A stretch of DNA of 64,000 nucleotides from a virus: the IMG/VR virus record IMGVR_UViG_3300046171_000138. One strand, written 5' to 3'. How positions within the stretch are numbered: position 1 is the stretch's first letter; each line of letters begins with the position of its first letter. The position numbers and the translations under genes were made by a program. The notes beneath the pieces are model-generated. The model worked only from the letters and a program-made list of their open reading frames with translations, was not told where the DNA came from and searched no databases. Positions 1 through 64,000 of the stretch are shown here, one piece after another.

Positions 1-2
1 TC

Positions 3-3000
3 ACTGGTTTCCAAGATACTTCATTACTCTCACAAGCAGAATACATCAACTTTATTGGTGCAGGTGGTTCTGTATCCAGTACACCATCTTCTGCTAGATC
101 TCTACCATATACTATTTCCTTTACTGAATCACAGTATCTGGATAGAATTGATGGTGTATTCCTGAACAAGAAAGGTGAGTTTATTATCAAGCAAGGTAAT
201 TCTTCACTTAACCCAAGCAAGCCAGAAATCATTGAGGATGGTATTCCTCTCTACTATATCTTTATTCCTGCATTCACCAAGTCGAGCAAAGATGTAAGAA
301 TCACTTCTGTTGATAATCGTCGTTTTACGATGCGTGACATCGGCAAACTAGAGAAGCGTATTGAGCGTCTTGAGTATTACACCACGTTGAGCATTCTTGA
401 GCAACAAGCTCTCAACATGCAAGTTAAAGATACTCTAGGTATTGATAAGACCAAGAGTGGATTCCTAGTTGATAACTACGAGACTCATGCTGTAGGTAAT
501 GTCAAATCTATTGATTATCTGTGTTCTATCGATGCACAACAATCTGTATTGAGACCACAGTCCAAAGAGGATAATTTTGCACTAAAGGAAGTTAACACAA
601 GATCCGACCAAAGAAGAATTGCTGGGTATACTAATTCTAATGGTGTTATAACACTACCGTTCTCTAATGTTTCATATGCAAATAATGATTTTGCTACAAA
701 AACTTTAAATCCAAACCCATTTGTTGTCCTACAATATGTGGGTGATGCTGCTGTTCATCCTAATGTTGATCAGTGGTACAATGACACTGTGGCACCTTTA
801 GTTACAGATAACAATACCAATTTGTTCTCTGTATTCCTTGGTAAGCAAGATGTTCGTGTTGCATTCTCAAGTATCTATAATTCGTTTATTATTAACTGGG
901 TTGGTGTAGATAAGTCATTCTACAACCTGAAGAGTTTTGCTGAAAATAATACTAGAACTGCAGAGGCAACTGTGCAGAGTGCGACTACATCAACTTCTTC
1001 TAATATCAGTCCACAAAATAATGAGATTGCGAAGGGTGTAGGATACAAAACTATTAATGGTACTAATGTAGCAAATGCTCTTAAGTTCTTTGCTAGATCT
1101 ATCCCAATCAAATTTATCATTAGAAGAATGAAGCCAAAGACACAATTGAGTGTCTTTATGGAGAAGAGAGACATTGGACGATGGGTTAATCCAGACTCTA
1201 GATTTACAGGTATTGCAGGAAACTCTCTAACGGTATTCAGTGGCAATATTACTACCGATGAGTATGGTAATGCTAGTGGAATTATTCTAGTCCCATCAGG
1301 ATATGCTCCAAAGGAAAACACTTCTTGGACAGGTGATGTCAATACAGTGATTATGGATGACACTTCAGAAGAATTGTATTTCTCTACAGGTGCAAAAACA
1401 ATTAGATTTACTTCTAGTTCTAGTGACTCTGATATCACTACTGTGGATTCTTTCGCAGAAGTTAAGTTCTATGCTACAGGTCTTCTACCCGAAGCACCTG
1501 TGTCCATCATCTCTACAGCACCTGCTATTTTCAAGGCAAACGAGGGCGTTCAAACTATTGATAGCAATACAGAGAATAGTGCAAGACCAAATCCAATGGC
1601 ACAGACTTTCACTGTGGAAAACTTTGAAGGTGGTATGTTTACAACTGGTGTTGATCTATTCTTCAATAAGAAGAGTTCAACTATTCCTTTGAGAGTCTAC
1701 GTCACTAATGTAGAGAGTGGCAAACCTGGCAAGTATATTCTACCTGGAACTCAAACCACTCTATATCCTGATACTTTTATCAAGGTATATTCTTCTGGAA
1801 ACATCACTATTAAAAAGGACGAGTCAATAACTGGTAGACAGAGCCTTGCGTCTGGTCCTATTGCTAAAATTTTGGATAGAAATAACTTTGAAGTTGTTCC
1901 TTCTTCTAATGGAGACATCTTCCTCACTAATGAGCAAGTATATACATTTGTATTGAGTAATCACAATGGCAGTTCTTTTATTGCTAATGAAGATCTGACT
2001 TTAAATTCTGTAACCACATACAACAATGCAAACAATGCCACTATTGGATTGAAGATCGCAAAAGACTCTGGTCGTGTATCTAAACTCAATATTACCAATC
2101 TTGGATCTGGATACGAAAGTGCAACTATTACTATAGAGAGTCCTCAACTACCTGGTGGTAGTAATGCTACTGGATCTGTTAAAGTCTCTGGCGGTCAAAT
2201 CTTCTTTAGCGAAGTTGCGCTAGCAGGTAGAGGATATACTGAAGCACCATCTATTGTTATTAGAGGAACTGGTGCTGGAAACAACGGTGCTGTGATTGAA
2301 TCAGAAATTGAACTTGATGAACCAGCAGTCAGAATGGGTATTGCCATTGATGAAGCAGGATCAATTCAATCTACAACTCCTACTAGATTCAACTTCGAGT
2401 ATCCAGTATACCTACAAAACAATTCTGAATATGCACTCAACATCGAGTGTGACAGTATTGAATATGAACTATGGGCATCTAGACTAGGTGATACTGACAT
2501 CTCTTCTGGTATCGTTGTTAATGCACAACCGTTACTTGGTTCTGTATTCAAATCACAAAATGTAGATAACTGGACTGAAGATCTGTTTGAGGATATTAAG
2601 TTTACTCTATACAGAGCAGAATTTGATAACTCTAGATCTGGAGAAATTCTAATTAAAAACGAAGATCCTGGATACACAAAGCTAGAAAACAATCCAATGG
2701 AGACATATGCGCTTGCAAATAGCACAGCAACATCTAGTCTTTTCAAAAATAACAGTTCTGTTATTAAGGTATACCATAGAGATCATGGGTTTGAAACTGG
2801 CGGAGACTCCAAAGTATTCTTCAGAGGTCTAGAAGATTTTGCTGGATATGATTCCAACACAGTAGAATCATCGTTGTTCCAGGTATCTAATGTTGGTATT
2901 GATACTTATAACATCTATGGTCCTACTAGAGCAGCAGACACTGGATTCTTTGGTGGTTCAACTGTACTAGCATCGTACAATAGAAAGTACGAGAAACTCT

Positions 3001-4370
3001 ATGCACAGATTCCATATCTACAAGTTTCTGGTACAAAGATCGACAGCATGGTAAGAACTACTAATATTGTTCCTGTTGATAGTAATACTACTAATTTTAC
3101 TTCTTATTCTATCTCTGACTTTGAAACTACTTTCTTGAACGAAGAGCAGTATTTCTTGAATCAAAAGGTTGTTGCTTCTACCATCAATGAAAGCTTGAAT
3201 AATCTAGACACTTCTCTAGCATACAAACTTAAGTTGTCTTCAGAGCAATCTTATCTATCACCTGTCATTGATTTGAGATCTGCTTCTGTTAAAACAATCA
3301 CTAACAGAATTGAGAGTGCGGTTGGTAGTGAAGACAGATATGGAAAGAGATATCAACAGATTCAACTCTTCCCTGTCTATAAGTTTACTGTTAGTGGCAA
3401 TGAAGACTCTGGTACTGAAGTTCCTATTGTTATCAATCAAAATGTTACTGGTGTAACATCAGGAGCACAATCAGAAGTTCTTCGTGTCATTGGTAGTGAT
3501 GTATACGTAAAGATTAAGAACTCGGTAAACTTTGATATTGGCGAGCAATTGTTCTTTAGCACACAGTCTGCTGCTGGTGGAGATCTAGAAGGCATTACGG
3601 TTACTATTTCTAATGACGGTATCTTTGACCAGAATCCTAATTTTGTTGCTGGAACTACAGTAACTGCATTCAATCCTGCACAAAGAGTAGATAAGTATGA
3701 GAACAAGATCAGCGGTAAGGTAGTTGTTTGGGATAGCAAGACCAAAACTCTGACTCTTGAAAATGATAAGAATCCCATTAATAACAATTACACCAGTGAG
3801 ATTACACTGGGTAGTGATTATGCAAGAAATAGCACCACAAGTGAGCAACTTGCTGATGTATTCAGAGTAGGAGATCTTATTGACTTTGAGGGAGCTTCGT
3901 TTGAAACTTCCAAGTATGCAGAGATTAGATCTATGACATACACAGTAGGTGTTGATTATGTTAATGAATCTGGATCTGTAAATACTTCTGGTGTTGCCAA
4001 GTATGTTACTAGAGAAATTGTTCTAAACGCTCCTGCTTCTGGAATCAATGTTAATCTCACGGTTAATGTAAGTGATGTCAGCAACTTGCAAGTTCTATAT
4101 AAAGTTAAACCTGAAGCATCCCAACAAAAGTTTGATGACCTTAACTGGGAATACTTCAATAATAACGGTGCTTCCGATGATGATGTTATTGCAACAGCAG
4201 AAAATAGCATCTCGGGTCAGTTTGAATCCCAGTCTTCATATCAAGAATTGAAGTTCAGTAAAGAAGACTTACCTGACTTCTCTTCCTTTGCAATTAAAAT
4301 TGTTATGAAATCTGATAATCCTGCATATGTCCCTAAAATCCAAGACATGAGAGCAGTTGCATCCTTCTAA
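3..4370 (+). CDS. Large virion structural protein (DUF4815/VrlC-like cyanophage baseplate/fibre-associated), 5'-truncated by the window edge
   Basis: The frame is open from position 3 (TGFQDTSLL...RRFTM) into the track ORF 330..4370. Motifs RFTMRDIGKLEKRIERLEYYTTLSILEQ, GFLVDNY, GGMFTTGVDLFF and C-terminal PKIQDMRAVA match my recollection of this cyanophage family. Confidence 0.8.
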   Translation, partial: TGFQDTSLLSQAEYINFIGAGGSVSSTPSSARSLPYTISFTESQYLDRIDGVFLNKKGEFIIKQGNSSLNPSKPEIIEDGIPLYYIFIPAFTKSSKDVRITSVDNRRFTMRDIGKLEKRIERLEYYTTLSILEQQALNMQVKDTLGIDKTKSGFLVDNYETHAVGNVKSIDYLCSIDAQQSVLRPQSKEDNFALKEVNTRSDQRRIAGYTNSNGVITLPFSNVSYANNDFATKTLNPNPFVVLQYVGDAAVHPNVDQWYNDTVAPLVTDNNTNLFSVFLGKQDVRVAFSSIYNSFIINWVGVDKSFYNLKSFAENNTRTAEATVQSATTSTSSNISPQNNEIAKGVGYKTINGTNVANALKFFARSIPIKFIIRRMKPKTQLSVFMEKRDIGRWVNPDSRFTGIAGNSLTVFSGNITTDEYGNASGIILVPSGYAPKENTSWTGDVNTVIMDDTSEELYFSTGAKTIRFTSSSSDSDITTVDSFAEVKFYATGLLPEAPVSIISTAPAIFKANEGVQTIDSNTENSARPNPMAQTFTVENFEGGMFTTGVDLFFNKKSSTIPLRVYVTNVESGKPGKYILPGTQTTLYPDTFIKVYSSGNITIKKDESITGRQSLASGPIAKILDRNNFEVVPSSNGDIFLTNEQVYTFVLSNHNGSSFIANEDLTLNSVTTYNNANNATIGLKIAKDSGRVSKLNITNLGSGYESATITIESPQLPGGSNATGSVKVSGGQIFFSEVALAGRGYTEAPSIVIRGTGAGNNGAVIESEIELDEPAVRMGIAIDEAGSIQSTTPTRFNFEYPVYLQNNSEYALNIECDSIEYELWASRLGDTDISSGIVVNAQPLLGSVFKSQNVDNWTEDLFEDIKFTLYRAEFDNSRSGEILIKNEDPGYTKLENNPMETYALANSTATSSLFKNNSSVIKVYHRDHGFETGGDSKVFFRGLEDFAGYDSNTVESSLFQVSNVGIDTYNIYGPTRAADTGFFGGSTVLASYNRKYEKLYAQIPYLQVSGTKIDSMVRTTNIVPVDSNTTNFTSYSISDFETTFLNEEQYFLNQKVVASTINESLNNLDTSLAYKLKLSSEQSYLSPVIDLRSASVKTITNRIESAVGSEDRYGKRYQQIQLFPVYKFTVSGNEDSGTEVPIVINQNVTGVTSGAQSEVLRVIGSDVYVKIKNSVNFDIGEQLFFSTQSAAGGDLEGITVTISNDGIFDQNPNFVAGTTVTAFNPAQRVDKYENKISGKVVVWDSKTKTLTLENDKNPINNNYTSEITLGSDYARNSTTSEQLADVFRVGDLIDFEGASFETSKYAEIRSMTYTVGVDYVNESGSVNTSGVAKYVTREIVLNAPASGINVNLTVNVSDVSNLQVLYKVKPEASQQKFDDLNWEYFNNNGASDDDVIATAENSISGQFESQSSYQELKFSKEDLPDFSSFAIKIVMKSDNPAYVPKIQDMRAVASF

Positions 4371-4371
4371 T

Positions 4372-4557
4372 ATGAAATATGTAAAAGTCGAAGGACAAGA
4401 AGGATTTGTGCGAGATATGGAAACTGGTGCAATTATTTGCACCAACAAACCTCGTAAATCATTTTCCAATGAATTTAAGAATGTAGTAAGCGAAATAAAT
4501 ACTTTGAAGGAAGAAATGTCCGAAATCAAGTCCCTCCTTAAGCAGCTAATCAAATGA
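4372..4557 (+). CDS. Small conserved phage protein with C-terminal coiled coil
   Basis: MKYVKVEGQEGFVRDMETGAII...INTLKEEMSEIKSLLKQL. ATG lies 1 nt after the upstream stop, with ATGA overlap to the next gene. Confidence 0.75.
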   Translation: MKYVKVEGQEGFVRDMETGAIICTNKPRKSFSNEFKNVVSEINTLKEEMSEIKSLLKQLIK

Positions 4558-7106
4558 CACTACGTAACGTACCAAAGTCTTACACTCTTGAGCAGCAACG
4601 CTTGGAGATTAACGAAATTGCTGTAGATTTGGATACCGCTGTCGATGGTGCAAAAACATTTGGTGGGAGTAAAACATTCTCTAGTGATGTAACATTCCAA
4701 GGCACCGTAGACTTTGACGACATTGCAACATTCAATAGCAGTCCTACCTTTTCTGATAATGTAGCAGCGAACTTTGGTGATGATGCTGATCTAAAAATTT
4801 ATTATGATGGTTCGGTAGGTGTCCTAACATCGTTCATTGATTCTGATGCTTTGCAGATCAGATCAAAGACTGATACTAGTGAACTGTATGTCACAGCTCT
4901 CAAAGATGGTCCTGTCGAACTTTACTATGACGGTGCTAAAAAAATTGCAACTAGTCTTACAGGTGCGACAGTTTTAGGAGATCTTGAAGTTAATGACGAG
5001 TTACATTCTGCATCTGGAACTTTTATTCTAAAAACGGCAGATCAGATAACTCCTGGTCAGATGGTTACCGAAGCTGTTTTTGGTGGATCAATGTATGTAC
5101 CATACGGTTTCAGTACATATCCTATTGGCGACTTCCCTGGTGGTAGTATCAACGAGACATCTACTAATGCTGGATTTAGTGTAAGCAACGGTGGACAGAT
5201 TTATATTGCTAACATTAGTGGAAGTTCTCTCTGGAAGGGTAGACAAGTAGGAACTGCTGGAATCACATCAGAAATCGATGCTCCTGGTAATGCCACGTTT
5301 GCAGGAACCTTGAATCTTGGACCAACTGGTAATACATCTATCACAAGCAATTCTGATGGTGCTGGTGGATATCATACAATGCTTGCAAATAGTAGCACTG
5401 GTGATCTTTACTTAAGAGGTACAGAACTATACATTCAAGACACTGCCAATGCTAATGAAGCATGGATTCATTGCTTACCAAATGCTGGTGTTAAGCTTAA
5501 TTATGCTGGTGCTACGAAGTTTGAAACCACTTCTAGTGGTGTAGAGGTTGGTGGCAACGTAGACCTAACTGATTCTACAGTAGATCTTTACTCTCAAACA
5601 ACAAACACAGGATCGAAAACTTTCCAACTGTTTTCTGATATTGGTGGAACGAAGGTTGAAAAAGTATCTTTACAAGCTAACGGCGATGCCACTTTTGTTG
5701 GAACTGTTGATGCAGCAGCATTTACCATTGGTGGTTCTCCATTCACTGCAGGTAGTATCGCAACCACATCCTCTACTGGTGTTGTACAACCAGATGGCAC
5801 AACCATCGCTGTTGACAGCAATGGTGTTATCAGCGTAGCTGGTGGTGGCGACCCATTCACTGCTAATGGATTCAAGTTTGGCGTCAATGAAGGATCTGGT
5901 CCAACAGCAACACAAGGTGAGATCAGACAGATTAGTGGTAAACCACATTTCTATGATGGAAGTAACTGGCAAGAGTTTATTCTTGGTAGCACTCAAACAG
6001 CTACTATCCCAGCAGAAACTGATTGGGATAAGGTTCTATTAAGATCCACTTTCGATAGTGATTTTAACGACGTAAAGTTTGGTGACACTGGCACTGCTCA
6101 AATTTATGGCGGTATAGCTGCCTCAACCCTTGTAGGAACCCCCGCCAATTATGGAGCGAAAGTTCTAAAAACAGTTGGTAATGGTGTTAGGTATGACGAC
6201 AGAAGTGACTATGATTTCACTAACACATTTACATTAGAGTTTTGGATTAATATAGATTCCGCACCAAACGCTTCTCTGACTGGGGTAAATGATAAGTATG
6301 TTATTGTATCAAAATCTGCTGGCACTCTTGCTGGAAGTAATAATAAAACTGCAGGAGCGACAGGTGGTGGATGGCAACTATATTATGCGTATGTTGGTGT
6401 TAACATAGGATGGAGACTTGACATACATGATACAGCTACTAATACAACTAATACCATAGGTTTTCAAACCGATAGTAGCACGGTTTTTGCTAGCAAATTT
6501 GTACAAAGTTGGAATCATATTGCTTTAGTAAAAGAATCTGATGGACAACTTCATTTTTATGTAAATGGTCTAGAAGATATCACTTGGACAAAGGGAACCT
6601 CCTATAGTGGCACCAATATGTCCAATACTTCCGAACCAATTTTATTTGGAGGAAGTCAAGTATCTACTAACACTGCTGGTATTGTTGATGCATATATTGA
6701 CGATATTCGTTTTACAAAAGATGCTAGATATACATCACTTCAAACTAGTAACACGCAATCTTTCACACCACCAGCAGCAGCACATCCTGTCAGTGGCACT
6801 ACGACAACTTATACACCACCTGCAACTAGCAAGGCTGGTGAGATTACGCTAGGTGCAACTCCTACGTGGACTGGAACAGCAGGAGCAACGGTATCACGAC
6901 AGTCTGCTGGCAACTATGAGCTGAACTTTACAAGTCCATTTACTAATGCCACTGACTACTATGTTATTGCTAATGTCATGGATATTAATGGAACAACGAA
7001 TTTAGAAATAACGAGATCTGCTGACAAGATAGCTTTTAGTGTCCTAGCGGGGGGAAGTGCCACTGATAGTGGATCGATCGCTGTCCAAGTTATTGCACAC
7101 TCATAA
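4554..7106 (+). CDS. Fibre-like structural protein with C-terminal LamG/ConA-like lectin domain (850 aa)
   Basis: Contains fibre beta-repeats (FGDDADLKIYYDG, VELYYDGAKKIAT) and a LamG-type signature FTLEFWIN...WNHIALV...HFYVNG...AYIDDIRFTK. Confidence 0.75.
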   Translation: MTLRNVPKSYTLEQQRLEINEIAVDLDTAVDGAKTFGGSKTFSSDVTFQGTVDFDDIATFNSSPTFSDNVAANFGDDADLKIYYDGSVGVLTSFIDSDALQIRSKTDTSELYVTALKDGPVELYYDGAKKIATSLTGATVLGDLEVNDELHSASGTFILKTADQITPGQMVTEAVFGGSMYVPYGFSTYPIGDFPGGSINETSTNAGFSVSNGGQIYIANISGSSLWKGRQVGTAGITSEIDAPGNATFAGTLNLGPTGNTSITSNSDGAGGYHTMLANSSTGDLYLRGTELYIQDTANANEAWIHCLPNAGVKLNYAGATKFETTSSGVEVGGNVDLTDSTVDLYSQTTNTGSKTFQLFSDIGGTKVEKVSLQANGDATFVGTVDAAAFTIGGSPFTAGSIATTSSTGVVQPDGTTIAVDSNGVISVAGGGDPFTANGFKFGVNEGSGPTATQGEIRQISGKPHFYDGSNWQEFILGSTQTATIPAETDWDKVLLRSTFDSDFNDVKFGDTGTAQIYGGIAASTLVGTPANYGAKVLKTVGNGVRYDDRSDYDFTNTFTLEFWINIDSAPNASLTGVNDKYVIVSKSAGTLAGSNNKTAGATGGGWQLYYAYVGVNIGWRLDIHDTATNTTNTIGFQTDSSTVFASKFVQSWNHIALVKESDGQLHFYVNGLEDITWTKGTSYSGTNMSNTSEPILFGGSQVSTNTAGIVDAYIDDIRFTKDARYTSLQTSNTQSFTPPAAAHPVSGTTTTYTPPATSKAGEITLGATPTWTGTAGATVSRQSAGNYELNFTSPFTNATDYYVIANVMDINGTTNLEITRSADKIAFSVLAGGSATDSGSIAVQVIAHS

Positions 7107-7109
7107 ATA
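7102..7109 (+). promoter_or_regulatory. T4-type late promoter (CATAAATA)
   Basis: TATAAATA-like motif at a gene boundary, 27 nt before the ATG at 7136. Confidence 0.6.
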
Positions 7110-7135
7110 CTAAAATAGAGGAATAGTCTGGTATC

Positions 7136-8560
7136 ATGCCATTAAGAAACGTACCAATTACATATACCCTTGATCAACAGAGGCAAGAGATTAACTCCCT
7201 TGCTTCTGATGTTAATAATATTGATGTCAGCTTTGATGAAAAGGTAGATGATAGAGTCGCTGCCCTATTACAAGGTGGCGTGGGAACAGCGGTTACTTAT
7301 GATGATGCTAATGGATCCCTAACAATTGATCTAGCATTCAATGAGTTTTCCACAAGTTCTGTTCTGGAAGGTACTAACCTTTACTATACAGATGCCAGAG
7401 CAAATACTGCTATTGACACGAGAGTAAATCAAAATTTTGTTAACAACCTGAACATCACTAATCTTGGTCCTCAAGATTCTATTACTCTTTCTCTAGGCGA
7501 GACTACTAAAACATTAACTCCTCTTAACTATAATAATACATCATGGGATGCTGCATATAGTTGGGGTGATCATGGTGCTGCAGGATATCTGACTGCTTAT
7601 ACAGAAACTTCTACTTTAGATAATGTACTATCCAGAGGTGCTTCATCTTCACAAACGGCATCTTTTGGTATAGTAAAATCCGATACATTTACATCACAAA
7701 CAGGGTCAACAAACCTGTCTCTGACTGGAAATAATATTATTGCTACAGCAGATTTAAGAGTTGGTACTATTGATACTTCTCTATCTAATGACTATGGTGT
7801 CAGAGTAAATGCTGATGGTGAAGTTATTATCAACCATGCGCCATCAAATGGTGGTCTAACTCTTAAATCTGGTGGTAACTCTACATTCACTGTTGATAAT
7901 TTAGGAAGATTGAATGGTGTTGTTAAGTTTGTAACGTCTGACGGAAGTGCAGGTCAATCTCTACAAACTGATGGTTCTGGACAATTGGTTTGGGGCGAAG
8001 GTGGTGGAGCAAATGTCGAAGTAAGTGACAGTCCACCGTCTGGAGCCACCAGTGGAGATATGTGGTGGGAGAGTGATTCAGGTCGCTTGAAAGTCTACTA
8101 TGATAATGGAGCTAATCCTGCAGCATGGGTTGATGCATCTCCCCCACTCAAGATTAGTGCTCCCAATTCTGCTTTTGCAAACAACACGGGAAGTCTATCT
8201 GCAGACTCCCCTTCGGATCCTATCTTTGAAGATACTAACGGTGTCTTTAATGTAACTATTCAAGTTAGTACATTCACTAAAAATAGAATTAGTGTTCTAT
8301 TAGGATCTGTAACAGGATCTAATAATACTAATGGCACTGTTATTCTACAAAGAGTTGTAGGAGCAACTACTACTGATATTTGTACAGTTAAGTGTCCTGA
8401 TCCATCTGTAACTGGTATCATTCCAATTGCATTTGACTTCATCGATTTGCATGGACTGAATACTGGAGATAATGTCACTTATCAATTATCTCTAACACTG
8501 AATGTTTCTGGTACTAGAACTGTATCAGAAACAAGTCAGTTATTTGTTACTGAAATTTGA
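7136..8560 (+). CDS. Fibre-like structural protein (474 aa)
   Basis: Its N-terminus is paralogous to the 4554 gene. It carries the modules DGSAGQSLQTDGSGQLVW and VSDSPPSGATSGDMWWESDSGRL typical of phage fibres. Confidence 0.7.
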   Translation: MPLRNVPITYTLDQQRQEINSLASDVNNIDVSFDEKVDDRVAALLQGGVGTAVTYDDANGSLTIDLAFNEFSTSSVLEGTNLYYTDARANTAIDTRVNQNFVNNLNITNLGPQDSITLSLGETTKTLTPLNYNNTSWDAAYSWGDHGAAGYLTAYTETSTLDNVLSRGASSSQTASFGIVKSDTFTSQTGSTNLSLTGNNIIATADLRVGTIDTSLSNDYGVRVNADGEVIINHAPSNGGLTLKSGGNSTFTVDNLGRLNGVVKFVTSDGSAGQSLQTDGSGQLVWGEGGGANVEVSDSPPSGATSGDMWWESDSGRLKVYYDNGANPAAWVDASPPLKISAPNSAFANNTGSLSADSPSDPIFEDTNGVFNVTIQVSTFTKNRISVLLGSVTGSNNTNGTVILQRVVGATTTDICTVKCPDPSVTGIIPIAFDFIDLHGLNTGDNVTYQLSLTLNVSGTRTVSETSQLFVTEI

Positions 8561-8568
8561 AATAAATA
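8561..8568 (+). promoter_or_regulatory. T4-type late promoter (AATAAATA)
   Basis: Intergenic motif followed by a GGAGAG SD and the ATG at 8592. Confidence 0.6.
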
Positions 8569-8591
8569 ACTAAACGGAGAGATCTTAAGCA

Positions 8592-9236
8592 ATGGCAATC
8601 TTATTCCCAGATACCGCTGGACAACCCACAGACGGTTCATTCACACATACCGATGGTGGGTTAACCTGGATCTGGAATGGAACCAGCTGGAGATCCAGTG
8701 GCGGAACCCTGGATACATTCCAATTACCCACAGCAAGTACCACAGTATTGGGTGGTGTTAAGGTAGATGGTTCTACAGTTAACATTGATGCTAATGGTGT
8801 CATCACTGCCTCTGGTGGCGGTGGAGGTGGCGGCGGTGGAGGTACTAGTCTAGGAAGTAGACAAACTTTTAATGCTTCTACTAGTGGTTCTCATTCCGAT
8901 GGCACATCAGAAAATATTACTATTACTGCATACAAAGGATATGCATTATATAAAGTTGAAGTATCTCAACCAGCATGGGTAACTTTGTATGTTAGTTCTG
9001 CTACTAGAACTTCTGATGCTAGTAGAGTAATCACACAAGATCCTGCTCCTGGCAGTGGAGTAATTGCAGAAGTAATTACACAATCATCTGCTGAAACTGT
9101 ATTGTTTACTCCAGCATTGATTGGATATAACGATGACGCTACTCCAAGTACAAACGTATACTTGAAAGTTGTAAATAAAAGTGGATCTACACAAGGTATC
9201 GACGTAGAGCTAACGGTAACACAACTAGAGGCATAA
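8592..9236 (+). CDS. Small fibre-associated structural protein (214 aa) with poly-Gly hinge
   Basis: N-terminal FPDTAGQP...TWIWNGTSW module, LPTASTTVLGGVKVDG motif and a G10 linker. Confidence 0.7.
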   Translation: MAILFPDTAGQPTDGSFTHTDGGLTWIWNGTSWRSSGGTLDTFQLPTASTTVLGGVKVDGSTVNIDANGVITASGGGGGGGGGGTSLGSRQTFNASTSGSHSDGTSENITITAYKGYALYKVEVSQPAWVTLYVSSATRTSDASRVITQDPAPGSGVIAEVITQSSAETVLFTPALIGYNDDATPSTNVYLKVVNKSGSTQGIDVELTVTQLEA

Positions 9237-9237
9237 A

Positions 9238-11838
9238 ATGGCGAAGGTATTATTGGATGTAATTCTTGCAGAAGGAACTGACAAGCAAGGATTCGTAGAT
9301 AGTTTTAATGCCGAGACCGAAGCGGATTGGTGGAATATGCTGGGCAGTATGCCCAAGCTAATCGTCATGAATGTTGAAGAGGATTATGTAGAAACATTCC
9401 GTTCACATTCTGATGTCATCCAAGCAACAGAAATTCCAGAAGATTTTGAGGCTTCCACTGCTCCATCAGTAGAGGAGATGACGAAGTGGTATACATCTAG
9501 TACAAGTTCTTCTTATAGATCTCCTACTGGCAATGGGGAAGACAACGCTCCTGTACAATTTCTTTATGACAGTAATCAAATCGTACCATTAGACAGTGGT
9601 CTATCTGTTTTTAGTGTAGGAAGAGATGATGATAGTTTCTCCACTGAAGGGGCATACACATATAAGTCTAGATGGACTGGAAAGCATGTTGATATCGTCA
9701 CTCTAGAATCTGGTAGTGGTGGAAATTGGGCAAGTAATGCAGGTACACATGACCTCCATCCAGATTTCCAAAAATTATCTTCTGAAGATGACTCTCATGC
9801 AAGAGTAGATCCATATTGGTATCAGTGTCAAGCACACTCAAATATGAAGAATACCATCACAGTAAATGCTGCTGATGGGACTAGAAATACATATACTTTT
9901 ACTGTAAGTTTTGGTGGAAGTGGAATTTATACTTTAGTTGGTAGTGATAGAAATGGTTCTATCAATGGAAGCAATCCACCCATTACTGTCCAGGAAGGAG
10001 ATATTTTAATCTTTAATGTAACTGCTTCTGGTCATCCATTTATGATTAGAGATGCTGACGGTGGCAGCAACATCACCGATGGTAGCGTAGATAACGCAGG
10101 TACTGATAATGGTACTGTTACTTGGACGACTAGAACATCATCTAGATTCATTCCAATGGATTGGCCTGATCTAGAAGCAGATGCTAATAACCAAGTTACA
10201 ACCAACGATGGTGGTAACAGTGGATTAACAAATCATGGTATAGGTGTATTAAGTGCTGCTGGCGGAACCATTTGTGGATTTGCAAAGAAAGCAAATCTCT
10301 ATGCAATGTATTTGGTAACTGGTGATAGTCCTACAGAATGTATTCAATCTGTTATTGATTGGCATAATGCAAAACCAAATAATCCAGAGACAGGTGTTCC
10401 TAATCCAACTATTCTAATTGCAGAATATCAATACCTACGTGATAGAAGACATGGAATTCCTATCGACAGTGTATCCCAAATTAATAAAGCAGATGGAACA
10501 ACGGTAAGTAGACCAGGTGGCGCAACTTCTACAAACAGTCCTTATTGGTATCAGTGTCAATATCATGCAAACATGAAAAACACTATCACTATTGGTACTA
10601 GTGATGGAACTTCAAATAACTACAGCATTAGTGTATCTTTTGGTGGAAGTGGACTGTATGCCATGACAGGTAGTGATAGAAATGGAACGGTTAGCGGAAA
10701 TAATCCTGCTATCACTATTAAAGACGGAGACACTATTACTTTCAATGTCAATGCAGAGGGTCATCCATTCTTAATTAGAGATGCTGATGGTGGCAATAAT
10801 ATCAATGATGGTAGTGTAACTGGTCAGGGTTCTGAATTATCTAATGTTGTGTTTACTACATCTACAGGTGGATGGGGATCAGATTTTTCTGAATTTGTAA
10901 AAGAAAACATTATACCCTTCAAAGTATATAATCCAACATCTACAGATTATTCTTGGATGGTTGTAATGCCATCACAATTTGATTACGGTTCTTTAAAGAC
11001 TGCATTAGACAGTGCTTGGAGTAATGGCATTGTTTGTATTAATGCAGCTGGCAATAACGGCGGAACTTTTAACAAAGAGAATAGTCAAACTAGTACAAGT
11101 ATAGATATTGATGCTGGTCCAAATTACTCTGTTATCAACATTTCTTATGGTAGTGCTAACTCGGAAAGCACGTCTAGTACAACCACATGGTATCCATTTA
11201 AATCATATGGTCCACATGGTGTAGAGAGTAATATTGATGTTGCTGCTGGTTATAACTCACAAGACTATCCTGGTTTGGATGGATATTCAAACAGAGGACC
11301 AGGAATTGATATTGTAGGTCTTGGTGCTAACACATGGACTTCGTATCCTAGTACCACATATGGATCCTATAAGTGGGGAATGTTCTCGGGTACAAGTTGT
11401 GCTACACCAACAGTAGTCGGTAAAGCAGCATGTATTATGGAAGAATACTTCTGGTATAACGATGCGTGGCCAACACCAGATCAAACTAAATCAATACTAT
11501 TATCAAAAGCATCAAATAAATGTAGAGGTATAGCATCGGGTGGTGTTGGATTTAGTTGGTCGAATGTACCTAGTGCAGGCGGTGCATCTTTGTCAAATGA
11601 GATCTCTTTCGGTAACTGTAGTATTTCTAGTGGCAATAATGGTAATGGTGGATTTAAGTATACTGAATTAACAGGCACTACACATCTACGAGCATACTTC
11701 GATCCACAAGATGAGGACAGTCATCCATTTGCACACAGAATCAAACACCATAGCAAAAGACCAGTTGCAGGTGGGATGTATCCCAGAGTAAATAGTGTTG
11801 TAGGTCGTCATCGTATGGACCTACCTGATATGACATAA
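9238..11838 (+). CDS. S8 subtilisin-like serine protease with propeptide and two inserted cupredoxin-like modules
   Basis: NHGIGVLSAAGG (His), AAGNNG (oxyanion Asn), FSGTSCATPTVVG (Ser) and VDIVTLESG at the catalytic-Asp position. Two 106-aa repeats carry GHPF and C-x2-H-x2-M. Confidence 0.8.
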   Translation: MAKVLLDVILAEGTDKQGFVDSFNAETEADWWNMLGSMPKLIVMNVEEDYVETFRSHSDVIQATEIPEDFEASTAPSVEEMTKWYTSSTSSSYRSPTGNGEDNAPVQFLYDSNQIVPLDSGLSVFSVGRDDDSFSTEGAYTYKSRWTGKHVDIVTLESGSGGNWASNAGTHDLHPDFQKLSSEDDSHARVDPYWYQCQAHSNMKNTITVNAADGTRNTYTFTVSFGGSGIYTLVGSDRNGSINGSNPPITVQEGDILIFNVTASGHPFMIRDADGGSNITDGSVDNAGTDNGTVTWTTRTSSRFIPMDWPDLEADANNQVTTNDGGNSGLTNHGIGVLSAAGGTICGFAKKANLYAMYLVTGDSPTECIQSVIDWHNAKPNNPETGVPNPTILIAEYQYLRDRRHGIPIDSVSQINKADGTTVSRPGGATSTNSPYWYQCQYHANMKNTITIGTSDGTSNNYSISVSFGGSGLYAMTGSDRNGTVSGNNPAITIKDGDTITFNVNAEGHPFLIRDADGGNNINDGSVTGQGSELSNVVFTTSTGGWGSDFSEFVKENIIPFKVYNPTSTDYSWMVVMPSQFDYGSLKTALDSAWSNGIVCINAAGNNGGTFNKENSQTSTSIDIDAGPNYSVINISYGSANSESTSSTTTWYPFKSYGPHGVESNIDVAAGYNSQDYPGLDGYSNRGPGIDIVGLGANTWTSYPSTTYGSYKWGMFSGTSCATPTVVGKAACIMEEYFWYNDAWPTPDQTKSILLSKASNKCRGIASGGVGFSWSNVPSAGGASLSNEISFGNCSISSGNNGNGGFKYTELTGTTHLRAYFDPQDEDSHPFAHRIKHHSKRPVAGGMYPRVNSVVGRHRMDLPDMT
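9814..10860 (+). repeat. Two 318-nt (106-aa) in-frame repeat modules at 9814-10131 and 10543-10860
   Basis: YWYQCQAHSNMKNTITV...GSDRNG...GHPFMIRDADGG...VTWTT versus YWYQCQYHANMKNTITI...GSDRNG...GHPFLIRDADGG...VVFTT. Confidence 0.9.
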
Positions 11839-11841
11839 ATA
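11834..11841 (+). promoter_or_regulatory. T4-type late promoter (CATAAATA)
   Basis: Motif overlaps the protease stop codon, upstream of 11862. Confidence 0.55.
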
Positions 11842-11861
11842 AAAATACTTGTTATATTTTG

Positions 11862-12050
11862 ATGGATAATACACAATTGCGAGCTGAATTTGAAAAACAG
11901 TTTGCTGATTACGATCTTAAAATTAGGCGAGGTGAGGAAGAACTTGTCAAGTTGCGTGAATATCGCACTAAACTAGAAGGCGGGTTGGAAGCACTTAACA
12001 TACTAGAAAAGGGTACAGATGGCAGCGATACCAGTCAACATACTGATTGA
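11862..12050 (+). CDS. Small coiled-coil hypothetical protein
   Basis: MDNTQLRAEFEKQ...KLEGGLEAL. The ATG at 11862 is preferred over the TTG at 11859. Confidence 0.65.
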   Translation: MDNTQLRAEFEKQFADYDLKIRRGEEELVKLREYRTKLEGGLEALNILEKGTDGSDTSQHTD

Positions 12051-12351
12051 TAAAGGAGCAGACTTTGCAGTCACCTTTTTCATCACTAATAAAGATGGAA
12101 CCCCGCTAAACATGTCAGGGTATACTGGTTCTGCTGTGATGAAGAAAAGTTATTCTGCATCAACTTCAGTTCCATTTACTTTAGATTTTGTCAATAGAAC
12201 TACAGGAGAAATTGCTCTTACATTAACAGATACTGAAACTCTAGCATTGGATCGTAGAAGATATGTCTATGACATTATTCTCACTGATCCTAATGATTAC
12301 AAAACTAGAGTGATTATGGGCAATGCAGAAGTCAGTCCTGGAGTTTCCTGA
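12019..12351 (+). CDS. Small virion structural protein (BppU N-terminal-like)
   Basis: NILIDKGADF...PLNMSGYTGSAVMKKSY...GEIALTLTDTET...RYVYDI...RVIMGNAEVSPGV, a recurrent T4-like baseplate-associated family. Confidence 0.7.
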   Translation: MAAIPVNILIDKGADFAVTFFITNKDGTPLNMSGYTGSAVMKKSYSASTSVPFTLDFVNRTTGEIALTLTDTETLALDRRRYVYDIILTDPNDYKTRVIMGNAEVSPGVS

Positions 12352-13070
12352 TGGCACAGTATAACGTCAGGGTTGGCAACAATGCATATCGTGTTGGTAA
12401 GCAATTACCAGCGCAGCATAAGCTTGACGTAAACTACCAGATTCCGTCGAAGTCAGTACAGAATTCTAATCTTCTGATTGAATCACTGGCATCCCAATTT
12501 GATGGAACACAGGATACATTCAATCTAATCGTCAATGGAGAAGCATATACTCCATTGAACGAAGAACAGATAATGATTTCTGTAGGTGATGTTGTTTTAT
12601 CACCTGGAGTTGATTACATTGTTTCAAACGATCAGATTGTTTTCAGTACACCACCAACTGCAGGTGTACAGTTCTTTGGAGTGGCATATGCTACTACAGC
12701 AGATCTAACCAGAACACTTAATTATGTCATAGACAGTGGTTCCTTTCCTATGGGGAATGGTCCTAAAGGAACCATGACAGTTGACGTTACTGGAATCATT
12801 GAGTCCTGGACTATCCTTGCTGATAGCGAAGGAAACATTGAAGTTGATATTGAAAAATGTAGTTTTTCTGACTTCCCCAATTTTCAATCTATTTGCGGTA
12901 CTGAACGTCCTACATTAGGAATCATAAATAATAGCACGGCTAGAAAAAATAAAGATGACAGCCTGTCTACCTGGAACACTACCGTGAATGCAGGAGATAT
13001 TTTTCAATTCAAAGTGAATTATTCGATCAACATCTCACGATGCATGGTCTCATTGAAATTGAAACTATAA
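12351..13070 (+). CDS. Virion structural protein (239 aa)
   Basis: Contains the modules IESLASQFDGTQDTFNL and VVLSPGVDYIVSNDQIVFSTPP seen in cyanophage fibre/baseplate proteins; coupled to the upstream gene. Confidence 0.65.
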   Translation: MAQYNVRVGNNAYRVGKQLPAQHKLDVNYQIPSKSVQNSNLLIESLASQFDGTQDTFNLIVNGEAYTPLNEEQIMISVGDVVLSPGVDYIVSNDQIVFSTPPTAGVQFFGVAYATTADLTRTLNYVIDSGSFPMGNGPKGTMTVDVTGIIESWTILADSEGNIEVDIEKCSFSDFPNFQSICGTERPTLGIINNSTARKNKDDSLSTWNTTVNAGDIFQFKVNYSINISRCMVSLKLKL

Positions 13071-13089
13071 ATAGTATACGATATAAATA
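13066..13089 (+). promoter_or_regulatory. Tandem T4 late promoters (TATAAATA at 13066-13073 and 13082-13089)
   Basis: Two perfect consensus copies upstream of a GGAGAG SD and the ATG at 13124. Confidence 0.75.
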
Positions 13090-13123
13090 ACAATAAATCG
13101 AGAGATAAACACGGAGAGTTTAC

Positions 13124-14548
13124 ATGGCACTGCTAGTAACCGACAACGGTGAAATTGATTCTCTACGTAATCTACTGAATTACAATCAGGAGATTCCTAG
13201 AAACTTAATTCTGAAGTTGTTCACGACAAATACATATCCAGCTGAAAGCGACACGCCTTCACAAACAAGATATTACGAGCCCTACACCAACAACAATACG
13301 TTGGGATATGGTTCTGGACCCACCACAGGGTATCATCAAGTTGAAAATAATAGAACTGATCAGGATTATTCTAACCAGTATGGAATTCTGCTGAACGGAA
13401 CTCGTTGGACAATCGAGACTCTACAAGCTGCTGCAGTTGCTGCTGTCGCTGGCGCTGGTACTCAAGACGAGTACACAGTCACCGTTGCTTCAAATACTGG
13501 CATTAAAAAAGGCGACTACGTAACTGGCGGCGACGTTGGTACTGGTGCATATGTCGTTGATATCGACGGTCTAACTCTCCTCTTGAGTGTCAAAAATACT
13601 GGCACGTTTACTGGACAAAACCTAGACTTCGGTGCTGGCAGAACGACTGCTTCTTATCCAGAGCAAACCTTCACGTTTGATGGTGCTGCTGGTGATGTTT
13701 ATGGTTACATGCTTGTTCGTGCTAACAACATGCCTACCACCATTCACGGTGTTCTCGATGCAGGTACTGCAGCCGCTGGAACAACTATCAGTAAGACTGG
13801 TATCCGTGGTACTATCGGCAATGACTATTTCGTTCTTGCTGCTGTTTCTAACACCACTACCATCACTGGTACTTCTGGCGAGTTCTCCGTAACCGTTGGT
13901 TCTACTGCAGGTCTTGCAGTTGGACAGAGAATCACTGGTACTGGCATTGCTACTGGTACAAGAATTGCTGGTATCGCAGGAACCACTGTTTATCTAGACA
14001 AGGCACTCACTGGTGCTGCTTCTGGTAACGGTGTATTCCAAGCAGAAGTCGGTGAAGATCTAACTGTCGGCATGGCAGTCTCCCAGACTGGTACTGCTGG
14101 TGTTATTGGTGGTGCTCCTAATGGCATCGACGCTGGAACTATCATTACTGGTATTGATCACCAGGTATATGTTGATGGTTCTTTGACAGATGGAACAGTC
14201 ACTGTTTATCTGAACAACGCACTGATTGATAACATTCAGCCGTCTAACAGCAATGACGAAGTTGAATTTGACTTCAGTAAGGTAACTGCAACTGGTCACG
14301 GTCTCGTCAAAGGCGATGCCGTCTACATTGACCAGGGTACTGGTAACAGCACTACAACTGCTAGCACCTACACCGTATTCGATGTAATTGATGCTAACAC
14401 CTTTACCACAACCAAGGCACTAAACGGCACTGGTTCACTAACTCTTTACAGCGCAATCTTCTTCGCTGAAAGATTCACGAATGGTCCATACGCGATTCAA
14501 AATGCTGGTGACCAAATCAAAGTCACCCTGAACGTCAGCCTCGACTGA
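13124..14548 (+). CDS. Probably abundant virion structural protein (474 aa)
   Basis: Core LILKLFTTNTYPAESDT...EQTFTF...VYGY...AERFTNGPYAIQNAGDQIKVTLNVSLD with inserted T/G-rich beta modules. Flanked by a double late promoter and a terminator. Confidence 0.7.
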   Translation: MALLVTDNGEIDSLRNLLNYNQEIPRNLILKLFTTNTYPAESDTPSQTRYYEPYTNNNTLGYGSGPTTGYHQVENNRTDQDYSNQYGILLNGTRWTIETLQAAAVAAVAGAGTQDEYTVTVASNTGIKKGDYVTGGDVGTGAYVVDIDGLTLLLSVKNTGTFTGQNLDFGAGRTTASYPEQTFTFDGAAGDVYGYMLVRANNMPTTIHGVLDAGTAAAGTTISKTGIRGTIGNDYFVLAAVSNTTTITGTSGEFSVTVGSTAGLAVGQRITGTGIATGTRIAGIAGTTVYLDKALTGAASGNGVFQAEVGEDLTVGMAVSQTGTAGVIGGAPNGIDAGTIITGIDHQVYVDGSLTDGTVTVYLNNALIDNIQPSNSNDEVEFDFSKVTATGHGLVKGDAVYIDQGTGNSTTTASTYTVFDVIDANTFTTTKALNGTGSLTLYSAIFFAERFTNGPYAIQNAGDQIKVTLNVSLD

Positions 14549-14573
14549 TATACTCAAATTGAGTTCTACATTA

Positions 14574-14611
14574 TGGGGGGATTGCTTCACTGGCGGTCCC
14601 CCTATTTTTTT
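14574..14611 (+). terminator. Rho-independent terminator
   Basis: Stem GGGGGATTGC / GCGGTCCCCC with loop TTCACTG, followed by ATTTTTTT. Confidence 0.8.
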
Positions 14612-14627
14612 AACTTGGCTGTAGTTT

Positions 14628-17600
14628 ATGGTATTCTCCTACGCTGGTACTGGAAGAATGCCCCAGTTTGTTGCTTATGAAGCACTGGGGGTAATTTCTT
14701 ACAGCTATACAGCGTCGGTACTAAACGAGTTTATTAAATTAGATTTTGGTTCAATAGGTCTAGCATACTGGGTAATTGCAGACCATGCAAACAAAGTCAT
14801 TCAAGACTATAAAGATGATCAAATAATCAACCTGACAGAAGACGGCGGAGTCGTCAGTCAATTTGATTATGGTAGCATTTTAGAAGTAGAGGCAGTAGCA
14901 CAAGACGATTGGGGTCTTATTACCGATACTTCAAACATCGAGACGATGGGAAGAACACACTTCCATTCTCTCACTACATGGTCTGTTATCAAAACCTGGA
15001 TTGGTTCTGGTACGGTCTTCGAGTTCGGTGGATCCAGATACAGACTGGATGCTCCATACATCGTTTCTGGAACACTGCGCGTTGATGGCAACGCCAACAC
15101 TCATTATGTACCTGCGATTGCTACGGAGGGACTACTACCCCTTCGTAGTGACACTAAAATTGCGTATGCTCCTAACTGGAATGTATTCGGCACCTTATTC
15201 AGCGGTAGCTTTGCTGGAGAGGCTGTCACCAAGGTATTCCCAGAGGATCCTGATTATACGATCAAACAAGGTTCACTTACCACGCTAACTGCTGCGGATC
15301 TGTCTAGCGGTTATGGAGCGGTATATGATGGATCTAGATACACATCCAGTAGTGGAGCTGGCACTAGTCCTACTAATGGATTTGCTGTAGGTCCACACGT
15401 CAGATTCGGTACAGCTTTCGATCCTGGAAGTTCTAGTAGCACATCCAGAAAAGTTGAATATGATCTAGACCTCACTGGTATTGAGGAGATCACCTTTAGA
15501 CTCGTTATGGGTAGCGGCACTAATGGTGGCGAGACTCCAGAGAATAATGAACACCTATGGATGAGATACCTAGATACAGGTCTCTCCAATGCTGATGCAT
15601 CTAGAAAATTACTAGACCATACAGAAACTACTTACACGACTCCTGGCGATAAGACAGTTACTGTCCCAGTAGAGGCAAGAAGACCTAATCAAACGATTAG
15701 AATTTACCAGTTATCATGGACTGGTACATATGAATTTGATCACTATGGATTTATATCGCTATCGTATGGCAGCGAAGTTGTTGTCGGTGGAGATGGTGAT
15801 CAACGCAATAATCTATTCAATGTTGGTGGAGATGCTGGTATCAGCTTCAGACCTAACTGGGTTGGTTCTGGCGTCCTGTTCAACTTCAGCACTACTACAT
15901 TCTCACAGACATATGATTATGTCGGTGAAGGAACTCTATTTGGCATCTCTTCTACAGAAGAAAAAGTTGTCTGGGATTACAACAATTCCAGCATTGATTA
16001 CTTTACATACGAGAACTTTGGGTCGGTTGCCGAAGCACCGATCAATTCTATTACGATCCAATCGATTGCTAATGAGACAATCGAAAGTCGTGCAAACGAA
16101 AGGATTATTGATCTAATTGTTCCTGGGTCTAGTGTTGGTGCATTCCTAGACTTCGGTACTATTCTCACTGACGGTGTACAGACTCCTTCTACTGTCGGAC
16201 TTGACTGGGGTGAGATTCTTACTAATCAGACAGATTATCCATTCGGTCTGTTCCCGATCAATGGTACTGCCAAGCAAGTATTCACTCCCAACTTTATTGG
16301 TTCGGGTGTCCTGTTCTCGTTTGGAGAAGGTATTGGTAGAACCAAACCAAGATGGATTGCCTATGTTCAGATTGGAATCTCTGGTGTTGCGAAGACAAAC
16401 TTCAGTCTTCTTCACAAGGGTTCGGGTAATCTATTCAGCTTCAACAACGGCGAAGATCGCAGAGCATATGTATACAGCGGTTCAGGTGCCCTCTATGCGT
16501 TCTCTGGTGCTTCCGAATCGGTCGGTGCCGACTATCCCGACTCCACGGCGTTGCTACCTATTGCAGGCGCTGCTGGCGTTGCCTTTGCTCCTAACTGGAT
16601 TACAGAAGGTACAGTCAAGACAGAAGGTACAGCAGTCGAGAGACAGACTGATCACTATCAAGGTTCTGGAACTCTATTCAACTTCGAGACTGCTGACGAG
16701 GCAGTTGCATATCACTATAGCAGTACATCTAATGCGATATTCAACTATCGCAATTATGGATCGGTCGCTGATACACCGATCAATTCTATTACGATCCAGT
16801 CTATTGCTAATGATACTATTGAGAGTCGTAAAGACGAAAGAATTATTGATCTAATTGTTGCTGGATCTAGTGTCGGTCAGTTCCTAGATTCTGGTTTCAT
16901 TCTTCTCGGTGGCGAGGATGCTCCAGAAACTGTCAGAGAAGATTATGGTTCTATCATGGAATCTATCTCCCGCTATGCGATGGGAGACTTCTTGTTTGAG
17001 GGCGAAGCAGATCTTGCTAGAACACGCACTCATATCGGAACTGGTAATCTATTTGCATTCGTTGAAGGTCGTGGTAGAACTAAACCAAGATGGATTGCCA
17101 ATGTCCTAATTGAAGTTAGTGGTAAAGGTGATACACCTAGAGCAAGAAGTTTTGTTGGAGAAGGCGTACTATTCAACCTCAACAATGCAGAAGATAGGAG
17201 AGCATATGCATACAGCGGTTCAGGTGCCCTCTATGCCATCTCTGGTGCTTCTGAATCGGTTGGTGCGGACTATCCCGACTCTACAGCGTTGCTGCCTATT
17301 ACAGGCGCTGCTAGAGTCAGCTTCACGCCTAACTGGATTTCCGAGGGTGTTGCAACTCTCACTGGTGCATCAGTCGAGAGACAGACTGATCACTATCAAG
17401 GTTCTGGAACTCTATTCAACTTTGAGACTGCTGACGAGGCAGTTGCATATCATTACAGTAGTACATCCAATGATATCTTTGAGTATCGCAACTACGGATC
17501 TGTTGCCGACACTCCAATTGAATCTATTACGATTCAATCTATTGCTAATGAAACCATTGAGAGTCGCAAGGACGACAGAATTATTGATCTAGTAGAAAGT

Positions 17601-20600
17601 GGTTCTACTTCTGGATCTTATCTGAATTACGGATTCATTCTTCTCGATGGTGAAGATGCTCCCGAGACTATTAGAGAAGATTATGGTTCCATCATGGAAT
17701 CTATCTCCCGTTATGCAATGGGAGACTTCCTGGTTCAGGGTGAAGCAGCAACAGTCAGAACACGTACTCATATTGGTTCTGGTGACATCAAGATTAATGT
17801 CGCCACTATCGTCAGCGTTCCACCCAAGTGGACTTCTGATATATTCGTCGATGTTACTGGCGAGGTTGTAGATAGCGTCACCAAGACATTCACTGGTTCT
17901 GGTGATCTATTCAACTTCGTATCCGCTGATGAGAGACGCGCCTTTGGATATCAATCCACTGGAACTCTATATGCAGTTAACGGTGCTGCTGAAGTCTTTG
18001 GTGCTAACCCACCAGATATTACAACAAATCTACAAGTCAGTGGATCTGCAGCTGTTGCATTCGTTCCTAACTGGAATGGATCTGGTGACGTATCCATCTT
18101 CGGTCAACTGGTCGAACGTGCAGCAGTCAATCCTCCTGCTCGTGGAAATCTGTTCGGATTCTCCAACGCTGACGATAGAAGAACATACAGCTATAACCAA
18201 TCTTCTACCGATCTCTACGTTGATGTAGATTACGGATTTGTTGCTTCGCCTGTCATTGATTCTTGGGTCATTGCTAACCATGCATCCAAAGTCATTGAAG
18301 ACTACAAGGATGACAAACTCTTTGATCTGGTCGAGAGTGGTGGTGGAGACTTCATTGATTATGGATTCATCGAGACTGCCAATCTCGCTGGTCTTCCTGG
18401 TGCAAACAATCTTCCAGATGCAACAGAAGATTATGGCACAATCATCGATCCTCAATACGAGAGATCGATCTACCCAATGGGTCATCTGTTCAAGTTCTCT
18501 GGACTTTCAGGTGGAGTCAAGGTTGTCATCAATCTGCGTCATATCGCAGTTCTTACCAAACCAACCCTCAAATTTAGTGGCGAAGCTTCAATACGACTTC
18601 CCAACGTCCACAGTGGAAGTGGCGTTCTATTCAGCACTGGTGGAGCAGCAGAATCTGCAACATTCAGCGAAATCAAGGACGGTCTATTCGAGTTTGTTGG
18701 ATTCGCTGCAACCAGTTATACCCCCAATTTCAATGGTGGTGGCACCATCAGATTGGATGGTCGAGCATCTTCTGCAGTTGCATTCGCAGGATTCCAAGAG
18801 AACACTATTGTTCTACGTGGTATTGCTGGTCAGAAATACTTACCATCCTACGCTGGATCTGGATTTATCTCTACGTTGTCAGGAGCTGCAGAAGCAGTTA
18901 CTGCAAGTCCAGATGATCTATTCGGTCTGTTTGACTTTGTTGGAACAGCAGCAGAGAAAGCAACAGCAGCATACGTTGGTTCTGGTTCACTGTTTGCACT
19001 ATCTGGTGCAGTCGAAGCAGTTACTGCTGCAGAAGAGAAGAGGAATCTTATCAAGGTCAGCGGCAACGCTGCCGAGAGATTCATTCCGAACTTCAATGGT
19101 TCTGGTTCACTCTCTGTTCTTATTGGTGCTGCAGAATCCAGAACAGCAAGTCCAGATCCATTCTTTACTCTGTTCGACTTCACTGGTCGTGGATCAGTCA
19201 GAGCAACGATTGCAGAATCTGGATTTGCTCTTCTTTCTGTATCTGGAACAACCGAACCAGAGATCCTTACATTTGCAGAGCAACCATTTGGTACTGCTAC
19301 GATCTTCGGTCAGGGTGGAGAAAGATTTGTTCCCAGTTATGTTGGTTTTGGTCGAATCGCAGCACTGTCTGGTGCAGCAGAATCCCTTACTGTCAATCCT
19401 CTGGAGAGACAACTTCTGTTCTCCATGGGAGGAGTTGCAGGAGAAAGATTTGCTGCAGCACCTCAAGTCAAAGGAACAGAGATCAAGCTTCAGGGCGAGA
19501 TTGCTACTCCTCTACGTACATTTGCAGAACAACCATTCGGGGTTGTTCCTGTCAGTGGTATTGCAGACGAAAGATTTGTCGATGTATATGGTGGATTCGG
19601 TACTCTGTTCTCTGGAGGATTCACTTCAGAATCCATCACATTCAAGATTCCTCCAGTCAGAGAAGGAGACATTCTCTTCCGTGGATCTGCAGTCGAAGCG
19701 ATTGGATTCAATCCTCCAGATATTACAACACATATTATTCTCTCTGGAGAAGGTGTTGTTCCTCTGCGTACATTTGCAGAACAACCAACAGTTCGCATCG
19801 CTACTCGTGGCACAGCAGTCGAAAGACAAACCGATGCATATCTCGGAACTGGTGCCATCTTCTCCAACGGATTCACTTCCGAGTCTGTTACCAAGAGACT
19901 TCCAGAGTTCACCGCTCATCTCAATGTTACTGGTCTTGCAGAAGAGAAAGCAACATTCAGAGAGATCTTCTTTGGTTCCCTCTTCAAGTTCAGAGGATCT
20001 GCAGGTCGCGCACTCCTCACCTTTGCAGAGCAACCACAGACTCTATCCAAGATTAGTGGTGTTGCTGCTACCACAAGAGCAAGAGACTTTATTGGCGATG
20101 GCAACATTGCAACTCTGTCTGGTGCTGCAGAAGCAGCTACCTTCAATCCTCTGGAAAAAGATCTGCTCTTCGATGTTACTGGCATCGCTGCAGAAAGAAG
20201 AACCAATACGTTTGTTGGTACTGGTCAGATCAAAATCTACCCAGAAGCAGCAGATATCAGGTTTACCCCGAACTGGAATGTCGAAGGTGTCATTCCTGTC
20301 AGTGGTACTGCGGTCGAGCGTGTCGCAAGAGACGAGGTTGTACGTGTCCTCATCGGTACATTCTCTGGTGCTGCCGAAGCTGTCACGTTCAATCCACTGG
20401 AGAAAGATGCACTCTTCTCCTTCACTGGTCGTGCAACTATTGCTTCTGCAGTATCGGAAGTCAAGAGAGTCGAACTTGCTGTATTTGCAGAACCAGTCAA
20501 GGTTCACGTTGTTGCTGTTCCACCTCCTGGCGAAGGAACTGCAACCATCAGCGGCGTTGGCGTCGAAAGATCTGCAAGAGACTACATCGGTCAGATCCAC

Positions 20601-21587
20601 ATTGGTACATTCTCTGGTGCAGCAGAATCTATTACTGTCAATCCTCTGGAGAGACAACTTCTATTCTCTGCAACTGGTATTGCAACCTTACGTTCTACTC
20701 GTGCTTACGTTGGAACTGGTTCCCTCTTTGCACTCAACGGTGCAGCAGAATCCAGAGCAGTCGCACCACCAGCAGAGGGTCTATACGAGATCAATGGCGA
20801 AGCAAACATTGTCATCACCCTCTCTCATGTTGGCGAAGGCAACCTATTCAGTTTCGTTACAAGCGAAGAGAAAGTTGCATACGACTATACTGGAGAACAA
20901 GTTCTCTTCACTGTTTCTGGAGAGGCAGTCGAAAGAATTGCCAATGCAGAAACTTTCTTTGGTTCTATCTTCTCGTTCTCTGGAGCAGCAGAAAGAGTTG
21001 CTTATGTACCAAGTCTGCTTGCAGATGTCAACATTGCTGGTCGTGCAGCAACTCCAAGATCCAGAGTATTTACTGGATCTGGAGATCTATATGCATTCGA
21101 CAGTGCAGCAGAATCCAGAACAATTACTTACGAGAACGTCGCAATCTTCGACTTCCTCGGTCAAGTCAAACCTGCTATCACCAAGGCATATGTTGGCGAA
21201 ACAGAAATCAAAACTTCTGGCGCAGCAAAGATTGCATTCGTCAGAGCACCTTACCCTGGTCTGGCAGAAGTTCAACTCTCTGGTATCGCAGACGAGAGAA
21301 CAACTGCCAACCCACCAGAAGAAGGCACAGAAATTACAACCGATGGCGAAGCGAAAGTTCTTCGTTCTTTCGGATACGAAGGATCAGGTCAAATCAAAGT
21401 CAATGTCGATACCATCATCGGCATTTCTCTACGTATCTTTGGTACTGGATCCATCAATGTCAGAGTACATTCCAGATACTTCCCGCTACTCCAGCACAGA
21501 GCAGACGTTCATATCCTTATCGCTGGCAGCGCAGCAACTGTCAAGATTGATGTTGCGCCAGCTCGTACATACGGATGGATTATTTAA
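14628..21587 (+). CDS. Giant repetitive fibre/structural protein (2319 aa)
   Basis: Uninterrupted ORF built from GSGxLF / SGAAE / DYG repeats in a late structural context. Confidence 0.8.
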   Translation: MVFSYAGTGRMPQFVAYEALGVISYSYTASVLNEFIKLDFGSIGLAYWVIADHANKVIQDYKDDQIINLTEDGGVVSQFDYGSILEVEAVAQDDWGLITDTSNIETMGRTHFHSLTTWSVIKTWIGSGTVFEFGGSRYRLDAPYIVSGTLRVDGNANTHYVPAIATEGLLPLRSDTKIAYAPNWNVFGTLFSGSFAGEAVTKVFPEDPDYTIKQGSLTTLTAADLSSGYGAVYDGSRYTSSSGAGTSPTNGFAVGPHVRFGTAFDPGSSSSTSRKVEYDLDLTGIEEITFRLVMGSGTNGGETPENNEHLWMRYLDTGLSNADASRKLLDHTETTYTTPGDKTVTVPVEARRPNQTIRIYQLSWTGTYEFDHYGFISLSYGSEVVVGGDGDQRNNLFNVGGDAGISFRPNWVGSGVLFNFSTTTFSQTYDYVGEGTLFGISSTEEKVVWDYNNSSIDYFTYENFGSVAEAPINSITIQSIANETIESRANERIIDLIVPGSSVGAFLDFGTILTDGVQTPSTVGLDWGEILTNQTDYPFGLFPINGTAKQVFTPNFIGSGVLFSFGEGIGRTKPRWIAYVQIGISGVAKTNFSLLHKGSGNLFSFNNGEDRRAYVYSGSGALYAFSGASESVGADYPDSTALLPIAGAAGVAFAPNWITEGTVKTEGTAVERQTDHYQGSGTLFNFETADEAVAYHYSSTSNAIFNYRNYGSVADTPINSITIQSIANDTIESRKDERIIDLIVAGSSVGQFLDSGFILLGGEDAPETVREDYGSIMESISRYAMGDFLFEGEADLARTRTHIGTGNLFAFVEGRGRTKPRWIANVLIEVSGKGDTPRARSFVGEGVLFNLNNAEDRRAYAYSGSGALYAISGASESVGADYPDSTALLPITGAARVSFTPNWISEGVATLTGASVERQTDHYQGSGTLFNFETADEAVAYHYSSTSNDIFEYRNYGSVADTPIESITIQSIANETIESRKDDRIIDLVESGSTSGSYLNYGFILLDGEDAPETIREDYGSIMESISRYAMGDFLVQGEAATVRTRTHIGSGDIKINVATIVSVPPKWTSDIFVDVTGEVVDSVTKTFTGSGDLFNFVSADERRAFGYQSTGTLYAVNGAAEVFGANPPDITTNLQVSGSAAVAFVPNWNGSGDVSIFGQLVERAAVNPPARGNLFGFSNADDRRTYSYNQSSTDLYVDVDYGFVASPVIDSWVIANHASKVIEDYKDDKLFDLVESGGGDFIDYGFIETANLAGLPGANNLPDATEDYGTIIDPQYERSIYPMGHLFKFSGLSGGVKVVINLRHIAVLTKPTLKFSGEASIRLPNVHSGSGVLFSTGGAAESATFSEIKDGLFEFVGFAATSYTPNFNGGGTIRLDGRASSAVAFAGFQENTIVLRGIAGQKYLPSYAGSGFISTLSGAAEAVTASPDDLFGLFDFVGTAAEKATAAYVGSGSLFALSGAVEAVTAAEEKRNLIKVSGNAAERFIPNFNGSGSLSVLIGAAESRTASPDPFFTLFDFTGRGSVRATIAESGFALLSVSGTTEPEILTFAEQPFGTATIFGQGGERFVPSYVGFGRIAALSGAAESLTVNPLERQLLFSMGGVAGERFAAAPQVKGTEIKLQGEIATPLRTFAEQPFGVVPVSGIADERFVDVYGGFGTLFSGGFTSESITFKIPPVREGDILFRGSAVEAIGFNPPDITTHIILSGEGVVPLRTFAEQPTVRIATRGTAVERQTDAYLGTGAIFSNGFTSESVTKRLPEFTAHLNVTGLAEEKATFREIFFGSLFKFRGSAGRALLTFAEQPQTLSKISGVAATTRARDFIGDGNIATLSGAAEAATFNPLEKDLLFDVTGIAAERRTNTFVGTGQIKIYPEAADIRFTPNWNVEGVIPVSGTAVERVARDEVVRVLIGTFSGAAEAVTFNPLEKDALFSFTGRATIASAVSEVKRVELAVFAEPVKVHVVAVPPPGEGTATISGVGVERSARDYIGQIHIGTFSGAAESITVNPLERQLLFSATGIATLRSTRAYVGTGSLFALNGAAESRAVAPPAEGLYEINGEANIVITLSHVGEGNLFSFVTSEEKVAYDYTGEQVLFTVSGEAVERIANAETFFGSIFSFSGAAERVAYVPSLLADVNIAGRAATPRSRVFTGSGDLYAFDSAAESRTITYENVAIFDFLGQVKPAITKAYVGETEIKTSGAAKIAFVRAPYPGLAEVQLSGIADERTTANPPEEGTEITTDGEAKVLRSFGYEGSGQIKVNVDTIIGISLRIFGTGSINVRVHSRYFPLLQHRADVHILIAGSAATVKIDVAPARTYGWII
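16038..18251 (+). repeat. Three tandem 738-nt (246-aa) in-frame repeat units
   Basis: P(I)xSITIQSIAN starts at 16038, 16776 and 17514; the W codon of the PRW/PKW motif is at 16353, 17091 and 17829. Long stretches of units 2 and 3 are nearly identical at DNA level. Confidence 0.9.
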
Positions 21588-21590
21588 TGA

Positions 21591-21598
21591 TATAAATA
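21591..21598 (+). promoter_or_regulatory. T4 late promoter (TATAAATA)
   Basis: Perfect consensus, intergenic, upstream of 21624. Confidence 0.75.
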
Positions 21599-21623
21599 AC
21601 CTCGGTATCCTAAATTAATTTTA

Positions 21624-22082
21624 ATGACTACCCAGGTACAATTTAGGCGTGGTACTACTGCCGAACATGCTCATTTTGCGGGAGCGCAAGGTGAGTTAAC
21701 AATTGATACTGATAAAAATATGGCGGTTGTCCATGATGGGACAACTAATGGTGGATTTGATGTTTTTCGTGCAAGGTGGGAGTATTTAAACACAAGTGTT
21801 ACACTCGGAACAAGTCTTCGATATCTCGTAGACACATCAGGAGGACCACTAACTCTAACCTTGCCTCTATATAACAATCAATTGGTTCCTAAATCAGGGG
21901 ACACGTTGGAGTTCATTGATATTAATTTTTCATGGGATACAAATAATGTAACAATCGTCGATCCAATTGGCAGACAATTCCAAAATACATTTGGAGTTGT
22001 TTCCAGTCCTTTAGTATTTGACTTGAAAGGAGCGAGAGTGCAACTAATTTGGGACGGTAACTACTGGAGAGTAATTGTATGA
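21624..22082 (+). CDS. Fibre adaptor-like protein: Mtd-type N-terminal domain plus T4 gp34-like repeat
   Basis: TTQVQFRRGTTAEHAHFAGAQGELTIDTDKNMAVVHDG resembles the Bordetella phage Mtd N-terminus. LVDTSGGPLTLTLP...GDTLEFID...NNVTI resembles gp34 proximal repeats. Confidence 0.7.
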   Translation: MTTQVQFRRGTTAEHAHFAGAQGELTIDTDKNMAVVHDGTTNGGFDVFRARWEYLNTSVTLGTSLRYLVDTSGGPLTLTLPLYNNQLVPKSGDTLEFIDINFSWDTNNVTIVDPIGRQFQNTFGVVSSPLVFDLKGARVQLIWDGNYWRVIV

Positions 22083-22471
22083 CAATGTTTATTAGCGACA
22101 GCTATCAACAACAAGGTGGTGGGGGAACATCTGTATCTTCCAATAATTACACCCTAGGCAACGACTTTAGTATCCATGCTTTACGTAGGGATGCTGATGG
22201 AATGCTACGTTACACTAAAATTAGAAGTATTGATGACGAGACAGGTGATTTCTTTCGTTTAGATGGAAGTTCCTATCTTGATATTGCAACTGGTGCGTAT
22301 GACTACGTAGAAGAAACTACAGAAGAGAAGTCATATTCAAATAATCCGCAAGATAAATACCAACAGTATAGATTTGATAGTCGTAAGATTAGCTATTTTG
22401 TTGATGATGACGGATACTTTGTAATTCGTTTCAATGAAAATTATGATTATTCCACCGAAGGACCCAAATAA
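22079..22471 (+). CDS. Hypothetical virion protein (130 aa)
   Basis: ATGA-coupled ORF; ALRRDADGMLRYTK...YQQYRFDSRKISYFVDDDGYFVIR. Confidence 0.7.
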   Translation: MTMFISDSYQQQGGGGTSVSSNNYTLGNDFSIHALRRDADGMLRYTKIRSIDDETGDFFRLDGSSYLDIATGAYDYVEETTEEKSYSNNPQDKYQQYRFDSRKISYFVDDDGYFVIRFNENYDYSTEGPK

Positions 22472-22486
22472 TAAGGCAGCATAAAC

Positions 22487-25400
22487 ATGGCAGATTTCAG
22501 ATTAGGCAGACTTAAGTTTAATTGGAGGGGCGACTGGACAGTCGCAACTGCATACGTTATCGATGATATCGTAAAGTTTGGCGCAAACACCTATGTTTGT
22601 GTTTCCAACCATACGTCGGTATCAAACGAAGCGCAGTGGTATTCGGGCGATGGCGCTAGATGGCAAGTCCATACCGAAGGCATTTACAATCGTGGAGATT
22701 GGGCAGATGCAACCTTCTACAAATTAAACGATATCGTAAAGTACGGTAACGATCAATACCGTGTAACCGTTGCCCACACCTCTAGCGGTACATTCGCTTC
22801 AGCAAATTTCATTTCTTATGTCAATGGACTTAAGTTTGAAGATTCCTGGGACACTAATACCGAGTATCAATCTGGTGACATTGTAACCTTTGGTGGTTAC
22901 TCTTATGTTGCCCTTTCTACTTCTACAGGTGCTGCACCAAACAACCTTGGCGCTAGTTGGGAAATTCTAACAACTGGTTTTAAAGTTGTAGGTACATGGA
23001 GCAATAGCACAGCATACAAACCTGGTGACGTTGTACTACTTGGTGGTAACTCATACGTTGCTAAAACAACTAATACCAACTCTACACCATCAGCTGCTTC
23101 TGCTGATTGGGACTTCGTTGTTGGTGGTTTCACCTGGAGAGGTGTTTGGAGTTCGACAGAAACATATCAGCCTGGTGATGCAATCTCCAGAGCGTCTAAC
23201 TCTTACATCTGTGTTGCCGAGTCTACTAACAATACCCCAGAGACAGACGTTAATGGAGACTATTGGAACTCCCTGACTCAAGGAGCTCAATCCAACGTCT
23301 TGACAGATGCTGGTGATGTTCTTTATATTTCGGGTTCTGGTGCTGCCAGACTACCTATTGGAGCCAGCGGTCAAGTTCTGACAGTTGATTCTAACGGTTA
23401 TCCTGCTTGGGAAAAAAGTAATGCAACCGATCCTGTTTACTATGTTACTGTCAATGGCAGTGATCTAAACAGTGGCGAGAATATTACCAAGTCATTTGGT
23501 TCACTACGTTACGCTCTAGATAACGTTACTGGTCCTGCAACTATTTACGTTAAGGCAGGTACGTATAACGAAACTCTACCAATGTTCGTTCCCGAGAATA
23601 TCTCGATCATTGGTGATAACATGAGAACTACTGTTATCAAACCAAACGTTGGTGCAAATTCTTCTACACAGAAACTGACACTAGCTACAGTTCCTGATGC
23701 TGCTTTAAGAGTTATTGGCGAAACATGCACCAACGGTGCTGGCGATAAGACTGCACAAATCATCGATGTTAAAGATGGTGGTGGTACTATTGATATCATG
23801 CCTATTACTGGTGGTGACTGGACAGTTTCAGATACTTTCGAGGCTGGCACTAATGATGTTGTAATCAATCAGGTTGCACCAATCCTTAATCAGAACTCAA
23901 CGTTGTTCTACCTGTCTAACAGATCCATGCTTAAGGATTTGGTTATGGACGGTATGGCAGGATTTGTTCCTTCAGCATCTGATCCAAAAGATCTTAACAC
24001 CGCAACGATTGAGGGTGTATTTGTAAGACTCAACCCTAACTCCCCAATTACCAAGTCTCCTTACGTTTCGCAGTGTTCTGCGTTCTCCCAGACTGGTGTT
24101 GGTGCTATCGTTGATGGTAGTGTTCATAACAAGTATGACGGAACTGGAACTCCTTCTAACAAGTCAATCGTTTTTGACTCCTGGACTAACATCCACGAGA
24201 ACGGTGGTGTAGGTTTCTGGATTACAAATAACGGCGCTGCTGAAATTGTATCCTGTTTCACATACTACTGTCACGTTTCTTACTGCTCCACTAGAGGTGG
24301 TAGAATCAGATCTCTTGCAGGTAACTCTTCCTGGGGTACTTATGCTATTGTATCTTCTGGTTTCAACGAAAATGAAACTACCCTCGACGGATTTGTCGAT
24401 GGTCTAGAACTGAACTATGATCTGACCACACTTTCTGCTGGTACATCTTTTGAGAAAGATGAGCAGATGGTCGGTGGTACGTCTGGTGCTGTTGGTGAAG
24501 TTACTAGCTTCCAACCTTCTGCAGATAAGATTCTATTCCGTCCTCTCAAGGGAACATTCGTTCAGAACGAAGTTGTTACTGGTCAAACATCAGGAGCAAC
24601 GGCAACTCTGGTCAACAACTCCGATGCACAGAAAGGACAAAACGGATTTACCTTTGTTCTTGGCGGCATGACTGCTGCTCCAGATCCAGGTGGTTCGATT
24701 GAATATGTAACTGGTCCTGGTGGTGCTGGTGCTGATCAATTCACATATGTTGTTGCAAACTCTTCTTATAACGCACCATCTGGTCGTGGCGAACTAACAG
24801 TAACTAGAGCACTTCTAGGTTCTGCTGCTGCAACTCATGACGGTTTGAGCACGATTACTAGATATCAAACTGGTACTGCAACATCTCTATCTGCACCTAT
24901 TAGTAGTGCAGCAGATGTAACTATTCAAGTTTCTTCTATTACTGGTATTAACACTGGTGGTTATATCATTATCGGAAACGAAATGATGGAAGTTGTTGCT
25001 TTCCCAACTGCAACATCAGTTACTGTTGTTAGAGGAGTAGAAGGAACTTCTGCTTCCACACATACATCTGGTATAACTGTTAGAGCACTTCAAATTAAGG
25101 TTCCTTCCCAAACTACAACTGCTAGAGACCTCACTGCTAGTGATACAATCATCTTGGTTGAGACTGCAACTGGTACTCTATCAGCTGATTACATCAAGAT
25201 TGATAATGAGTTTATGCAAGTTGCTACATCTGCAACAATTACAACTGGTACTGTTACCATTGTTCTTGCAGAAACAAAACCAACACCATCTTACGATCGT
25301 CAACTAACTAGAGTTAGATATCTTTATTCACAAGTTAGACTAACTGGTCATGACTTCCTAGATATCGGTACTGGTAATAAGACACAAACTAACTGGCCTG

Positions 25401-25756
25401 GTCTGCCACTTTCGGCACCTGCACCTGGCAACGAAGTTACTGAAGATTTCCCAGGTCGTGTATTCTACGTTTCAACTGACCAAGATGGTAACTTTACCGT
25501 TGGTCGTTACTTTAAGGTTAACCAGTCAACTGGTAGCACAACCTTGAATGCATCTTCCTTCGATCTTTCTGGTCTATCATCCTTGAGACTCGGTTCTATC
25601 GGTGCTCAAATTGGTGAATCAATTGATGAATTCTCCAGCGACGTTACACTGTCCGCTAATAGCAACGCTAAAGTTCCTACACAGAAGGCAGTTAAGACTT
25701 ACGTTGATACTAAAACGAAGACGAAAGGCTTCACTTTCTGGGCGGGAGCAATGTGA
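22487..25756 (+). CDS. Tail fibre/tailspike: N-terminal CBM5/12-like Trp repeats, beta-helix region, trimerising C-terminus (1089 aa)
   Basis: Repeats WxGxWxxxTxYxxxDxV; VYYVTVNGSDLNSGENITKSFGSLRYAL...IYVKAGTYNE; C-terminal GHDFLDIGTG and VPTQKAVKTYVD. Confidence 0.75.
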   Translation: MADFRLGRLKFNWRGDWTVATAYVIDDIVKFGANTYVCVSNHTSVSNEAQWYSGDGARWQVHTEGIYNRGDWADATFYKLNDIVKYGNDQYRVTVAHTSSGTFASANFISYVNGLKFEDSWDTNTEYQSGDIVTFGGYSYVALSTSTGAAPNNLGASWEILTTGFKVVGTWSNSTAYKPGDVVLLGGNSYVAKTTNTNSTPSAASADWDFVVGGFTWRGVWSSTETYQPGDAISRASNSYICVAESTNNTPETDVNGDYWNSLTQGAQSNVLTDAGDVLYISGSGAARLPIGASGQVLTVDSNGYPAWEKSNATDPVYYVTVNGSDLNSGENITKSFGSLRYALDNVTGPATIYVKAGTYNETLPMFVPENISIIGDNMRTTVIKPNVGANSSTQKLTLATVPDAALRVIGETCTNGAGDKTAQIIDVKDGGGTIDIMPITGGDWTVSDTFEAGTNDVVINQVAPILNQNSTLFYLSNRSMLKDLVMDGMAGFVPSASDPKDLNTATIEGVFVRLNPNSPITKSPYVSQCSAFSQTGVGAIVDGSVHNKYDGTGTPSNKSIVFDSWTNIHENGGVGFWITNNGAAEIVSCFTYYCHVSYCSTRGGRIRSLAGNSSWGTYAIVSSGFNENETTLDGFVDGLELNYDLTTLSAGTSFEKDEQMVGGTSGAVGEVTSFQPSADKILFRPLKGTFVQNEVVTGQTSGATATLVNNSDAQKGQNGFTFVLGGMTAAPDPGGSIEYVTGPGGAGADQFTYVVANSSYNAPSGRGELTVTRALLGSAAATHDGLSTITRYQTGTATSLSAPISSAADVTIQVSSITGINTGGYIIIGNEMMEVVAFPTATSVTVVRGVEGTSASTHTSGITVRALQIKVPSQTTTARDLTASDTIILVETATGTLSADYIKIDNEFMQVATSATITTGTVTIVLAETKPTPSYDRQLTRVRYLYSQVRLTGHDFLDIGTGNKTQTNWPGLPLSAPAPGNEVTEDFPGRVFYVSTDQDGNFTVGRYFKVNQSTGSTTLNASSFDLSGLSSLRLGSIGAQIGESIDEFSSDVTLSANSNAKVPTQKAVKTYVDTKTKTKGFTFWAGAM

Positions 25757-25765
25757 TCCCCACTT

Positions 25766-25773
25766 TATAAATA
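25766..25773 (+). promoter_or_regulatory. T4 late promoter (TATAAATA)
   Basis: Perfect consensus upstream of an AAGGAG SD and the ATG at 25819. Confidence 0.75.
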
Positions 25774-25818
25774 TTACAGATAAACTACGACATTCGGAAC
25801 ATTTAAGGAGTAATCAAC

Positions 25819-26139
25819 ATGGCTTCTGGCATCCTGGGGACACAAGCTTCCCTTTCAGCTAACACACTAACCACAGTTTACACAGTCCCTGCATCAACTG
25901 TTGCATACGTAAACTTCAACATCGTCAACACCAACGCTACAGCAGTTAGCGTTCGTGTTGCTATTTCTGCTACTGGAACTCCAACTGGTGCAGAATACAT
26001 TGAGTATAATGCAGAAATTGCAGGATACGGAATTCTGGAGAGAACTGGTATTGCGTTGCAATCAACCAAAAACCTCGTGGTACTTTCTGATACCGCGAAC
26101 GTCAGCGTCTCGGCGTATGGCGTAGAAGAAGAGGCTTGA
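25819..26139 (+). CDS. Small beta-sandwich structural protein (106 aa)
   Basis: TTVYTVPAS...NIVNTN...VRVAI...YIEYN...VSVSAYGVEE; homologous to two domains of the 36263 gene. Confidence 0.75.
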   Translation: MASGILGTQASLSANTLTTVYTVPASTVAYVNFNIVNTNATAVSVRVAISATGTPTGAEYIEYNAEIAGYGILERTGIALQSTKNLVVLSDTANVSVSAYGVEEEA

Positions 26140-26145
26140 TAAATA
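26138..26145 (+). promoter_or_regulatory. T4-type late promoter (GATAAATA)
   Basis: At a gene boundary, upstream of an AAGGAG SD and the ATG at 26168. Confidence 0.6.
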
Positions 26146-26167
26146 ATCCAAAGGAGTTATAAAAACA

Positions 26168-26494
26168 ATGGGACGCAACCTATCACAAGTTATCTCACAA
26201 AGATACACAGTAGCAATTACAGCAGATCACGATATTCTTTCAGGAGAAATTCTTCTGATTGATACTGTCGCTGGCACAGAACTTACACTCACTCTTCCTG
26301 CTAATCCATCTGCAGGTGATCGTGTCAATCTAATTGACGCCGCTGGTCAGTGTGGAACCACTAAAGCGGTTATTGCTAGAAACGGTAATAAAATTGCCAA
26401 CCTGGCAGAAGACCTAGATTTTGATATTAAGAATGCATCACTTGAACTAATCTACACTGGATCTTCTTACGGTTGGTCGATCCTTTCTAACTAA
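26168..26494 (+). CDS. Single gp34-like repeat fibre connector protein (108 aa)
   Basis: LLIDTVAGTELTLTLPANPSAGDRVNLIDAAG...IARNGNKI...DIKNASLELIYTGSSYGW. Confidence 0.7.
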   Translation: MGRNLSQVISQRYTVAITADHDILSGEILLIDTVAGTELTLTLPANPSAGDRVNLIDAAGQCGTTKAVIARNGNKIANLAEDLDFDIKNASLELIYTGSSYGWSILSN

Positions 26495-26517
26495 TACTAA
26501 TAGGGAGGTATTGACAG

Positions 26518-27459
26518 ATGTCTAGTTTAAGAGATCTACTGGATGTTGCCACAACAGATGGCATTCCAGTAGCAACGTATTACGGTCCACAAAACGCTCA
26601 CCAGATCTGGTGGCGTGGAGGACATTGCTGGTACTACGAGAGTAGTCACAATTACCATTGGGCAGAAAACCGCTGGTGTGTTCCATCATGCTGCGTCTGT
26701 AAAGTACAGTTTGAAGTTTGGGGCGGCGGCGGAGGCGGCGGCGGTTCATGCTGCTGTATGTCTGGTGTCAATGGTTATTCTGGTCAATACAATAAATTTA
26801 CTGTTTGTGCAGCTGCACAAGGTGTGAACCAATTGGATCAATGCTGCTACGTGATGTGTGCTGGTACTATTACTTGCAGACACCCAGGTAACGGCGGTTT
26901 TGATGGATGCAAATCATTTGTTGTCGGTCCTGGTCTTGATAACTTCTGCGCTTGCGGTGGTTGTCACGGTTATTCTTGCTGCTTCGGTGGCGGTTCCTCT
27001 AGATGGGGTTGTCGCTTCAGAATGAACTGGCAGACAGGTCAGCCACATTGCAGATGGCAGTGTGATAAGTCTGGTGGAGAATACAGCGAATCACGTACCA
27101 ATCGTGATGCTGCTTGCGAACTTGGTCGTGAGTATTGGGGTCAAGTTGGTTCTTACAACCAGATGGACTGCCAAGAGTGTGGTAACTGGTGTATGATGAA
27201 ACACTCCTCACCATTTGCTCCTTACCAAGATGGTAAGTTTGGTACATTCAACCACCAAAGACACCATTCAATGGCTACTTGTGGTAGAACTGAAACGCAG
27301 TGGATTACAGGTAATAATGGAGGCATCTCTGGAGATTGCCACAGAAGCGGTCCTCCTGGTCACGGTGGATTCTCCTCCGACACATTCGGTGGCGGTTGCT
27401 GCTGCTCTTCTGAAGGCGCTGCAGGTCTAGTTAAAGTCACATGGTATTGCAAGGTATAA
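26518..27459 (+). CDS. Cys-rich Gly-rich-domain protein, paralogue 1 (putative fibre-tip adhesin)
   Basis: FEVWGGGGGGGGSCCC, NFCACGG, GGGCCC...GAAGLVKVTW; about 32 Cys in 313 aa by hand count. Confidence 0.7.
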   Translation: MSSLRDLLDVATTDGIPVATYYGPQNAHQIWWRGGHCWYYESSHNYHWAENRWCVPSCCVCKVQFEVWGGGGGGGGSCCCMSGVNGYSGQYNKFTVCAAAQGVNQLDQCCYVMCAGTITCRHPGNGGFDGCKSFVVGPGLDNFCACGGCHGYSCCFGGGSSRWGCRFRMNWQTGQPHCRWQCDKSGGEYSESRTNRDAACELGREYWGQVGSYNQMDCQECGNWCMMKHSSPFAPYQDGKFGTFNHQRHHSMATCGRTETQWITGNNGGISGDCHRSGPPGHGGFSSDTFGGGCCCSSEGAAGLVKVTWYCKV

Positions 27460-27463
27460 ACTA

Positions 27464-28418
27464 ATGGCAAATTTACGAGGTCTCCTGGGAAAGGAATTCG
27501 ATTCTACTGTTCTAGAAACTGCTGGGCAATACGGTAGTTACGAAAAAATTAGAGATGGTAAGGTGTATAACTTCGCACCTTACTGTCAACTTAAGTTGCG
27601 ATAGTAGTTATCGTGGTTATTGCCAAGAGTATTGGTGTATGCCATGTGGTACTACACAAGCTACTTTCGAGATTTGGGGTGGTGGCGGATCTGGTGGTGG
27701 CGCTTGCTGTTGCCAACAGGGTATGCCTGGTGGATCTGGTTCTTATTCCAGAAAAACTATCACCAGTGCAGATGGTTATGGTGACATGGGTGGTTGGTGT
27801 TTCTCACTTAAGGTTGCAGAACCCACTTGCTGCTCACAGTGTTGTGTTGGTATTCAAGGTTGCAAAACATATATCTGTGGTAAGAACAGTTCTGCACAGA
27901 GTGCCATTGGTAGTAACTTCTGTGCAGACGGTGGACTACCTGGCAAGACTTGCTGTTATGCATACTGGGACACTCAATTCAGATGTCTAGATAGAGTTTA
28001 TTGGACAGGTTGTGGTGGATACGATCCTGCTACTGATGGTCCTAACGCCTATGGCGGTGATGAGAACATTAAGGGACATCCAGGATTCTTCCGAATCTAT
28101 AATACATCTAGCAACTGCTGGGCGAAGATGGGAATGGCTTACCCACCCCGTCTAATTGACAAAGAAGGTGGACACTTGATTTCCAGCGTTAGAGGAAATG
28201 CTTGTATCAATGATCGTACCTTCTGTCAAGGAACCACTCCATGGGCATTCAATGCTAATTGTAATCCTACTCTACCTGGTGTAGGTGGTCCTTCATCAAC
28301 ATCTTGTGGTGGTAGTTGCTGTTACGGTCATAGAGGATCTGGTGGATATATTAAGATTACATATTGCTCCTGCTGGATGGGTGTGAATCGTGACTGTGCA
28401 TACCACTTCTGTAACTAA
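27464..28418 (+). CDS. Cys-rich Gly-rich-domain protein, paralogue 2, split by a +1 frameshift near 27587-27593
   Basis: ATG 27464 gives MANLRGLLGK..., the same N-terminal motif as paralogues 1 and 3, but stops at TAG 27602-27604. The Cys-rich domain (FEIWGGGGSGGGACCC) continues in the +1 frame (track ORF 27555..28418). Confidence 0.7.
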
Positions 28419-28421
28419 TAT

Positions 28422-28428
28422 CTAAATA
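28422..28428 (+). promoter_or_regulatory. Cyanophage late-promoter variant (CTAAATA)
   Basis: Intergenic, upstream of 28452. The same variant precedes gp17, gp18 and gp3. Confidence 0.5.
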
Positions 28429-28451
28429 GCATATAACAAGGAAAAGTACCG

Positions 28452-29354
28452 ATGCCTAACTCAAATTTACGCGATCTGCTCGGGATTGTAACAACTGATT
28501 CAATCAAAGGTTTAGCATCTGCCGATGCTACGACTAAACTACCCGCATATCCTAGTCAGGGATATAGAACAATGTACATCACTGCACAGTGTGGTGCTAC
28601 TTGTGATGATTGGACGAGTAACTATAGTTACTACGACTATCCCGATTGGAAAGTTCCTGCTAATACTACCCAAATCATTTTTGAGATTTGGGGTGCTGGC
28701 GGTGGCGGCGGTGATGGTTGTTGCTGTACTCGTGGTGTACCTGGTTCTTCTGGTGCTTATGCATATAAGATGCTATCTGGTTCTGATGTAGTTCCTGGTT
28801 GTGCTTATGCTATGGACATTGGTCAGGGTGGTAGATCAAGGCAGGGTCCTGCTTGTGGTCAACAAGGTAGCAAAACTTCTGTTATTGGATACGGTCTATC
28901 CAACTTCTGTGCTGATGGTGGATATGGTGGTTGCTCTTGCTGCTACATGTGTTGCTGTACTTGGGGTACGCTATGCAATGTGTGCTGTAACGGTCCTTGC
29001 GCTTTGTATTACGGCGCTAGCGGCGGTGCATATGGCAATCCAGGTGCTGGTACGATGTGGTGTGAAAATAATCACTGCTGGAACAAGCAACACATTCCTT
29101 ATCCAGGCGGTCTAGTTAATGGTAAAGGTGGTTGGTTGCCTGGTACACAATGCGAAAACACTGGTTGTGGATATTGTCTCAATCACTGGGCAGTTGCTCA
29201 ACTTGGTTGGGGTGGATCACATAGTGATCACAACTATGTTCCTGGCACTGGCGGTCCTTCTGCATGGGTTTGTGGTGGCGGTTGCTGCCGTGGTCAACAT
29301 GGAAACCCTGGTATGATCCGCATTTCATACAAGCAATCCGAACGCGGATATTGA
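28452..29354 (+). CDS. Cys-rich Gly-rich-domain protein, paralogue 3
   Basis: SNLRDLLG; FEIWGAGGGGGDGCCC; NFCADGG; GGGCC...GNPGMIRISY; about 26 Cys in 300 aa by hand count. Confidence 0.7.
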   Translation: MPNSNLRDLLGIVTTDSIKGLASADATTKLPAYPSQGYRTMYITAQCGATCDDWTSNYSYYDYPDWKVPANTTQIIFEIWGAGGGGGDGCCCTRGVPGSSGAYAYKMLSGSDVVPGCAYAMDIGQGGRSRQGPACGQQGSKTSVIGYGLSNFCADGGYGGCSCCYMCCCTWGTLCNVCCNGPCALYYGASGGAYGNPGAGTMWCENNHCWNKQHIPYPGGLVNGKGGWLPGTQCENTGCGYCLNHWAVAQLGWGGSHSDHNYVPGTGGPSAWVCGGGCCRGQHGNPGMIRISYKQSERGY

Positions 29355-29364
29355 TTCCATAGTT

Positions 29365-29372
29365 TATAAATA
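29365..29372 (+). promoter_or_regulatory. T4 late promoter (TATAAATA)
   Basis: Perfect consensus upstream of 29416. Confidence 0.75.
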
Positions 29373-29415
29373 ATACAGCAAAGAAAACCCAAGGATTAAA
29401 CAAGAGATTACTATC

Positions 29416-30174
29416 ATGGCGAATATTTCAAAACCAGTAACTTACAACTTGCCTGACGAGTATACCAAGCAAACTAGTGATCTTGGTCTTACGGCAGAAT
29501 TTACCTACAAAGGTCCAGAGTATCTCTGGGTTTTTGTAGACGGCGAAACAGGTGCTCTTCTACCATCTCAATCGTTCATTGCTACTATCAACCCAACTAG
29601 GGATGAAGAGCAAGCTCGTGTACGTGCAGGTCTAGACGAAAAGGCAGTTCTTCTTCGTCCTAATACAAACGGAACAGATCTTCTACTAGCATCTATTCTA
29701 CTCGGACAAGATACTGGCAAAGCAACTGGTTATCCACAGAAAGAATACAAATTCCCTGCTGGTCATGCAAGAGCGGGTGAAACGTATTACGAGCGTCCCG
29801 ATCCCCAGCAACCAAACCATACTTACGCAGTAGACGAGATCATGTATGATCTTGCAAATGATTCCTGGGTTACTCCTTTCCCTTGGTTCAAGCCTTGGAT
29901 GACCGAAGAATTCCATAAGGAAGCAAGAGACTCTGCTCTCGAAGGCAATAGGGTCTTCTATGCAGAGATCAAAGGTAATATGACTGCTGATCAGATTGCA
30001 GCAGCAGACGCATGGATCGCTGCAATGGAAAATCTTTACACAGATTTTGCTGGTGTTGAACCATTCATGATTCCATTCCCTGAAAACCCATTGGGAGAAT
30101 TGGTTGAAGACTACGACTATAACGTAGATCCTGACAACCGTTTGGATGACACAAAAACTGACGGTGCTGTCTGA
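29416..30174 (+). CDS. Hypothetical protein, possibly a fibre assembly chaperone (Tfa-like C-terminus)
   Basis: Directly follows the adhesin-like genes. C-terminal helix then PFPENP recalls tail-fibre assembly proteins (weak similarity). Confidence 0.5.
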   Translation: MANISKPVTYNLPDEYTKQTSDLGLTAEFTYKGPEYLWVFVDGETGALLPSQSFIATINPTRDEEQARVRAGLDEKAVLLRPNTNGTDLLLASILLGQDTGKATGYPQKEYKFPAGHARAGETYYERPDPQQPNHTYAVDEIMYDLANDSWVTPFPWFKPWMTEEFHKEARDSALEGNRVFYAEIKGNMTADQIAAADAWIAAMENLYTDFAGVEPFMIPFPENPLGELVEDYDYNVDPDNRLDDTKTDGAV

Positions 30175-30183
30175 TTAGTTTTG

Positions 30184-30192
30184 TGGTATAAT
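30184..30192 (+). promoter_or_regulatory. Possible sigma70 extended -10 element (TG-G-TATAAT)
   Basis: TGGTATAAT immediately upstream of the terminator hairpin; no convincing -35. Confidence 0.4.
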
Positions 30193-30193
30193 G

Positions 30194-30219
30194 AGAGGGT
30201 CTTCGGACCCTCTTTTTTT
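30194..30219 (+). terminator. Rho-independent terminator with C(UUCG)G tetraloop
   Basis: AGAGGGTC-TTCG-GACCCTCT followed by TTTTTT. Confidence 0.85.
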
Positions 30220-30789
30220 ATGCTTAAATATCCTGATCTACGTGATCACATATTCGTACACAAACTCATCCCAGATAATCTATGCGATAAACTAATTACA
30301 AGACTCGATAAAAGACCATGGAAAGATCATAAATGGTATGACGCTGGTCTTAAACAAGATATAGAAGAAGCAGATTTTCAAACTTTGAAAGATGATACTG
30401 CTTCTGGAAAAATATATCCTTTGATTCAAGATCTTTGTATCGCATACCACGACAAGTATCATCAACCAGAAAATACAAATTCAGATTTATTCTGGTCTGT
30501 AGCTTCTAATATCAAGTTCAACAAATATACTGAAGGGGATAGCATCAAACCACATCACGATCATATTCATGATATGTTTCAAGGTGATCTACGTGGTATT
30601 CCAGTCACTAGTATTATTGGAGTTCTAAATGATGATTACCAAGGCGGTGAATTACTTTTTTGGAATGATCATAAAGTAGAATTAAAGAAAGGTGAGGTAG
30701 TTGCATTCCCATCAGTATTTTTATATCCCCATCAGGTTACTACAGTAACCAAAGGAACAAGATACTCTTGGGTTGCATGGTGCGTTTAA
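30220..30789 (+). CDS. 2OG-Fe(II) oxygenase (prolyl-4-hydroxylase-like)
   Basis: KYTEGDSIKPHHD (HxD), LNDDYQGGEL, FPSVFLYPHQV (His), GTRYSWVAW (Arg). ATG 30220 is preferred over TTG 30181. Confidence 0.9.
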   Translation: MLKYPDLRDHIFVHKLIPDNLCDKLITRLDKRPWKDHKWYDAGLKQDIEEADFQTLKDDTASGKIYPLIQDLCIAYHDKYHQPENTNSDLFWSVASNIKFNKYTEGDSIKPHHDHIHDMFQGDLRGIPVTSIIGVLNDDYQGGELLFWNDHKVELKKGEVVAFPSVFLYPHQVTTVTKGTRYSWVAWCV

Positions 30790-30807
30790 CCCCCCTGAAG
30801 ACCTCAC

Positions 30808-30814
30808 CTAAATA
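30808..30814 (+). promoter_or_regulatory. Late-promoter variant (CTAAATA) upstream of the sugar-modification operon
   Basis: Intergenic, 28 nt before the ATG at 30842. Confidence 0.5.
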
Positions 30815-30841
30815 AAGTATATAAATCATTAGCAACTGATT

Positions 30842-31990
30842 ATGAGACCTAAATCATTTTTTGTCAATGGTGGTGCTGGACGTGTGCTTTGTTCAATACC
30901 TGCATTTGAGAAATATCAAGAGGAACATCCCGACGAGGATTTCCTAATTATCTGTGAAGGAGGTACAGACTTCTTCAAAGGTCATCCGACACTTTACGGT
31001 AAAGTGTATGACCACTGGCACAAAAATATCTTTCGAGATAAACTTATTCATACAGATGTTAAAACACCTGAACCATATAGGGTGTGGGAATACTACAATC
31101 AAAAATGTAATCTATCCCAAGCATTTGATATTGAGATCAATGGGAAAGGTGTAAGAGAACTACCCAAACCAACTATCAAACTTTCTAAAGAAGAACAAGT
31201 AAATGGAAAGTTTGTTGTTGCAGAAGTAAGACAAAAGACAAACAAGAAAAAGACAGTTGTTTTTCAACCTTTTGGTAGAGGAGTTCAAACTGTTGGAAAT
31301 ATCATTACCGATTCTTCTGGAAGAAGTTTTGAGTTTAAGAATGTTATTTCTATCATGAAACGTTTGCAGAAAAAGTATTCTGTAATCCTGATGTCAGAGT
31401 TTGGATTTGATTTTGAAAAAGAAGGATTGAGAGATACTGTTTCTTTTCCTGCTGGAAATCAAGTTCCTTTGCGAGGATGGGCTGGCATTATTAAAGAAGC
31501 AGATCTATTCCTAGGATGTGATTCCGTTGGTCAACACATTGCATATTCAGTAGGAACACCTGTGGTTTCTGTTATGGGATCTACTTTTGGTGTCAATGTT
31601 TCATATCCAGACCACGAGAAAGTAGATGTTCTTGATATGGGCGAAGGATTGAGATTGTATGATCCTATTCGTGTCTGTCCTGATGAAGAATCTGCAAGAG
31701 TAAATGATGGCATCATGATGATGAATGATAAAGTCGAAGAAGTTATCATGAAGTCTGTTGACAAACTGATGAACAGGTATTACACCAAACCAGAAATGGA
31801 GATTGTTCTCCCAGAATCTTATGGTGGTCCTCAAGAAGGATGTCCAACTTGTCCACCAGAAGCACCGCTATCAGCGCCAAAGCAGCAAGGATTGGGTCCA
31901 ATTGAATTGGAAGCTGCATCGAATGGAGTAAAGATCCCCTCACTAGAACCTAGTAAGAAAGGATTTTCTCAAACTGTAAAAGTAAATTGA
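30842..31990 (+). CDS. GT9-like (heptosyltransferase-fold) glycosyltransferase
   Basis: N-terminal GGAGRVLCSIPAF (compare GDxxxxxP) and C-terminal FLGCDSVGQHIAYSVGTPVVSVMG (compare DSGPMHLAAALGTP). Confidence 0.65.
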   Translation: MRPKSFFVNGGAGRVLCSIPAFEKYQEEHPDEDFLIICEGGTDFFKGHPTLYGKVYDHWHKNIFRDKLIHTDVKTPEPYRVWEYYNQKCNLSQAFDIEINGKGVRELPKPTIKLSKEEQVNGKFVVAEVRQKTNKKKTVVFQPFGRGVQTVGNIITDSSGRSFEFKNVISIMKRLQKKYSVILMSEFGFDFEKEGLRDTVSFPAGNQVPLRGWAGIIKEADLFLGCDSVGQHIAYSVGTPVVSVMGSTFGVNVSYPDHEKVDVLDMGEGLRLYDPIRVCPDEESARVNDGIMMMNDKVEEVIMKSVDKLMNRYYTKPEMEIVLPESYGGPQEGCPTCPPEAPLSAPKQQGLGPIELEAASNGVKIPSLEPSKKGFSQTVKVN

Positions 31991-31997
31991 GGTTATA

Positions 31998-33683
31998 ATG
32001 TCTGTTATTGTTTCGGTCGCCCGTGGTCATAACGGGAGTACGACTTTGTTGGTTGATGGCAAGGTAGTATTTTATCTGGAGGAGGAGCGACTGTCTCGCT
32101 TTAAGTATGATGGTTCTCCTCTACTTGGTTTGCAGAAAGTATTTGATTATGTAGATCACATTGATCATCTAGTAGTCTGTCATACCCATCGTCATGGTCC
32201 TGTTCTTGATTGGTCTGGCGAAGGTGCATATCAAGGATGGGTAAGAAAACTAGCTAGGAAAAGATTTGAGTTTCAGACTCACGAAATTGATACTATCCAT
32301 CACGAGATGCATGCTGCATGTGGTTTCTATAACTCTGGGTTTGAAACTGCTGCTTGTGTAATTGCTGATGGTGCTGGTAGTTTCCTACAGATTGGAGAAA
32401 TTGAAGATACCTGCTATGAGTTTGAAACTATTTTCAATGCATCATATCCTGGTGATTTTGATACTGTCTATAAGCATGTAGGTACAAAACAATCAATTGG
32501 TATGTCGGAACCAGAAGATAACATCTTTGTTACCGAGTACCCTGGTCATACTAAAATGTATGAAGCAGTAACACAATATTGTGGATTCCCCGCCATTGAG
32601 GCAGGTAAGCTCATGGGTCTTGCTCCATACGGCAACCCCAATGAAGACCTACCATCATTCTTTAATGGCGAGTGGGGTAATCGAAATCTGATTATTCCTA
32701 CTTATCCTAATGCAGCAATGCTTAATGTTTCTCGTTATGATGTCCTCAAAGAGGACGTTAAGAATCATGTTCAGGGTGAGTATACGGATGTTCAAAAGGA
32801 TCTCGCTTACAAGATTCAGGAACAAACTTCCGACCGTATGGTTCAGTTGATTCGCAAAGCACACGAATTGACTGGTGAAAAGAACATTGTAATTTGTGGT
32901 GGTTACGGTCTCAACTGCGTTGCAAACTACAAGTATTGGAAGGAGTTTCCTGATCTCAATATCTACTGTGAGCCTATCTCACATGACGGTGGTACTTCTA
33001 TTGGTGGAGCCAAATATGTCTACAACAAACTGAAGGAAACCGAGAAACCCAGTAAGCAAGAGTCTGTTTATTATGGTCCTCAATATGATCCTACTGGTTA
33101 CGAGGCAGACCTAGAAGGTCTAGAAGTTACCGACACTTCATATGATGATGTTGCTAAACTAATTCGTGAAGGTAGCATCGTAACAATCTATCAGGGTCGT
33201 TCCGAGGGTGGTCCTCGTGCATTGGGCAACAGATCTATTCTGTTCGATCCTACTATCAAAGATGGTAAAGATCATGTCAATGCAGTCAAGCACCGTGAAT
33301 GGTTCCGACCATTTGCTTGTTCCATTAAGAAAGAAGCAGTTCATGACTGGTTTGATCTAGCAGGTCGTGATGAGACACCTCACATGATGTATGCAGTCAA
33401 GTGTCATGATGGAGTAGAAGAAAAGATTCCTTCTGTTATTCATGTTGATAACACTTGCAGAATCCAGACAGTGACTCCAGAACAGAATGAACACTATTAT
33501 AATCTCATTGATGCATTTGATAAGATTTCAGGTGTTCCTATTCTGTTCAACACTTCTTTTAATCTTGGTGGAGACCCTCTGGTCGAGACAATCGAAGATG
33601 CAGTCAACACTTTGAGTAAGAGTGATATTGAATGGATGTATCTTCCAGAAATTCAGAAACTTGTTCATGTACCAAACGAATGA
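31998..33683 (+). CDS. O-carbamoyltransferase, NodU/CmcH family
   Basis: GHNGS, EEERLSR, HHEMHA, GKLMGLAPYG, GGYGLNCVAN, DGGTSIG, GPRALGNRSIL, KHREWFRPFA, NTSFNLGG. Confidence 0.95.
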   Translation: MSVIVSVARGHNGSTTLLVDGKVVFYLEEERLSRFKYDGSPLLGLQKVFDYVDHIDHLVVCHTHRHGPVLDWSGEGAYQGWVRKLARKRFEFQTHEIDTIHHEMHAACGFYNSGFETAACVIADGAGSFLQIGEIEDTCYEFETIFNASYPGDFDTVYKHVGTKQSIGMSEPEDNIFVTEYPGHTKMYEAVTQYCGFPAIEAGKLMGLAPYGNPNEDLPSFFNGEWGNRNLIIPTYPNAAMLNVSRYDVLKEDVKNHVQGEYTDVQKDLAYKIQEQTSDRMVQLIRKAHELTGEKNIVICGGYGLNCVANYKYWKEFPDLNIYCEPISHDGGTSIGGAKYVYNKLKETEKPSKQESVYYGPQYDPTGYEADLEGLEVTDTSYDDVAKLIREGSIVTIYQGRSEGGPRALGNRSILFDPTIKDGKDHVNAVKHREWFRPFACSIKKEAVHDWFDLAGRDETPHMMYAVKCHDGVEEKIPSVIHVDNTCRIQTVTPEQNEHYYNLIDAFDKISGVPILFNTSFNLGGDPLVETIEDAVNTLSKSDIEWMYLPEIQKLVHVPNE

Positions 33684-34078
33684 AAATATCTTTCGTAAAC
33701 GGATGTTTTGATGTGCTCCATCCTGGACACATCGAACTTCTAAAGTACGCTAGGTCTTTTGGAGACTATCTCATTGTTGCTATTGATTCCGATAGGAAGG
33801 TAGCAGAAATGAAAGGTCCCGAGAGACCTATTTTTTCGCAATTCGATAGACGGATGATGCTAGATGCCATCAGATATGTTGATGTAGTTCATGTGTTTGA
33901 TACCAGACAAGAACTAGAGGAGTTGCTGGAATCGCTTAAACCTGATACAATGGTAGTCGGTTCCGACTGGAAAGGAAAAGAAGTAGTAGGTTCACACTAT
34001 GCAAAATCAGTTCGGTTTTTTGATCGACAAGGAGACTACTCCACAACCCAAACAATTCAAGGTACTCCTTATCGGTGA
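33680..34078 (+). CDS. hldC: D-glycero-beta-D-manno-heptose-1-phosphate adenylyltransferase (RfaE/HldE domain II)
   Basis: NGCFDVLHPGH (HxGH), DSDRKV...KGPERP, GSDW, YSTT. ATGA overlap places the start at 33680. Confidence 0.85.
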   Translation: MKISFVNGCFDVLHPGHIELLKYARSFGDYLIVAIDSDRKVAEMKGPERPIFSQFDRRMMLDAIRYVDVVHVFDTRQELEELLESLKPDTMVVGSDWKGKEVVGSHYAKSVRFFDRQGDYSTTQTIQGTPYR

Positions 34079-34784
34079 TACCTGTACCGACAAGTATGTG
34101 TATGGTACAGTCACCAGAATCAGTCCTGAAGCACCAGTACCAGTCATGGTATACGATAGGGTAGAGACTGCCAAAGGCATGGCTTATAACGTCAGAGAGA
34201 ACCTGATGTCTTTTGGTAGTGAGGTTTATATGATGACTCATGAGTCTTCTATCACAAAGACTCGTTATGTAGATTCAAAATCTAATCAACAAATTATGAG
34301 ATTGGATGAAAATGATACTGCAGAAGATTTTGGATGGGAGTTACCAGAAGAACAATTTGATGTCATGGTCATCTCTGACTACAACAAAGGATTCCTTTCC
34401 GAAGAAAAGATTCAAGAACTGGTAGACTGGTTTAAGGGTCCTGTCTTTATCGATAGTAAGAAGACTCGATTACCTAAAGAGTGTTATATTAAAGTCAATG
34501 ATCGAGAAGCACAAAAATTAGAAGGAGACTACCCCAATCTAATTGTAACTAAAGGATCACAGGGATGTACTTATGATGGTATGTCTTTTCCTGGTATTAA
34601 TGTACCTGTATTTGATGTAGCAGGTGCTGGTGATACATTTCTAGCAACATTAGTTCATTTTTATCTGCTTTTAGGAACTATTGATCGTGCTATTCCATAT
34701 GCAAATAAAGCAGCAGCAATTGCCGTCACACACTTCGGCACCTATGTCCTATCCCAAGATGATGTAAATGAAATACGTTGTTGA
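33999..34784 (+). CDS. hldA: Heptose-7-phosphate kinase (RfaE/HldE domain I, PfkB family)
   Basis: LIGDTCTDKYVYG...RISPEAPVPV, ISDYNKG, DVAGAGDTFLA. Confidence 0.85.
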   Translation: MQNQFGFLIDKETTPQPKQFKVLLIGDTCTDKYVYGTVTRISPEAPVPVMVYDRVETAKGMAYNVRENLMSFGSEVYMMTHESSITKTRYVDSKSNQQIMRLDENDTAEDFGWELPEEQFDVMVISDYNKGFLSEEKIQELVDWFKGPVFIDSKKTRLPKECYIKVNDREAQKLEGDYPNLIVTKGSQGCTYDGMSFPGINVPVFDVAGAGDTFLATLVHFYLLLGTIDRAIPYANKAAAIAVTHFGTYVLSQDDVNEIRC

Positions 34785-35094
34785 TATTGATAATACTATC
34801 TGCACACCAACTGTAGGTAGAAACTATGAAGATGCTCAACCTTGGCATACCAGAATTGATAAAATAAATAAGTTGTATGATGAAGGTCATACAATAGTAT
34901 ACTTCACTGCTAGAGGAATGGGTAGGTTTGATGGAGATCCTGATGCAGCCTGGAAAGCAGCTCAACTCCTAACAGACTTAACCAGAGAACAATTAAATAC
35001 TTGGGGATGTAAGTATCACGATTTGATACTGGGAAAACCACACGCTGATTATTTTATTGACGACAAAGGAATTAATTCTAATGACTTCTTTTAA
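34768..35094 (+). CDS. Small HAD-family phosphatase (C0 cap)
   Basis: YVVDIDNTIC (DxDxT), FTARG, GKP, FIDDK. Confidence 0.85.
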   Translation: MKYVVDIDNTICTPTVGRNYEDAQPWHTRIDKINKLYDEGHTIVYFTARGMGRFDGDPDAAWKAAQLLTDLTREQLNTWGCKYHDLILGKPHADYFIDDKGINSNDFF

Positions 35095-35431
35095 ACACGT
35101 ACCTAAAGGTTGGGGATACGAAAAGTGGATTGTCAATAATGACAAATACTGTGGAAAACTTTTATTCTTTGAACCAGGGAAGAAATGTTCTTGGCACTAT
35201 CATCAGTTAAAAGAAGAAACATTCTACATTCACTCGGGTAAGATACAATTAGTATATGGATATGAGGATGATTTTGCTGATGCAGATACAGTAATATTAA
35301 AACCTGGAGACAAATTTGAAGTCCCCAGGTTATTGCGTCATCAGATGTTAGGTTTAGAAGAGACGGAAATGTATGAGTTCTCTACGACACACTTTGACTC
35401 TGATTCCTATCGAGTAGTGAAAGGTGACTGA
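35081..35431 (+). CDS. Cupin-fold sugar isomerase-like protein
   Basis: VPKGWGYE...CSWHYHQLKEETFYI...H...EFSTTHFDSDSYRV. ATG 35081 is preferred. Confidence 0.8.
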   Translation: MTSFKHVPKGWGYEKWIVNNDKYCGKLLFFEPGKKCSWHYHQLKEETFYIHSGKIQLVYGYEDDFADADTVILKPGDKFEVPRLLRHQMLGLEETEMYEFSTTHFDSDSYRVVKGD

Positions 35432-36206
35432 TGTATGTCTCAATTGAGATGAACTCTTTGTTCTCCCACTTAAAATTAGCAACAGTATTGTATTGATACT
35501 TGTCCTTCAAATGTTCGGGGAAGGGGATCTCTTTGATCTCCGCCCCGAATTTTTTTGCGATAATTTCTGCTACCTGTCTGAATGAATAACATCTACCAGA
35601 TCCAAGATCATAGATGCCAGACTCTTCTCCATTGTTATCTACAATATCTACAACGTCATCTACCCATATAAAATCTCGGAACATCTTTTCAGATCCCTCA
35701 AAAATTTCAATCACACCTTTCTCTACTGCTTGCTCTGCAAACTTGCTTACAGGACTGCGTTGATTACCTTTGTGTTCTTCACCTAGACCATATACATTGA
35801 AGAATCTAAATCCTTGAATAAGCTCAAACCTATCAATATTTTCAGACACCCAAAGATCTACAGCAACCTTTGACTTTGCATACAGGTTGAGAGGATCTAG
35901 TCCACCATCATGCTTGTTACCATATACAGAAGCAGATGAAGCATACTTAACTGGGATGCCATGTTCGATAGCAATCTCAAATAATCTAATAGAAAATTCT
36001 ACGTTAAAGCAATTAAGTCTTTCTTCGTCAGTACATGTCGTGGAAGAGATAGCTCCCATGTGAATAATTTCATCAATGTCTTTCCATCCATGGAAGTTCT
36101 CAAGCATTGCCCATGCATTGTAATCCTCTACACCAATGAATGGTTTATGTTTTTCTGCAAACTTCTTACCAATAAATCCATTGCACCCAGTAATCAGTTT
36201 AGGCAT
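35382..36206 (-). CDS. hldD: ADP-L-glycero-D-manno-heptose-6-epimerase
   Basis: ITGCNGFIG, HMGAISSTT, YASSASVYG, PLNLYAKSK (YxxSK), FRFFNVYG.GE.HKG, RDFIWVDD, YQYNTVA. Start MPKLITG at 36206. Confidence 0.9.
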   Translation of the reverse strand: MPKLITGCNGFIGKKFAEKHKPFIGVEDYNAWAMLENFHGWKDIDEIIHMGAISSTTCTDEERLNCFNVEFSIRLFEIAIEHGIPVKYASSASVYGNKHDGGLDPLNLYAKSKVAVDLWVSENIDRFELIQGFRFFNVYGLGEEHKGNQRSPVSKFAEQAVEKGVIEIFEGSEKMFRDFIWVDDVVDIVDNNGEESGIYDLGSGRCYSFRQVAEIIAKKFGAEIKEIPFPEHLKDKYQYNTVANFKWENKEFISIETYISHLSLLDRNQSQSVS

Positions 36207-36221
36207 AGTATTGTAGACAGG

Positions 36222-36229
36222 TATAAATA
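36222..36229 (+). promoter_or_regulatory. T4 late promoter (TATAAATA)
   Basis: Perfect consensus upstream of 36263. Confidence 0.75.
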
Positions 36230-36262
36230 AGTATAACACAGAAGGACTATAGCGACAACCAG

Positions 36263-37401
36263 ATGTCTAATCCCACCTTTGGATATTTAGCGTCTCTTGT
36301 AACACCCCTAAAAACGAGAGTCGCATTACACACTGCAGAAGCAGGCAAGGTCGTAGAGGGTAAACTTGTTATTACACATAAAGACCCTTATCCTGTTAGG
36401 GTTAGGATCGGTGTATCCACTGGTGGAGTTCTTGACTTCAATCCAGAAAACTACATTCTCTATGATTATGAAATTGGTGAAGGTGAAAGTTACGAAAGTG
36501 ATACGATCTACTACGGTAACAATCAGACTCTAGTTGTCTGGTCAACATGTGCGAGCACTACATTTGTCTTGCACGGTCAGATTAAAACTGACCCAACCGC
36601 TACTGGATTTGTAGCAGCAGCAATGCTGAATCCTACAAAAACAAATACTACAATCTACTCTGTACCAACAGACGAAGAAGCTCTATTGAGTTTGTTTGTT
36701 GCTAACCAAAGTTCTAGCAACGCAAGATTTAGAATTGCAGTTGTTGATTCTAGTGTTGCACCTGCGGTTACTTCAGACCAATACATTGAATACAATCAAG
36801 ATCTACTACCGAGAGTTTCTTATCAAAGAAAAGATATTAAGGTAAGAGGCGATCAAAGTATTGTAGCATACTCCGATAACCCAGATGTTTCCATTTCAGT
36901 TTATGCAAAATTTAACTACAGTGTAGTTGATACTGACTTCACAATCGGCGGTCAGTTAACTGTTGGTGGCGCAGCAATTCTGCAAGACACTTAGAAGTGA
37001 GGCAGACAGCAACATTCAAAGAAACTCTGGATGCAGAAAAAGCAGTTACGATTGGCACTGATGCTGTACCAGCCAATCTGACAGTGAAAGGTGATGTTGC
37101 TGTTGGATCTGCATCCATAGCACAATCAACAGGTAACATTTCTACTCCAGGCATTCTAACAGCAAACACAATTGCAACCAGTGGTGATATTGTTGCTGGA
37201 TCCAATAAAGTAGTTTTGGATGGATCTGCAGGGGACCTTACCATGCAAGGACAATTGACTGTAGTAGGAGGATTCGCAGGTGATCTGAATCTTCTAAATA
37301 ATAAAGTAACGAATCTGGCAGATCCTGCTGCCGCAACGGACGCTGCAAATCGCAAGTACGTTGATAGTAAGGTTGTAGCATTCTCTATCGCATTAGGATA
37401 A
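36263..37401 (+). CDS. Fibre-associated structural protein split by a -1 frameshift at about 36991 (track ORFs 36263..36994 and 36997..37401)
   Basis: ...ILQDT-TAG versus overlapping TTA GAA GTG; restoring one T gives ILQDTLEVRQTATFKE. The C-terminus has KVTNLADP...DAANRKYVD and AFSIALG. Confidence 0.7.
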
Positions 37402-37415
37402 TACGGAGTTTATAA

Positions 37416-40400
37416 ATGGCAAAAAGACAAATTAGAGACTATGTATTCTCCCCAGGAATTGCTGGTGCAGGTACGCTAAAGATTCTTGACAAGGTAGATG
37501 TTGATCAAATTTTGATCATCAGTAACGCTACTAAAAACATTTTCTTATATAATTTTAGTGATCCATCACTACCAGTTTCAGTTGATTTTACATCAACAAC
37601 AGATGGATCAGATCCTGATTTTCCATACAGTAACACATTGTCTAATGGTGTAACTACCATTACATTTTTGTATGATACTTCTTCGCATTTTGCATCTGAC
37701 AAGATTCTAATTTTTGTCGAAGCAGAAGAACAGAGAACTAGACCATACGACTTCGGTACTGATGCTATCGAACGTATGAGGATGGCAACACCTCAATCGA
37801 TGCTTGACGCTGACTTTGAGTATGGCATCCAACCCACCAAGTGGCAGTCTCTTGACTTGCTACGTGGTTATCCTTCTATCTACGAAGTTCCTGGATCTGA
37901 TATCGGTATCGAAAGTGTAACGACCGATGCATCTTCTGGTTCTGGTTCAATTGGTCCTTCTAAAATTACTATTGATTCAACTCTAGATCATGGTTTGGTT
38001 GTTGGAGATCCTATCTCTATCAAAGGTCTCGATGATGCTGTTCCAGGTTTTGCTAAAGCAGAGGGTTCATTTATTATCGACTCTGTTCCATCAGCAACAC
38101 AGTTTACTTATTATGCCAAAGCAAAAGTAGGTACAACACCTGCTACTGCACTAAAATCTTCATTCACAATCCTGAAGCAAGCAGGTTTCTACACTGGCGC
38201 TGCAATCGGTACAAGCCCAACGTTTACTGTAGTAACACAGGGTGCTAGTGGTAACTTCGCAACTAGAGGATCTGCTACTCAAGGTGCTACTAAACTTGGT
38301 GTATCAGCAGTTTCTGTATTGCCACCGATTGGTGCTCCTCTTGGAGGCACAGGTATTGCAACAGGCACCCAGGTAACTGCTGTTGTTGATACTAATGCAA
38401 CACTAAACATTACTGATTCATTCACTGCTCCAGTATCTGAAATTACTTTCAATGATACTGCAAACATTGAGGTTGGTGCTGGTCTAGACAATGGAGCTGG
38501 TGAAACAGTTTTTGTTACTAATATTAATGGCAATGTAGTTACTCTATCTGCTCCATATACTGTAAATAAAACTGGTAACAGTTTTGTATCTCAACCAATT
38601 GCAGCTGCAGGTCTTAACTTTGGTAATGGTAGTGGCGCATCCTTTGATATCACAAGAACAGACGGTGCTTATAGCACCGTAATTGTAAACCCACAAAACT
38701 TTTATAATAGTGTTAACACTGGTGCATACTCTGGTCTAGGATCAGGGGCAACGTTTACCGTAGAAAGGATTGGTGGTGCATCCCCTTCATATCAGAATGT
38801 ATTCCCTGCTAATGCTGGTAGTGGATATTCTGCTACAGAAACAATTGTCATTCCTGGTTCTTCACTAGGTGGTGATGATACTACTAACGATCTTACTATT
38901 ACTATTGCTGGTGTCGATGCTTTTGGTGTCATCACATCTATCAATTTTTCAGGTACTCCATCTAATTCACAAACCCGAGCGGGTATTGATTTTGCTGTAG
39001 GAGAAGATCTGGTCATCTATGGTAATGCACTTGGTGGTACATCGCCAACAAATGATCTCAACATTCACATCACTGGTGTTACTGCTTCGGGAGGTATTGA
39101 TACATTTAATGTTACTGGTACTGCGGTTCCTTCCAGTCAAACATACAACGGTGTTGAACAGTCATCCACAACTGGATCTGGTATCAATGCTGGATTCCAA
39201 ATTGAAAGAGTTGGTGCTGGTCAGAATACTGCACAGGTAGATGAGGTCATCATTGGTGGTACAGTCGAAGTTGATGATACATTCAAGATTACTCTTAATG
39301 GTACTACAGACTTTACATACACAGCTTTAGCAGGTGATACCACTACAGCAGTTAGAAATGCATTGATTGGTTTAGTCAATGCGTCTTCAGTTGTTTATGC
39401 GGCTAGTGGATCAACTAGTGGTAGTTTAGATATTACCGCATTGTCCCCAGGAACTTCATTTACACTTTCTGTTCTTACAGAAGATGCTGGTGGTAACGCA
39501 GCTGATACACAAACAATGGTTACAAATAATGTAACCCCCAACTTCAGCGCCAGCACAACTCCTGCATACAATGTTACTATTGGAAACCCTGGTCAGAACT
39601 ATGCCAACCTAGACGACATCGTTATTAATGGTGATGTTCTTGGTGGAACAGCTGGGGTCAATGATCTAACCATTACAGTACAAACAGTTGATGCACAAGG
39701 TGGCATTACTGGTATCACTCTTGCTGGTACGCCTTGGGACGGTAATCAAACGTATATAAACTATACTGCTAACCCAACGGCATTTAATGCAACGTTCACA
39801 CCGAGAATTTCTTCGGGTAGTTATTCACCAGAAATTACTAATGGTGGTACTGGATACAAAATTGGATATCAATTCTCAATTTCTGGTGCTTCTCTAGGTG
39901 GTTCTCCAACTACAAATGACATGACGATTACCGTCAGTAATGTTGACGTTGCAGGAACTATTACAGAGGTTACGGCATCTGGTACTCCAGTTTCTGGAGA
40001 TACAATTGCATTCTTCAAAGCAGTATCTTTGAGTGCTCCTACCACAAGCACTGTAGGAAATGGAACCACAGTTACATACTCCGCTATTGCGAAGATTAAT
40101 GTAACATTTTCAACTAACCATGGTCTAGTACCTGGCGACACGATTCTGGTATCAATTACATCTAACTCTCCTGGTCATGATCTAGCATCTGGACCATTCT
40201 TTGTAGATGAAGTACCTGGTCTAGACAACTTTACTTATACAGCAAGAACAACTGGTACTGTTACCGAAAGCGGTATTGTTGGTTCTGTATATCCAAGAAC
40301 TGATTCATTCTATACACACAGACCATTTGATGGTGGTGTTCAGTTGGGTACAGGTTCTCCTGCACACGGCGCACAAGCAGTTCGTCAATCCAAGAAGTAT

Positions 40401-42428
40401 ATCAGATATCAGTCTGGTAAAGGTATCATGTATACCACTGGTGCTTTGTTCGCACCTTCTTACGACTTGAGAAGTGTGGATGCTGATGGAACTTCAATTG
40501 GTAGTATCATTACTTGTGTTACTGATGACCTTAATCACGGTCTACAGGTTGGTGCAGAAGTTCAGCTAGTTGGTTTGACCACAGCAGGATATAATGATCA
40601 CTACACTGTAGCGTCGGTTATTGATGAAATTACATTTACTGTTCTTGCACAGAATAACCTAGCATCTACATCAGCAGCATTTGGCGATCAGCCAGTTGTT
40701 GCTCTGTATAGATGGCAGGGTGCTACGGTTCGTGCTGGTGCATTTGATGATCAGAATGGTATCTTCTTCCAGTATGACGGATCTAACATTGCTGTCGGAT
40801 TGAGATCTTCTACATTCCAGATTGCTGGTGTAGTAACAGCAACTTCAGACTCTAACGAACTTACTGGAACTAACACCAAGTTTACTGAACAGTTATCTGT
40901 TGGTGACAGAATTGTCGTTCGTGGTATGTCTCACGTTATCACCAAAATTGATAACAACACTAGACTGTATATGAACCCAGACTTTAGAGGAGTTTCTAAT
41001 GCAGTTAACGTCAAAGCAGCACTGACTAAAGAAATTATTATCCCACAAAATCAGTGGAACATTGATAGATGTGATGGAACTGGTAAGTCTGGATATGACA
41101 TCCAAATCAACAGGATGCAGATGATTGGATTCCAATACACCTGGTATGGTGCTGGATTCATTGACTGGATGTTCAGAGGTCCCGCTGGTAACTTCACATT
41201 CTGCCACAGACTGAAGAACAACAACAGAAACAACGAAGCATTCATGCGTTCTGGTAACCTACCAGTTCGTTATGAGGTCATTAACGAAGGTGCTAAAGGT
41301 AGACTAGCAACTCAATTGGCTGATACAGAACTTGATACGATTGCACTTAAAGATGCATCTTTGTTCCCCAACAACGGAACTCTATTAATCAATAATGAAA
41401 TTGTAAGATACACTAATAGAGCAACTAATAATCTAACAGGTCTTACTAGATCTGCAAATTACACTAACTTTGCTGCAGGTTCTCAAAGAACATACAAAGC
41501 AGGTAGTGCTGCACAACACGCAGAAAACACTGGTGTTATTCTACTATCAAACACAGCAACACCACAGATTAATCACTGGGGTTCTGCATTCCTAACTGAT
41601 GGTGGATTCGATGAAGATCGTGGATACCTATTCAACTACCAAGAAAAAGAAGTTGAACTTACAACTACCAAGTCTACAATCTTCTTGATCAGACTATCTC
41701 CTAGTGTTTCTAATGCTATCACTGGTGACCTAGGTGAGAGAGAACTAATCAACCGAGCACAGTTGCTACTCAAGAACATTGAGATTACTGCACAGGGTGG
41801 ATCAAGTTCGCAAGGTATCATTATTGAGGGTGTTCTTAATCCTAAAAACTATCCAACCGATCCAAACGATGTTACCTGGGCAGGTCTGAATACAGGTGGT
41901 TCTGGTGGACAACCATCGTTCGCACAGATTGCATCTGGTGGTGATATCACATTCATCGGTGGTATCTCTCCAGTTTCAGCATCAAACGCTGGCACACAAA
42001 ACTATAATTCCAACTATGTCTTCTTTAATACCTCTGACATCTCTGGTGTGCAGATTGGTTTTGAGGTAACTGGTGGTGACTTGAGAGGAGGAACTACTGT
42101 TGCTAACATCTTTAGAAGAAATAGTAGTACGACCTGGGTTCAGTTCTCTGACAGAACTAGAGCTGGTTCTGCAGGATCTTCTACCTATGTGTTCGCACCT
42201 CTAACTGGTGCAGCAACTCCTGGAGAGCAGGTCTTTGCATTCACTGCAGCACCTGGTTCCAGAGATAACATCGATCTATCAGAACTGAAGGAACTTACTA
42301 ACACTCCTATCGGTGGTAGAGGTACATTCCCCAACGGTCCAGACGTACTAGCGATCAACGCTTATCTAACTTCTGGTAGCGCAGTTAATGCGACGATTAA
42401 CATTCGTTGGTCTGAAGCACAGGCATAA
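37416..42428 (+). CDS. Large virion structural protein (1670 aa), cyanophage fibre/baseplate type
   Basis: AIERMRMATPQSMLDADFEYGIQPTKW, RQSKKYIRYQSGKGI, LRSGNLPVRYE-like and HWGSAFLTDGGFDEDRGY motifs; four internal LGG...NDLTIT repeats. Confidence 0.8.
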   Translation: MAKRQIRDYVFSPGIAGAGTLKILDKVDVDQILIISNATKNIFLYNFSDPSLPVSVDFTSTTDGSDPDFPYSNTLSNGVTTITFLYDTSSHFASDKILIFVEAEEQRTRPYDFGTDAIERMRMATPQSMLDADFEYGIQPTKWQSLDLLRGYPSIYEVPGSDIGIESVTTDASSGSGSIGPSKITIDSTLDHGLVVGDPISIKGLDDAVPGFAKAEGSFIIDSVPSATQFTYYAKAKVGTTPATALKSSFTILKQAGFYTGAAIGTSPTFTVVTQGASGNFATRGSATQGATKLGVSAVSVLPPIGAPLGGTGIATGTQVTAVVDTNATLNITDSFTAPVSEITFNDTANIEVGAGLDNGAGETVFVTNINGNVVTLSAPYTVNKTGNSFVSQPIAAAGLNFGNGSGASFDITRTDGAYSTVIVNPQNFYNSVNTGAYSGLGSGATFTVERIGGASPSYQNVFPANAGSGYSATETIVIPGSSLGGDDTTNDLTITIAGVDAFGVITSINFSGTPSNSQTRAGIDFAVGEDLVIYGNALGGTSPTNDLNIHITGVTASGGIDTFNVTGTAVPSSQTYNGVEQSSTTGSGINAGFQIERVGAGQNTAQVDEVIIGGTVEVDDTFKITLNGTTDFTYTALAGDTTTAVRNALIGLVNASSVVYAASGSTSGSLDITALSPGTSFTLSVLTEDAGGNAADTQTMVTNNVTPNFSASTTPAYNVTIGNPGQNYANLDDIVINGDVLGGTAGVNDLTITVQTVDAQGGITGITLAGTPWDGNQTYINYTANPTAFNATFTPRISSGSYSPEITNGGTGYKIGYQFSISGASLGGSPTTNDMTITVSNVDVAGTITEVTASGTPVSGDTIAFFKAVSLSAPTTSTVGNGTTVTYSAIAKINVTFSTNHGLVPGDTILVSITSNSPGHDLASGPFFVDEVPGLDNFTYTARTTGTVTESGIVGSVYPRTDSFYTHRPFDGGVQLGTGSPAHGAQAVRQSKKYIRYQSGKGIMYTTGALFAPSYDLRSVDADGTSIGSIITCVTDDLNHGLQVGAEVQLVGLTTAGYNDHYTVASVIDEITFTVLAQNNLASTSAAFGDQPVVALYRWQGATVRAGAFDDQNGIFFQYDGSNIAVGLRSSTFQIAGVVTATSDSNELTGTNTKFTEQLSVGDRIVVRGMSHVITKIDNNTRLYMNPDFRGVSNAVNVKAALTKEIIIPQNQWNIDRCDGTGKSGYDIQINRMQMIGFQYTWYGAGFIDWMFRGPAGNFTFCHRLKNNNRNNEAFMRSGNLPVRYEVINEGAKGRLATQLADTELDTIALKDASLFPNNGTLLINNEIVRYTNRATNNLTGLTRSANYTNFAAGSQRTYKAGSAAQHAENTGVILLSNTATPQINHWGSAFLTDGGFDEDRGYLFNYQEKEVELTTTKSTIFLIRLSPSVSNAITGDLGERELINRAQLLLKNIEITAQGGSSSQGIIIEGVLNPKNYPTDPNDVTWAGLNTGGSGGQPSFAQIASGGDITFIGGISPVSASNAGTQNYNSNYVFFNTSDISGVQIGFEVTGGDLRGGTTVANIFRRNSSTTWVQFSDRTRAGSAGSSTYVFAPLTGAATPGEQVFAFTAAPGSRDNIDLSELKELTNTPIGGRGTFPNGPDVLAINAYLTSGSAVNATINIRWSEAQA

Positions 42429-42438
42429 GGAGTAACTA

Positions 42439-43269
42439 ATGGCAGAACCCTCAAGTAGACAAGAACTCAAAGATTATTGTTTGAGGCGTCTCGGTCATCC
42501 AGTTCTTGAAATTAACGTAGATGATGATCAACTGGATGACTTGATTGATGATGCTTTCCAATACTATAGAGAGCGTCATTTTGATGGCGTTGAACAAATG
42601 TATCTCAAACATGAGATTACAGCAGACGATGTAACACGTTTTGATAGTGCTGATGAAACGTCATCAACACCAGCTCCTGATGCATCTACCTGGTTGACTA
42701 GAAAGAACTTTATTGAAATTCCAGAACATATAGTTGGCATCTCTAAAGTGATGGGTATCTCATCTAACTTTGCGAGAAACAATCTCTTTGGTATGAATAA
42801 CCAATACTTCCTGATGGACATCTTTTCGTTCTCATCAGGATTTGCTTTTGGTAATTTTGATATGTCAAATTACTATATGCTCAAGCAATATTTTGAGACA
42901 CTTGACATGATTGTCCAGACTGGATCATTGGTTCAGTATAGATTTAATCAAAGATCAGACAGGTTGTATCTTGATATTGATAAAGCAAGAATGATTGAAG
43001 GTAATTATTTGTTGATTGATTGTCAACGTTATCTCAATCCAGATGATTTTAGTCAAGTCTATAACGATAGTTTTGTCAAGCAATATCTAACTGCACTGAT
43101 CAAGAGACAGTGGGGTCAGAACCTAATCAAGTTTAACAACGTACAACTACCTGGTGGTGTATCACTCAATGGTAGACAGTTGTTTGAGGATGCACAAAAA
43201 GAAATTGATGCTCTCATGGCGAAGAGTTCTTCTTACTATGAACTTCCCCCAATGGATATGATCGGATGA
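42439..43269 (+). CDS. gp13: Neck protein gp13
   Basis: ELKDYCLRRLGHPVLEINVDDDQ, KRQWGQNLIKF, QLPGGVSLNG. Confidence 0.95.
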   Translation: MAEPSSRQELKDYCLRRLGHPVLEINVDDDQLDDLIDDAFQYYRERHFDGVEQMYLKHEITADDVTRFDSADETSSTPAPDASTWLTRKNFIEIPEHIVGISKVMGISSNFARNNLFGMNNQYFLMDIFSFSSGFAFGNFDMSNYYMLKQYFETLDMIVQTGSLVQYRFNQRSDRLYLDIDKARMIEGNYLLIDCQRYLNPDDFSQVYNDSFVKQYLTALIKRQWGQNLIKFNNVQLPGGVSLNGRQLFEDAQKEIDALMAKSSSYYELPPMDMIG

Positions 43270-44144
43270 AAAGTATTTACTTTCCTCAACACGGTGGTGT
43301 CAGTACAGAGCAATCACTTATCCAAAGTTTAGTGGATGAGCAAATTAGATTGTTTGGTAGTGATGTCTACTATCTTCCTCGGAAGATGATTAAAGATGTA
43401 GCACTAGATGATATTTTGTATTCCGAGTTTAATACTCAATACATGATTGAGATGCTATTGATTAATGTTGAGGGATTTGGATCACCATCTGAATTCATTA
43501 GTAAGTTTGGTCTACGTATCACCGATGAGATCACGATGGTGGTATCGCAGAACAGATGGAGTCAGGTATTCCAAGAGTTTGCTGATGTTACAACTGTAGA
43601 TGGCAGACCTAATGAGGGAGACCTTATCTATCTACCACTTACTAAAGATCTATATGAGATCAAGTTTGTAGAAAGAGAAGCACCGTTCTACCAGCTAGGT
43701 AAGAACTATATCTACACGATGACTGCAGAGATCTACGAGCTTGGTAATGATGAGTTCGAGACAGGCATCGAAGAGATTGATGTCATCGAAGAGATCTTTG
43801 CTCCTTCAATTACTCTTGCTATGGATACTGATGCAACAACTCATTATTCATTGGGCGAGATTGTAACTGGTGGAACCACAGGAACTACAGCAGAAGTATC
43901 GTTCTGGGATAGAGATACTCACGAACTCAAACTTATTAATAGGAATGGTAATTTTACACCAGGAGAATCTATCACTGGTGGTACTAGCGGAACAGTACAG
44001 AACAGTGTCACTGTAGATAATCTATCACTAGAAAACGTCCAGTACGCCGACAATAAATACATTGAGACTACAGGTAATGATTTACTTGATTTTACTGAAG
44101 TGAATCCATTCGGAGAGTATGGCAACGTTACTGGTGAATTTTGA
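43266..44144 (+). CDS. gp14: Neck protein gp14
   Basis: DVYYLPR, GFGSPSEFISKFGLRI, RPNEGDLIYLP, PFYQLGK, FTEVNPFGE. Confidence 0.95.
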   Translation: MKSIYFPQHGGVSTEQSLIQSLVDEQIRLFGSDVYYLPRKMIKDVALDDILYSEFNTQYMIEMLLINVEGFGSPSEFISKFGLRITDEITMVVSQNRWSQVFQEFADVTTVDGRPNEGDLIYLPLTKDLYEIKFVEREAPFYQLGKNYIYTMTAEIYELGNDEFETGIEEIDVIEEIFAPSITLAMDTDATTHYSLGEIVTGGTTGTTAEVSFWDRDTHELKLINRNGNFTPGESITGGTSGTVQNSVTVDNLSLENVQYADNKYIETTGNDLLDFTEVNPFGEYGNVTGEF

Positions 44145-44944
44145 TGTTAGGACCACATTTTTATAACGAAGCGATTAGAAAAACAGTAATCGGTTTCGGT
44201 ACACTATTCAATAATATTGAAATTAGAAAGAAAGATCCTTCTACTGGGGAAATATTAGAAGCAGAAAAAGTCCCGCTTGCTTATGGACCCAAGCAAAAAT
44301 TTCTAACACGTATAGAGCAAAATCCAGACGTTACTAATAAAGTAGCAATTACTGTACCTCGTCTGTATTTTGATATGACTAATATTACATACGACACTAC
44401 TAGAAAAATTGCTCCTACTCAACGTCTCAAGAAGACTATTGATTCTGATGGAGAATCTCTTTCTGTACAATATGTACCAGTGCCTTATAACATAGAGTTT
44501 GAGCTAGGTATCATTGCCAAGTCTCAAGATGATGGTCTGCAAATTCTTGAACAGATATTACCATACTTCCAACCTAACTTCAATATTACATTGAATATGA
44601 TCCCTGAAATGGGAGAAAAGAAAGACGTTGCTATCAACTTAAATGGTATCAACTATGAAGATGAATGGGATGGTGATTTTTTAGATAGAAGAAGTATTGT
44701 ATGGACTCTTAACTTTACTGCCAGATCTTATATCTACGGTCCATTCACCAAAGCAGGTGTTATCAAGAAAGCAATTGTATACGAATCAATTGGAGACAAG
44801 AACGATTCGCCAGACAACAGAAATACAAAACTTTCATACACACCTAAAGCATTGGAAGATAAAAATGCTGATGGTGTAATCAATGCTGCTGACGATGCAC
44901 TTGTTATCAGTACAGATGACTTCGGATTTAATGAGGGGAATTGA
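44144..44944 (+). CDS. gp15: Tail sheath stabiliser/terminator gp15 (true end probably 44954)
   Basis: IRKTVIGFGTLFNNI, KVPLAYGPKQKF, QILEQILPYFQP. An extra G at 44935-44938 appears to truncate the last codons. Confidence 0.95.
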   Translation: MLGPHFYNEAIRKTVIGFGTLFNNIEIRKKDPSTGEILEAEKVPLAYGPKQKFLTRIEQNPDVTNKVAITVPRLYFDMTNITYDTTRKIAPTQRLKKTIDSDGESLSVQYVPVPYNIEFELGIIAKSQDDGLQILEQILPYFQPNFNITLNMIPEMGEKKDVAINLNGINYEDEWDGDFLDRRSIVWTLNFTARSYIYGPFTKAGVIKKAIVYESIGDKNDSPDNRNTKLSYTPKALEDKNADGVINAADDALVISTDDFGFNEGN

Positions 44945-44950
44945 ATTGCT

Positions 44951-45385
44951 ATGAAAGAATTTGAAAAGAACATGGAAGATATCTTTGATATCGAAGTCGA
45001 AAAAGAAGATAATGCAATTGAACAATCACAACCATCCAAGCCTGTTCCCAAGAAACAAGAGCAGGATCACCAGGATAAAGATTATGATTATACCAGAGCA
45101 CAACTATACAACCTCATAGACAAGGGTCAGGAGGCGTTCAACGGGGCGTTAGAGGTTGCACAGGAGTCAGGGCACCCTAGAGCGTATGAAGTCGCTGTGA
45201 ACGCCATGAAGCAGGTAGCAGACACCACTGATAAACTGATTGATTTGCAGAAGAAGATGAAGGATCTCGATGCTCCTACGAAAAACTCTGTGAATACAAA
45301 GACCACAAACAACTTATTTGTTGGTAGTACAGCAGATCTACAAAAGATGCTGAAGCAAATAAATAAACAAGAAGATTCGGATTGA
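44951..45385 (+). CDS. gp16: Terminase small subunit gp16
   Basis: DYDYTRAQLYNLIDKG, HPRAYEVA, NNLFVGSTADLQKML. Confidence 0.95.
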   Translation: MKEFEKNMEDIFDIEVEKEDNAIEQSQPSKPVPKKQEQDHQDKDYDYTRAQLYNLIDKGQEAFNGALEVAQESGHPRAYEVAVNAMKQVADTTDKLIDLQKKMKDLDAPTKNSVNTKTTNNLFVGSTADLQKMLKQINKQEDSD

Positions 45386-45391
45386 TAAATA
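45384..45391 (+). promoter_or_regulatory. T4-type late promoter motif (GATAAATA) abutting an ATG
   Basis: The motif's last base is the A of the ATG at 45391. Confidence 0.4.
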
Positions 45392-45789
45392 TGAAGTCCT
45401 TCAAACAACTACGTATTGACATCACCGAAGCAGCAGAAAAACGTTACTGCCCTGGATGTGAAAAGTGGGAGACTAGAGCAGTCTGCCGATTCGGAGTTGA
45501 ATACTGGGACAAGTACGCCGTCAAAAACTTTGAAGAATCAGTGCTCGAAGGAGCAGCCTGGACCAAAAAGTCAGGAAAGAAAAAGTCAGGAGGACTCAAT
45601 GAAAAAGGACGAAAGTCTTATGAAAAGGAAAATCCAGGATCTGACCTTAAAGCACCGTCAAAGAAGGTTGGAAATCCCAGACGGGCATCCTTCTGCGCTA
45701 GAATGAAAGGCATGAGGAAGAGGCAGAAGAAATCAAACAATACAGGTGATGATCGCCTATCAAAATCATTACGTGCTTGGAATTGCTGA
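45391..45789 (+). CDS. Basic hypothetical protein (DUF6321-like C-terminus), possible internal head protein
   Basis: MKSFKQL...ITEA; AWTKKSG...GGLNEKGRKSY...NPRRASFCARM...LRAWNC. Confidence 0.7.
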   Translation: MKSFKQLRIDITEAAEKRYCPGCEKWETRAVCRFGVEYWDKYAVKNFEESVLEGAAWTKKSGKKKSGGLNEKGRKSYEKENPGSDLKAPSKKVGNPRRASFCARMKGMRKRQKKSNNTGDDRLSKSLRAWNC

Positions 45790-45868
45790 CATAACTTGTG
45801 AAAAGAATGTTAAAATACTGAAATACCCCTTATTAGATCTATAATTAGTTATGAGTTTTAAGAATGAA

Positions 45869-46018
45869 ATGCGTCTAAACGACACTGATGTATACCGCCT
45901 AATCAAAGCGTGTCAAGTCTATCAAGACAAGACAGGCTCGGAATACATGTGGGATGAATACCACGAGTTGATTGAAAAACTTAAAACATATCAAGAACAA
46001 CATTCGACAAGCAAATGA
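45869..46018 (+). CDS. Small hypothetical protein (49 aa; alternative start 45851)
   Basis: Hand translation MRLNDTDVYRLIKACQVYQDKTGSEYMWDEYHELIEKLKTY...; ATGA overlap with petE. Below the ORF-track cutoff. Confidence 0.6.
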   Translation: MRLNDTDVYRLIKACQVYQDKTGSEYMWDEYHELIEKLKTYQEQHSTSK

Positions 46019-46338
46019 AAATTTTATGTGCGTTTCTAATTACGCTATTTTTTGCTGCTCCAGTATGGGCAGTTGATGTCTCAATGGGTGCTGGTGGTAA
46101 CCTAGTATTTGAACCTAATGAGATTACAATCTCTGCAGGGGACACAGTTCACTTTATTAACGAAGCACTACCCCCTCACAATATTATTGTAGAAGGTCGT
46201 GCAGATCTCTCTAGAGAAGCACTATTGTTTGCTCCTGGAGAATCACAAGACGTTGTATTTGCTGACGCAGGAGATTATAATTTCTTCTGTGGTCCTCATC
46301 AGGGTGCAGGTATGACTGGCGTAGTTCATGTGGAATAA
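46015..46338 (+). CDS. petE: Plastocyanin
   Basis: Signal peptide ending AVWA-like, LVFEPNEITISAGDTV, PPHN and FFCGPHQGAGM supply the four type-1 Cu ligands H, C, H, M. Confidence 0.95.
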   Translation: MKILCAFLITLFFAAPVWAVDVSMGAGGNLVFEPNEITISAGDTVHFINEALPPHNIIVEGRADLSREALLFAPGESQDVVFADAGDYNFFCGPHQGAGMTGVVHVE

Positions 46339-46522
46339 AGATTACATAACCAAAAAACAAGCACAGGAGATGATTGACGATGCAATACGAAAACATAATC
46401 GTAATGCTGGAATTATCTCTATGTGTGTTGGTTGGGTTGTCCTTGCACTTTTTGCTGAAGGTCTCCTTCGACTTGTTGGAGTAATACCACCACTATTACC
46501 TTGGTTAAAAATTAGTTTATAG
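46328..46522 (+). CDS. Small membrane protein
   Basis: EMIDDAIRKHNRNA followed by the hydrophobic segment GIISMCVGWVVLALFAEGLL. Confidence 0.65.
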   Translation: MWNKDYITKKQAQEMIDDAIRKHNRNAGIISMCVGWVVLALFAEGLLRLVGVIPPLLPWLKISL

Positions 46523-46529
46523 GAAAATT

Positions 46530-47564
46530 ATGAAAGTTGGAATGATTGGTTTGGGTCGTATGGGCGAGGGTATGTCTCGCCGTATGATCAAAGAAGGAAT
46601 TGAAGTCTGGGGTTATAGAAATAACTACGAGAAGGCTTGTGAACAATATGAAGCAGGTTATATTAGTGGATGTGCCACTTCACTAGAGTACCTTGTTCAA
46701 TCAGTTAAAACTGATTCTGTTGCTGGTGAAGTTCCTGGTATCTTTCAACTTGTCATCCCCGCAGAACTAGTAGAGGAAACTATTAATGAGCTATTACCAC
46801 TACTTGGCGACGGAGATATTATTATTGATCATGGCAATAGCAATTTTAAGGACAGTCGGAGGAGGGCGGAACGTCTTTCAAAACTGGGTATCCAGTATAT
46901 TGATTGCGGTACTTCTGGTGGAGTTTATGGTTTGGACCGTGGATTCTGTCTTATGGTTGGTGGTTCAGATACTGCAATATCCATCTGCTCTCCTATCTTC
47001 AGGGCACTTGCACCTGGTATTGCCGCAGCAACCCGTACAGACCCATATAGTCATGCAACCAGTGCTGAATATGGTTGGCTACATTGTGGACCATCAGGCG
47101 CAGGTCACTTTGTAAAAATGGTTCACAACGGAGTCGAATATGGAATCATGCAAGCGTATGCAGAAGGGTTTAATATTCTCCATTCTAGTAACCTTGGTTC
47201 CCAATATGTTAAGGAAGGGGATGCTGAAGTTGCTCCAATGTCAGATCCAGAAAATTACCAATACGACATTGATTGTGCTGAAGTGGCTGAGCTATGGCGT
47301 AGGGGTAGTGTGGTTGGCAGTTGGTTACTTGATCTTACTGCTGATGTATTTCGGAGCGATTCAGAACTTAAACAATTCTCTGGCGGAGTTTCCGATAGCG
47401 GTGAGGGTCGTTGGACTGTTAATGCCGCTGTCGATTTGGGTGTCCCCGCTCCTGTTATTACTGCAGCGTTGTATGAACGTTTTAACTCTCGTTCATTGGG
47501 CGCATTCGGAAGCAAGGTATTGAATGGTATGCGGTTTATGTTTGGCGGACACAACGTAAGATGA
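46530..47564 (+). CDS. gnd: 6-phosphogluconate dehydrogenase (decarboxylating, short type)
   Basis: GMIGLGRMG, IDHGNS, DCGTSGG, GAGHFVKMVHNGVEYG, DSGEGRWT. Confidence 0.97.
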   Translation: MKVGMIGLGRMGEGMSRRMIKEGIEVWGYRNNYEKACEQYEAGYISGCATSLEYLVQSVKTDSVAGEVPGIFQLVIPAELVEETINELLPLLGDGDIIIDHGNSNFKDSRRRAERLSKLGIQYIDCGTSGGVYGLDRGFCLMVGGSDTAISICSPIFRALAPGIAAATRTDPYSHATSAEYGWLHCGPSGAGHFVKMVHNGVEYGIMQAYAEGFNILHSSNLGSQYVKEGDAEVAPMSDPENYQYDIDCAEVAELWRRGSVVGSWLLDLTADVFRSDSELKQFSGGVSDSGEGRWTVNAAVDLGVPAPVITAALYERFNSRSLGAFGSKVLNGMRFMFGGHNVR

Positions 47565-47692
47565 CTTTAGCACATGTCCTACTTTTCGGATCACTACCCT
47601 TTATATGTGCCACCGCATATTTCGGGCACAGAAAGGGTGAGAATAACTATTATGAAACCGACGCCTACACAGGAAATGGAACAGCGCATTAG
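47561..47692 (+). CDS. Small membrane peptide (43 aa)
   Basis: Hand translation MTLAHVLLFGSLPFICATAYFGHRKGENNYYETDAYTGNGTAH; ATGA-coupled to gnd. Not in the ORF track. Confidence 0.6.
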   Translation: MTLAHVLLFGSLPFICATAYFGHRKGENNYYETDAYTGNGTAH

Positions 47693-47894
47693 GATGAGGT
47701 TTGCATTTGCAATGTCCTCCTTCGGTAGAATGTTTGGTCCAGGTCGCATCACCTTGGAGATGAGAGATATCTGTAGGTGTTGGTCTGAAGACATAGATAC
47801 TAATACACCCCCTCGATCTAACTTGTACGAAGTCGATCGATACTTCCTGGAGTTATGGAAAAACCGATATGAATCTGAACCTGAATCTAATTGA
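47676..47894 (+). CDS. Small hypothetical protein (start uncertain: 47652, 47676 or 47694)
   Basis: RIRMRFAFAMSSFGRMFGP...DRYFLELWK, within track ORF 47574..47894. Confidence 0.55.
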   Translation: MEQRIRMRFAFAMSSFGRMFGPGRITLEMRDICRCWSEDIDTNTPPRSNLYEVDRYFLELWKNRYESEPESN

Positions 47895-48033
47895 AAAATT
47901 AAGACATGAGATCTATATGTTGAAACTCGAAAATAACATGCTCAAGTTGACACTAGAAGAAGTAAATAGTAATTGGGTACATCCCAAATCTTGCCTTCAC
48001 AACGAAGATCCATGGAAAAAGTTCAAAACGTAA
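47869..48033 (+). CDS. Small hypothetical protein (54 aa)
   Basis: Hand translation MNLNLNLIEKLRHEIYMLKLENNMLKL...WVHPKSCLHNEDPWKKFKT. Confidence 0.5.
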   Translation: MNLNLNLIEKLRHEIYMLKLENNMLKLTLEEVNSNWVHPKSCLHNEDPWKKFKT

Positions 48034-48110
48034 AGATTTCAAGTTTATTCATTTTTAGTTTCGTTATTTCATTTGTTGCTTGGGGGTTGGACAATGCTTA
48101 TCCTCATTAG
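48012..48110 (+). CDS. Putative 32-aa membrane peptide
   Basis: Hand translation MEKVQNVKISSLFIFSFVISFVAWGLDNAYPH; fills the gap between overlapping neighbours. Confidence 0.4.
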   Translation: MEKVQNVKISSLFIFSFVISFVAWGLDNAYPH

Positions 48111-48243
48111 ATATACGATGGAACATCAGTGGAGCCTAGGTCTCCTATCAATGATTTTAATAGTAGTTCCTATTATAGGAATGGATCTTGTCCATAAATA
48201 TGGATGGGAACATTGGGAACCATTCGCGAGGAATCATAAATGA
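48094..48243 (+). CDS. Putative 49-aa membrane peptide
   Basis: Hand translation MLILIRYTMEHQWSLGLLSMILIVVPIIGMDLVHKYGWEHWEPFARNHK; ATGA overlap with 48240. Confidence 0.55.
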   Translation: MLILIRYTMEHQWSLGLLSMILIVVPIIGMDLVHKYGWEHWEPFARNHK

Positions 48244-48449
48244 ATCCAGTAATTTTAATCAGTTGCTTCACACCACTGGTTATTATTTTTATAGTAATGA
48301 AACTTGCTGTATGGGTATCTGCAGTTAATACAGAAAACTCTTATGTCGGAAAAGAACCTTTACGAAAGAGAGGACCCTTCGTGGCAGATGCATATGCAGA
48401 CGTTGATGAAGAGGAAGAGGAGTATGGAGATCGCACAGACTATCGATGA
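48240..48449 (+). CDS. Small membrane protein with acidic tail
   Basis: N-terminal hydrophobic helix; C-terminal DVDEEEEEYG. Confidence 0.6.
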   Translation: MNPVILISCFTPLVIIFIVMKLAVWVSAVNTENSYVGKEPLRKRGPFVADAYADVDEEEEEYGDRTDYR

Positions 48450-48573
48450 TGCTCTCCATCAACACTATGTTGTAGAGCAAGGAAAACCTGTACCAAATTG
48501 GAGGTATGTAAAAGATGCTGATTGGTGGATAGAGTATTTAAAAAATTTAGGAATCGATCCGAGAAACCCATGA
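48424..48573 (+). CDS. Small hypothetical protein (49 aa)
   Basis: MEIAQTIDDALHQHY...VPNWRYVKDADWWIEYLKNLGIDPRNP, the C-terminal part of track ORF 48304..48573. Confidence 0.6.
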   Translation: MEIAQTIDDALHQHYVVEQGKPVPNWRYVKDADWWIEYLKNLGIDPRNP

Positions 48574-48647
48574 GTGCTTTATTTGTATTTTCCTTTGTGT
48601 TGTTACTAACCATAGGAATGGAACTTACTTGGCCTGTTAAAAAATGA
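48570..48647 (+). CDS. Putative 25-aa membrane peptide
   Basis: MSALFVFSFVLLLTIGMELTWPVKK; ATGA overlaps at both ends. Confidence 0.5.
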   Translation: MSALFVFSFVLLLTIGMELTWPVKK

Positions 48648-48850
48648 ATCTATTGTTAAGACCACACGAAAATTTTAACGATCCTGTATGGTCAGTGATC
48701 TTTATGGTATTCCTTTCTGTTTGTGGAGCTCTTTATGTCATTTACTATATACTAGGAGTTGATAAAAGAGAATCCCATGGGATCCATGACACCACCGAGC
48801 AGGAAGAGTTGCTACAACTTCCGAGTGACGGAGATCAACCGTGTCCTTGA
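48644..48850 (+). CDS. Small membrane protein
   Basis: NDPVWSVIFMVFLSVCGALYVIYYIL; the 3' end overlaps the nuclease gene. Confidence 0.55.
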   Translation: MNLLLRPHENFNDPVWSVIFMVFLSVCGALYVIYYILGVDKRESHGIHDTTEQEELLQLPSDGDQPCP

Positions 48851-49235
48851 TGGTGATACTATTGATGTCACCATTGATCTGGGGTTCGATCTATACAAGA
48901 AAGAAAGAGTTAGAGTTGCAGGAGTTGATACGCCAGAGAAGAGAACGAGAAATCTAGAGGAGAAAGCCCTTGGAATCGACGCAACAAACTGGCTCAAAGA
49001 AAAACTGGAAGGCACGTTGGCTGGTGATGATGAGTTGTCTGTTAGGACTGAACTTGTTGGTGGCACTGGCAAATACGGGCGTCTTCTGGGTTGGCTTTAC
49101 ATTGGGGACGGAGACGTGTCGCTTAACGAACAAATGATTGAAGAAGGATATGCTCACCCCTATGATGGCGGCACCAAAGATATGAATTTAGAAACCCTAC
49201 GAGAGATAAGGAGAAAACATGGAACCCTCATCTGA
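48777..49235 (+). CDS. Staphylococcal-nuclease (thermonuclease)-like protein
   Basis: RVLDGDTIDV, RVRVAGVDTPE, GKYGRLLG, NEQMIEEGYA. ATG 48777 is preferred. Confidence 0.9.
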   Translation: MGSMTPPSRKSCYNFRVTEINRVLDGDTIDVTIDLGFDLYKKERVRVAGVDTPEKRTRNLEEKALGIDATNWLKEKLEGTLAGDDELSVRTELVGGTGKYGRLLGWLYIGDGDVSLNEQMIEEGYAHPYDGGTKDMNLETLREIRRKHGTLI

Positions 49236-49425
49236 AGAAAATCAATGGCTTTGTACTATGACATTAGGAATCGATGAAGTTCGATATCTGTATGATCACT
49301 ATGATTATTCTATCAAGATGTGGCCAGGTTCCCCTGCACGTCCTGCTGAAGAGCAAGTTCTTTTAGAGATAATGAAGAAAAGAATGTTTGCTATGATGGC
49401 AGAATACAATTTTACGGAAATGTAG
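49219..49425 (+). CDS. Small hypothetical protein
   Basis: ORF overlapping the nuclease end; WPGSPARPAEEQ. Confidence 0.6.
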   Translation: MEPSSEENQWLCTMTLGIDEVRYLYDHYDYSIKMWPGSPARPAEEQVLLEIMKKRMFAMMAEYNFTEM

Positions 49426-49476
49426 ACAATACACAAATTGTTAGCATTCGTTACACTATTTTTTCCTACATAGTCC

Positions 49477-49482
49477 TATAAT
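49477..49482 (+). promoter_or_regulatory. Possible sigma70 -10 (TATAAT) inside an inverted repeat
   Basis: TATAAT 24 nt upstream of the ATG at 49506; no clear -35. Confidence 0.35.
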
Positions 49483-49505
49483 ACTTTGTAGCGTAGTGTA
49501 ACACA

Positions 49506-49727
49506 ATGCTCGGACTCTATGTATTAATCACTTGTTTTATTCTACTTGTAGCATATGCAGGTATGGAAGAAACGGTACGTCTATTTGCTTATATCGATCT
49601 CGTGATCAGATGGCGATGGGTTCAATTCAGAATGTATATGATGCGTCGTAAACTTGAACAACAACTCATAAAAGATCTACCTGATTACAATAAACTTATA
49701 AAGGAATTAAAAGATGACCAACGATAA
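49506..49727 (+). CDS. Small membrane-anchored hypothetical protein
   Basis: N-terminal hydrophobic segment, then an amphipathic helix. Confidence 0.6.
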   Translation: MLGLYVLITCFILLVAYAGMEETVRLFAYIDLVIRWRWVQFRMYMMRRKLEQQLIKDLPDYNKLIKELKDDQR

Positions 49728-50013
49728 GGAACTGTCTAATCTCAAACTTGAGAGAAAAGAATGTCCTAAATGTGGTGCTACTTGGATCAACGGCAAGCAT
49801 GTCTTTAGAGGCACTGCCGCATCATATGACAAGAGTGAACTAGACCTTGCTGGTCTTGTTTGTAATAAACTAGGTGACGAGCAATGTATTAACCCCAGGA
49901 AAGGACAAGATGGTGGAACCACTTGGGAATACAGGTCTGGATACATTGATGGTGTCTATGCCTCAAAGAAAAAATCAATGGAAGAAATGCGTGATCAGTT
50001 TGGAGATCTCTAA
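49714..50013 (+). CDS. Hypothetical Cys-containing protein preceding terminase
   Basis: ECPKCGATWING, GLVCNKLGDEQCINP. Confidence 0.7.
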   Translation: MTNDKELSNLKLERKECPKCGATWINGKHVFRGTAASYDKSELDLAGLVCNKLGDEQCINPRKGQDGGTTWEYRSGYIDGVYASKKKSMEEMRDQFGDL

Positions 50014-50016
50014 ATA
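50010..50016 (+). promoter_or_regulatory. Late-promoter variant (CTAAATA)
   Basis: Upstream of gp17. Confidence 0.55.
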
Positions 50017-50038
50017 CTAGTGGTGAACTAGTTTTCTT

Positions 50039-51688
50039 ATGGCAACCGATCAGATTTATCTTGGTAATCCGCTACTAAAAAAAGCGAACGTCAAGCAAGA
50101 CTTTACCAAAGAACAAATTGCAGAGTATGTAAAGTGTCAACAAGATCCAATATACTTTACAAAAAACTATGTAAAAATTGTTTCTCTTGATGAAGGTCTG
50201 GTGCCATTTAAGATGTGGGACTTCCAAGAGGAGTTAATTGAAAAATTTCACAGAAGCAGATTCAACATTGCGAAGCTACCTCGTCAGACTGGAAAGTCTA
50301 CGACAGTGGTTTCGTATTTGTTACATTATGCTTTGTTCAACGATAGCGTAAACATCGGTATCCTTGCTAACAAAGCAAGTACGGCAAGAGATCTACTTGG
50401 TAGATTACAAACAGCATATGAGAATCTACCAAAGTGGATTCAACAGGGTGTGGTATCATGGAACAAAGGTTCTATGGAGCTAGAGAATGGCAGTAAGATA
50501 TTGGCAGCTTCTACATCTGCAAGTGCTGTCCGAGGTATGTCGTTTAACATCATCTTCCTCGATGAGTTTGCGTTCGTTCCAAACCATATTGCAGAGTCCT
50601 TCTTTGCCTCTGTTTATCCTACTATTACTTCTGGTAAATCAACGAAAGTAATTATCATCTCTACCCCACAGGGTATGAACCACTTCTATAAGTTGTGGAC
50701 TGATGCACAGAATGATAGGAATGGATATACTTGGCATGAGGTACACTGGTCACAGGTGCCTGGACGTGATGAGAACTGGAAAGCAGAAACAATTAAGAAC
50801 ACGTCAGAGAGACAGTTCACACAAGAGTTTGAGTGTGAGTTTCTTGGATCTGTTGACACACTAATCTCTGCTGCTAAACTTCGAGCACTGACTTTTATTG
50901 ATCCCATCTCTACAAACAAGGGACTTGACATATATGAAAAACCAGGAACCAACGCAGAATATATTATTACGGTGGATGTTTCTCGCGGTATTGGGGGAGA
51001 TTACTCTGCTTTCATTATTTACGATATTACTACAGTTCCATATAGAATAGTAGGAAAGTATAGAAACAACGAAATCAAACCGATGTTGTTTCCTAACGTC
51101 ATTAATGATGTTGCCCGAGCCTATAACAATGCATGGGTTATGTGTGAGGTGAACGATGTAGGAGACTCTGTGGCGTCGATTCTAAATTATGACCTTGAGT
51201 ATCCTAACGTGCTTATGTGTGCCATGAGAGGGCGTGCAGGGCAGATTGTAGGGCATGGATTCTCTGGATCTAAAACACAGCTCGGTGTCAAGATGAGCGT
51301 CACCGTGAAGAAGGTTGGTTGTGCCAACCTCAAACAAATTATTGAAGATGACAAACTTATCTTTAATGACTACGAAATTATATCAGAACTTACCACATTC
51401 ATTCAGAAGAAGCAATCCTTTGAGGCTGATGAAGGATTCCATGATGACTTGGTAATGTGTATGGTGATCTTTGCCTGGTTAGTTCAGCAAGATTACTTTA
51501 AAGAACTTACTGATAACGATGTTCGTAAACGTATCTACGATGAACAAAAGAATCAGATCGAACAAGACATGGCACCATTCGGATTTATTACTACAGGTCT
51601 AGAAGGTGATGAAGGATTTGTAGAAGATGGATCTCATTGGGAGTATGGTGATACACAGGAAGATGTATCATATATGTGGAGTATCTAA
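50039..51688 (+). CDS. gp17: Terminase large subunit gp17
   Basis: PRQTGKST (Walker A), IIFLDEFAF (Walker B), VDVSRG, HDDLVM. Confidence 0.98.
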   Translation: MATDQIYLGNPLLKKANVKQDFTKEQIAEYVKCQQDPIYFTKNYVKIVSLDEGLVPFKMWDFQEELIEKFHRSRFNIAKLPRQTGKSTTVVSYLLHYALFNDSVNIGILANKASTARDLLGRLQTAYENLPKWIQQGVVSWNKGSMELENGSKILAASTSASAVRGMSFNIIFLDEFAFVPNHIAESFFASVYPTITSGKSTKVIIISTPQGMNHFYKLWTDAQNDRNGYTWHEVHWSQVPGRDENWKAETIKNTSERQFTQEFECEFLGSVDTLISAAKLRALTFIDPISTNKGLDIYEKPGTNAEYIITVDVSRGIGGDYSAFIIYDITTVPYRIVGKYRNNEIKPMLFPNVINDVARAYNNAWVMCEVNDVGDSVASILNYDLEYPNVLMCAMRGRAGQIVGHGFSGSKTQLGVKMSVTVKKVGCANLKQIIEDDKLIFNDYEIISELTTFIQKKQSFEADEGFHDDLVMCMVIFAWLVQQDYFKELTDNDVRKRIYDEQKNQIEQDMAPFGFITTGLEGDEGFVEDGSHWEYGDTQEDVSYMWSI

Positions 51689-51906
51689 TGGACGTAGAAG
51701 ATATGTTCGATCTAGGTACTATTCTTTTTAAACAAAGAAAGTGTAGATCTTGTGGAAAAACTAAAGACTTAACTACAGACTTCTACAGATCCAGACCAGA
51801 TAGAACATCATTGTCTGCCTGGTCCTATGAATGTAAGGAATGTACGAAGAAGAGAGTAACCAATAAAAGAAGAAAATACAAGGAAGATATCTATCCAGAC
51901 TGGTAG
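51688..51906 (+). CDS. Small zinc-ribbon protein (CxxC...CxxC)
   Basis: KCRSCGKTK...YECKEC; TAATG coupling with gp17. Confidence 0.7.
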   Translation: MDVEDMFDLGTILFKQRKCRSCGKTKDLTTDFYRSRPDRTSLSAWSYECKECTKKRVTNKRRKYKEDIYPDW

Positions 51907-51947
51907 AGGGTTCGTGCATTGTTTCCCCACTTGAAGTTTCCAAAAAT

Positions 51948-51954
51948 CTAAATA
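51948..51954 (+). promoter_or_regulatory. Late-promoter variant (CTAAATA)
   Basis: Upstream of the AAGGAG SD and gp18. Confidence 0.6.
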
Positions 51955-51990
51955 CCTATAGATCAAAATTGGTTACTCAAGGAGAACAAT

Positions 51991-54417
51991 ATGGCAAGTC
52001 AAGTCTCGCCTGGAATTAGATTGAGAGAGCGTGACCTATCCAATGCTGTTGTTGTAGGTGCATCGGAAATTACCGCTGCTCATGCATCGACTTTTCAAAA
52101 AGGTCCTATTGGAAAGGTCGTGAATATCGCTTCACAAAAAGAACTTATTTCAGTTTTCGGTGCTCCCACCGACGCAAACGCCGAGGATTTTTTCGTAGCA
52201 TCGGAATTCCTAGGATACGGCGGTCGCCTAGCAGTCGTTCGTGCTGCTACTGGCGTAAATAGTGCATCCGTTGCTGGCGGTACTGTCGTAGTCAAGAACG
52301 ATGACGACTGGGCAGCAGGTAATGGTGCAGGCAACATGTTTGTTGCAAGAACAGCTGGTACACATGGCAACGCACTTAAGGTTGTTGCTGTTGACCGTGG
52401 TGCTGATCAACTAGCAACACTCACCGCAGCACCTGCTGGTCTCGCTGCTGGTGATACAGTCACTTTCACTGGTGGTAAGAAAGCAGTCGTTTACAGCTGG
52501 GATGCTGGAACACTCACCGCTGCGCTGATCCTCGACGATCCTACTAGCAGACTAACCACTGCTGACAGCATCGACACACCTGACACTGGTGTTGTTTCGG
52601 GTCTTACTGCAGTCACCGCTGGTGGTACTCTTTACGAGACCGCATCTGGTGTTGCAACATCTGGTGGATCTGGTACTGGACTTACTCTAGACCTCACAGT
52701 TTCTGCAGGTATTCCTCTGACACTAAACGGTGGTGCTGGTGGTTCTTCCTATGTTACAGCAACTGCTCAAGCAACCACAACTAATGGCACTGGTACTGGA
52801 CTCACTGTTGATATCACTGCTTCTGGCGGTTCCATTGTTTCTATCGCAATCAATGCCGCAGGTACTGGTTATGCAGTAGGAGACACGATCACCGTTGCTG
52901 GTGGTGGTAACGACGGTACTGGTTCTATCGCTACTGTACGTGGTGGCGTTACTAGCGTTGCCGTAGCAACAGGTGGATCTGGATACGTTAGTGGCGATAC
53001 AATCACAATTTCTGGTGGTGGCGCAGACGCAACTGTTGATATTGCAACTGTAACTGATACCGCAATCACAATCACTACAGTCAAAGATTGGTACACCAAC
53101 ACCCTAATCCCTGGCACAAGTCTAACACTTGGTGCTATCGGTCCTCGTCCTGGCACTTCCCAGTTCGCTGCTGACAGAAGTGTTTCTTATGATGAAATGC
53201 ACTTTGCAGTTATTGATTCTGATGGATCAGTTTCTGGCGCAGTAGATACTGTACTAGAAAGAGTTCTGTTTGTTTCCAAACTGTCTGACGGTAGAAACAC
53301 TGAAGGCGCTGCTAACTTCTACAGAGATGTAATCGAACAGCAATCATCCTTCTTCTTTAACGGCACAGTAATTCCTGCTTCAACACAAGCTGCATCTGCT
53401 GGTGGTTCTACTTCACTAGATCAAACTGCAGCATCTTCTGCTGGTAAGTTGCTCCTAATTGGTGCAAAAGCATGGGACCTTCAAGGTGGTGTTGACGACT
53501 ATACATACACCCCTGCTGAAATTGAAGCAGCATTTGACGAGTTCTCTGATACCGAACTAGTTCCTACCTTGAACTTTGTTCTCATGGGTGGTTCGCTCGC
53601 TACCGAAACTGACACCAAAGCGAAAGCAAATAAGGTTATCAGTATCGCAGCAGCAAGAAAGGATTGCATCGCATTCGTTTCTCCACACAAAGGCAACCAA
53701 GTTGGAACTGCTGGCGCACTAACTGCGATCCAGCAAAGAGAGAACACTCTCAACTTCTTTAACGGCATGACTTCCACGTCATACGCCGTATTTGATAGCG
53801 GTTACAAGTATTTCTACGATCGCTTCAATGACAAGTATCGCTACATTCCTTGCAATGGCGATATCGCTGGTCTATGTGTTGCTACTAGTAGCCTCCTCGA
53901 TGACTGGTATTCCCCTGCTGGTGTCAACAGAGGTTCCCTACGTAATGCTATTAAACTAGCATACAACCCAAGCAAGGCAGACAGAGACGAACTCTATCAG
54001 TCCAGAATCAACCCCGTTGTTGTATTCCCTGGTAGCGGCGTTACCCTGTTTGGCGACAAGACTGCACTTGCGTCTCCTTCTTCCTTCGATCGTATCAACG
54101 TTCGTCGCCTCTTCCTCAATGTTGAGAAGAGAATTGGAGATCTTGCCAAGACAGTTCTATTTGAGCAAAACGATCCGACAACCCGTTCTTCATTCCTAGC
54201 AGCTGCAAGCAGCTACATGTCCGAAGTTCAGGCACGTCGTGGCGTAACTGATTTCCTCGTGGTATGTGATGAGTCCAATAACACCCCTGACGTAATTGAT
54301 CGTAACGAGTTTGTTGCAGAACTATTCCTGAAACCAACTCGCTCTATTAACTACATCACAGTTACATTCACTGCAACGAAGACTGGCGTCTCGTTCAGCG
54401 AAGTAGTCGGTTCCTGA
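51991..54417 (+). CDS. gp18: Tail sheath protein gp18
   Basis: SPGIRLRERDL, FFVASEFLGYG, WYSPAGVNRG, FDRINVRRLF, LKPTRSINYI. Confidence 0.98.
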   Translation: MASQVSPGIRLRERDLSNAVVVGASEITAAHASTFQKGPIGKVVNIASQKELISVFGAPTDANAEDFFVASEFLGYGGRLAVVRAATGVNSASVAGGTVVVKNDDDWAAGNGAGNMFVARTAGTHGNALKVVAVDRGADQLATLTAAPAGLAAGDTVTFTGGKKAVVYSWDAGTLTAALILDDPTSRLTTADSIDTPDTGVVSGLTAVTAGGTLYETASGVATSGGSGTGLTLDLTVSAGIPLTLNGGAGGSSYVTATAQATTTNGTGTGLTVDITASGGSIVSIAINAAGTGYAVGDTITVAGGGNDGTGSIATVRGGVTSVAVATGGSGYVSGDTITISGGGADATVDIATVTDTAITITTVKDWYTNTLIPGTSLTLGAIGPRPGTSQFAADRSVSYDEMHFAVIDSDGSVSGAVDTVLERVLFVSKLSDGRNTEGAANFYRDVIEQQSSFFFNGTVIPASTQAASAGGSTSLDQTAASSAGKLLLIGAKAWDLQGGVDDYTYTPAEIEAAFDEFSDTELVPTLNFVLMGGSLATETDTKAKANKVISIAAARKDCIAFVSPHKGNQVGTAGALTAIQQRENTLNFFNGMTSTSYAVFDSGYKYFYDRFNDKYRYIPCNGDIAGLCVATSSLLDDWYSPAGVNRGSLRNAIKLAYNPSKADRDELYQSRINPVVVFPGSGVTLFGDKTALASPSSFDRINVRRLFLNVEKRIGDLAKTVLFEQNDPTTRSSFLAAASSYMSEVQARRGVTDFLVVCDESNNTPDVIDRNEFVAELFLKPTRSINYITVTFTATKTGVSFSEVVGS

Positions 54418-54443
54418 TCAAATATCCATAGAGGCATAAAAAA

Positions 54444-55025
54444 ATGGCAGGCATTAATTCTTTTATTCAGAAAATCGGTGAGGGCGTCAAGCCCAATATG
54501 TTCCTTGTACAAATCCCCTTTCCTGGGGGCAATGAAGATGATCTCACCAATCTACTCTGCAAATCTACAGCACTCCCAGCATCCAACCTGGGTGTGATTG
54601 AGGTTCCTTTCAGAGGAAGAACCGTTAAGATCGTTGGTGATCGTACATTCGACACCTGGTCCGCAACCTTCTTCAATGATAAGAACATGAGTGTTCGCTC
54701 CAAGTTTGAGTCTTGGTTGGCTTCGATGAACTCTCACGAACCCAACACAGCACCTCTCTTCGAGCCAAGCGAATCTGATGGTTACATGCAGAAGATGATT
54801 GTCCAGCAACTCCGTAAGGATGGTACATCTGGTGATGACGCAACTGGCAAAGGCAACACGGTTCTCCGTGAGTACACCCTACGCCATGCATTCCCAACCA
54901 GCATCTCCCAGATCGATCTTGCTTATGACAGCAACGATCAGATCGAAGAGTTCACAGTTGAGTTCCAGTATTCTTACTGGACAGTTACTGGTGGCAATTC
55001 TGACACTTCTGACTCAAACCTTTGA
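54444..55025 (+). CDS. gp19: Tail tube protein gp19
   Basis: LPASNLGVIEVPFRGR, GDRTFDTW, DQIEEFTVEFQY. Confidence 0.97.
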   Translation: MAGINSFIQKIGEGVKPNMFLVQIPFPGGNEDDLTNLLCKSTALPASNLGVIEVPFRGRTVKIVGDRTFDTWSATFFNDKNMSVRSKFESWLASMNSHEPNTAPLFEPSESDGYMQKMIVQQLRKDGTSGDDATGKGNTVLREYTLRHAFPTSISQIDLAYDSNDQIEEFTVEFQYSYWTVTGGNSDTSDSNL

Positions 55026-55036
55026 TTTTTTGACCT

Positions 55037-55044
55037 GATAAATA
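55037..55044 (+). promoter_or_regulatory. T4-type late promoter (GATAAATA)
   Basis: Upstream of gp20. Confidence 0.6.
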
Positions 55045-55073
55045 GTATTATCAGGTAATCAGATCGATTAATT

Positions 55074-56771
55074 ATGAGTCAACTATTTGGTTTTTTAATC
55101 AAAGACGGCGGGGGGAATAAGGGACAATCCCCTGTTCCCCCTAATAGTGATGACAGTGTAGCCACCGTAGCAGGTGGCTATTTTGGTACATATGTAGATG
55201 TTGAAGGCGTCTCCAAGAATGAGTATGAACTACTCAAGCGATATAGAGACATGTCGCTACACCCAGAGGTAGACACCGCCATCGATGAAATTGTAAACGA
55301 GTTTGTTGTCAGTGATGCTGACGATTCACCCGTTGAAATTGAGTTGTCAAATTTAGGTATGGGTGCAGGGGTCAAGAAAAAGATCCGTGATGAATTCGAT
55401 CACATCCTAAAGATGTTGAACTTTGACAAGAACGCTCATCAGATTATTCGTAATTGGTATGTGGATGGTAGGGTATATTACCACAAGGTCATTGATCTTG
55501 AAAACCCAAAGCAAGGAATTTTAGAACTACGAAATATTGATGCAGTCAAGATTCGTAAAGTTCGTCAAAAGATTGTTAATCCAGAAGTAGCAGCAAATCC
55601 TCAAGCAGTCAAAGGTACTGCACTGCAGTATGACTGGGGTGATTACGTAGAGTATTACATCTATCAACCAAAGGGTTTCTCTGGTTCGATGACGATGCCA
55701 CATAACAGTGCATCAGATTTCTCAACTAATAATGGAATCAAGATTGCTTCAGACTCTATCGCCACAGTAAACTCTGGCGTTATGGATCTTAACAAGAAGT
55801 ATAGTTTGTCCTTCTTGCATAAAGCAATCAAGTCTCTCAATCAACTACGAATGATTGAAGACTCTCTTGTTATCTACAGACTGTCACGCGCACCAGAACG
55901 TAGAATCTTTTACATTGACGTTGGTAATCTTCCCAAAGTAAAAGCGGAACAGTACCTACGTGATGTCATGGCACGTTATCGTAACAAGCTTGTATACGAT
56001 GCTAGCACTGGCGAGATTCGTGACGACAAGAAGCATATGAGTATGCTTGAGGATTTCTGGTTGCCCCGTCGTGAAGGTGGTCGTGGTACAGAAATCACAA
56101 CTCTACCTGGTGGTCAGAACCTAGGTGAACTCAAGGACGTTGAGTATTTCAGAAAGAAACTATACAACTCACTAAACCTACCACCCTCTCGTCTTACTGA
56201 CGACAACAAAGCATTCAACCTTGGCAAGTCTACAGAGATCCTGCGCGATGAACTGAAGTTCAGTAAGTTCATTGGTCGTCTCCGCAAACGTTTCTCTCGT
56301 TTGTTCCATGACATTCTTAAGACTCAACTGATCCTCAAGGGCGTTATCGCTCCTGAAGATTGGGATGACATGGAAGAGCATATTCAGTATGACTTCCTGT
56401 TTGACAACCACTTCAATGAACTGAAGGAACAAGAGATGATGATGCAGCGCATCACTCTCGTCACACAAATGGATCCTTTTGTTGGTAAGTATTTCTCTAC
56501 CGAGTATATCCGTCGTCAGGTTCTCATGCAGACCGAGAAGGAATACAAGGAAATCGATAAGCAGATGCGTGTTGATATTGACAGCGGTATGGTAATTGAC
56601 CCTGTTGATGTTACATCTATGGATATGATGGATCGTCAAAACGATGCTTTCAAACCTGAACTAGATGCACAGTCTGCGGAAGACGATGCTACTAGAGAAC
56701 TAGACAAGGCAAAGGAAATGGAGAAGTTAAAACCTGCTCCTGCGCCTACAAAACCTAAAGCTGATAAATAA
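55074..56771 (+). CDS. gp20: Portal vertex protein gp20
   Basis: YRLSRAPERRIFYIDVGNLPKVKAEQY, EDFWLPRREGGRGTEITTLPGG. Confidence 0.98.
   Translation: MSQLFGFLIKDGGGNKGQSPVPPNSDDSVATVAGGYFGTYVDVEGVSKNEYELLKRYRDMSLHPEVDTAIDEIVNEFVVSDADDSPVEIELSNLGMGAGVKKKIRDEFDHILKMLNFDKNAHQIIRNWYVDGRVYYHKVIDLENPKQGILELRNIDAVKIRKVRQKIVNPEVAANPQAVKGTALQYDWGDYVEYYIYQPKGFSGSMTMPHNSASDFSTNNGIKIASDSIATVNSGVMDLNKKYSLSFLHKAIKSLNQLRMIEDSLVIYRLSRAPERRIFYIDVGNLPKVKAEQYLRDVMARYRNKLVYDASTGEIRDDKKHMSMLEDFWLPRREGGRGTEITTLPGGQNLGELKDVEYFRKKLYNSLNLPPSRLTDDNKAFNLGKSTEILRDELKFSKFIGRLRKRFSRLFHDILKTQLILKGVIAPEDWDDMEEHIQYDFLFDNHFNELKEQEMMMQRITLVTQMDPFVGKYFSTEYIRRQVLMQTEKEYKEIDKQMRVDIDSGMVIDPVDVTSMDMMDRQNDAFKPELDAQSAEDDATRELDKAKEMEKLKPAPAPTKPKADK
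56763..56770 (+). promoter_or_regulatory. T4-type late promoter (GATAAATA)
   Basis: At the gp20 3' end, upstream of 56793. Confidence 0.55.
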
Positions 56772-56792
56772 AATATAACTCTTGATTATAAT

Positions 56793-56978
56793 ATGGACAC
56801 ACCATTAGAGTCTGAACTCGTTGACATTGTTGATTTGATTGCTGACAAGAAGCGCGGCGATGCGTTAGATAAGATTAACGATTATCTATACGGCAAAGCA
56901 CAAGACGTTATTGATCAGTACAAGCAAAGTGTAGCATCTAGCTACTTTGATGAACCTACAGATACTCCAGAAGAATGA
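56793..56978 (+). CDS. Small acidic prohead core protein (gp67/68 position)
   Basis: Synteny between gp20 and gp21; acidic and helical. Confidence 0.65.
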   Translation: MDTPLESELVDIVDLIADKKRGDALDKINDYLYGKAQDVIDQYKQSVASSYFDEPTDTPEE

Positions 56979-57619
56979 AACTCATTACAGAAAACATTGA
57001 GGAGGTCAAACTTTTGACCGAAGAAAAAGACGGTCAAAAGTGTCTCTACATTGAAGGTGTATTCCTCCAATCGGAAGTAAGAAACCGTAACGGAAGAGTA
57101 TATCCATTTTCTGTTCTGGAAAAAGAAGTAGGTCGTTACAATGAAGAGTACGTATCGAAAGGTCGTGCGCTAGGAGAACTCGGTCACCCCGATGGTCCTA
57201 CTGTAAACCTTGATCGTGTATCCCACAGGATCACAACACTCAAGGCAGAAGGTAATAACTTCGTGGGTAAGGCAAGAATTCTTGACACACCAATGGGCAA
57301 CATTGCCAAATCTCTCCTTGGTGAGGGTGTGAAACTTGGTGTTTCTTCTCGCGGCATGGGTAGCATTGATAAGCGTGAAGACGCTAACTATGTTATGGAT
57401 GACTTTATGCTTGCGACTGCTGCTGATATCGTAGCAGATCCTTCTGCCCCTGATGCATTTGTAAACGGCATCATGGAAGGAAAGGAGTGGGTATGGGACA
57501 ACGGACTCCTAAAGGAGAAAACCGTGTCTAAATACCAGGGATACATTAGTGAATCATCCAAGAAAGATTTGGAAGCGAGGACCCTACAGGTCTTTGAACA
57601 CTTCCTGTCAAATCTCTAA
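56975..57619 (+). CDS. gp21: Prohead protease gp21
   Basis: IEGVFLQSE..NRNGRVY, GELGHP, GVSSRGMGS, DIVADPSAPDAFV. Confidence 0.97.
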   Translation: MKLITENIEEVKLLTEEKDGQKCLYIEGVFLQSEVRNRNGRVYPFSVLEKEVGRYNEEYVSKGRALGELGHPDGPTVNLDRVSHRITTLKAEGNNFVGKARILDTPMGNIAKSLLGEGVKLGVSSRGMGSIDKREDANYVMDDFMLATAADIVADPSAPDAFVNGIMEGKEWVWDNGLLKEKTVSKYQGYISESSKKDLEARTLQVFEHFLSNL

Positions 57620-57622
57620 CTT

Positions 57623-57630
57623 AATAAATA
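57623..57630 (+). promoter_or_regulatory. T4-type late promoter (AATAAATA)
   Basis: Upstream of gp22. Confidence 0.6.
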
Positions 57631-57669
57631 ATCATAGAAATAGCTATAGAAATTCAAGGGGAAACTCAC

Positions 57670-58848
57670 ATGTCAGATATGTTAAAGGAAAAATTTGAGG
57701 AGTTTGTAACTGAATCAGGTCTAGTTGTTGAAGCTGGCGATCCAATGCCAACAGTATCTGCAGCAGTTATTCCTGGTGGTGGCGGTTACGAAGCGTCTAG
57801 TCAGTCCAAGACCGAAGTCAACTCCAAAGCTGGAGCTGGTGAAGGTAAGGCAACTGTAGGCACTGATGCTGTCAATGGTTACGGTGCTCAACAGTCAGTA
57901 ACCGATAATGGTGGTCCACGTCCAGACGGAAACGATGAGGGCGAAGACAATCCTGGTGCTAAAGCATCAGCTCCTGTTGGTGCTAAAGGCGCACAGAGCG
58001 ATGGTACTGCACAGACAGCAAACATCAATGATCCTGGCGACCAAGGCAAGACTCAAACCGTTGGTGCTGACGCAGCATATGCTACCAGCACTGGTCCTGA
58101 TGTATCTTACCCCATTAAACCTTCCTTCGAGTCCCTTGACATGAGTGCAGATGTTGCAGCACTTACAGAAGGTACAGAACTCACAGAAGAGTTCAAAGAA
58201 AAAGCAACTACAATTTTTGAAGCAGCAGTCAAATCCAAACTATCTGAAGAGTGGGCAAAACTCGAAGAGCAGTTTGAGACTCGTGTCTCCGAGCAAGTAA
58301 CATCTGTTAAGGCAGAACTTGCAGAAGAGGTAGGCGGTACTATCAAGTACGCCATTCAAACATGGTTGGAAGAGAACCAAGTATCCATCGATCGTGGTAT
58401 TCGTAACGAAATTACTGAAGACTTCATCGCTGGACTCAAGAATCTCTTCCAAGAACACTACATTAATATTCCCGATGACAAAGTTGATGTTGTCGAAGGA
58501 ATGACTGAAGATATTCGTAAGATGGAAGACAGCCTCAACGAACAGATTGAGCGCAACGTGAAACTTCAAGGTCGTCTAGATGAGTCTGCAAAGACTGTAA
58601 TTCTGAACATCGTTTCGGAAGGTCTGGTAGACACACAAAAAGACAAGTTGGCATCTCTAGCAGAAGGCGTAGAGTTTGAGTCGGAAGAGAAGTTTGCAGA
58701 GAAGGTTAAGACCCTCCGCGAATCATACTTCCCAGCAAACCCTGCAACACCTGCAGCAGAAGCTACTGATGAAGCACCAGTTGAAGGTGGAGAAGTAACC
58801 CCAGCAATGGCGGCATACCTCAACGCTATTAGTCGCTGGAACTCATAA
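57670..58848 (+). CDS. gp22: Prohead scaffold protein gp22
   Basis: LTEEFKEKATTIFEAAV, KVKTLRESYF; sits between gp21 and gp23. Confidence 0.93.
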   Translation: MSDMLKEKFEEFVTESGLVVEAGDPMPTVSAAVIPGGGGYEASSQSKTEVNSKAGAGEGKATVGTDAVNGYGAQQSVTDNGGPRPDGNDEGEDNPGAKASAPVGAKGAQSDGTAQTANINDPGDQGKTQTVGADAAYATSTGPDVSYPIKPSFESLDMSADVAALTEGTELTEEFKEKATTIFEAAVKSKLSEEWAKLEEQFETRVSEQVTSVKAELAEEVGGTIKYAIQTWLEENQVSIDRGIRNEITEDFIAGLKNLFQEHYINIPDDKVDVVEGMTEDIRKMEDSLNEQIERNVKLQGRLDESAKTVILNIVSEGLVDTQKDKLASLAEGVEFESEEKFAEKVKTLRESYFPANPATPAAEATDEAPVEGGEVTPAMAAYLNAISRWNS

Positions 58849-58877
58849 TAATTTAACTCCCTAATCCAACAAAGAAA

Positions 58878-60284
58878 ATGTTTAACGCAGAACATCTTCA
58901 GGAAAAGTGGGCACCTGTTCTTGGTCACGAAGGCTCCTCGCCTATCGATAACCGTTACAAGAAAGCTGTCACCTCCGTCCTCCTGGAGAACCAAGAAAGA
59001 TTCATGCGCGAAGAGCGCGGTATGCTAAACGAAGTTGCAGTTAACAGCCTAGGTGCTGGTACTGTTTCTCCTGCTGGCAGCGCACTCGGCAACGCTAACA
59101 CCGCTGGTCTTGCAGGTTTCGACCCTGTACTCATCAGCCTCGTCCGTCGTGCAATGCCTAACCTAATGGCATATGACGTTTGTGGCGTCCAACCAATGAG
59201 CGGTCCTACTGGACTAATCTTCGCAATGCGCTCCCGCTACGAGAACCAAGGCGGCGAAGAGGCATTGTTCAACGAGCCTGACAGTGCATTCTCCACAGCA
59301 CACGACGCTACAGTAGGTGCTTATACACCTAGAACTGGCGCTGGTGTCGGTGGCGATTCCGAAGGCAACAACCCTGCACTCCTTAACGACTCCTCACCTG
59401 GAACCTACGAAGTAGGTCGTGGCATGAGCCGTGAGAACTTGGAGAAGATGGGCGAAGCTTCCCGTCTGTTCCGTGAGATGTCCTTCAGCATTGAGAAGAC
59501 TTCTGTGACTGCAAAGTCCAGAGCTCTCAAAGCAGAGTACACCTTGGAACTGGCACAAGACCTCAAGGCGATCCACGGTCTAGATGCAGAGCAAGAACTT
59601 GCTAACATCTTGTCTAGTGAAGTCCTTGCAGAGATCAACCGCGAAGTCGTTCGTACTGTATATCAGGTTGCTAAAGTTGGTGCTCAAAACAACGTAGCAA
59701 ACGCTGGTATCTTCGACCTCGACGTTGACTCCAACGGCAGATGGTCTGTTGAGAAATTCAAGGGTCTTCTCTTCCAAATCGAGCGTGATGCTAACGCAAT
59801 CGCACAAGAGACTCGTAGAGGAAAGGGCAACTTCTTGATCTGTTCTGCTGATGTTGCTTCGGCACTCGCAATGGCAGGCGTTCTTGACTACAGCAGCGGT
59901 CTAACTGGTGCTGGTGGTCCTTCCATCGGTGATGTTGATGACACTGGCAACCTTTCGGTTGGTACAATCAACGGTCGCATCAAGGTCTACGTCGATCCTT
60001 ATGCTGCTAACCTTTCCGACAAGCACTACTACGTCATCGGATACAAAGGTACATCACCTTATGACGCAGGACTATTCTACTGTCCTTACGTTCCCCTCCA
60101 GATGGTTCGCTCGATCGACCCCGAGACCTTCCAACCAAAGATTGGTTTCAAGACTCGCTACGGCATGGTCAGCAACCCCTTCGTCACCACCAACGGTGCA
60201 TACAACGGCACCCCCGATGGCGAAACCCTCTCGGCAAACGCCAACATGTACTACAGAAGAGTACAAGTTATCAACCTCATGTGA
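58878..60284 (+). CDS. gp23: Major capsid protein gp23
   Basis: GVQPMSGPTGLIFAMR, AKSRALKAEYTLELAQDLKAIHGLDAE, FQPKIGFKTRYG. Confidence 0.99.
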   Translation: MFNAEHLQEKWAPVLGHEGSSPIDNRYKKAVTSVLLENQERFMREERGMLNEVAVNSLGAGTVSPAGSALGNANTAGLAGFDPVLISLVRRAMPNLMAYDVCGVQPMSGPTGLIFAMRSRYENQGGEEALFNEPDSAFSTAHDATVGAYTPRTGAGVGGDSEGNNPALLNDSSPGTYEVGRGMSRENLEKMGEASRLFREMSFSIEKTSVTAKSRALKAEYTLELAQDLKAIHGLDAEQELANILSSEVLAEINREVVRTVYQVAKVGAQNNVANAGIFDLDVDSNGRWSVEKFKGLLFQIERDANAIAQETRRGKGNFLICSADVASALAMAGVLDYSSGLTGAGGPSIGDVDDTGNLSVGTINGRIKVYVDPYAANLSDKHYYVIGYKGTSPYDAGLFYCPYVPLQMVRSIDPETFQPKIGFKTRYGMVSNPFVTTNGAYNGTPDGETLSANANMYYRRVQVINLM

Positions 60285-60305
60285 TTCATCACCCAGGTTT
60301 CTTAC

Positions 60306-60335
60306 AGACCTCCCAGCAATGGGGGGTCTTTTTTT
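60306..60335 (+). terminator. Rho-independent terminator after gp23
   Basis: AGACCTCCCA-GCAA-TGGGGGGTCT followed by TTTTTT. Confidence 0.85.
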
Positions 60336-60337
60336 GT

Positions 60338-60344
60338 CTAAATA
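60338..60344 (+). promoter_or_regulatory. Late-promoter variant (CTAAATA)
   Basis: Immediately after the terminator, upstream of 60371. Confidence 0.55.
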
Positions 60345-60370
60345 ATTAAAGACTATACCATGGGGTTATT

Positions 60371-61057
60371 ATGCCATCCCTAGATGAGGCAGCTGCGAAA
60401 AGAGAACAAGCAGCAACACAAAAAGAAAAAATTAAATCAGAAAAAACAGAACCTGTTATCCAGCAGGCACCAAGCAAGTCACCAGTCAAAACGATTGCGT
60501 TAACACTAGGTGGTCTCTTTGCCTTGGCACATATCGGTTTGTTGGGTTATGTGTTTAATAGACCAGAGCAACAACAGGTTCCCCAAGTACCTACAATCAA
60601 TATCCCCCGTGGAGATTATTCTTCATATCGAATCAAAGCAGGGAAAGATGGATACGAGATTGAGTATCGTGCAAACGATCCTGCTATTCTTGAGTCGCAA
60701 AAATCTTTATCATTGGATAAAGAAAAGAAAGGATTCTTTGGTGGTGGTGGCACCGAGAGACGCCGTGAGTGGCGTCAAGACCAATTCACTATGGAAGGCA
60801 CACGCAACCTGGGAGGTGTTGGAGGAGACGGCGAGGGAAAGTTGACTGCAAAAGAAGAAGAGTGTTTAGTGGCGGACGCTGGCGCACGGTCACAAGGTGC
60901 AATGGCAGGTAGTGCTATCGCTGCTGGTGTTGCTGTTCCTGCTGCTATGAGCATACCCTATGTGGGTTGGTTGGCAGGTGGATGGGCTCTACTCCTCGGT
61001 CAAAAAGCAGGGTCCAGTCTAGGTTCTACCGTAGGTACAGTCTTCAATGACTGCTAA
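60371..61057 (+). CDS. Hypothetical membrane protein with glycine-zipper-like C-terminus
   Basis: Transmembrane-like IALTLGGLFALAHIGLLGYVF; C-terminal GAMAGSAIAAG...GWLAGGWALLLG..AGSSLG. Confidence 0.7.
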   Translation: MPSLDEAAAKREQAATQKEKIKSEKTEPVIQQAPSKSPVKTIALTLGGLFALAHIGLLGYVFNRPEQQQVPQVPTINIPRGDYSSYRIKAGKDGYEIEYRANDPAILESQKSLSLDKEKKGFFGGGGTERRREWRQDQFTMEGTRNLGGVGGDGEGKLTAKEEECLVADAGARSQGAMAGSAIAAGVAVPAAMSIPYVGWLAGGWALLLGQKAGSSLGSTVGTVFNDC

Positions 61058-61060
61058 ATA
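61054..61060 (+). promoter_or_regulatory. Late-promoter variant (CTAAATA)
   Basis: Upstream of gp3. Confidence 0.55.
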
Positions 61061-61080
61061 GTAGTGCTTGGGAAGTTGAC

Positions 61081-61593
61081 ATGTCTGCTGATTGGTACAA
61101 AAAATTACCTCAAAATAGAAACTTTCTAACACCCACAGGGTTTAAGTTTACCTTGGAAAGATTCGGTGGTGTAGATTTCTTTTGCCAATCAGCAAGCATT
61201 CCAGAAGTTAATATGCCAACCATTGAAGTGGCAACACCGTTTAGAGGTATACCCATTATTCCTGGTGGTGGTGTAGAATACGGTGATCTAACGGTTCGTT
61301 TTATTGTTGACGAAGATCTATCCAACTACATGACAGTATGGAACTGGATCAGAGACAATGGTAATGGGGAATCATTTGATGGAGAAGGAGAAGGATATTC
61401 CGATGGTATCTTACAGATATTAACGTCCAACTTCAATCCAAAATTTAGTGTAAGGTTTGAAAGATTAATGCCAGTGCAACTCACTAGTATTCCATTTGAT
61501 TTTTCAGTGGGAGAAGTCGAGTTCTTTACAGCTAACGTTACTTTCAAGTACACACGTTATACAATATGTGATTTAGGATTGCAACCTCTATGA
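61081..61593 (+). CDS. gp3: Tail tube terminator / tail completion protein gp3
   Basis: NRNFLTPTGFKF, FFCQSASIP, YGDLTVRFIVDEDLSNY. Confidence 0.9.
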   Translation: MSADWYKKLPQNRNFLTPTGFKFTLERFGGVDFFCQSASIPEVNMPTIEVATPFRGIPIIPGGGVEYGDLTVRFIVDEDLSNYMTVWNWIRDNGNGESFDGEGEGYSDGILQILTSNFNPKFSVRFERLMPVQLTSIPFDFSVGEVEFFTANVTFKYTRYTICDLGLQPL

Positions 61594-62063
61594 ATTTTAG
61601 TTCATTACATCAACGCTTCCAAAAAATTAAGGAAGAGTGGAACAAAGATACACAAATCGATTTTCAATTTAAGAACAAACAATACTCCGAAGATCTAGCA
61701 CGGCTTGCGTTGGAGATTCCTTTCCAGCACAACAAATATTTAAATCATTACACAGATCTTTCTCAAATTAAAACCTCATTAGAATTTGAGTATCGAAGAC
61801 TGTTAAGAGATAAAAGAGAATACTACGGTGGCGAAGCAGATGCAAAAACATATGCCGAGAAACCTTTTGGCAACAGTATTAAAACTGCAGAGAAGATGAA
61901 AGTCTACTTGGAGTCAGATGACGAACTTATCAACACAGAAGCAAAGGTAAAGTACATCGACCAGATGCTTTACTTTCTCGATCATGTGATGAAACAAGTT
62001 TCTAATCGTGGGTTCCAAATCAAGAGTGCTATTGAATGGGAAAAATTTATTAATGGAAACTAA
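61590..62063 (+). CDS. uvsY: Recombination mediator UvsY
   Basis: IPFQHNKYL, YYGGEA, RGFQIKSAIEWEKF; adjacent to uvsW. Confidence 0.9.
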   Translation: MNFSSLHQRFQKIKEEWNKDTQIDFQFKNKQYSEDLARLALEIPFQHNKYLNHYTDLSQIKTSLEFEYRRLLRDKREYYGGEADAKTYAEKPFGNSIKTAEKMKVYLESDDELINTEAKVKYIDQMLYFLDHVMKQVSNRGFQIKSAIEWEKFINGN

Positions 62064-63523
62064 TGTCACATCTAGTTGTCAAGAAAAAGAATGAGGTCTA
62101 TCTACAGATCTCATCAGAGCCTCACGTTCATCGTGAGTTGGCAGACTACTTCTCCTTTGAGTTACCAGAGGCAAAGTTTCTAAAACGCCAACCAAGATTT
62201 AGATATTGGGATGGTATGATCCATCTGTATTCTCCTGGTACAGGTGAACTGTATCATGGTCTCCTACCTCACTTGAAAGAGTGGTGTAGAGAAAGAGAGT
62301 ATGGTATTAAATTCGAGAACAATGATTGGTACGGGGAAGTAGAGGTAAGTAACGATTTCGTTTCTCCACCTGCTGTTGCAGATTGGATGAAACATATCTG
62401 TAAGTACAAACCAAGAGACTACCAGTACATGACTGTGTATAAGGCTCTCAAAAATAACAGAGGTTTGTTCCTGTCTCCAACAGGATCTGGCAAATCCCTT
62501 ATGATTTATTCTATCGTTCGCTACTACGTAGCGTCAGAAAAAAAGATTCTACTGATCGTTCCTACGACATCATTGGTAGAACAAATGATAAAGGATTTCA
62601 AAGACTATGGATGGAATGCAGATGAGTTCTGTCACACCATATATTCAGGCAAAGATAAGAATACTGACAAACCAGTTGTCATCTCAACATGGCAGTCAAT
62701 CTACAAGTTTCCGAAAAGATACTTTGATGACATTGATTGTGTTATCGGAGATGAAGCACACCTATTTAAGGCGAAGTCCCTCACAGGTATCCTCACCAAG
62801 CTCCACAACGCGAAGTATCGCTTCGGGTTCACGGGTACACTTGACGGTAGCAAGACTCATAAGTGGGTCTTGGAAGGATTGTTTGGTGCATGTGAACAGG
62901 TTACGAAGACGGATTCTCTTATTAAGAAAGGGTTCCTTTCTAACTTAAGAATTAAAATCCTAGTCTGTAAACATGACTACAAATACTTCGCTGACTTTCA
63001 TGAGGAAATGGAGTACATTGTAACACATGAAAAGCGAAACAACTTAATTAAAAATATTGTTAACGACATTGAAGGCAACACACTAGTGTTGTTTAACTAT
63101 GTGGAAAAGCATGGCGAACCTTTGTATGAGTTAATAAATAATTACATCAGTGACGACAGAAAAGTATTCTTCGTCCATGGTGGCACTGATACCGAGGATA
63201 GGGAACAAGTAAGAGCAATCACAGAATGCGAATCTAACGCTGTCATTATCGCATCTTACGGTACGTTTTCCACAGGCATCAATATTAAAAAATTACATAA
63301 CATCGTATTTGCTTCTCCCTCCAAATCCCGAGTTAGAAATCTACAATCTATTGGTAGAGTTCTACGTAAAGGAGATGGAAAAGATATTGCTACCTTGTAT
63401 GATATCGCTGATGATATCTCTGGGCGTAACTATAACTATACTTTAAAACATCTTATTGAAAGGATTGCAATATATCAAGAAGAGAACTTTAAGTACGAAA
63501 CTATAAACATAGACTTAAGGTAA
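62063..63523 (+). CDS. uvsW: SF2 helicase UvsW
   Basis: SPTGSGKS, DEAH, FTGTL, YGTFSTGINI, QSIGRVLR. Confidence 0.97.
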   Translation: MSHLVVKKKNEVYLQISSEPHVHRELADYFSFELPEAKFLKRQPRFRYWDGMIHLYSPGTGELYHGLLPHLKEWCREREYGIKFENNDWYGEVEVSNDFVSPPAVADWMKHICKYKPRDYQYMTVYKALKNNRGLFLSPTGSGKSLMIYSIVRYYVASEKKILLIVPTTSLVEQMIKDFKDYGWNADEFCHTIYSGKDKNTDKPVVISTWQSIYKFPKRYFDDIDCVIGDEAHLFKAKSLTGILTKLHNAKYRFGFTGTLDGSKTHKWVLEGLFGACEQVTKTDSLIKKGFLSNLRIKILVCKHDYKYFADFHEEMEYIVTHEKRNNLIKNIVNDIEGNTLVLFNYVEKHGEPLYELINNYISDDRKVFFVHGGTDTEDREQVRAITECESNAVIIASYGTFSTGINIKKLHNIVFASPSKSRVRNLQSIGRVLRKGDGKDIATLYDIADDISGRNYNYTLKHLIERIAIYQEENFKYETINIDLR

Positions 63524-63526
63524 AGA

Positions 63527-63913
63527 ATGGAAGAAGAATTTTATGCAACGTTAAAACTAACATCAAATGAGGAACTACTTGCTAAAGTATGTTACTTGAC
63601 TGAAGAAGAATGTTTACTTGTGGAAAAACCCTTGTTGGTTATTCGTGCCACTCAAAAGAAAAGTGGTAGGCTTGTGGAAGGATTCTCATTAAGTGACTGG
63701 GTAATGTCTTCTTATGAAGAACTATACGTTATAAAGATGGAACAAGTAGTAACCATTACTGAAATGGATAAGAAGATAAAAGGATTCTATACCAATCACT
63801 TATCTAGAGAAGATGATGATACACCTACAGATAAGATGTCAAAAGAAATGGGGTATCTAGGATCAGTAACAGATCAAAAAAGTAAATTAGAAGATCTCTT
63901 TAATAAAAGCTAG
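63527..63913 (+). CDS. Conserved hypothetical protein downstream of uvsW
   Basis: EEFYATLKLTSNEELLAKV; found at this position in T4-like cyanophages as I recall them. Confidence 0.75.
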   Translation: MEEEFYATLKLTSNEELLAKVCYLTEEECLLVEKPLLVIRATQKKSGRLVEGFSLSDWVMSSYEELYVIKMEQVVTITEMDKKIKGFYTNHLSREDDDTPTDKMSKEMGYLGSVTDQKSKLEDLFNKS

Positions 63914-63940
63914 TATGTCTCTTGAACCCTTAACAGAGTT

Positions 63941-63969
63941 ATTCTATAGGTGTTAGGTGTATTTGTCAA
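63941..63969 (-). promoter_or_regulatory. Near-consensus sigma70 promoter pointing leftward (antisense)
   Basis: The minus strand reads TTGACA-aatacacctaacaccta(17 nt)-TAGAAT. Confidence 0.65.
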
Positions 63970-63991
63970 GCCCCTGTGGAAAACTATTGAC

Positions 63992-63997
63992 TTGACA
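63992..63997 (+). promoter_or_regulatory. Sigma70 -35 (TTGACA) of a rightward promoter whose -10 lies outside the window
   Basis: Perfect -35 in the final intergenic region. Confidence 0.45.
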
Positions 63998-64000
63998 CCA

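Follow-up and report, generated by a model that had tools for sequence, protein, structure and literature searches.

The question raised by this locus is what a marine T4-like cyanophage makes with seven densely packed genes set within its tail-fibre genes, and onto which acceptor the product would be placed. The genes occupy positions 30842-36206 of the window, i.e., the whole 64,000-nucleotide stretch of DNA that was analyzed, and are preceded by a putative promoter:

30820..30827, plus strand: T4 late-promoter-like motif TATAAATC, 22 nt 5' of the transferase ATG
30842..31990, plus strand: GT9-fold heptosyltransferase-like enzyme (T4-GC 302, phrog_8954), assigned by profile and AF2 model
31998..33683, plus strand: O-carbamoyltransferase of the NodU/TobZ/GdmN/NovN type (T4-GC 303; PF16861 3e-58, PF02543 2e-18)
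33680..34078, plus strand: HldC-like heptose-1-phosphate adenylyltransferase (T4-GC 304, phrog_7878) with an HPGH motif
33999..34784, plus strand: HldA-like heptose-7-phosphate 1-kinase (PfkB; T4-GC 305), compact at 261 aa
34768..35094, plus strand: minimal HAD phosphatase of 108 aa (T4-GC 306) with motifs DIDNT, TAR, GKP and IDD
35081..35431, plus strand: metal-binding cupin (T4-GC 307) with H39, H41, E46 and H87 invariant
35382..36206, minus strand: HldD-like ADP-heptose 6-epimerase (T4-GC 308), convergent with the operon

A preliminary description of this DNA had named these genes as a tightly overlapping operon behind a late-promoter motif and between fibre genes, and on all of these points it was borne out. 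Each gene was found where it had been placed, the motif lies at 30820, and fibre genes are present on both flanks. The carbamoyltransferase and HldC genes meet in an ATGA overlap, the following junctions overlap by 80 nt (HldC/HldA), 17 nt (HldA/HAD) and 14 nt (HAD/cupin), and the cupin gene and HldD, which lies on the strand opposite to the other six, converge with an overlap of 50 nt. TATAAAT occurs eight times on the plus strand of the window, each time 5 to 58 nt before a plus-strand gene start, and TATAAATA (six perfect copies and two matching at 7/8) occurs exclusively on the plus strand, each copy again 5 to 58 nt before a plus-strand gene start. These motif statistics suggest that the cassette is expressed late.

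The cassette was known before. Its genes, T4-GC 302-308, are annotated in the same order in P-SSM2 (2005; PSSM2_307-313), S-SSM7 (SSSM7_120-133), S-CAM1 and S-CAM3 and have been listed as cyanophage "LPS genes" since 2005, so that the novelty first claimed for them was overstated. The proposed survey of synteny with fibre genes gave the same order between fibre genes in four phage genera of Prochlorococcus and Synechococcus. The relatives share the seven families, their order, the opposite-strand epimerase, the tail-fibre flanks and 2OG oxygenases nearby, with about 85% nucleotide identity between S-CAM1 and this block, whereas the present phage carries an additional 2OG oxygenase immediately 5', a HAD allele divergent from that of S-CAM1 (49% amino acid identity), and a frameshifted downstream fibre gene. 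The transferase and carbamoyltransferase alone were kept in 21 of 80 related viral loci, and no psbA was found on the large contigs carrying these 21. In cultured cyanophages the transferase is always accompanied by heptose supply genes, with HldA near it in all seven species that have the transferase. The two-gene loci, set against these full sets, fit phages supplying the donor where the host is without it.

In comparison to the bacterial pathway for ADP-L-glycero-beta-D-manno-heptose (GmhA, HldE or HldA plus HldC, GmhB, and HldD), the phage kinase, adenylyltransferase and epimerase show homology and keep their catalytic motifs, while the phage enzymes are compact, kinase and adenylyltransferase are encoded by two genes whose order is reversed, and the NCBIfam scores in the cassette are all under the curated equivalog cut-offs. 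HldC matched TIGR02199 at 2.7e-35 (121 bits, cut-off 181.5), HldA matched TIGR02198 at 3.8e-40 (138 bits), and HldD matched TIGR02197 at 4e-57 (194 bits). The closest solved relative of HldA is Burkholderia HldA (4e84, 1.7e-18), with RISPEAPVP and GAGD motifs in common, and HldD, whose Rossmann motif is GCNGFIG, aligned to E. coli HldD (1eq2, 1.9e-32) with matches at S116, Y140, K144, K178 and D210. Together, the seven genes form a coherent set for ADP-L-glycero-D-manno-heptose synthesis, transfer and O-carbamoylation.

In the pathway that we propose, five steps would lead from host sedoheptulose-7-phosphate to ADP-L-glycero-beta-D-manno-heptose: the metal cupin would make D-glycero-D-manno-heptose-7-P as a non-orthologous stand-in for the SIS enzyme GmhA, HldA would phosphorylate C1, the 108-aa HAD would remove the 7-phosphate, HldC would adenylylate the product and HldD would epimerise C6, with the roles of HldA, HldC and HldD assigned by homology. 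The HAD, wrongly labelled 'phosphoheptose isomerase' in phage records, had been taken for GmhB; it is not of that family and belongs with the mini-HADs of TIGR01689 (2e-9) and 9iqw, a 'capsule biosynthesis protein' (1.2e-12), and we infer that it performs the GmhB step from a different HAD family.

The cupin, labelled 'cysteine dioxygenase' in records, would take the place of the SIS-type GmhA of bacteria and resembles D-lyxose/D-mannose isomerases. Its profile matches are D-lyxose isomerase 2y0o (9e-5), 7nzo and L-ribose isomerase, with CapF at 0.018, and a K-x-E-T-F motif is common to it and lyxose isomerases. Its fold was predicted with a pLDDT of 92; the CapF cupin domain was the best structural match (Z 15.7), but CapF, PMI and lyxose isomerase all fall at Z 14-16, so that fold matches do not separate these functions, while identity in the structural comparison was highest to lyxose isomerases (25-26%, against 17% for CapF). 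No SIS-type GmhA was found in S-CAM1, S-CAM3, one 100%-complete relative or any retrieved locus, and the cupin, HldC, HldA and HldD occur together in 29/29 loci with enough flank. Judged from these sequence comparisons, the cupin is probably a sedoheptulose-7-P/heptose-7-P isomerase acting in place of GmhA; the isomerase role named in the preliminary description is an inference to which homology to lyxose/mannose isomerases now lends support. We consider it improbable that the cupin instead performs a CapF-like epimerisation with the SDR enzyme, giving a non-canonical heptose isomer and leaving the isomerase step to the host. The CapF match, the adjacent and convergent cupin and SDR genes, and the cupin epimerases that act on GDP-heptoses in Campylobacter would agree with such a role, but the profile matches, identities and K-x-E-T-F motif favour the lyxose/mannose and ribose isomerases, and the complete phage genomes have a GmhA-shaped gap.

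The heptose would then be transferred by the GT9-fold enzyme. Pfam PF01075 scored only 20.3 bits, under its 22-bit cut-off, yet the AF2 model clearly has a GT9 fold: its top 11 structural neighbours are GT9 enzymes (Z 17.5-22.9, the next fold being at Z 12), among them WaaC/WaaF (GT-B fold, Z 18-20) and, as one of the best matches, TibC (Z 18.9), whose first ~95 residues are without counterpart in the phage enzyme. In hhalign, E. coli WaaC/F/Q/U matched at 5.8e-10. The ADP-heptose-binding residues K192, D261 and H266 of WaaC correspond to R161, D227 and H232, whereas catalytic D13 is replaced by R14, an Arg conserved in the phage family; the C-terminal ~55 aa are predicted to be disordered. 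The GT9-like fold first described was thus upheld, and the enzyme is not a canonical GT9 because Arg replaces the catalytic Asp. This substitution may indicate unusual chemistry, an unusual acceptor, or a protein that merely binds nucleotide sugar.

The TobZ-type enzyme, which matched TobZ at 5e-49 and 7xb6 at 2.5e-50, would next use carbamoyl phosphate and ATP to carbamoylate a hydroxyl of the sugar or of its acceptor. The same combination of heptose and NodU-type carbamoyltransferase is known for the 7-O-carbamoyl-heptose of the Pseudomonas aeruginosa inner core, where the acceptor context differs. The nearest solved carbamoyltransferases (TobZ, GdmN and NovN) tailor small molecules, and the Arg at the base position could suit an anionic small acceptor, so we also considered a soluble glycoconjugate or carbamoylated nucleotide sugar, serving as metabolite, inhibitor or signal after antibiotic-type tailoring. 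With scaffold-building genes absent nearby and all conserved neighbours being virion genes, such a product is decidedly improbable.

The neighbouring genes bear on the acceptor:

26518..29354, plus strand: three tandem Cys-rich, Gly-rich paralogues (phrog_4205, Gly_rich_2; 8.7-10.8% Cys), candidate fibre-tip proteins and candidate acceptors
29416..30174, plus strand: phrog_9740 protein, possibly a tail assembly chaperone, preceded by its own TATAAATA
30181..30789, plus strand: P4H-type 2OG-Fe(II) oxygenase (PF13640 4.9e-13), immediately 5' of the cassette and probably starting at the ATG at 30220
36263..37401, plus strand: tail-fibre gene (phrog_11338) 3' of the cassette, broken by a 1-nt deletion (frameshift)

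In every relative the transferase-carbamoyltransferase pair lies in the tail-fibre module beside Cys/Gly-rich and chaperone-like proteins. The phrog_9740 protein, for which comparison with PF16778 clusters in the ESM Atlas (0.90) is a lead only, adjoins the transferase in 29/29 class A and 20/21 class B loci, and both it and the Cys-rich proteins are confined to transferase-bearing phages. The review PMC4515613, citing Snyder 2009, describes the LPS of marine Synechococcus WH8102 and CC9311 as without heptose or Kdo, in agreement with the preliminary description. Because the pair is fixed in the fibre module and the Kdo/heptose LPS acceptor is reported absent, a fibre protein appears the most likely acceptor.

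TibC and Aah use ADP-heptose and are encoded beside the adhesins that they decorate, TibA and AIDA-I. By analogy, a fibre or fibre-tip protein made concurrently would be heptosylated by the phage transferase, which shares the heptosyltransferase fold; its neighbours, however, are fibre proteins and not autotransporters. Among isolated phages the phrog_4205 proteins occur in S-CAM1 and S-CAM3 only, both with the transferase. Against a virion acceptor, the fit of the fold to LPS heptosyltransferases is no poorer than to TibC, and BLAST detected no Cys-rich protein in the cassette-bearing P-SSM2 and S-SSM7. The virion fibre-tip protein is thus a best guess and the weakest step of the explanation, for which the structural-module position is circumstantial evidence. 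Taken as a whole, a late glycosylation module that makes, transfers and carbamoylates ADP-heptose, most likely on a virion fibre or fibre-tip protein, is a tentative reading that we hold with slightly less than even confidence. From the original interpretation, the coherent gene set, fibre-module position, late-type motif and plausible cupin isomerase were retained, and the novelty was not.

The main rival, which we regard as somewhat unlikely, keeps the same pathway and places the sugar on the host envelope, either on LPS, on a different glycan of the outer membrane or on a protein of the cell surface; this could block superinfection, reduce progeny lost on debris or deter grazers. Serotype conversion by temperate phages is a precedent, and WaaF and WaaC are among the nearest solved folds. 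In the literature, cyanophage 'LPS genes' are read as serving envelope remodelling (PMC1079782, PMC2984593), so that the preliminary description was not the first to suggest a host-surface target, superinfection exclusion or an effect on grazers. The canonical Kdo-lipid A acceptor of WaaC/WaaF is not expected in the phage host, where the Kdo/heptose inner core is reported missing, the phage transferase does not share the catalytic Asp of those LPS enzymes, and the cassette is without lipid-carrier, flippase or ligase genes. A late promoter and constant fibre-gene position would also be odd for remodelling, which would serve better early in infection.

Transfer of heptose (and carbamoyl) to hydroxymethyl-pyrimidines in phage DNA is extremely improbable. 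Phage GT-B enzymes and a 5hmC carbamoyltransferase could serve as models, since heptosyl-5hmC from phage gene clusters has been reported (bioRxiv 10.1101/2023.12.21.572611) and a DNA 5hmC carbamoyltransferase mentioned (bioRxiv 10.1101/2024.12.05.627091), and 2OG oxygenases lie close by. However, no ThyA/dCMP-hydroxymethylase family gene or C5 DNA methylase was found in complete S-CAM1, S-CAM3 and the 100%-complete relative, and this missing hydroxymethyl-base route argues against DNA glycosylation; Tet_JBP also had no match in these three genomes, a weak absence given that the control matched nowhere either. T4 beta-glucosyltransferase is not among the structural neighbours listed, and the adjacent oxygenases are P4H-type PF13640 proteins. 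The oxygenase gene at 30181..30789 accompanies the cassette variably, being present at the same position in some relatives only, and other cassettes carry one to three P4H-type 2OG oxygenase genes. The gnd gene that had been claimed within the window is present at 46530-47564, and the suggestion that it could raise the sedoheptulose-7-P supply is speculation.

The window comes from a T4-like cyanomyovirus, with T4-type structural genes (fibres, neck, terminase, sheath, portal and capsid) around the cassette, and the region 30842-36239 showed ~85% nucleotide identity to Synechococcus phage S-CAM1 and 77% identity, across half of the region, to S-CAM3. Gene calls were made from an ORF map together with Pfam, NCBIfam and PHROG scans, and these recovered the seven genes of the preliminary description, their tight packing and the late-promoter motif, as well as gnd.

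Features of the cassette and its surroundings
22487-25756, tail-fibre protein of 1089 aa with four CBM5/12 carbohydrate-binding repeats, upstream of the cassette
26518-29354, three tandem Cys-rich paralogues (Gly_rich_2, phrog_4205), upstream of the cassette
30842-31990 (+), GT9-like protein; PF01075 20.3 bits (cut-off 22); phrog_8954, function unknown
31998-33683 (+), NodU-type carbamoyltransferase; PF02543 and PF16861
33680-34078 (+), HldC, RfaE domain II-like; TIGR02199 121 bits
33999-34784 (+), HldA, RfaE domain I-like; TIGR02198 138 bits
34768-35094 (+), HAD protein of 108 aa; DxDxT motif
35081-35431 (+), cupin; His-His-Glu-His metal site
35382-36206 (-), HldD; TIGR02197 194 bits
46530-47564, gnd, 344 aa

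The cassette genes abut or overlap, by an ATGA between the carbamoyltransferase and HldC, by 80 nt between HldC and HldA, by 17 nt between HldA and HAD, and by 14 nt between HAD and the cupin, while the cupin and HldD are convergent with a 50-nt overlap. The sequence TATAAATC lies at 30820, 22 nt 5' of the first cassette gene, and matches TATAAATA at seven of eight positions. The plus strand of the window holds six perfect copies of TATAAATA and two 7/8 copies, each placed 5-58 nt 5' of a plus-strand gene start, and the three minus-strand 7-mers of the motif all fall within genes. Given these positions, TATAAATA behaves like a T4-type late promoter, and the copy at the cassette is regarded as a putative one. 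Sigma-70-like promoter matches in the cassette region did not exceed the chance level; one such match, TTGTCG-17-TATACT with an extended TG, lies 5' of HldD on the minus strand (36230-36258) and is itself of a kind expected at chance frequency. Transcription of the HldD epimerase may be independent of the late operon.

The cassette is real, coherent and already catalogued, being a member of the known cyanophage 'LPS gene' module. In P-SSM2 (PSSM2_307-313) and S-SSM7 (SSSM7_120-133) the corresponding genes bear T4-GC 302-308 annotations, with unchanged order and tail-fibre genes on both flanks, and the window has this ordered set, with HldD on the opposite strand and fibre genes on either side. 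The P-SSM2 'LPS genes' were described by Sullivan et al. 2005 (PMC1079782), who proposed host-surface alteration against superinfection; grazing was added to the host-surface idea by Clokie et al. (PMC2984593), the functionality of the genes was questioned by Sullivan et al. 2010, and heptose genes in another cyanophage were reported in a 2020 genome note. The question of what these genes are for dates back to 2005 and the first genomes of cyanomyoviruses. We rejected the possibility that the cassette is 'stuffer DNA' or is decaying, because its catalytic motifs are intact and its order is kept across genera at 42-97% amino acid identity. The protein collection yielded 3593 transferase and 3237 cupin homologues, and the transferase family was present on at least 571 viral contigs, counts that mark it as very abundant in ocean metagenomes.

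Among the best 80 of these at least 571 viral contigs, 42 loci carried the full gene set (class A) and 21 loci with 9 kb or more of downstream sequence carried the transferase and carbamoyltransferase only (class B). HldA and HldD were missing from all three class B records searched (80-223 kb) and psbA from all four searched, absences that are provisional because the records are fragments; psbA is present in a complete class A genome. In class B loci, such as one at 10999-12822 of a large viral contig (L076), contigs of this kind having shown neither psbA nor heptose genes, two unknown 300-aa ORFs lie between the transferase and the carbamoyltransferase; they had no Pfam match, and their reading as GT9-like enzymes was rejected when comparison showed no GT9 likeness. 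The isolated phages with the transferase are S-CAM1, S-CAM3, Sf-FS3, S-SSM7/6a and P-SSM2/5, in which HldA is always a few kb away. Distant homologues, at 25-27% identity over ~70% of the length, were seen in Vibrio phages of ~78 kb and one Aeromonas phage (OZ195742 and others, OQ594355, MK301608).

The transferase had been described as GT9-like, and the fold and the donor site bear this out, whereas the Pfam cut-off and the catalytic Asp do not. An AlphaFold model has a confident core at residues 1-315 and a disordered tail, and its top eleven structural neighbours are all GT9 (Z 17.5-22.9, with the next fold at Z 12.2), including a Veillonella GT9 (22.9), WaaF (20.4), TibC (18.9), the chloroplast NDH GT9-like subunit (18-19) and WaaC (17.5-18.4). 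By hhalign the family matched the E. coli WaaC/F/Q/U profile with E 5.8e-10 over both domains, and 19 of 41 family members matched PF01075 at E<=0.01, the window copy scoring 20.3 bits against the cut-off of 22. A PDB sequence search with a profile of close homologues gave no match, and a broader profile gave weak C-domain matches only. Donor-site residues are aligned and conserved (R161 with WaaC K192, D227 with D261, and H232 with H266). The phage G13-R14, a pair conserved to 90% or more among the phage homologues, aligns by hhalign to the G12-D13 that is invariant in WaaC/F/Q/U, so that Asp13, the catalytic base in the beta1-alpha1 loop of WaaC, is absent from the phage transferase and Arg stands in its place. 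The model and the alignments together describe an enzyme predicted to be heptosyltransferase-like in fold and donor site, yet non-canonical for GT9; with Arg at the Asp13 position, either the acceptor or the catalytic base would have to differ.

The assignment of the second gene as a NodU-type carbamoyltransferase was confirmed by its Kae1-like N domain (PF02543) and YrdC-like C domain (PF16861), the architecture of NodU/CmcH/TobZ, and by a full-length alignment to TobZ (residues 20-562, 5e-49), with GdmN and NovN also aligned. Some class A cassettes have two carbamoyltransferase genes and as many as three for P4H-type 2OG oxygenases, and the recurrence of oxygenases in other cassette versions is a hint that the acceptor or the sugar may be hydroxylated. 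In the window, a P4H-type 2OG-Fe(II) oxygenase gene at 30181-30789 has the chaperone-like gene on one side and the transferase on the other; it occurs in only some close relatives and is absent from S-CAM1, and a terminator-like hairpin (30193-30214) stands immediately 5' of its probable ATG at 30220.

As to the supply enzymes, HldD, an SDR protein, aligned to E. coli HldD (1eq2) at 1.9e-32 and kept the Ser/Tyr/Lys triad, the Lys178 and Asp210 equivalents and a GCNGFIG Rossmann motif, with 194 bits to TIGR02197 against a cut-off of 274.6. The closest solved relative of HldA, a PfkB kinase, was Burkholderia HldA (4e84, 1.7e-18), the two having the N-terminal RISPEAPVP and GAGD in common, and its top family was TIGR02198 at 138 bits against a cut-off of 345. 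HldC, which carries an HPGH motif, scored 121 bits to TIGR02199 (RfaE domain II; cut-off 181.5) in comparison to 71 bits for the cytidylyltransferase TagD. Judged by these profiles, the three appear to be divergent, compact forms, all under the NCBI equivalog cut-offs. All four HAD motifs (DxDxT, which is catalytic, Thr, Lys and DD) are present in the 108-aa protein. The proposal that it is a GmhB was not upheld, as the GmhB-type model (HAD-IIIA, heptose-1,7-bisphosphate phosphatase) gave just 17.9 bits and the best families were instead TIGR01689 and 9iqw ('capsule biosynthesis phosphatase'); the label 'phosphoheptose isomerase' in phage records is a misnomer for this protein. It is 49% identical to the HAD protein of S-CAM1, with neighbouring genes at 85-93%, and a metagenomic relative (L022) resembles the window at 90-95% in its HAD and cupin alleles and at 62-89% in other genes, a pattern that looks like allele swapping within the cassette.

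For the isomerase step, SIS-type GmhA (PF13580, TIGR00441) had no match in three complete genomes, those of S-CAM1, S-CAM3 and G005 (an IMG/VR relative of 100% completeness), and E. coli GmhA as a tblastn query matched neither the window nor any of 82 related loci. In the cupin a His-His-Glu-His metal tetrad is invariant, and the gene was found with HldC, HldA and HldD in all 29 loci having enough flank. Its profile matches were weak (9e-5 to 6e-4) and comprised D-lyxose isomerase 2y0o (9e-5), D-lyxose/D-mannose isomerase 7nzo (2.4e-4) and L-ribose isomerases, and K-x-E-T-F around the metal Glu is common to the cupin and the D-lyxose isomerases. Lyxose/mannose-type isomerases form, from a ketose, the C2 configuration common to lyxose and mannose, which is the chemistry of GmhA on sedoheptulose-7-phosphate (S7P). 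A competing reading is that the cupin acts CapF-like on a nucleotide sugar; in the predicted model (pLDDT 92) cupin folds all scored Z 14-16, so that structure ranking does not discriminate the function, and sequence identity was highest to lyxose isomerases (25-26%), then archaeal PMI (22-23%) and CapF (17%). The earlier term 'cupin isomerase' thus gains from homology to the lyxose/mannose isomerases, while the fold alone does not decide, and we infer that the cupin is probably the isomerase of the ADP-heptose pathway. No publication on a cupin-type S7P isomerase, or on ADP-heptose in Prochlorococcus or Synechococcus, turned up in literature searches.

On the sequence evidence, the pathway reading, with ADP-heptose made from S7P, is likely. 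The putative cupin isomerase and the mini-HAD phosphatase, both unrelated to their bacterial counterparts, would help build ADP-heptose from host S7P. The gnd product is short, and its best cellular matches (49-54% identical) are from Chloroflexi, Actinobacteria, Planctomycetes and similar groups; cyanobacterial relatives were absent from the best 80 loci of the gnd contig search.

As to the acceptor, the three Cys-rich paralogues upstream of the cassette, each of which contains 26-32 cysteines (8.7-10.8% Cys) along with poly-Gly/CCC motifs, are likely fibre-tip proteins, and the chaperone-like neighbour, also upstream, may be a tail assembly chaperone. Among isolated phages, both kinds of neighbour were found only in transferase carriers. 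The model aligns to TibC at residues 96-395 only; the neighbours of TibC/Aah are their adhesin substrates (autotransporters), and those of the phage transferase are the candidate fibre-tip proteins. A review (PMC4515613, citing Snyder 2009) describes marine Synechococcus LPS as having no heptose and no Kdo, in agreement with the preliminary description. An LPS of this kind, taken together with the TibC-like fold and the putative late promoter, tentatively favours a virion fibre protein as the acceptor. Sugar modification of phage DNA by the cassette has a precedent in the heptosyl-5hmC of other phages (bioRxiv 10.1101/2023.12.21.572611), but a route to 5hmC or 5hmU would run through a dCMP hydroxymethylase or a C5-methylase plus TET, and no ThyA-family (PF00303) or C5-methylase (PF00145) gene was present in the three complete relatives (S-CAM1, S-CAM3 and G005), which makes this alternative unlikely; a Tet_JBP search for the TET step was uninformative, its control being silent.

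With a fibre protein as the favoured acceptor, the GT9-fold enzyme, with Arg for the catalytic Asp, and the carbamoyltransferase would put carbamoyl-heptose on the phage's own Cys-rich fibre-tip adhesins. The whole scheme, a heptose supply with two enzymes of non-bacterial type that would decorate the phage's fibre tips with a glycan beyond the host's means and so tunes adsorption or shields the tips, is offered tentatively. Were the module to glycosylate receptor-binding fibre tips, this would be a rare instance in which a bacteriophage makes the sugar donor that its virion needs, with a bearing on the host range and adsorption ecology of viruses controlling marine picocyanobacteria, and it would define a GmhA-independent heptose route and a branch of GT9 whose catalytic machinery is altered. 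The predictions are directly testable in the cultured carriers S-CAM1, S-CAM3, P-SSM2 and S-SSM7.

Downstream of the cassette, the tail-fibre gene at 36263-37401 (phrog_11338), which codes for ~380 aa in relatives, is broken here near 36991 into ORFs of 243 and 134 aa, where a T run has a 1-nt deletion in comparison to contigs of 96-99% identity. This frameshift may stem from a sequencing error, from slippage or from a genuine mutation.
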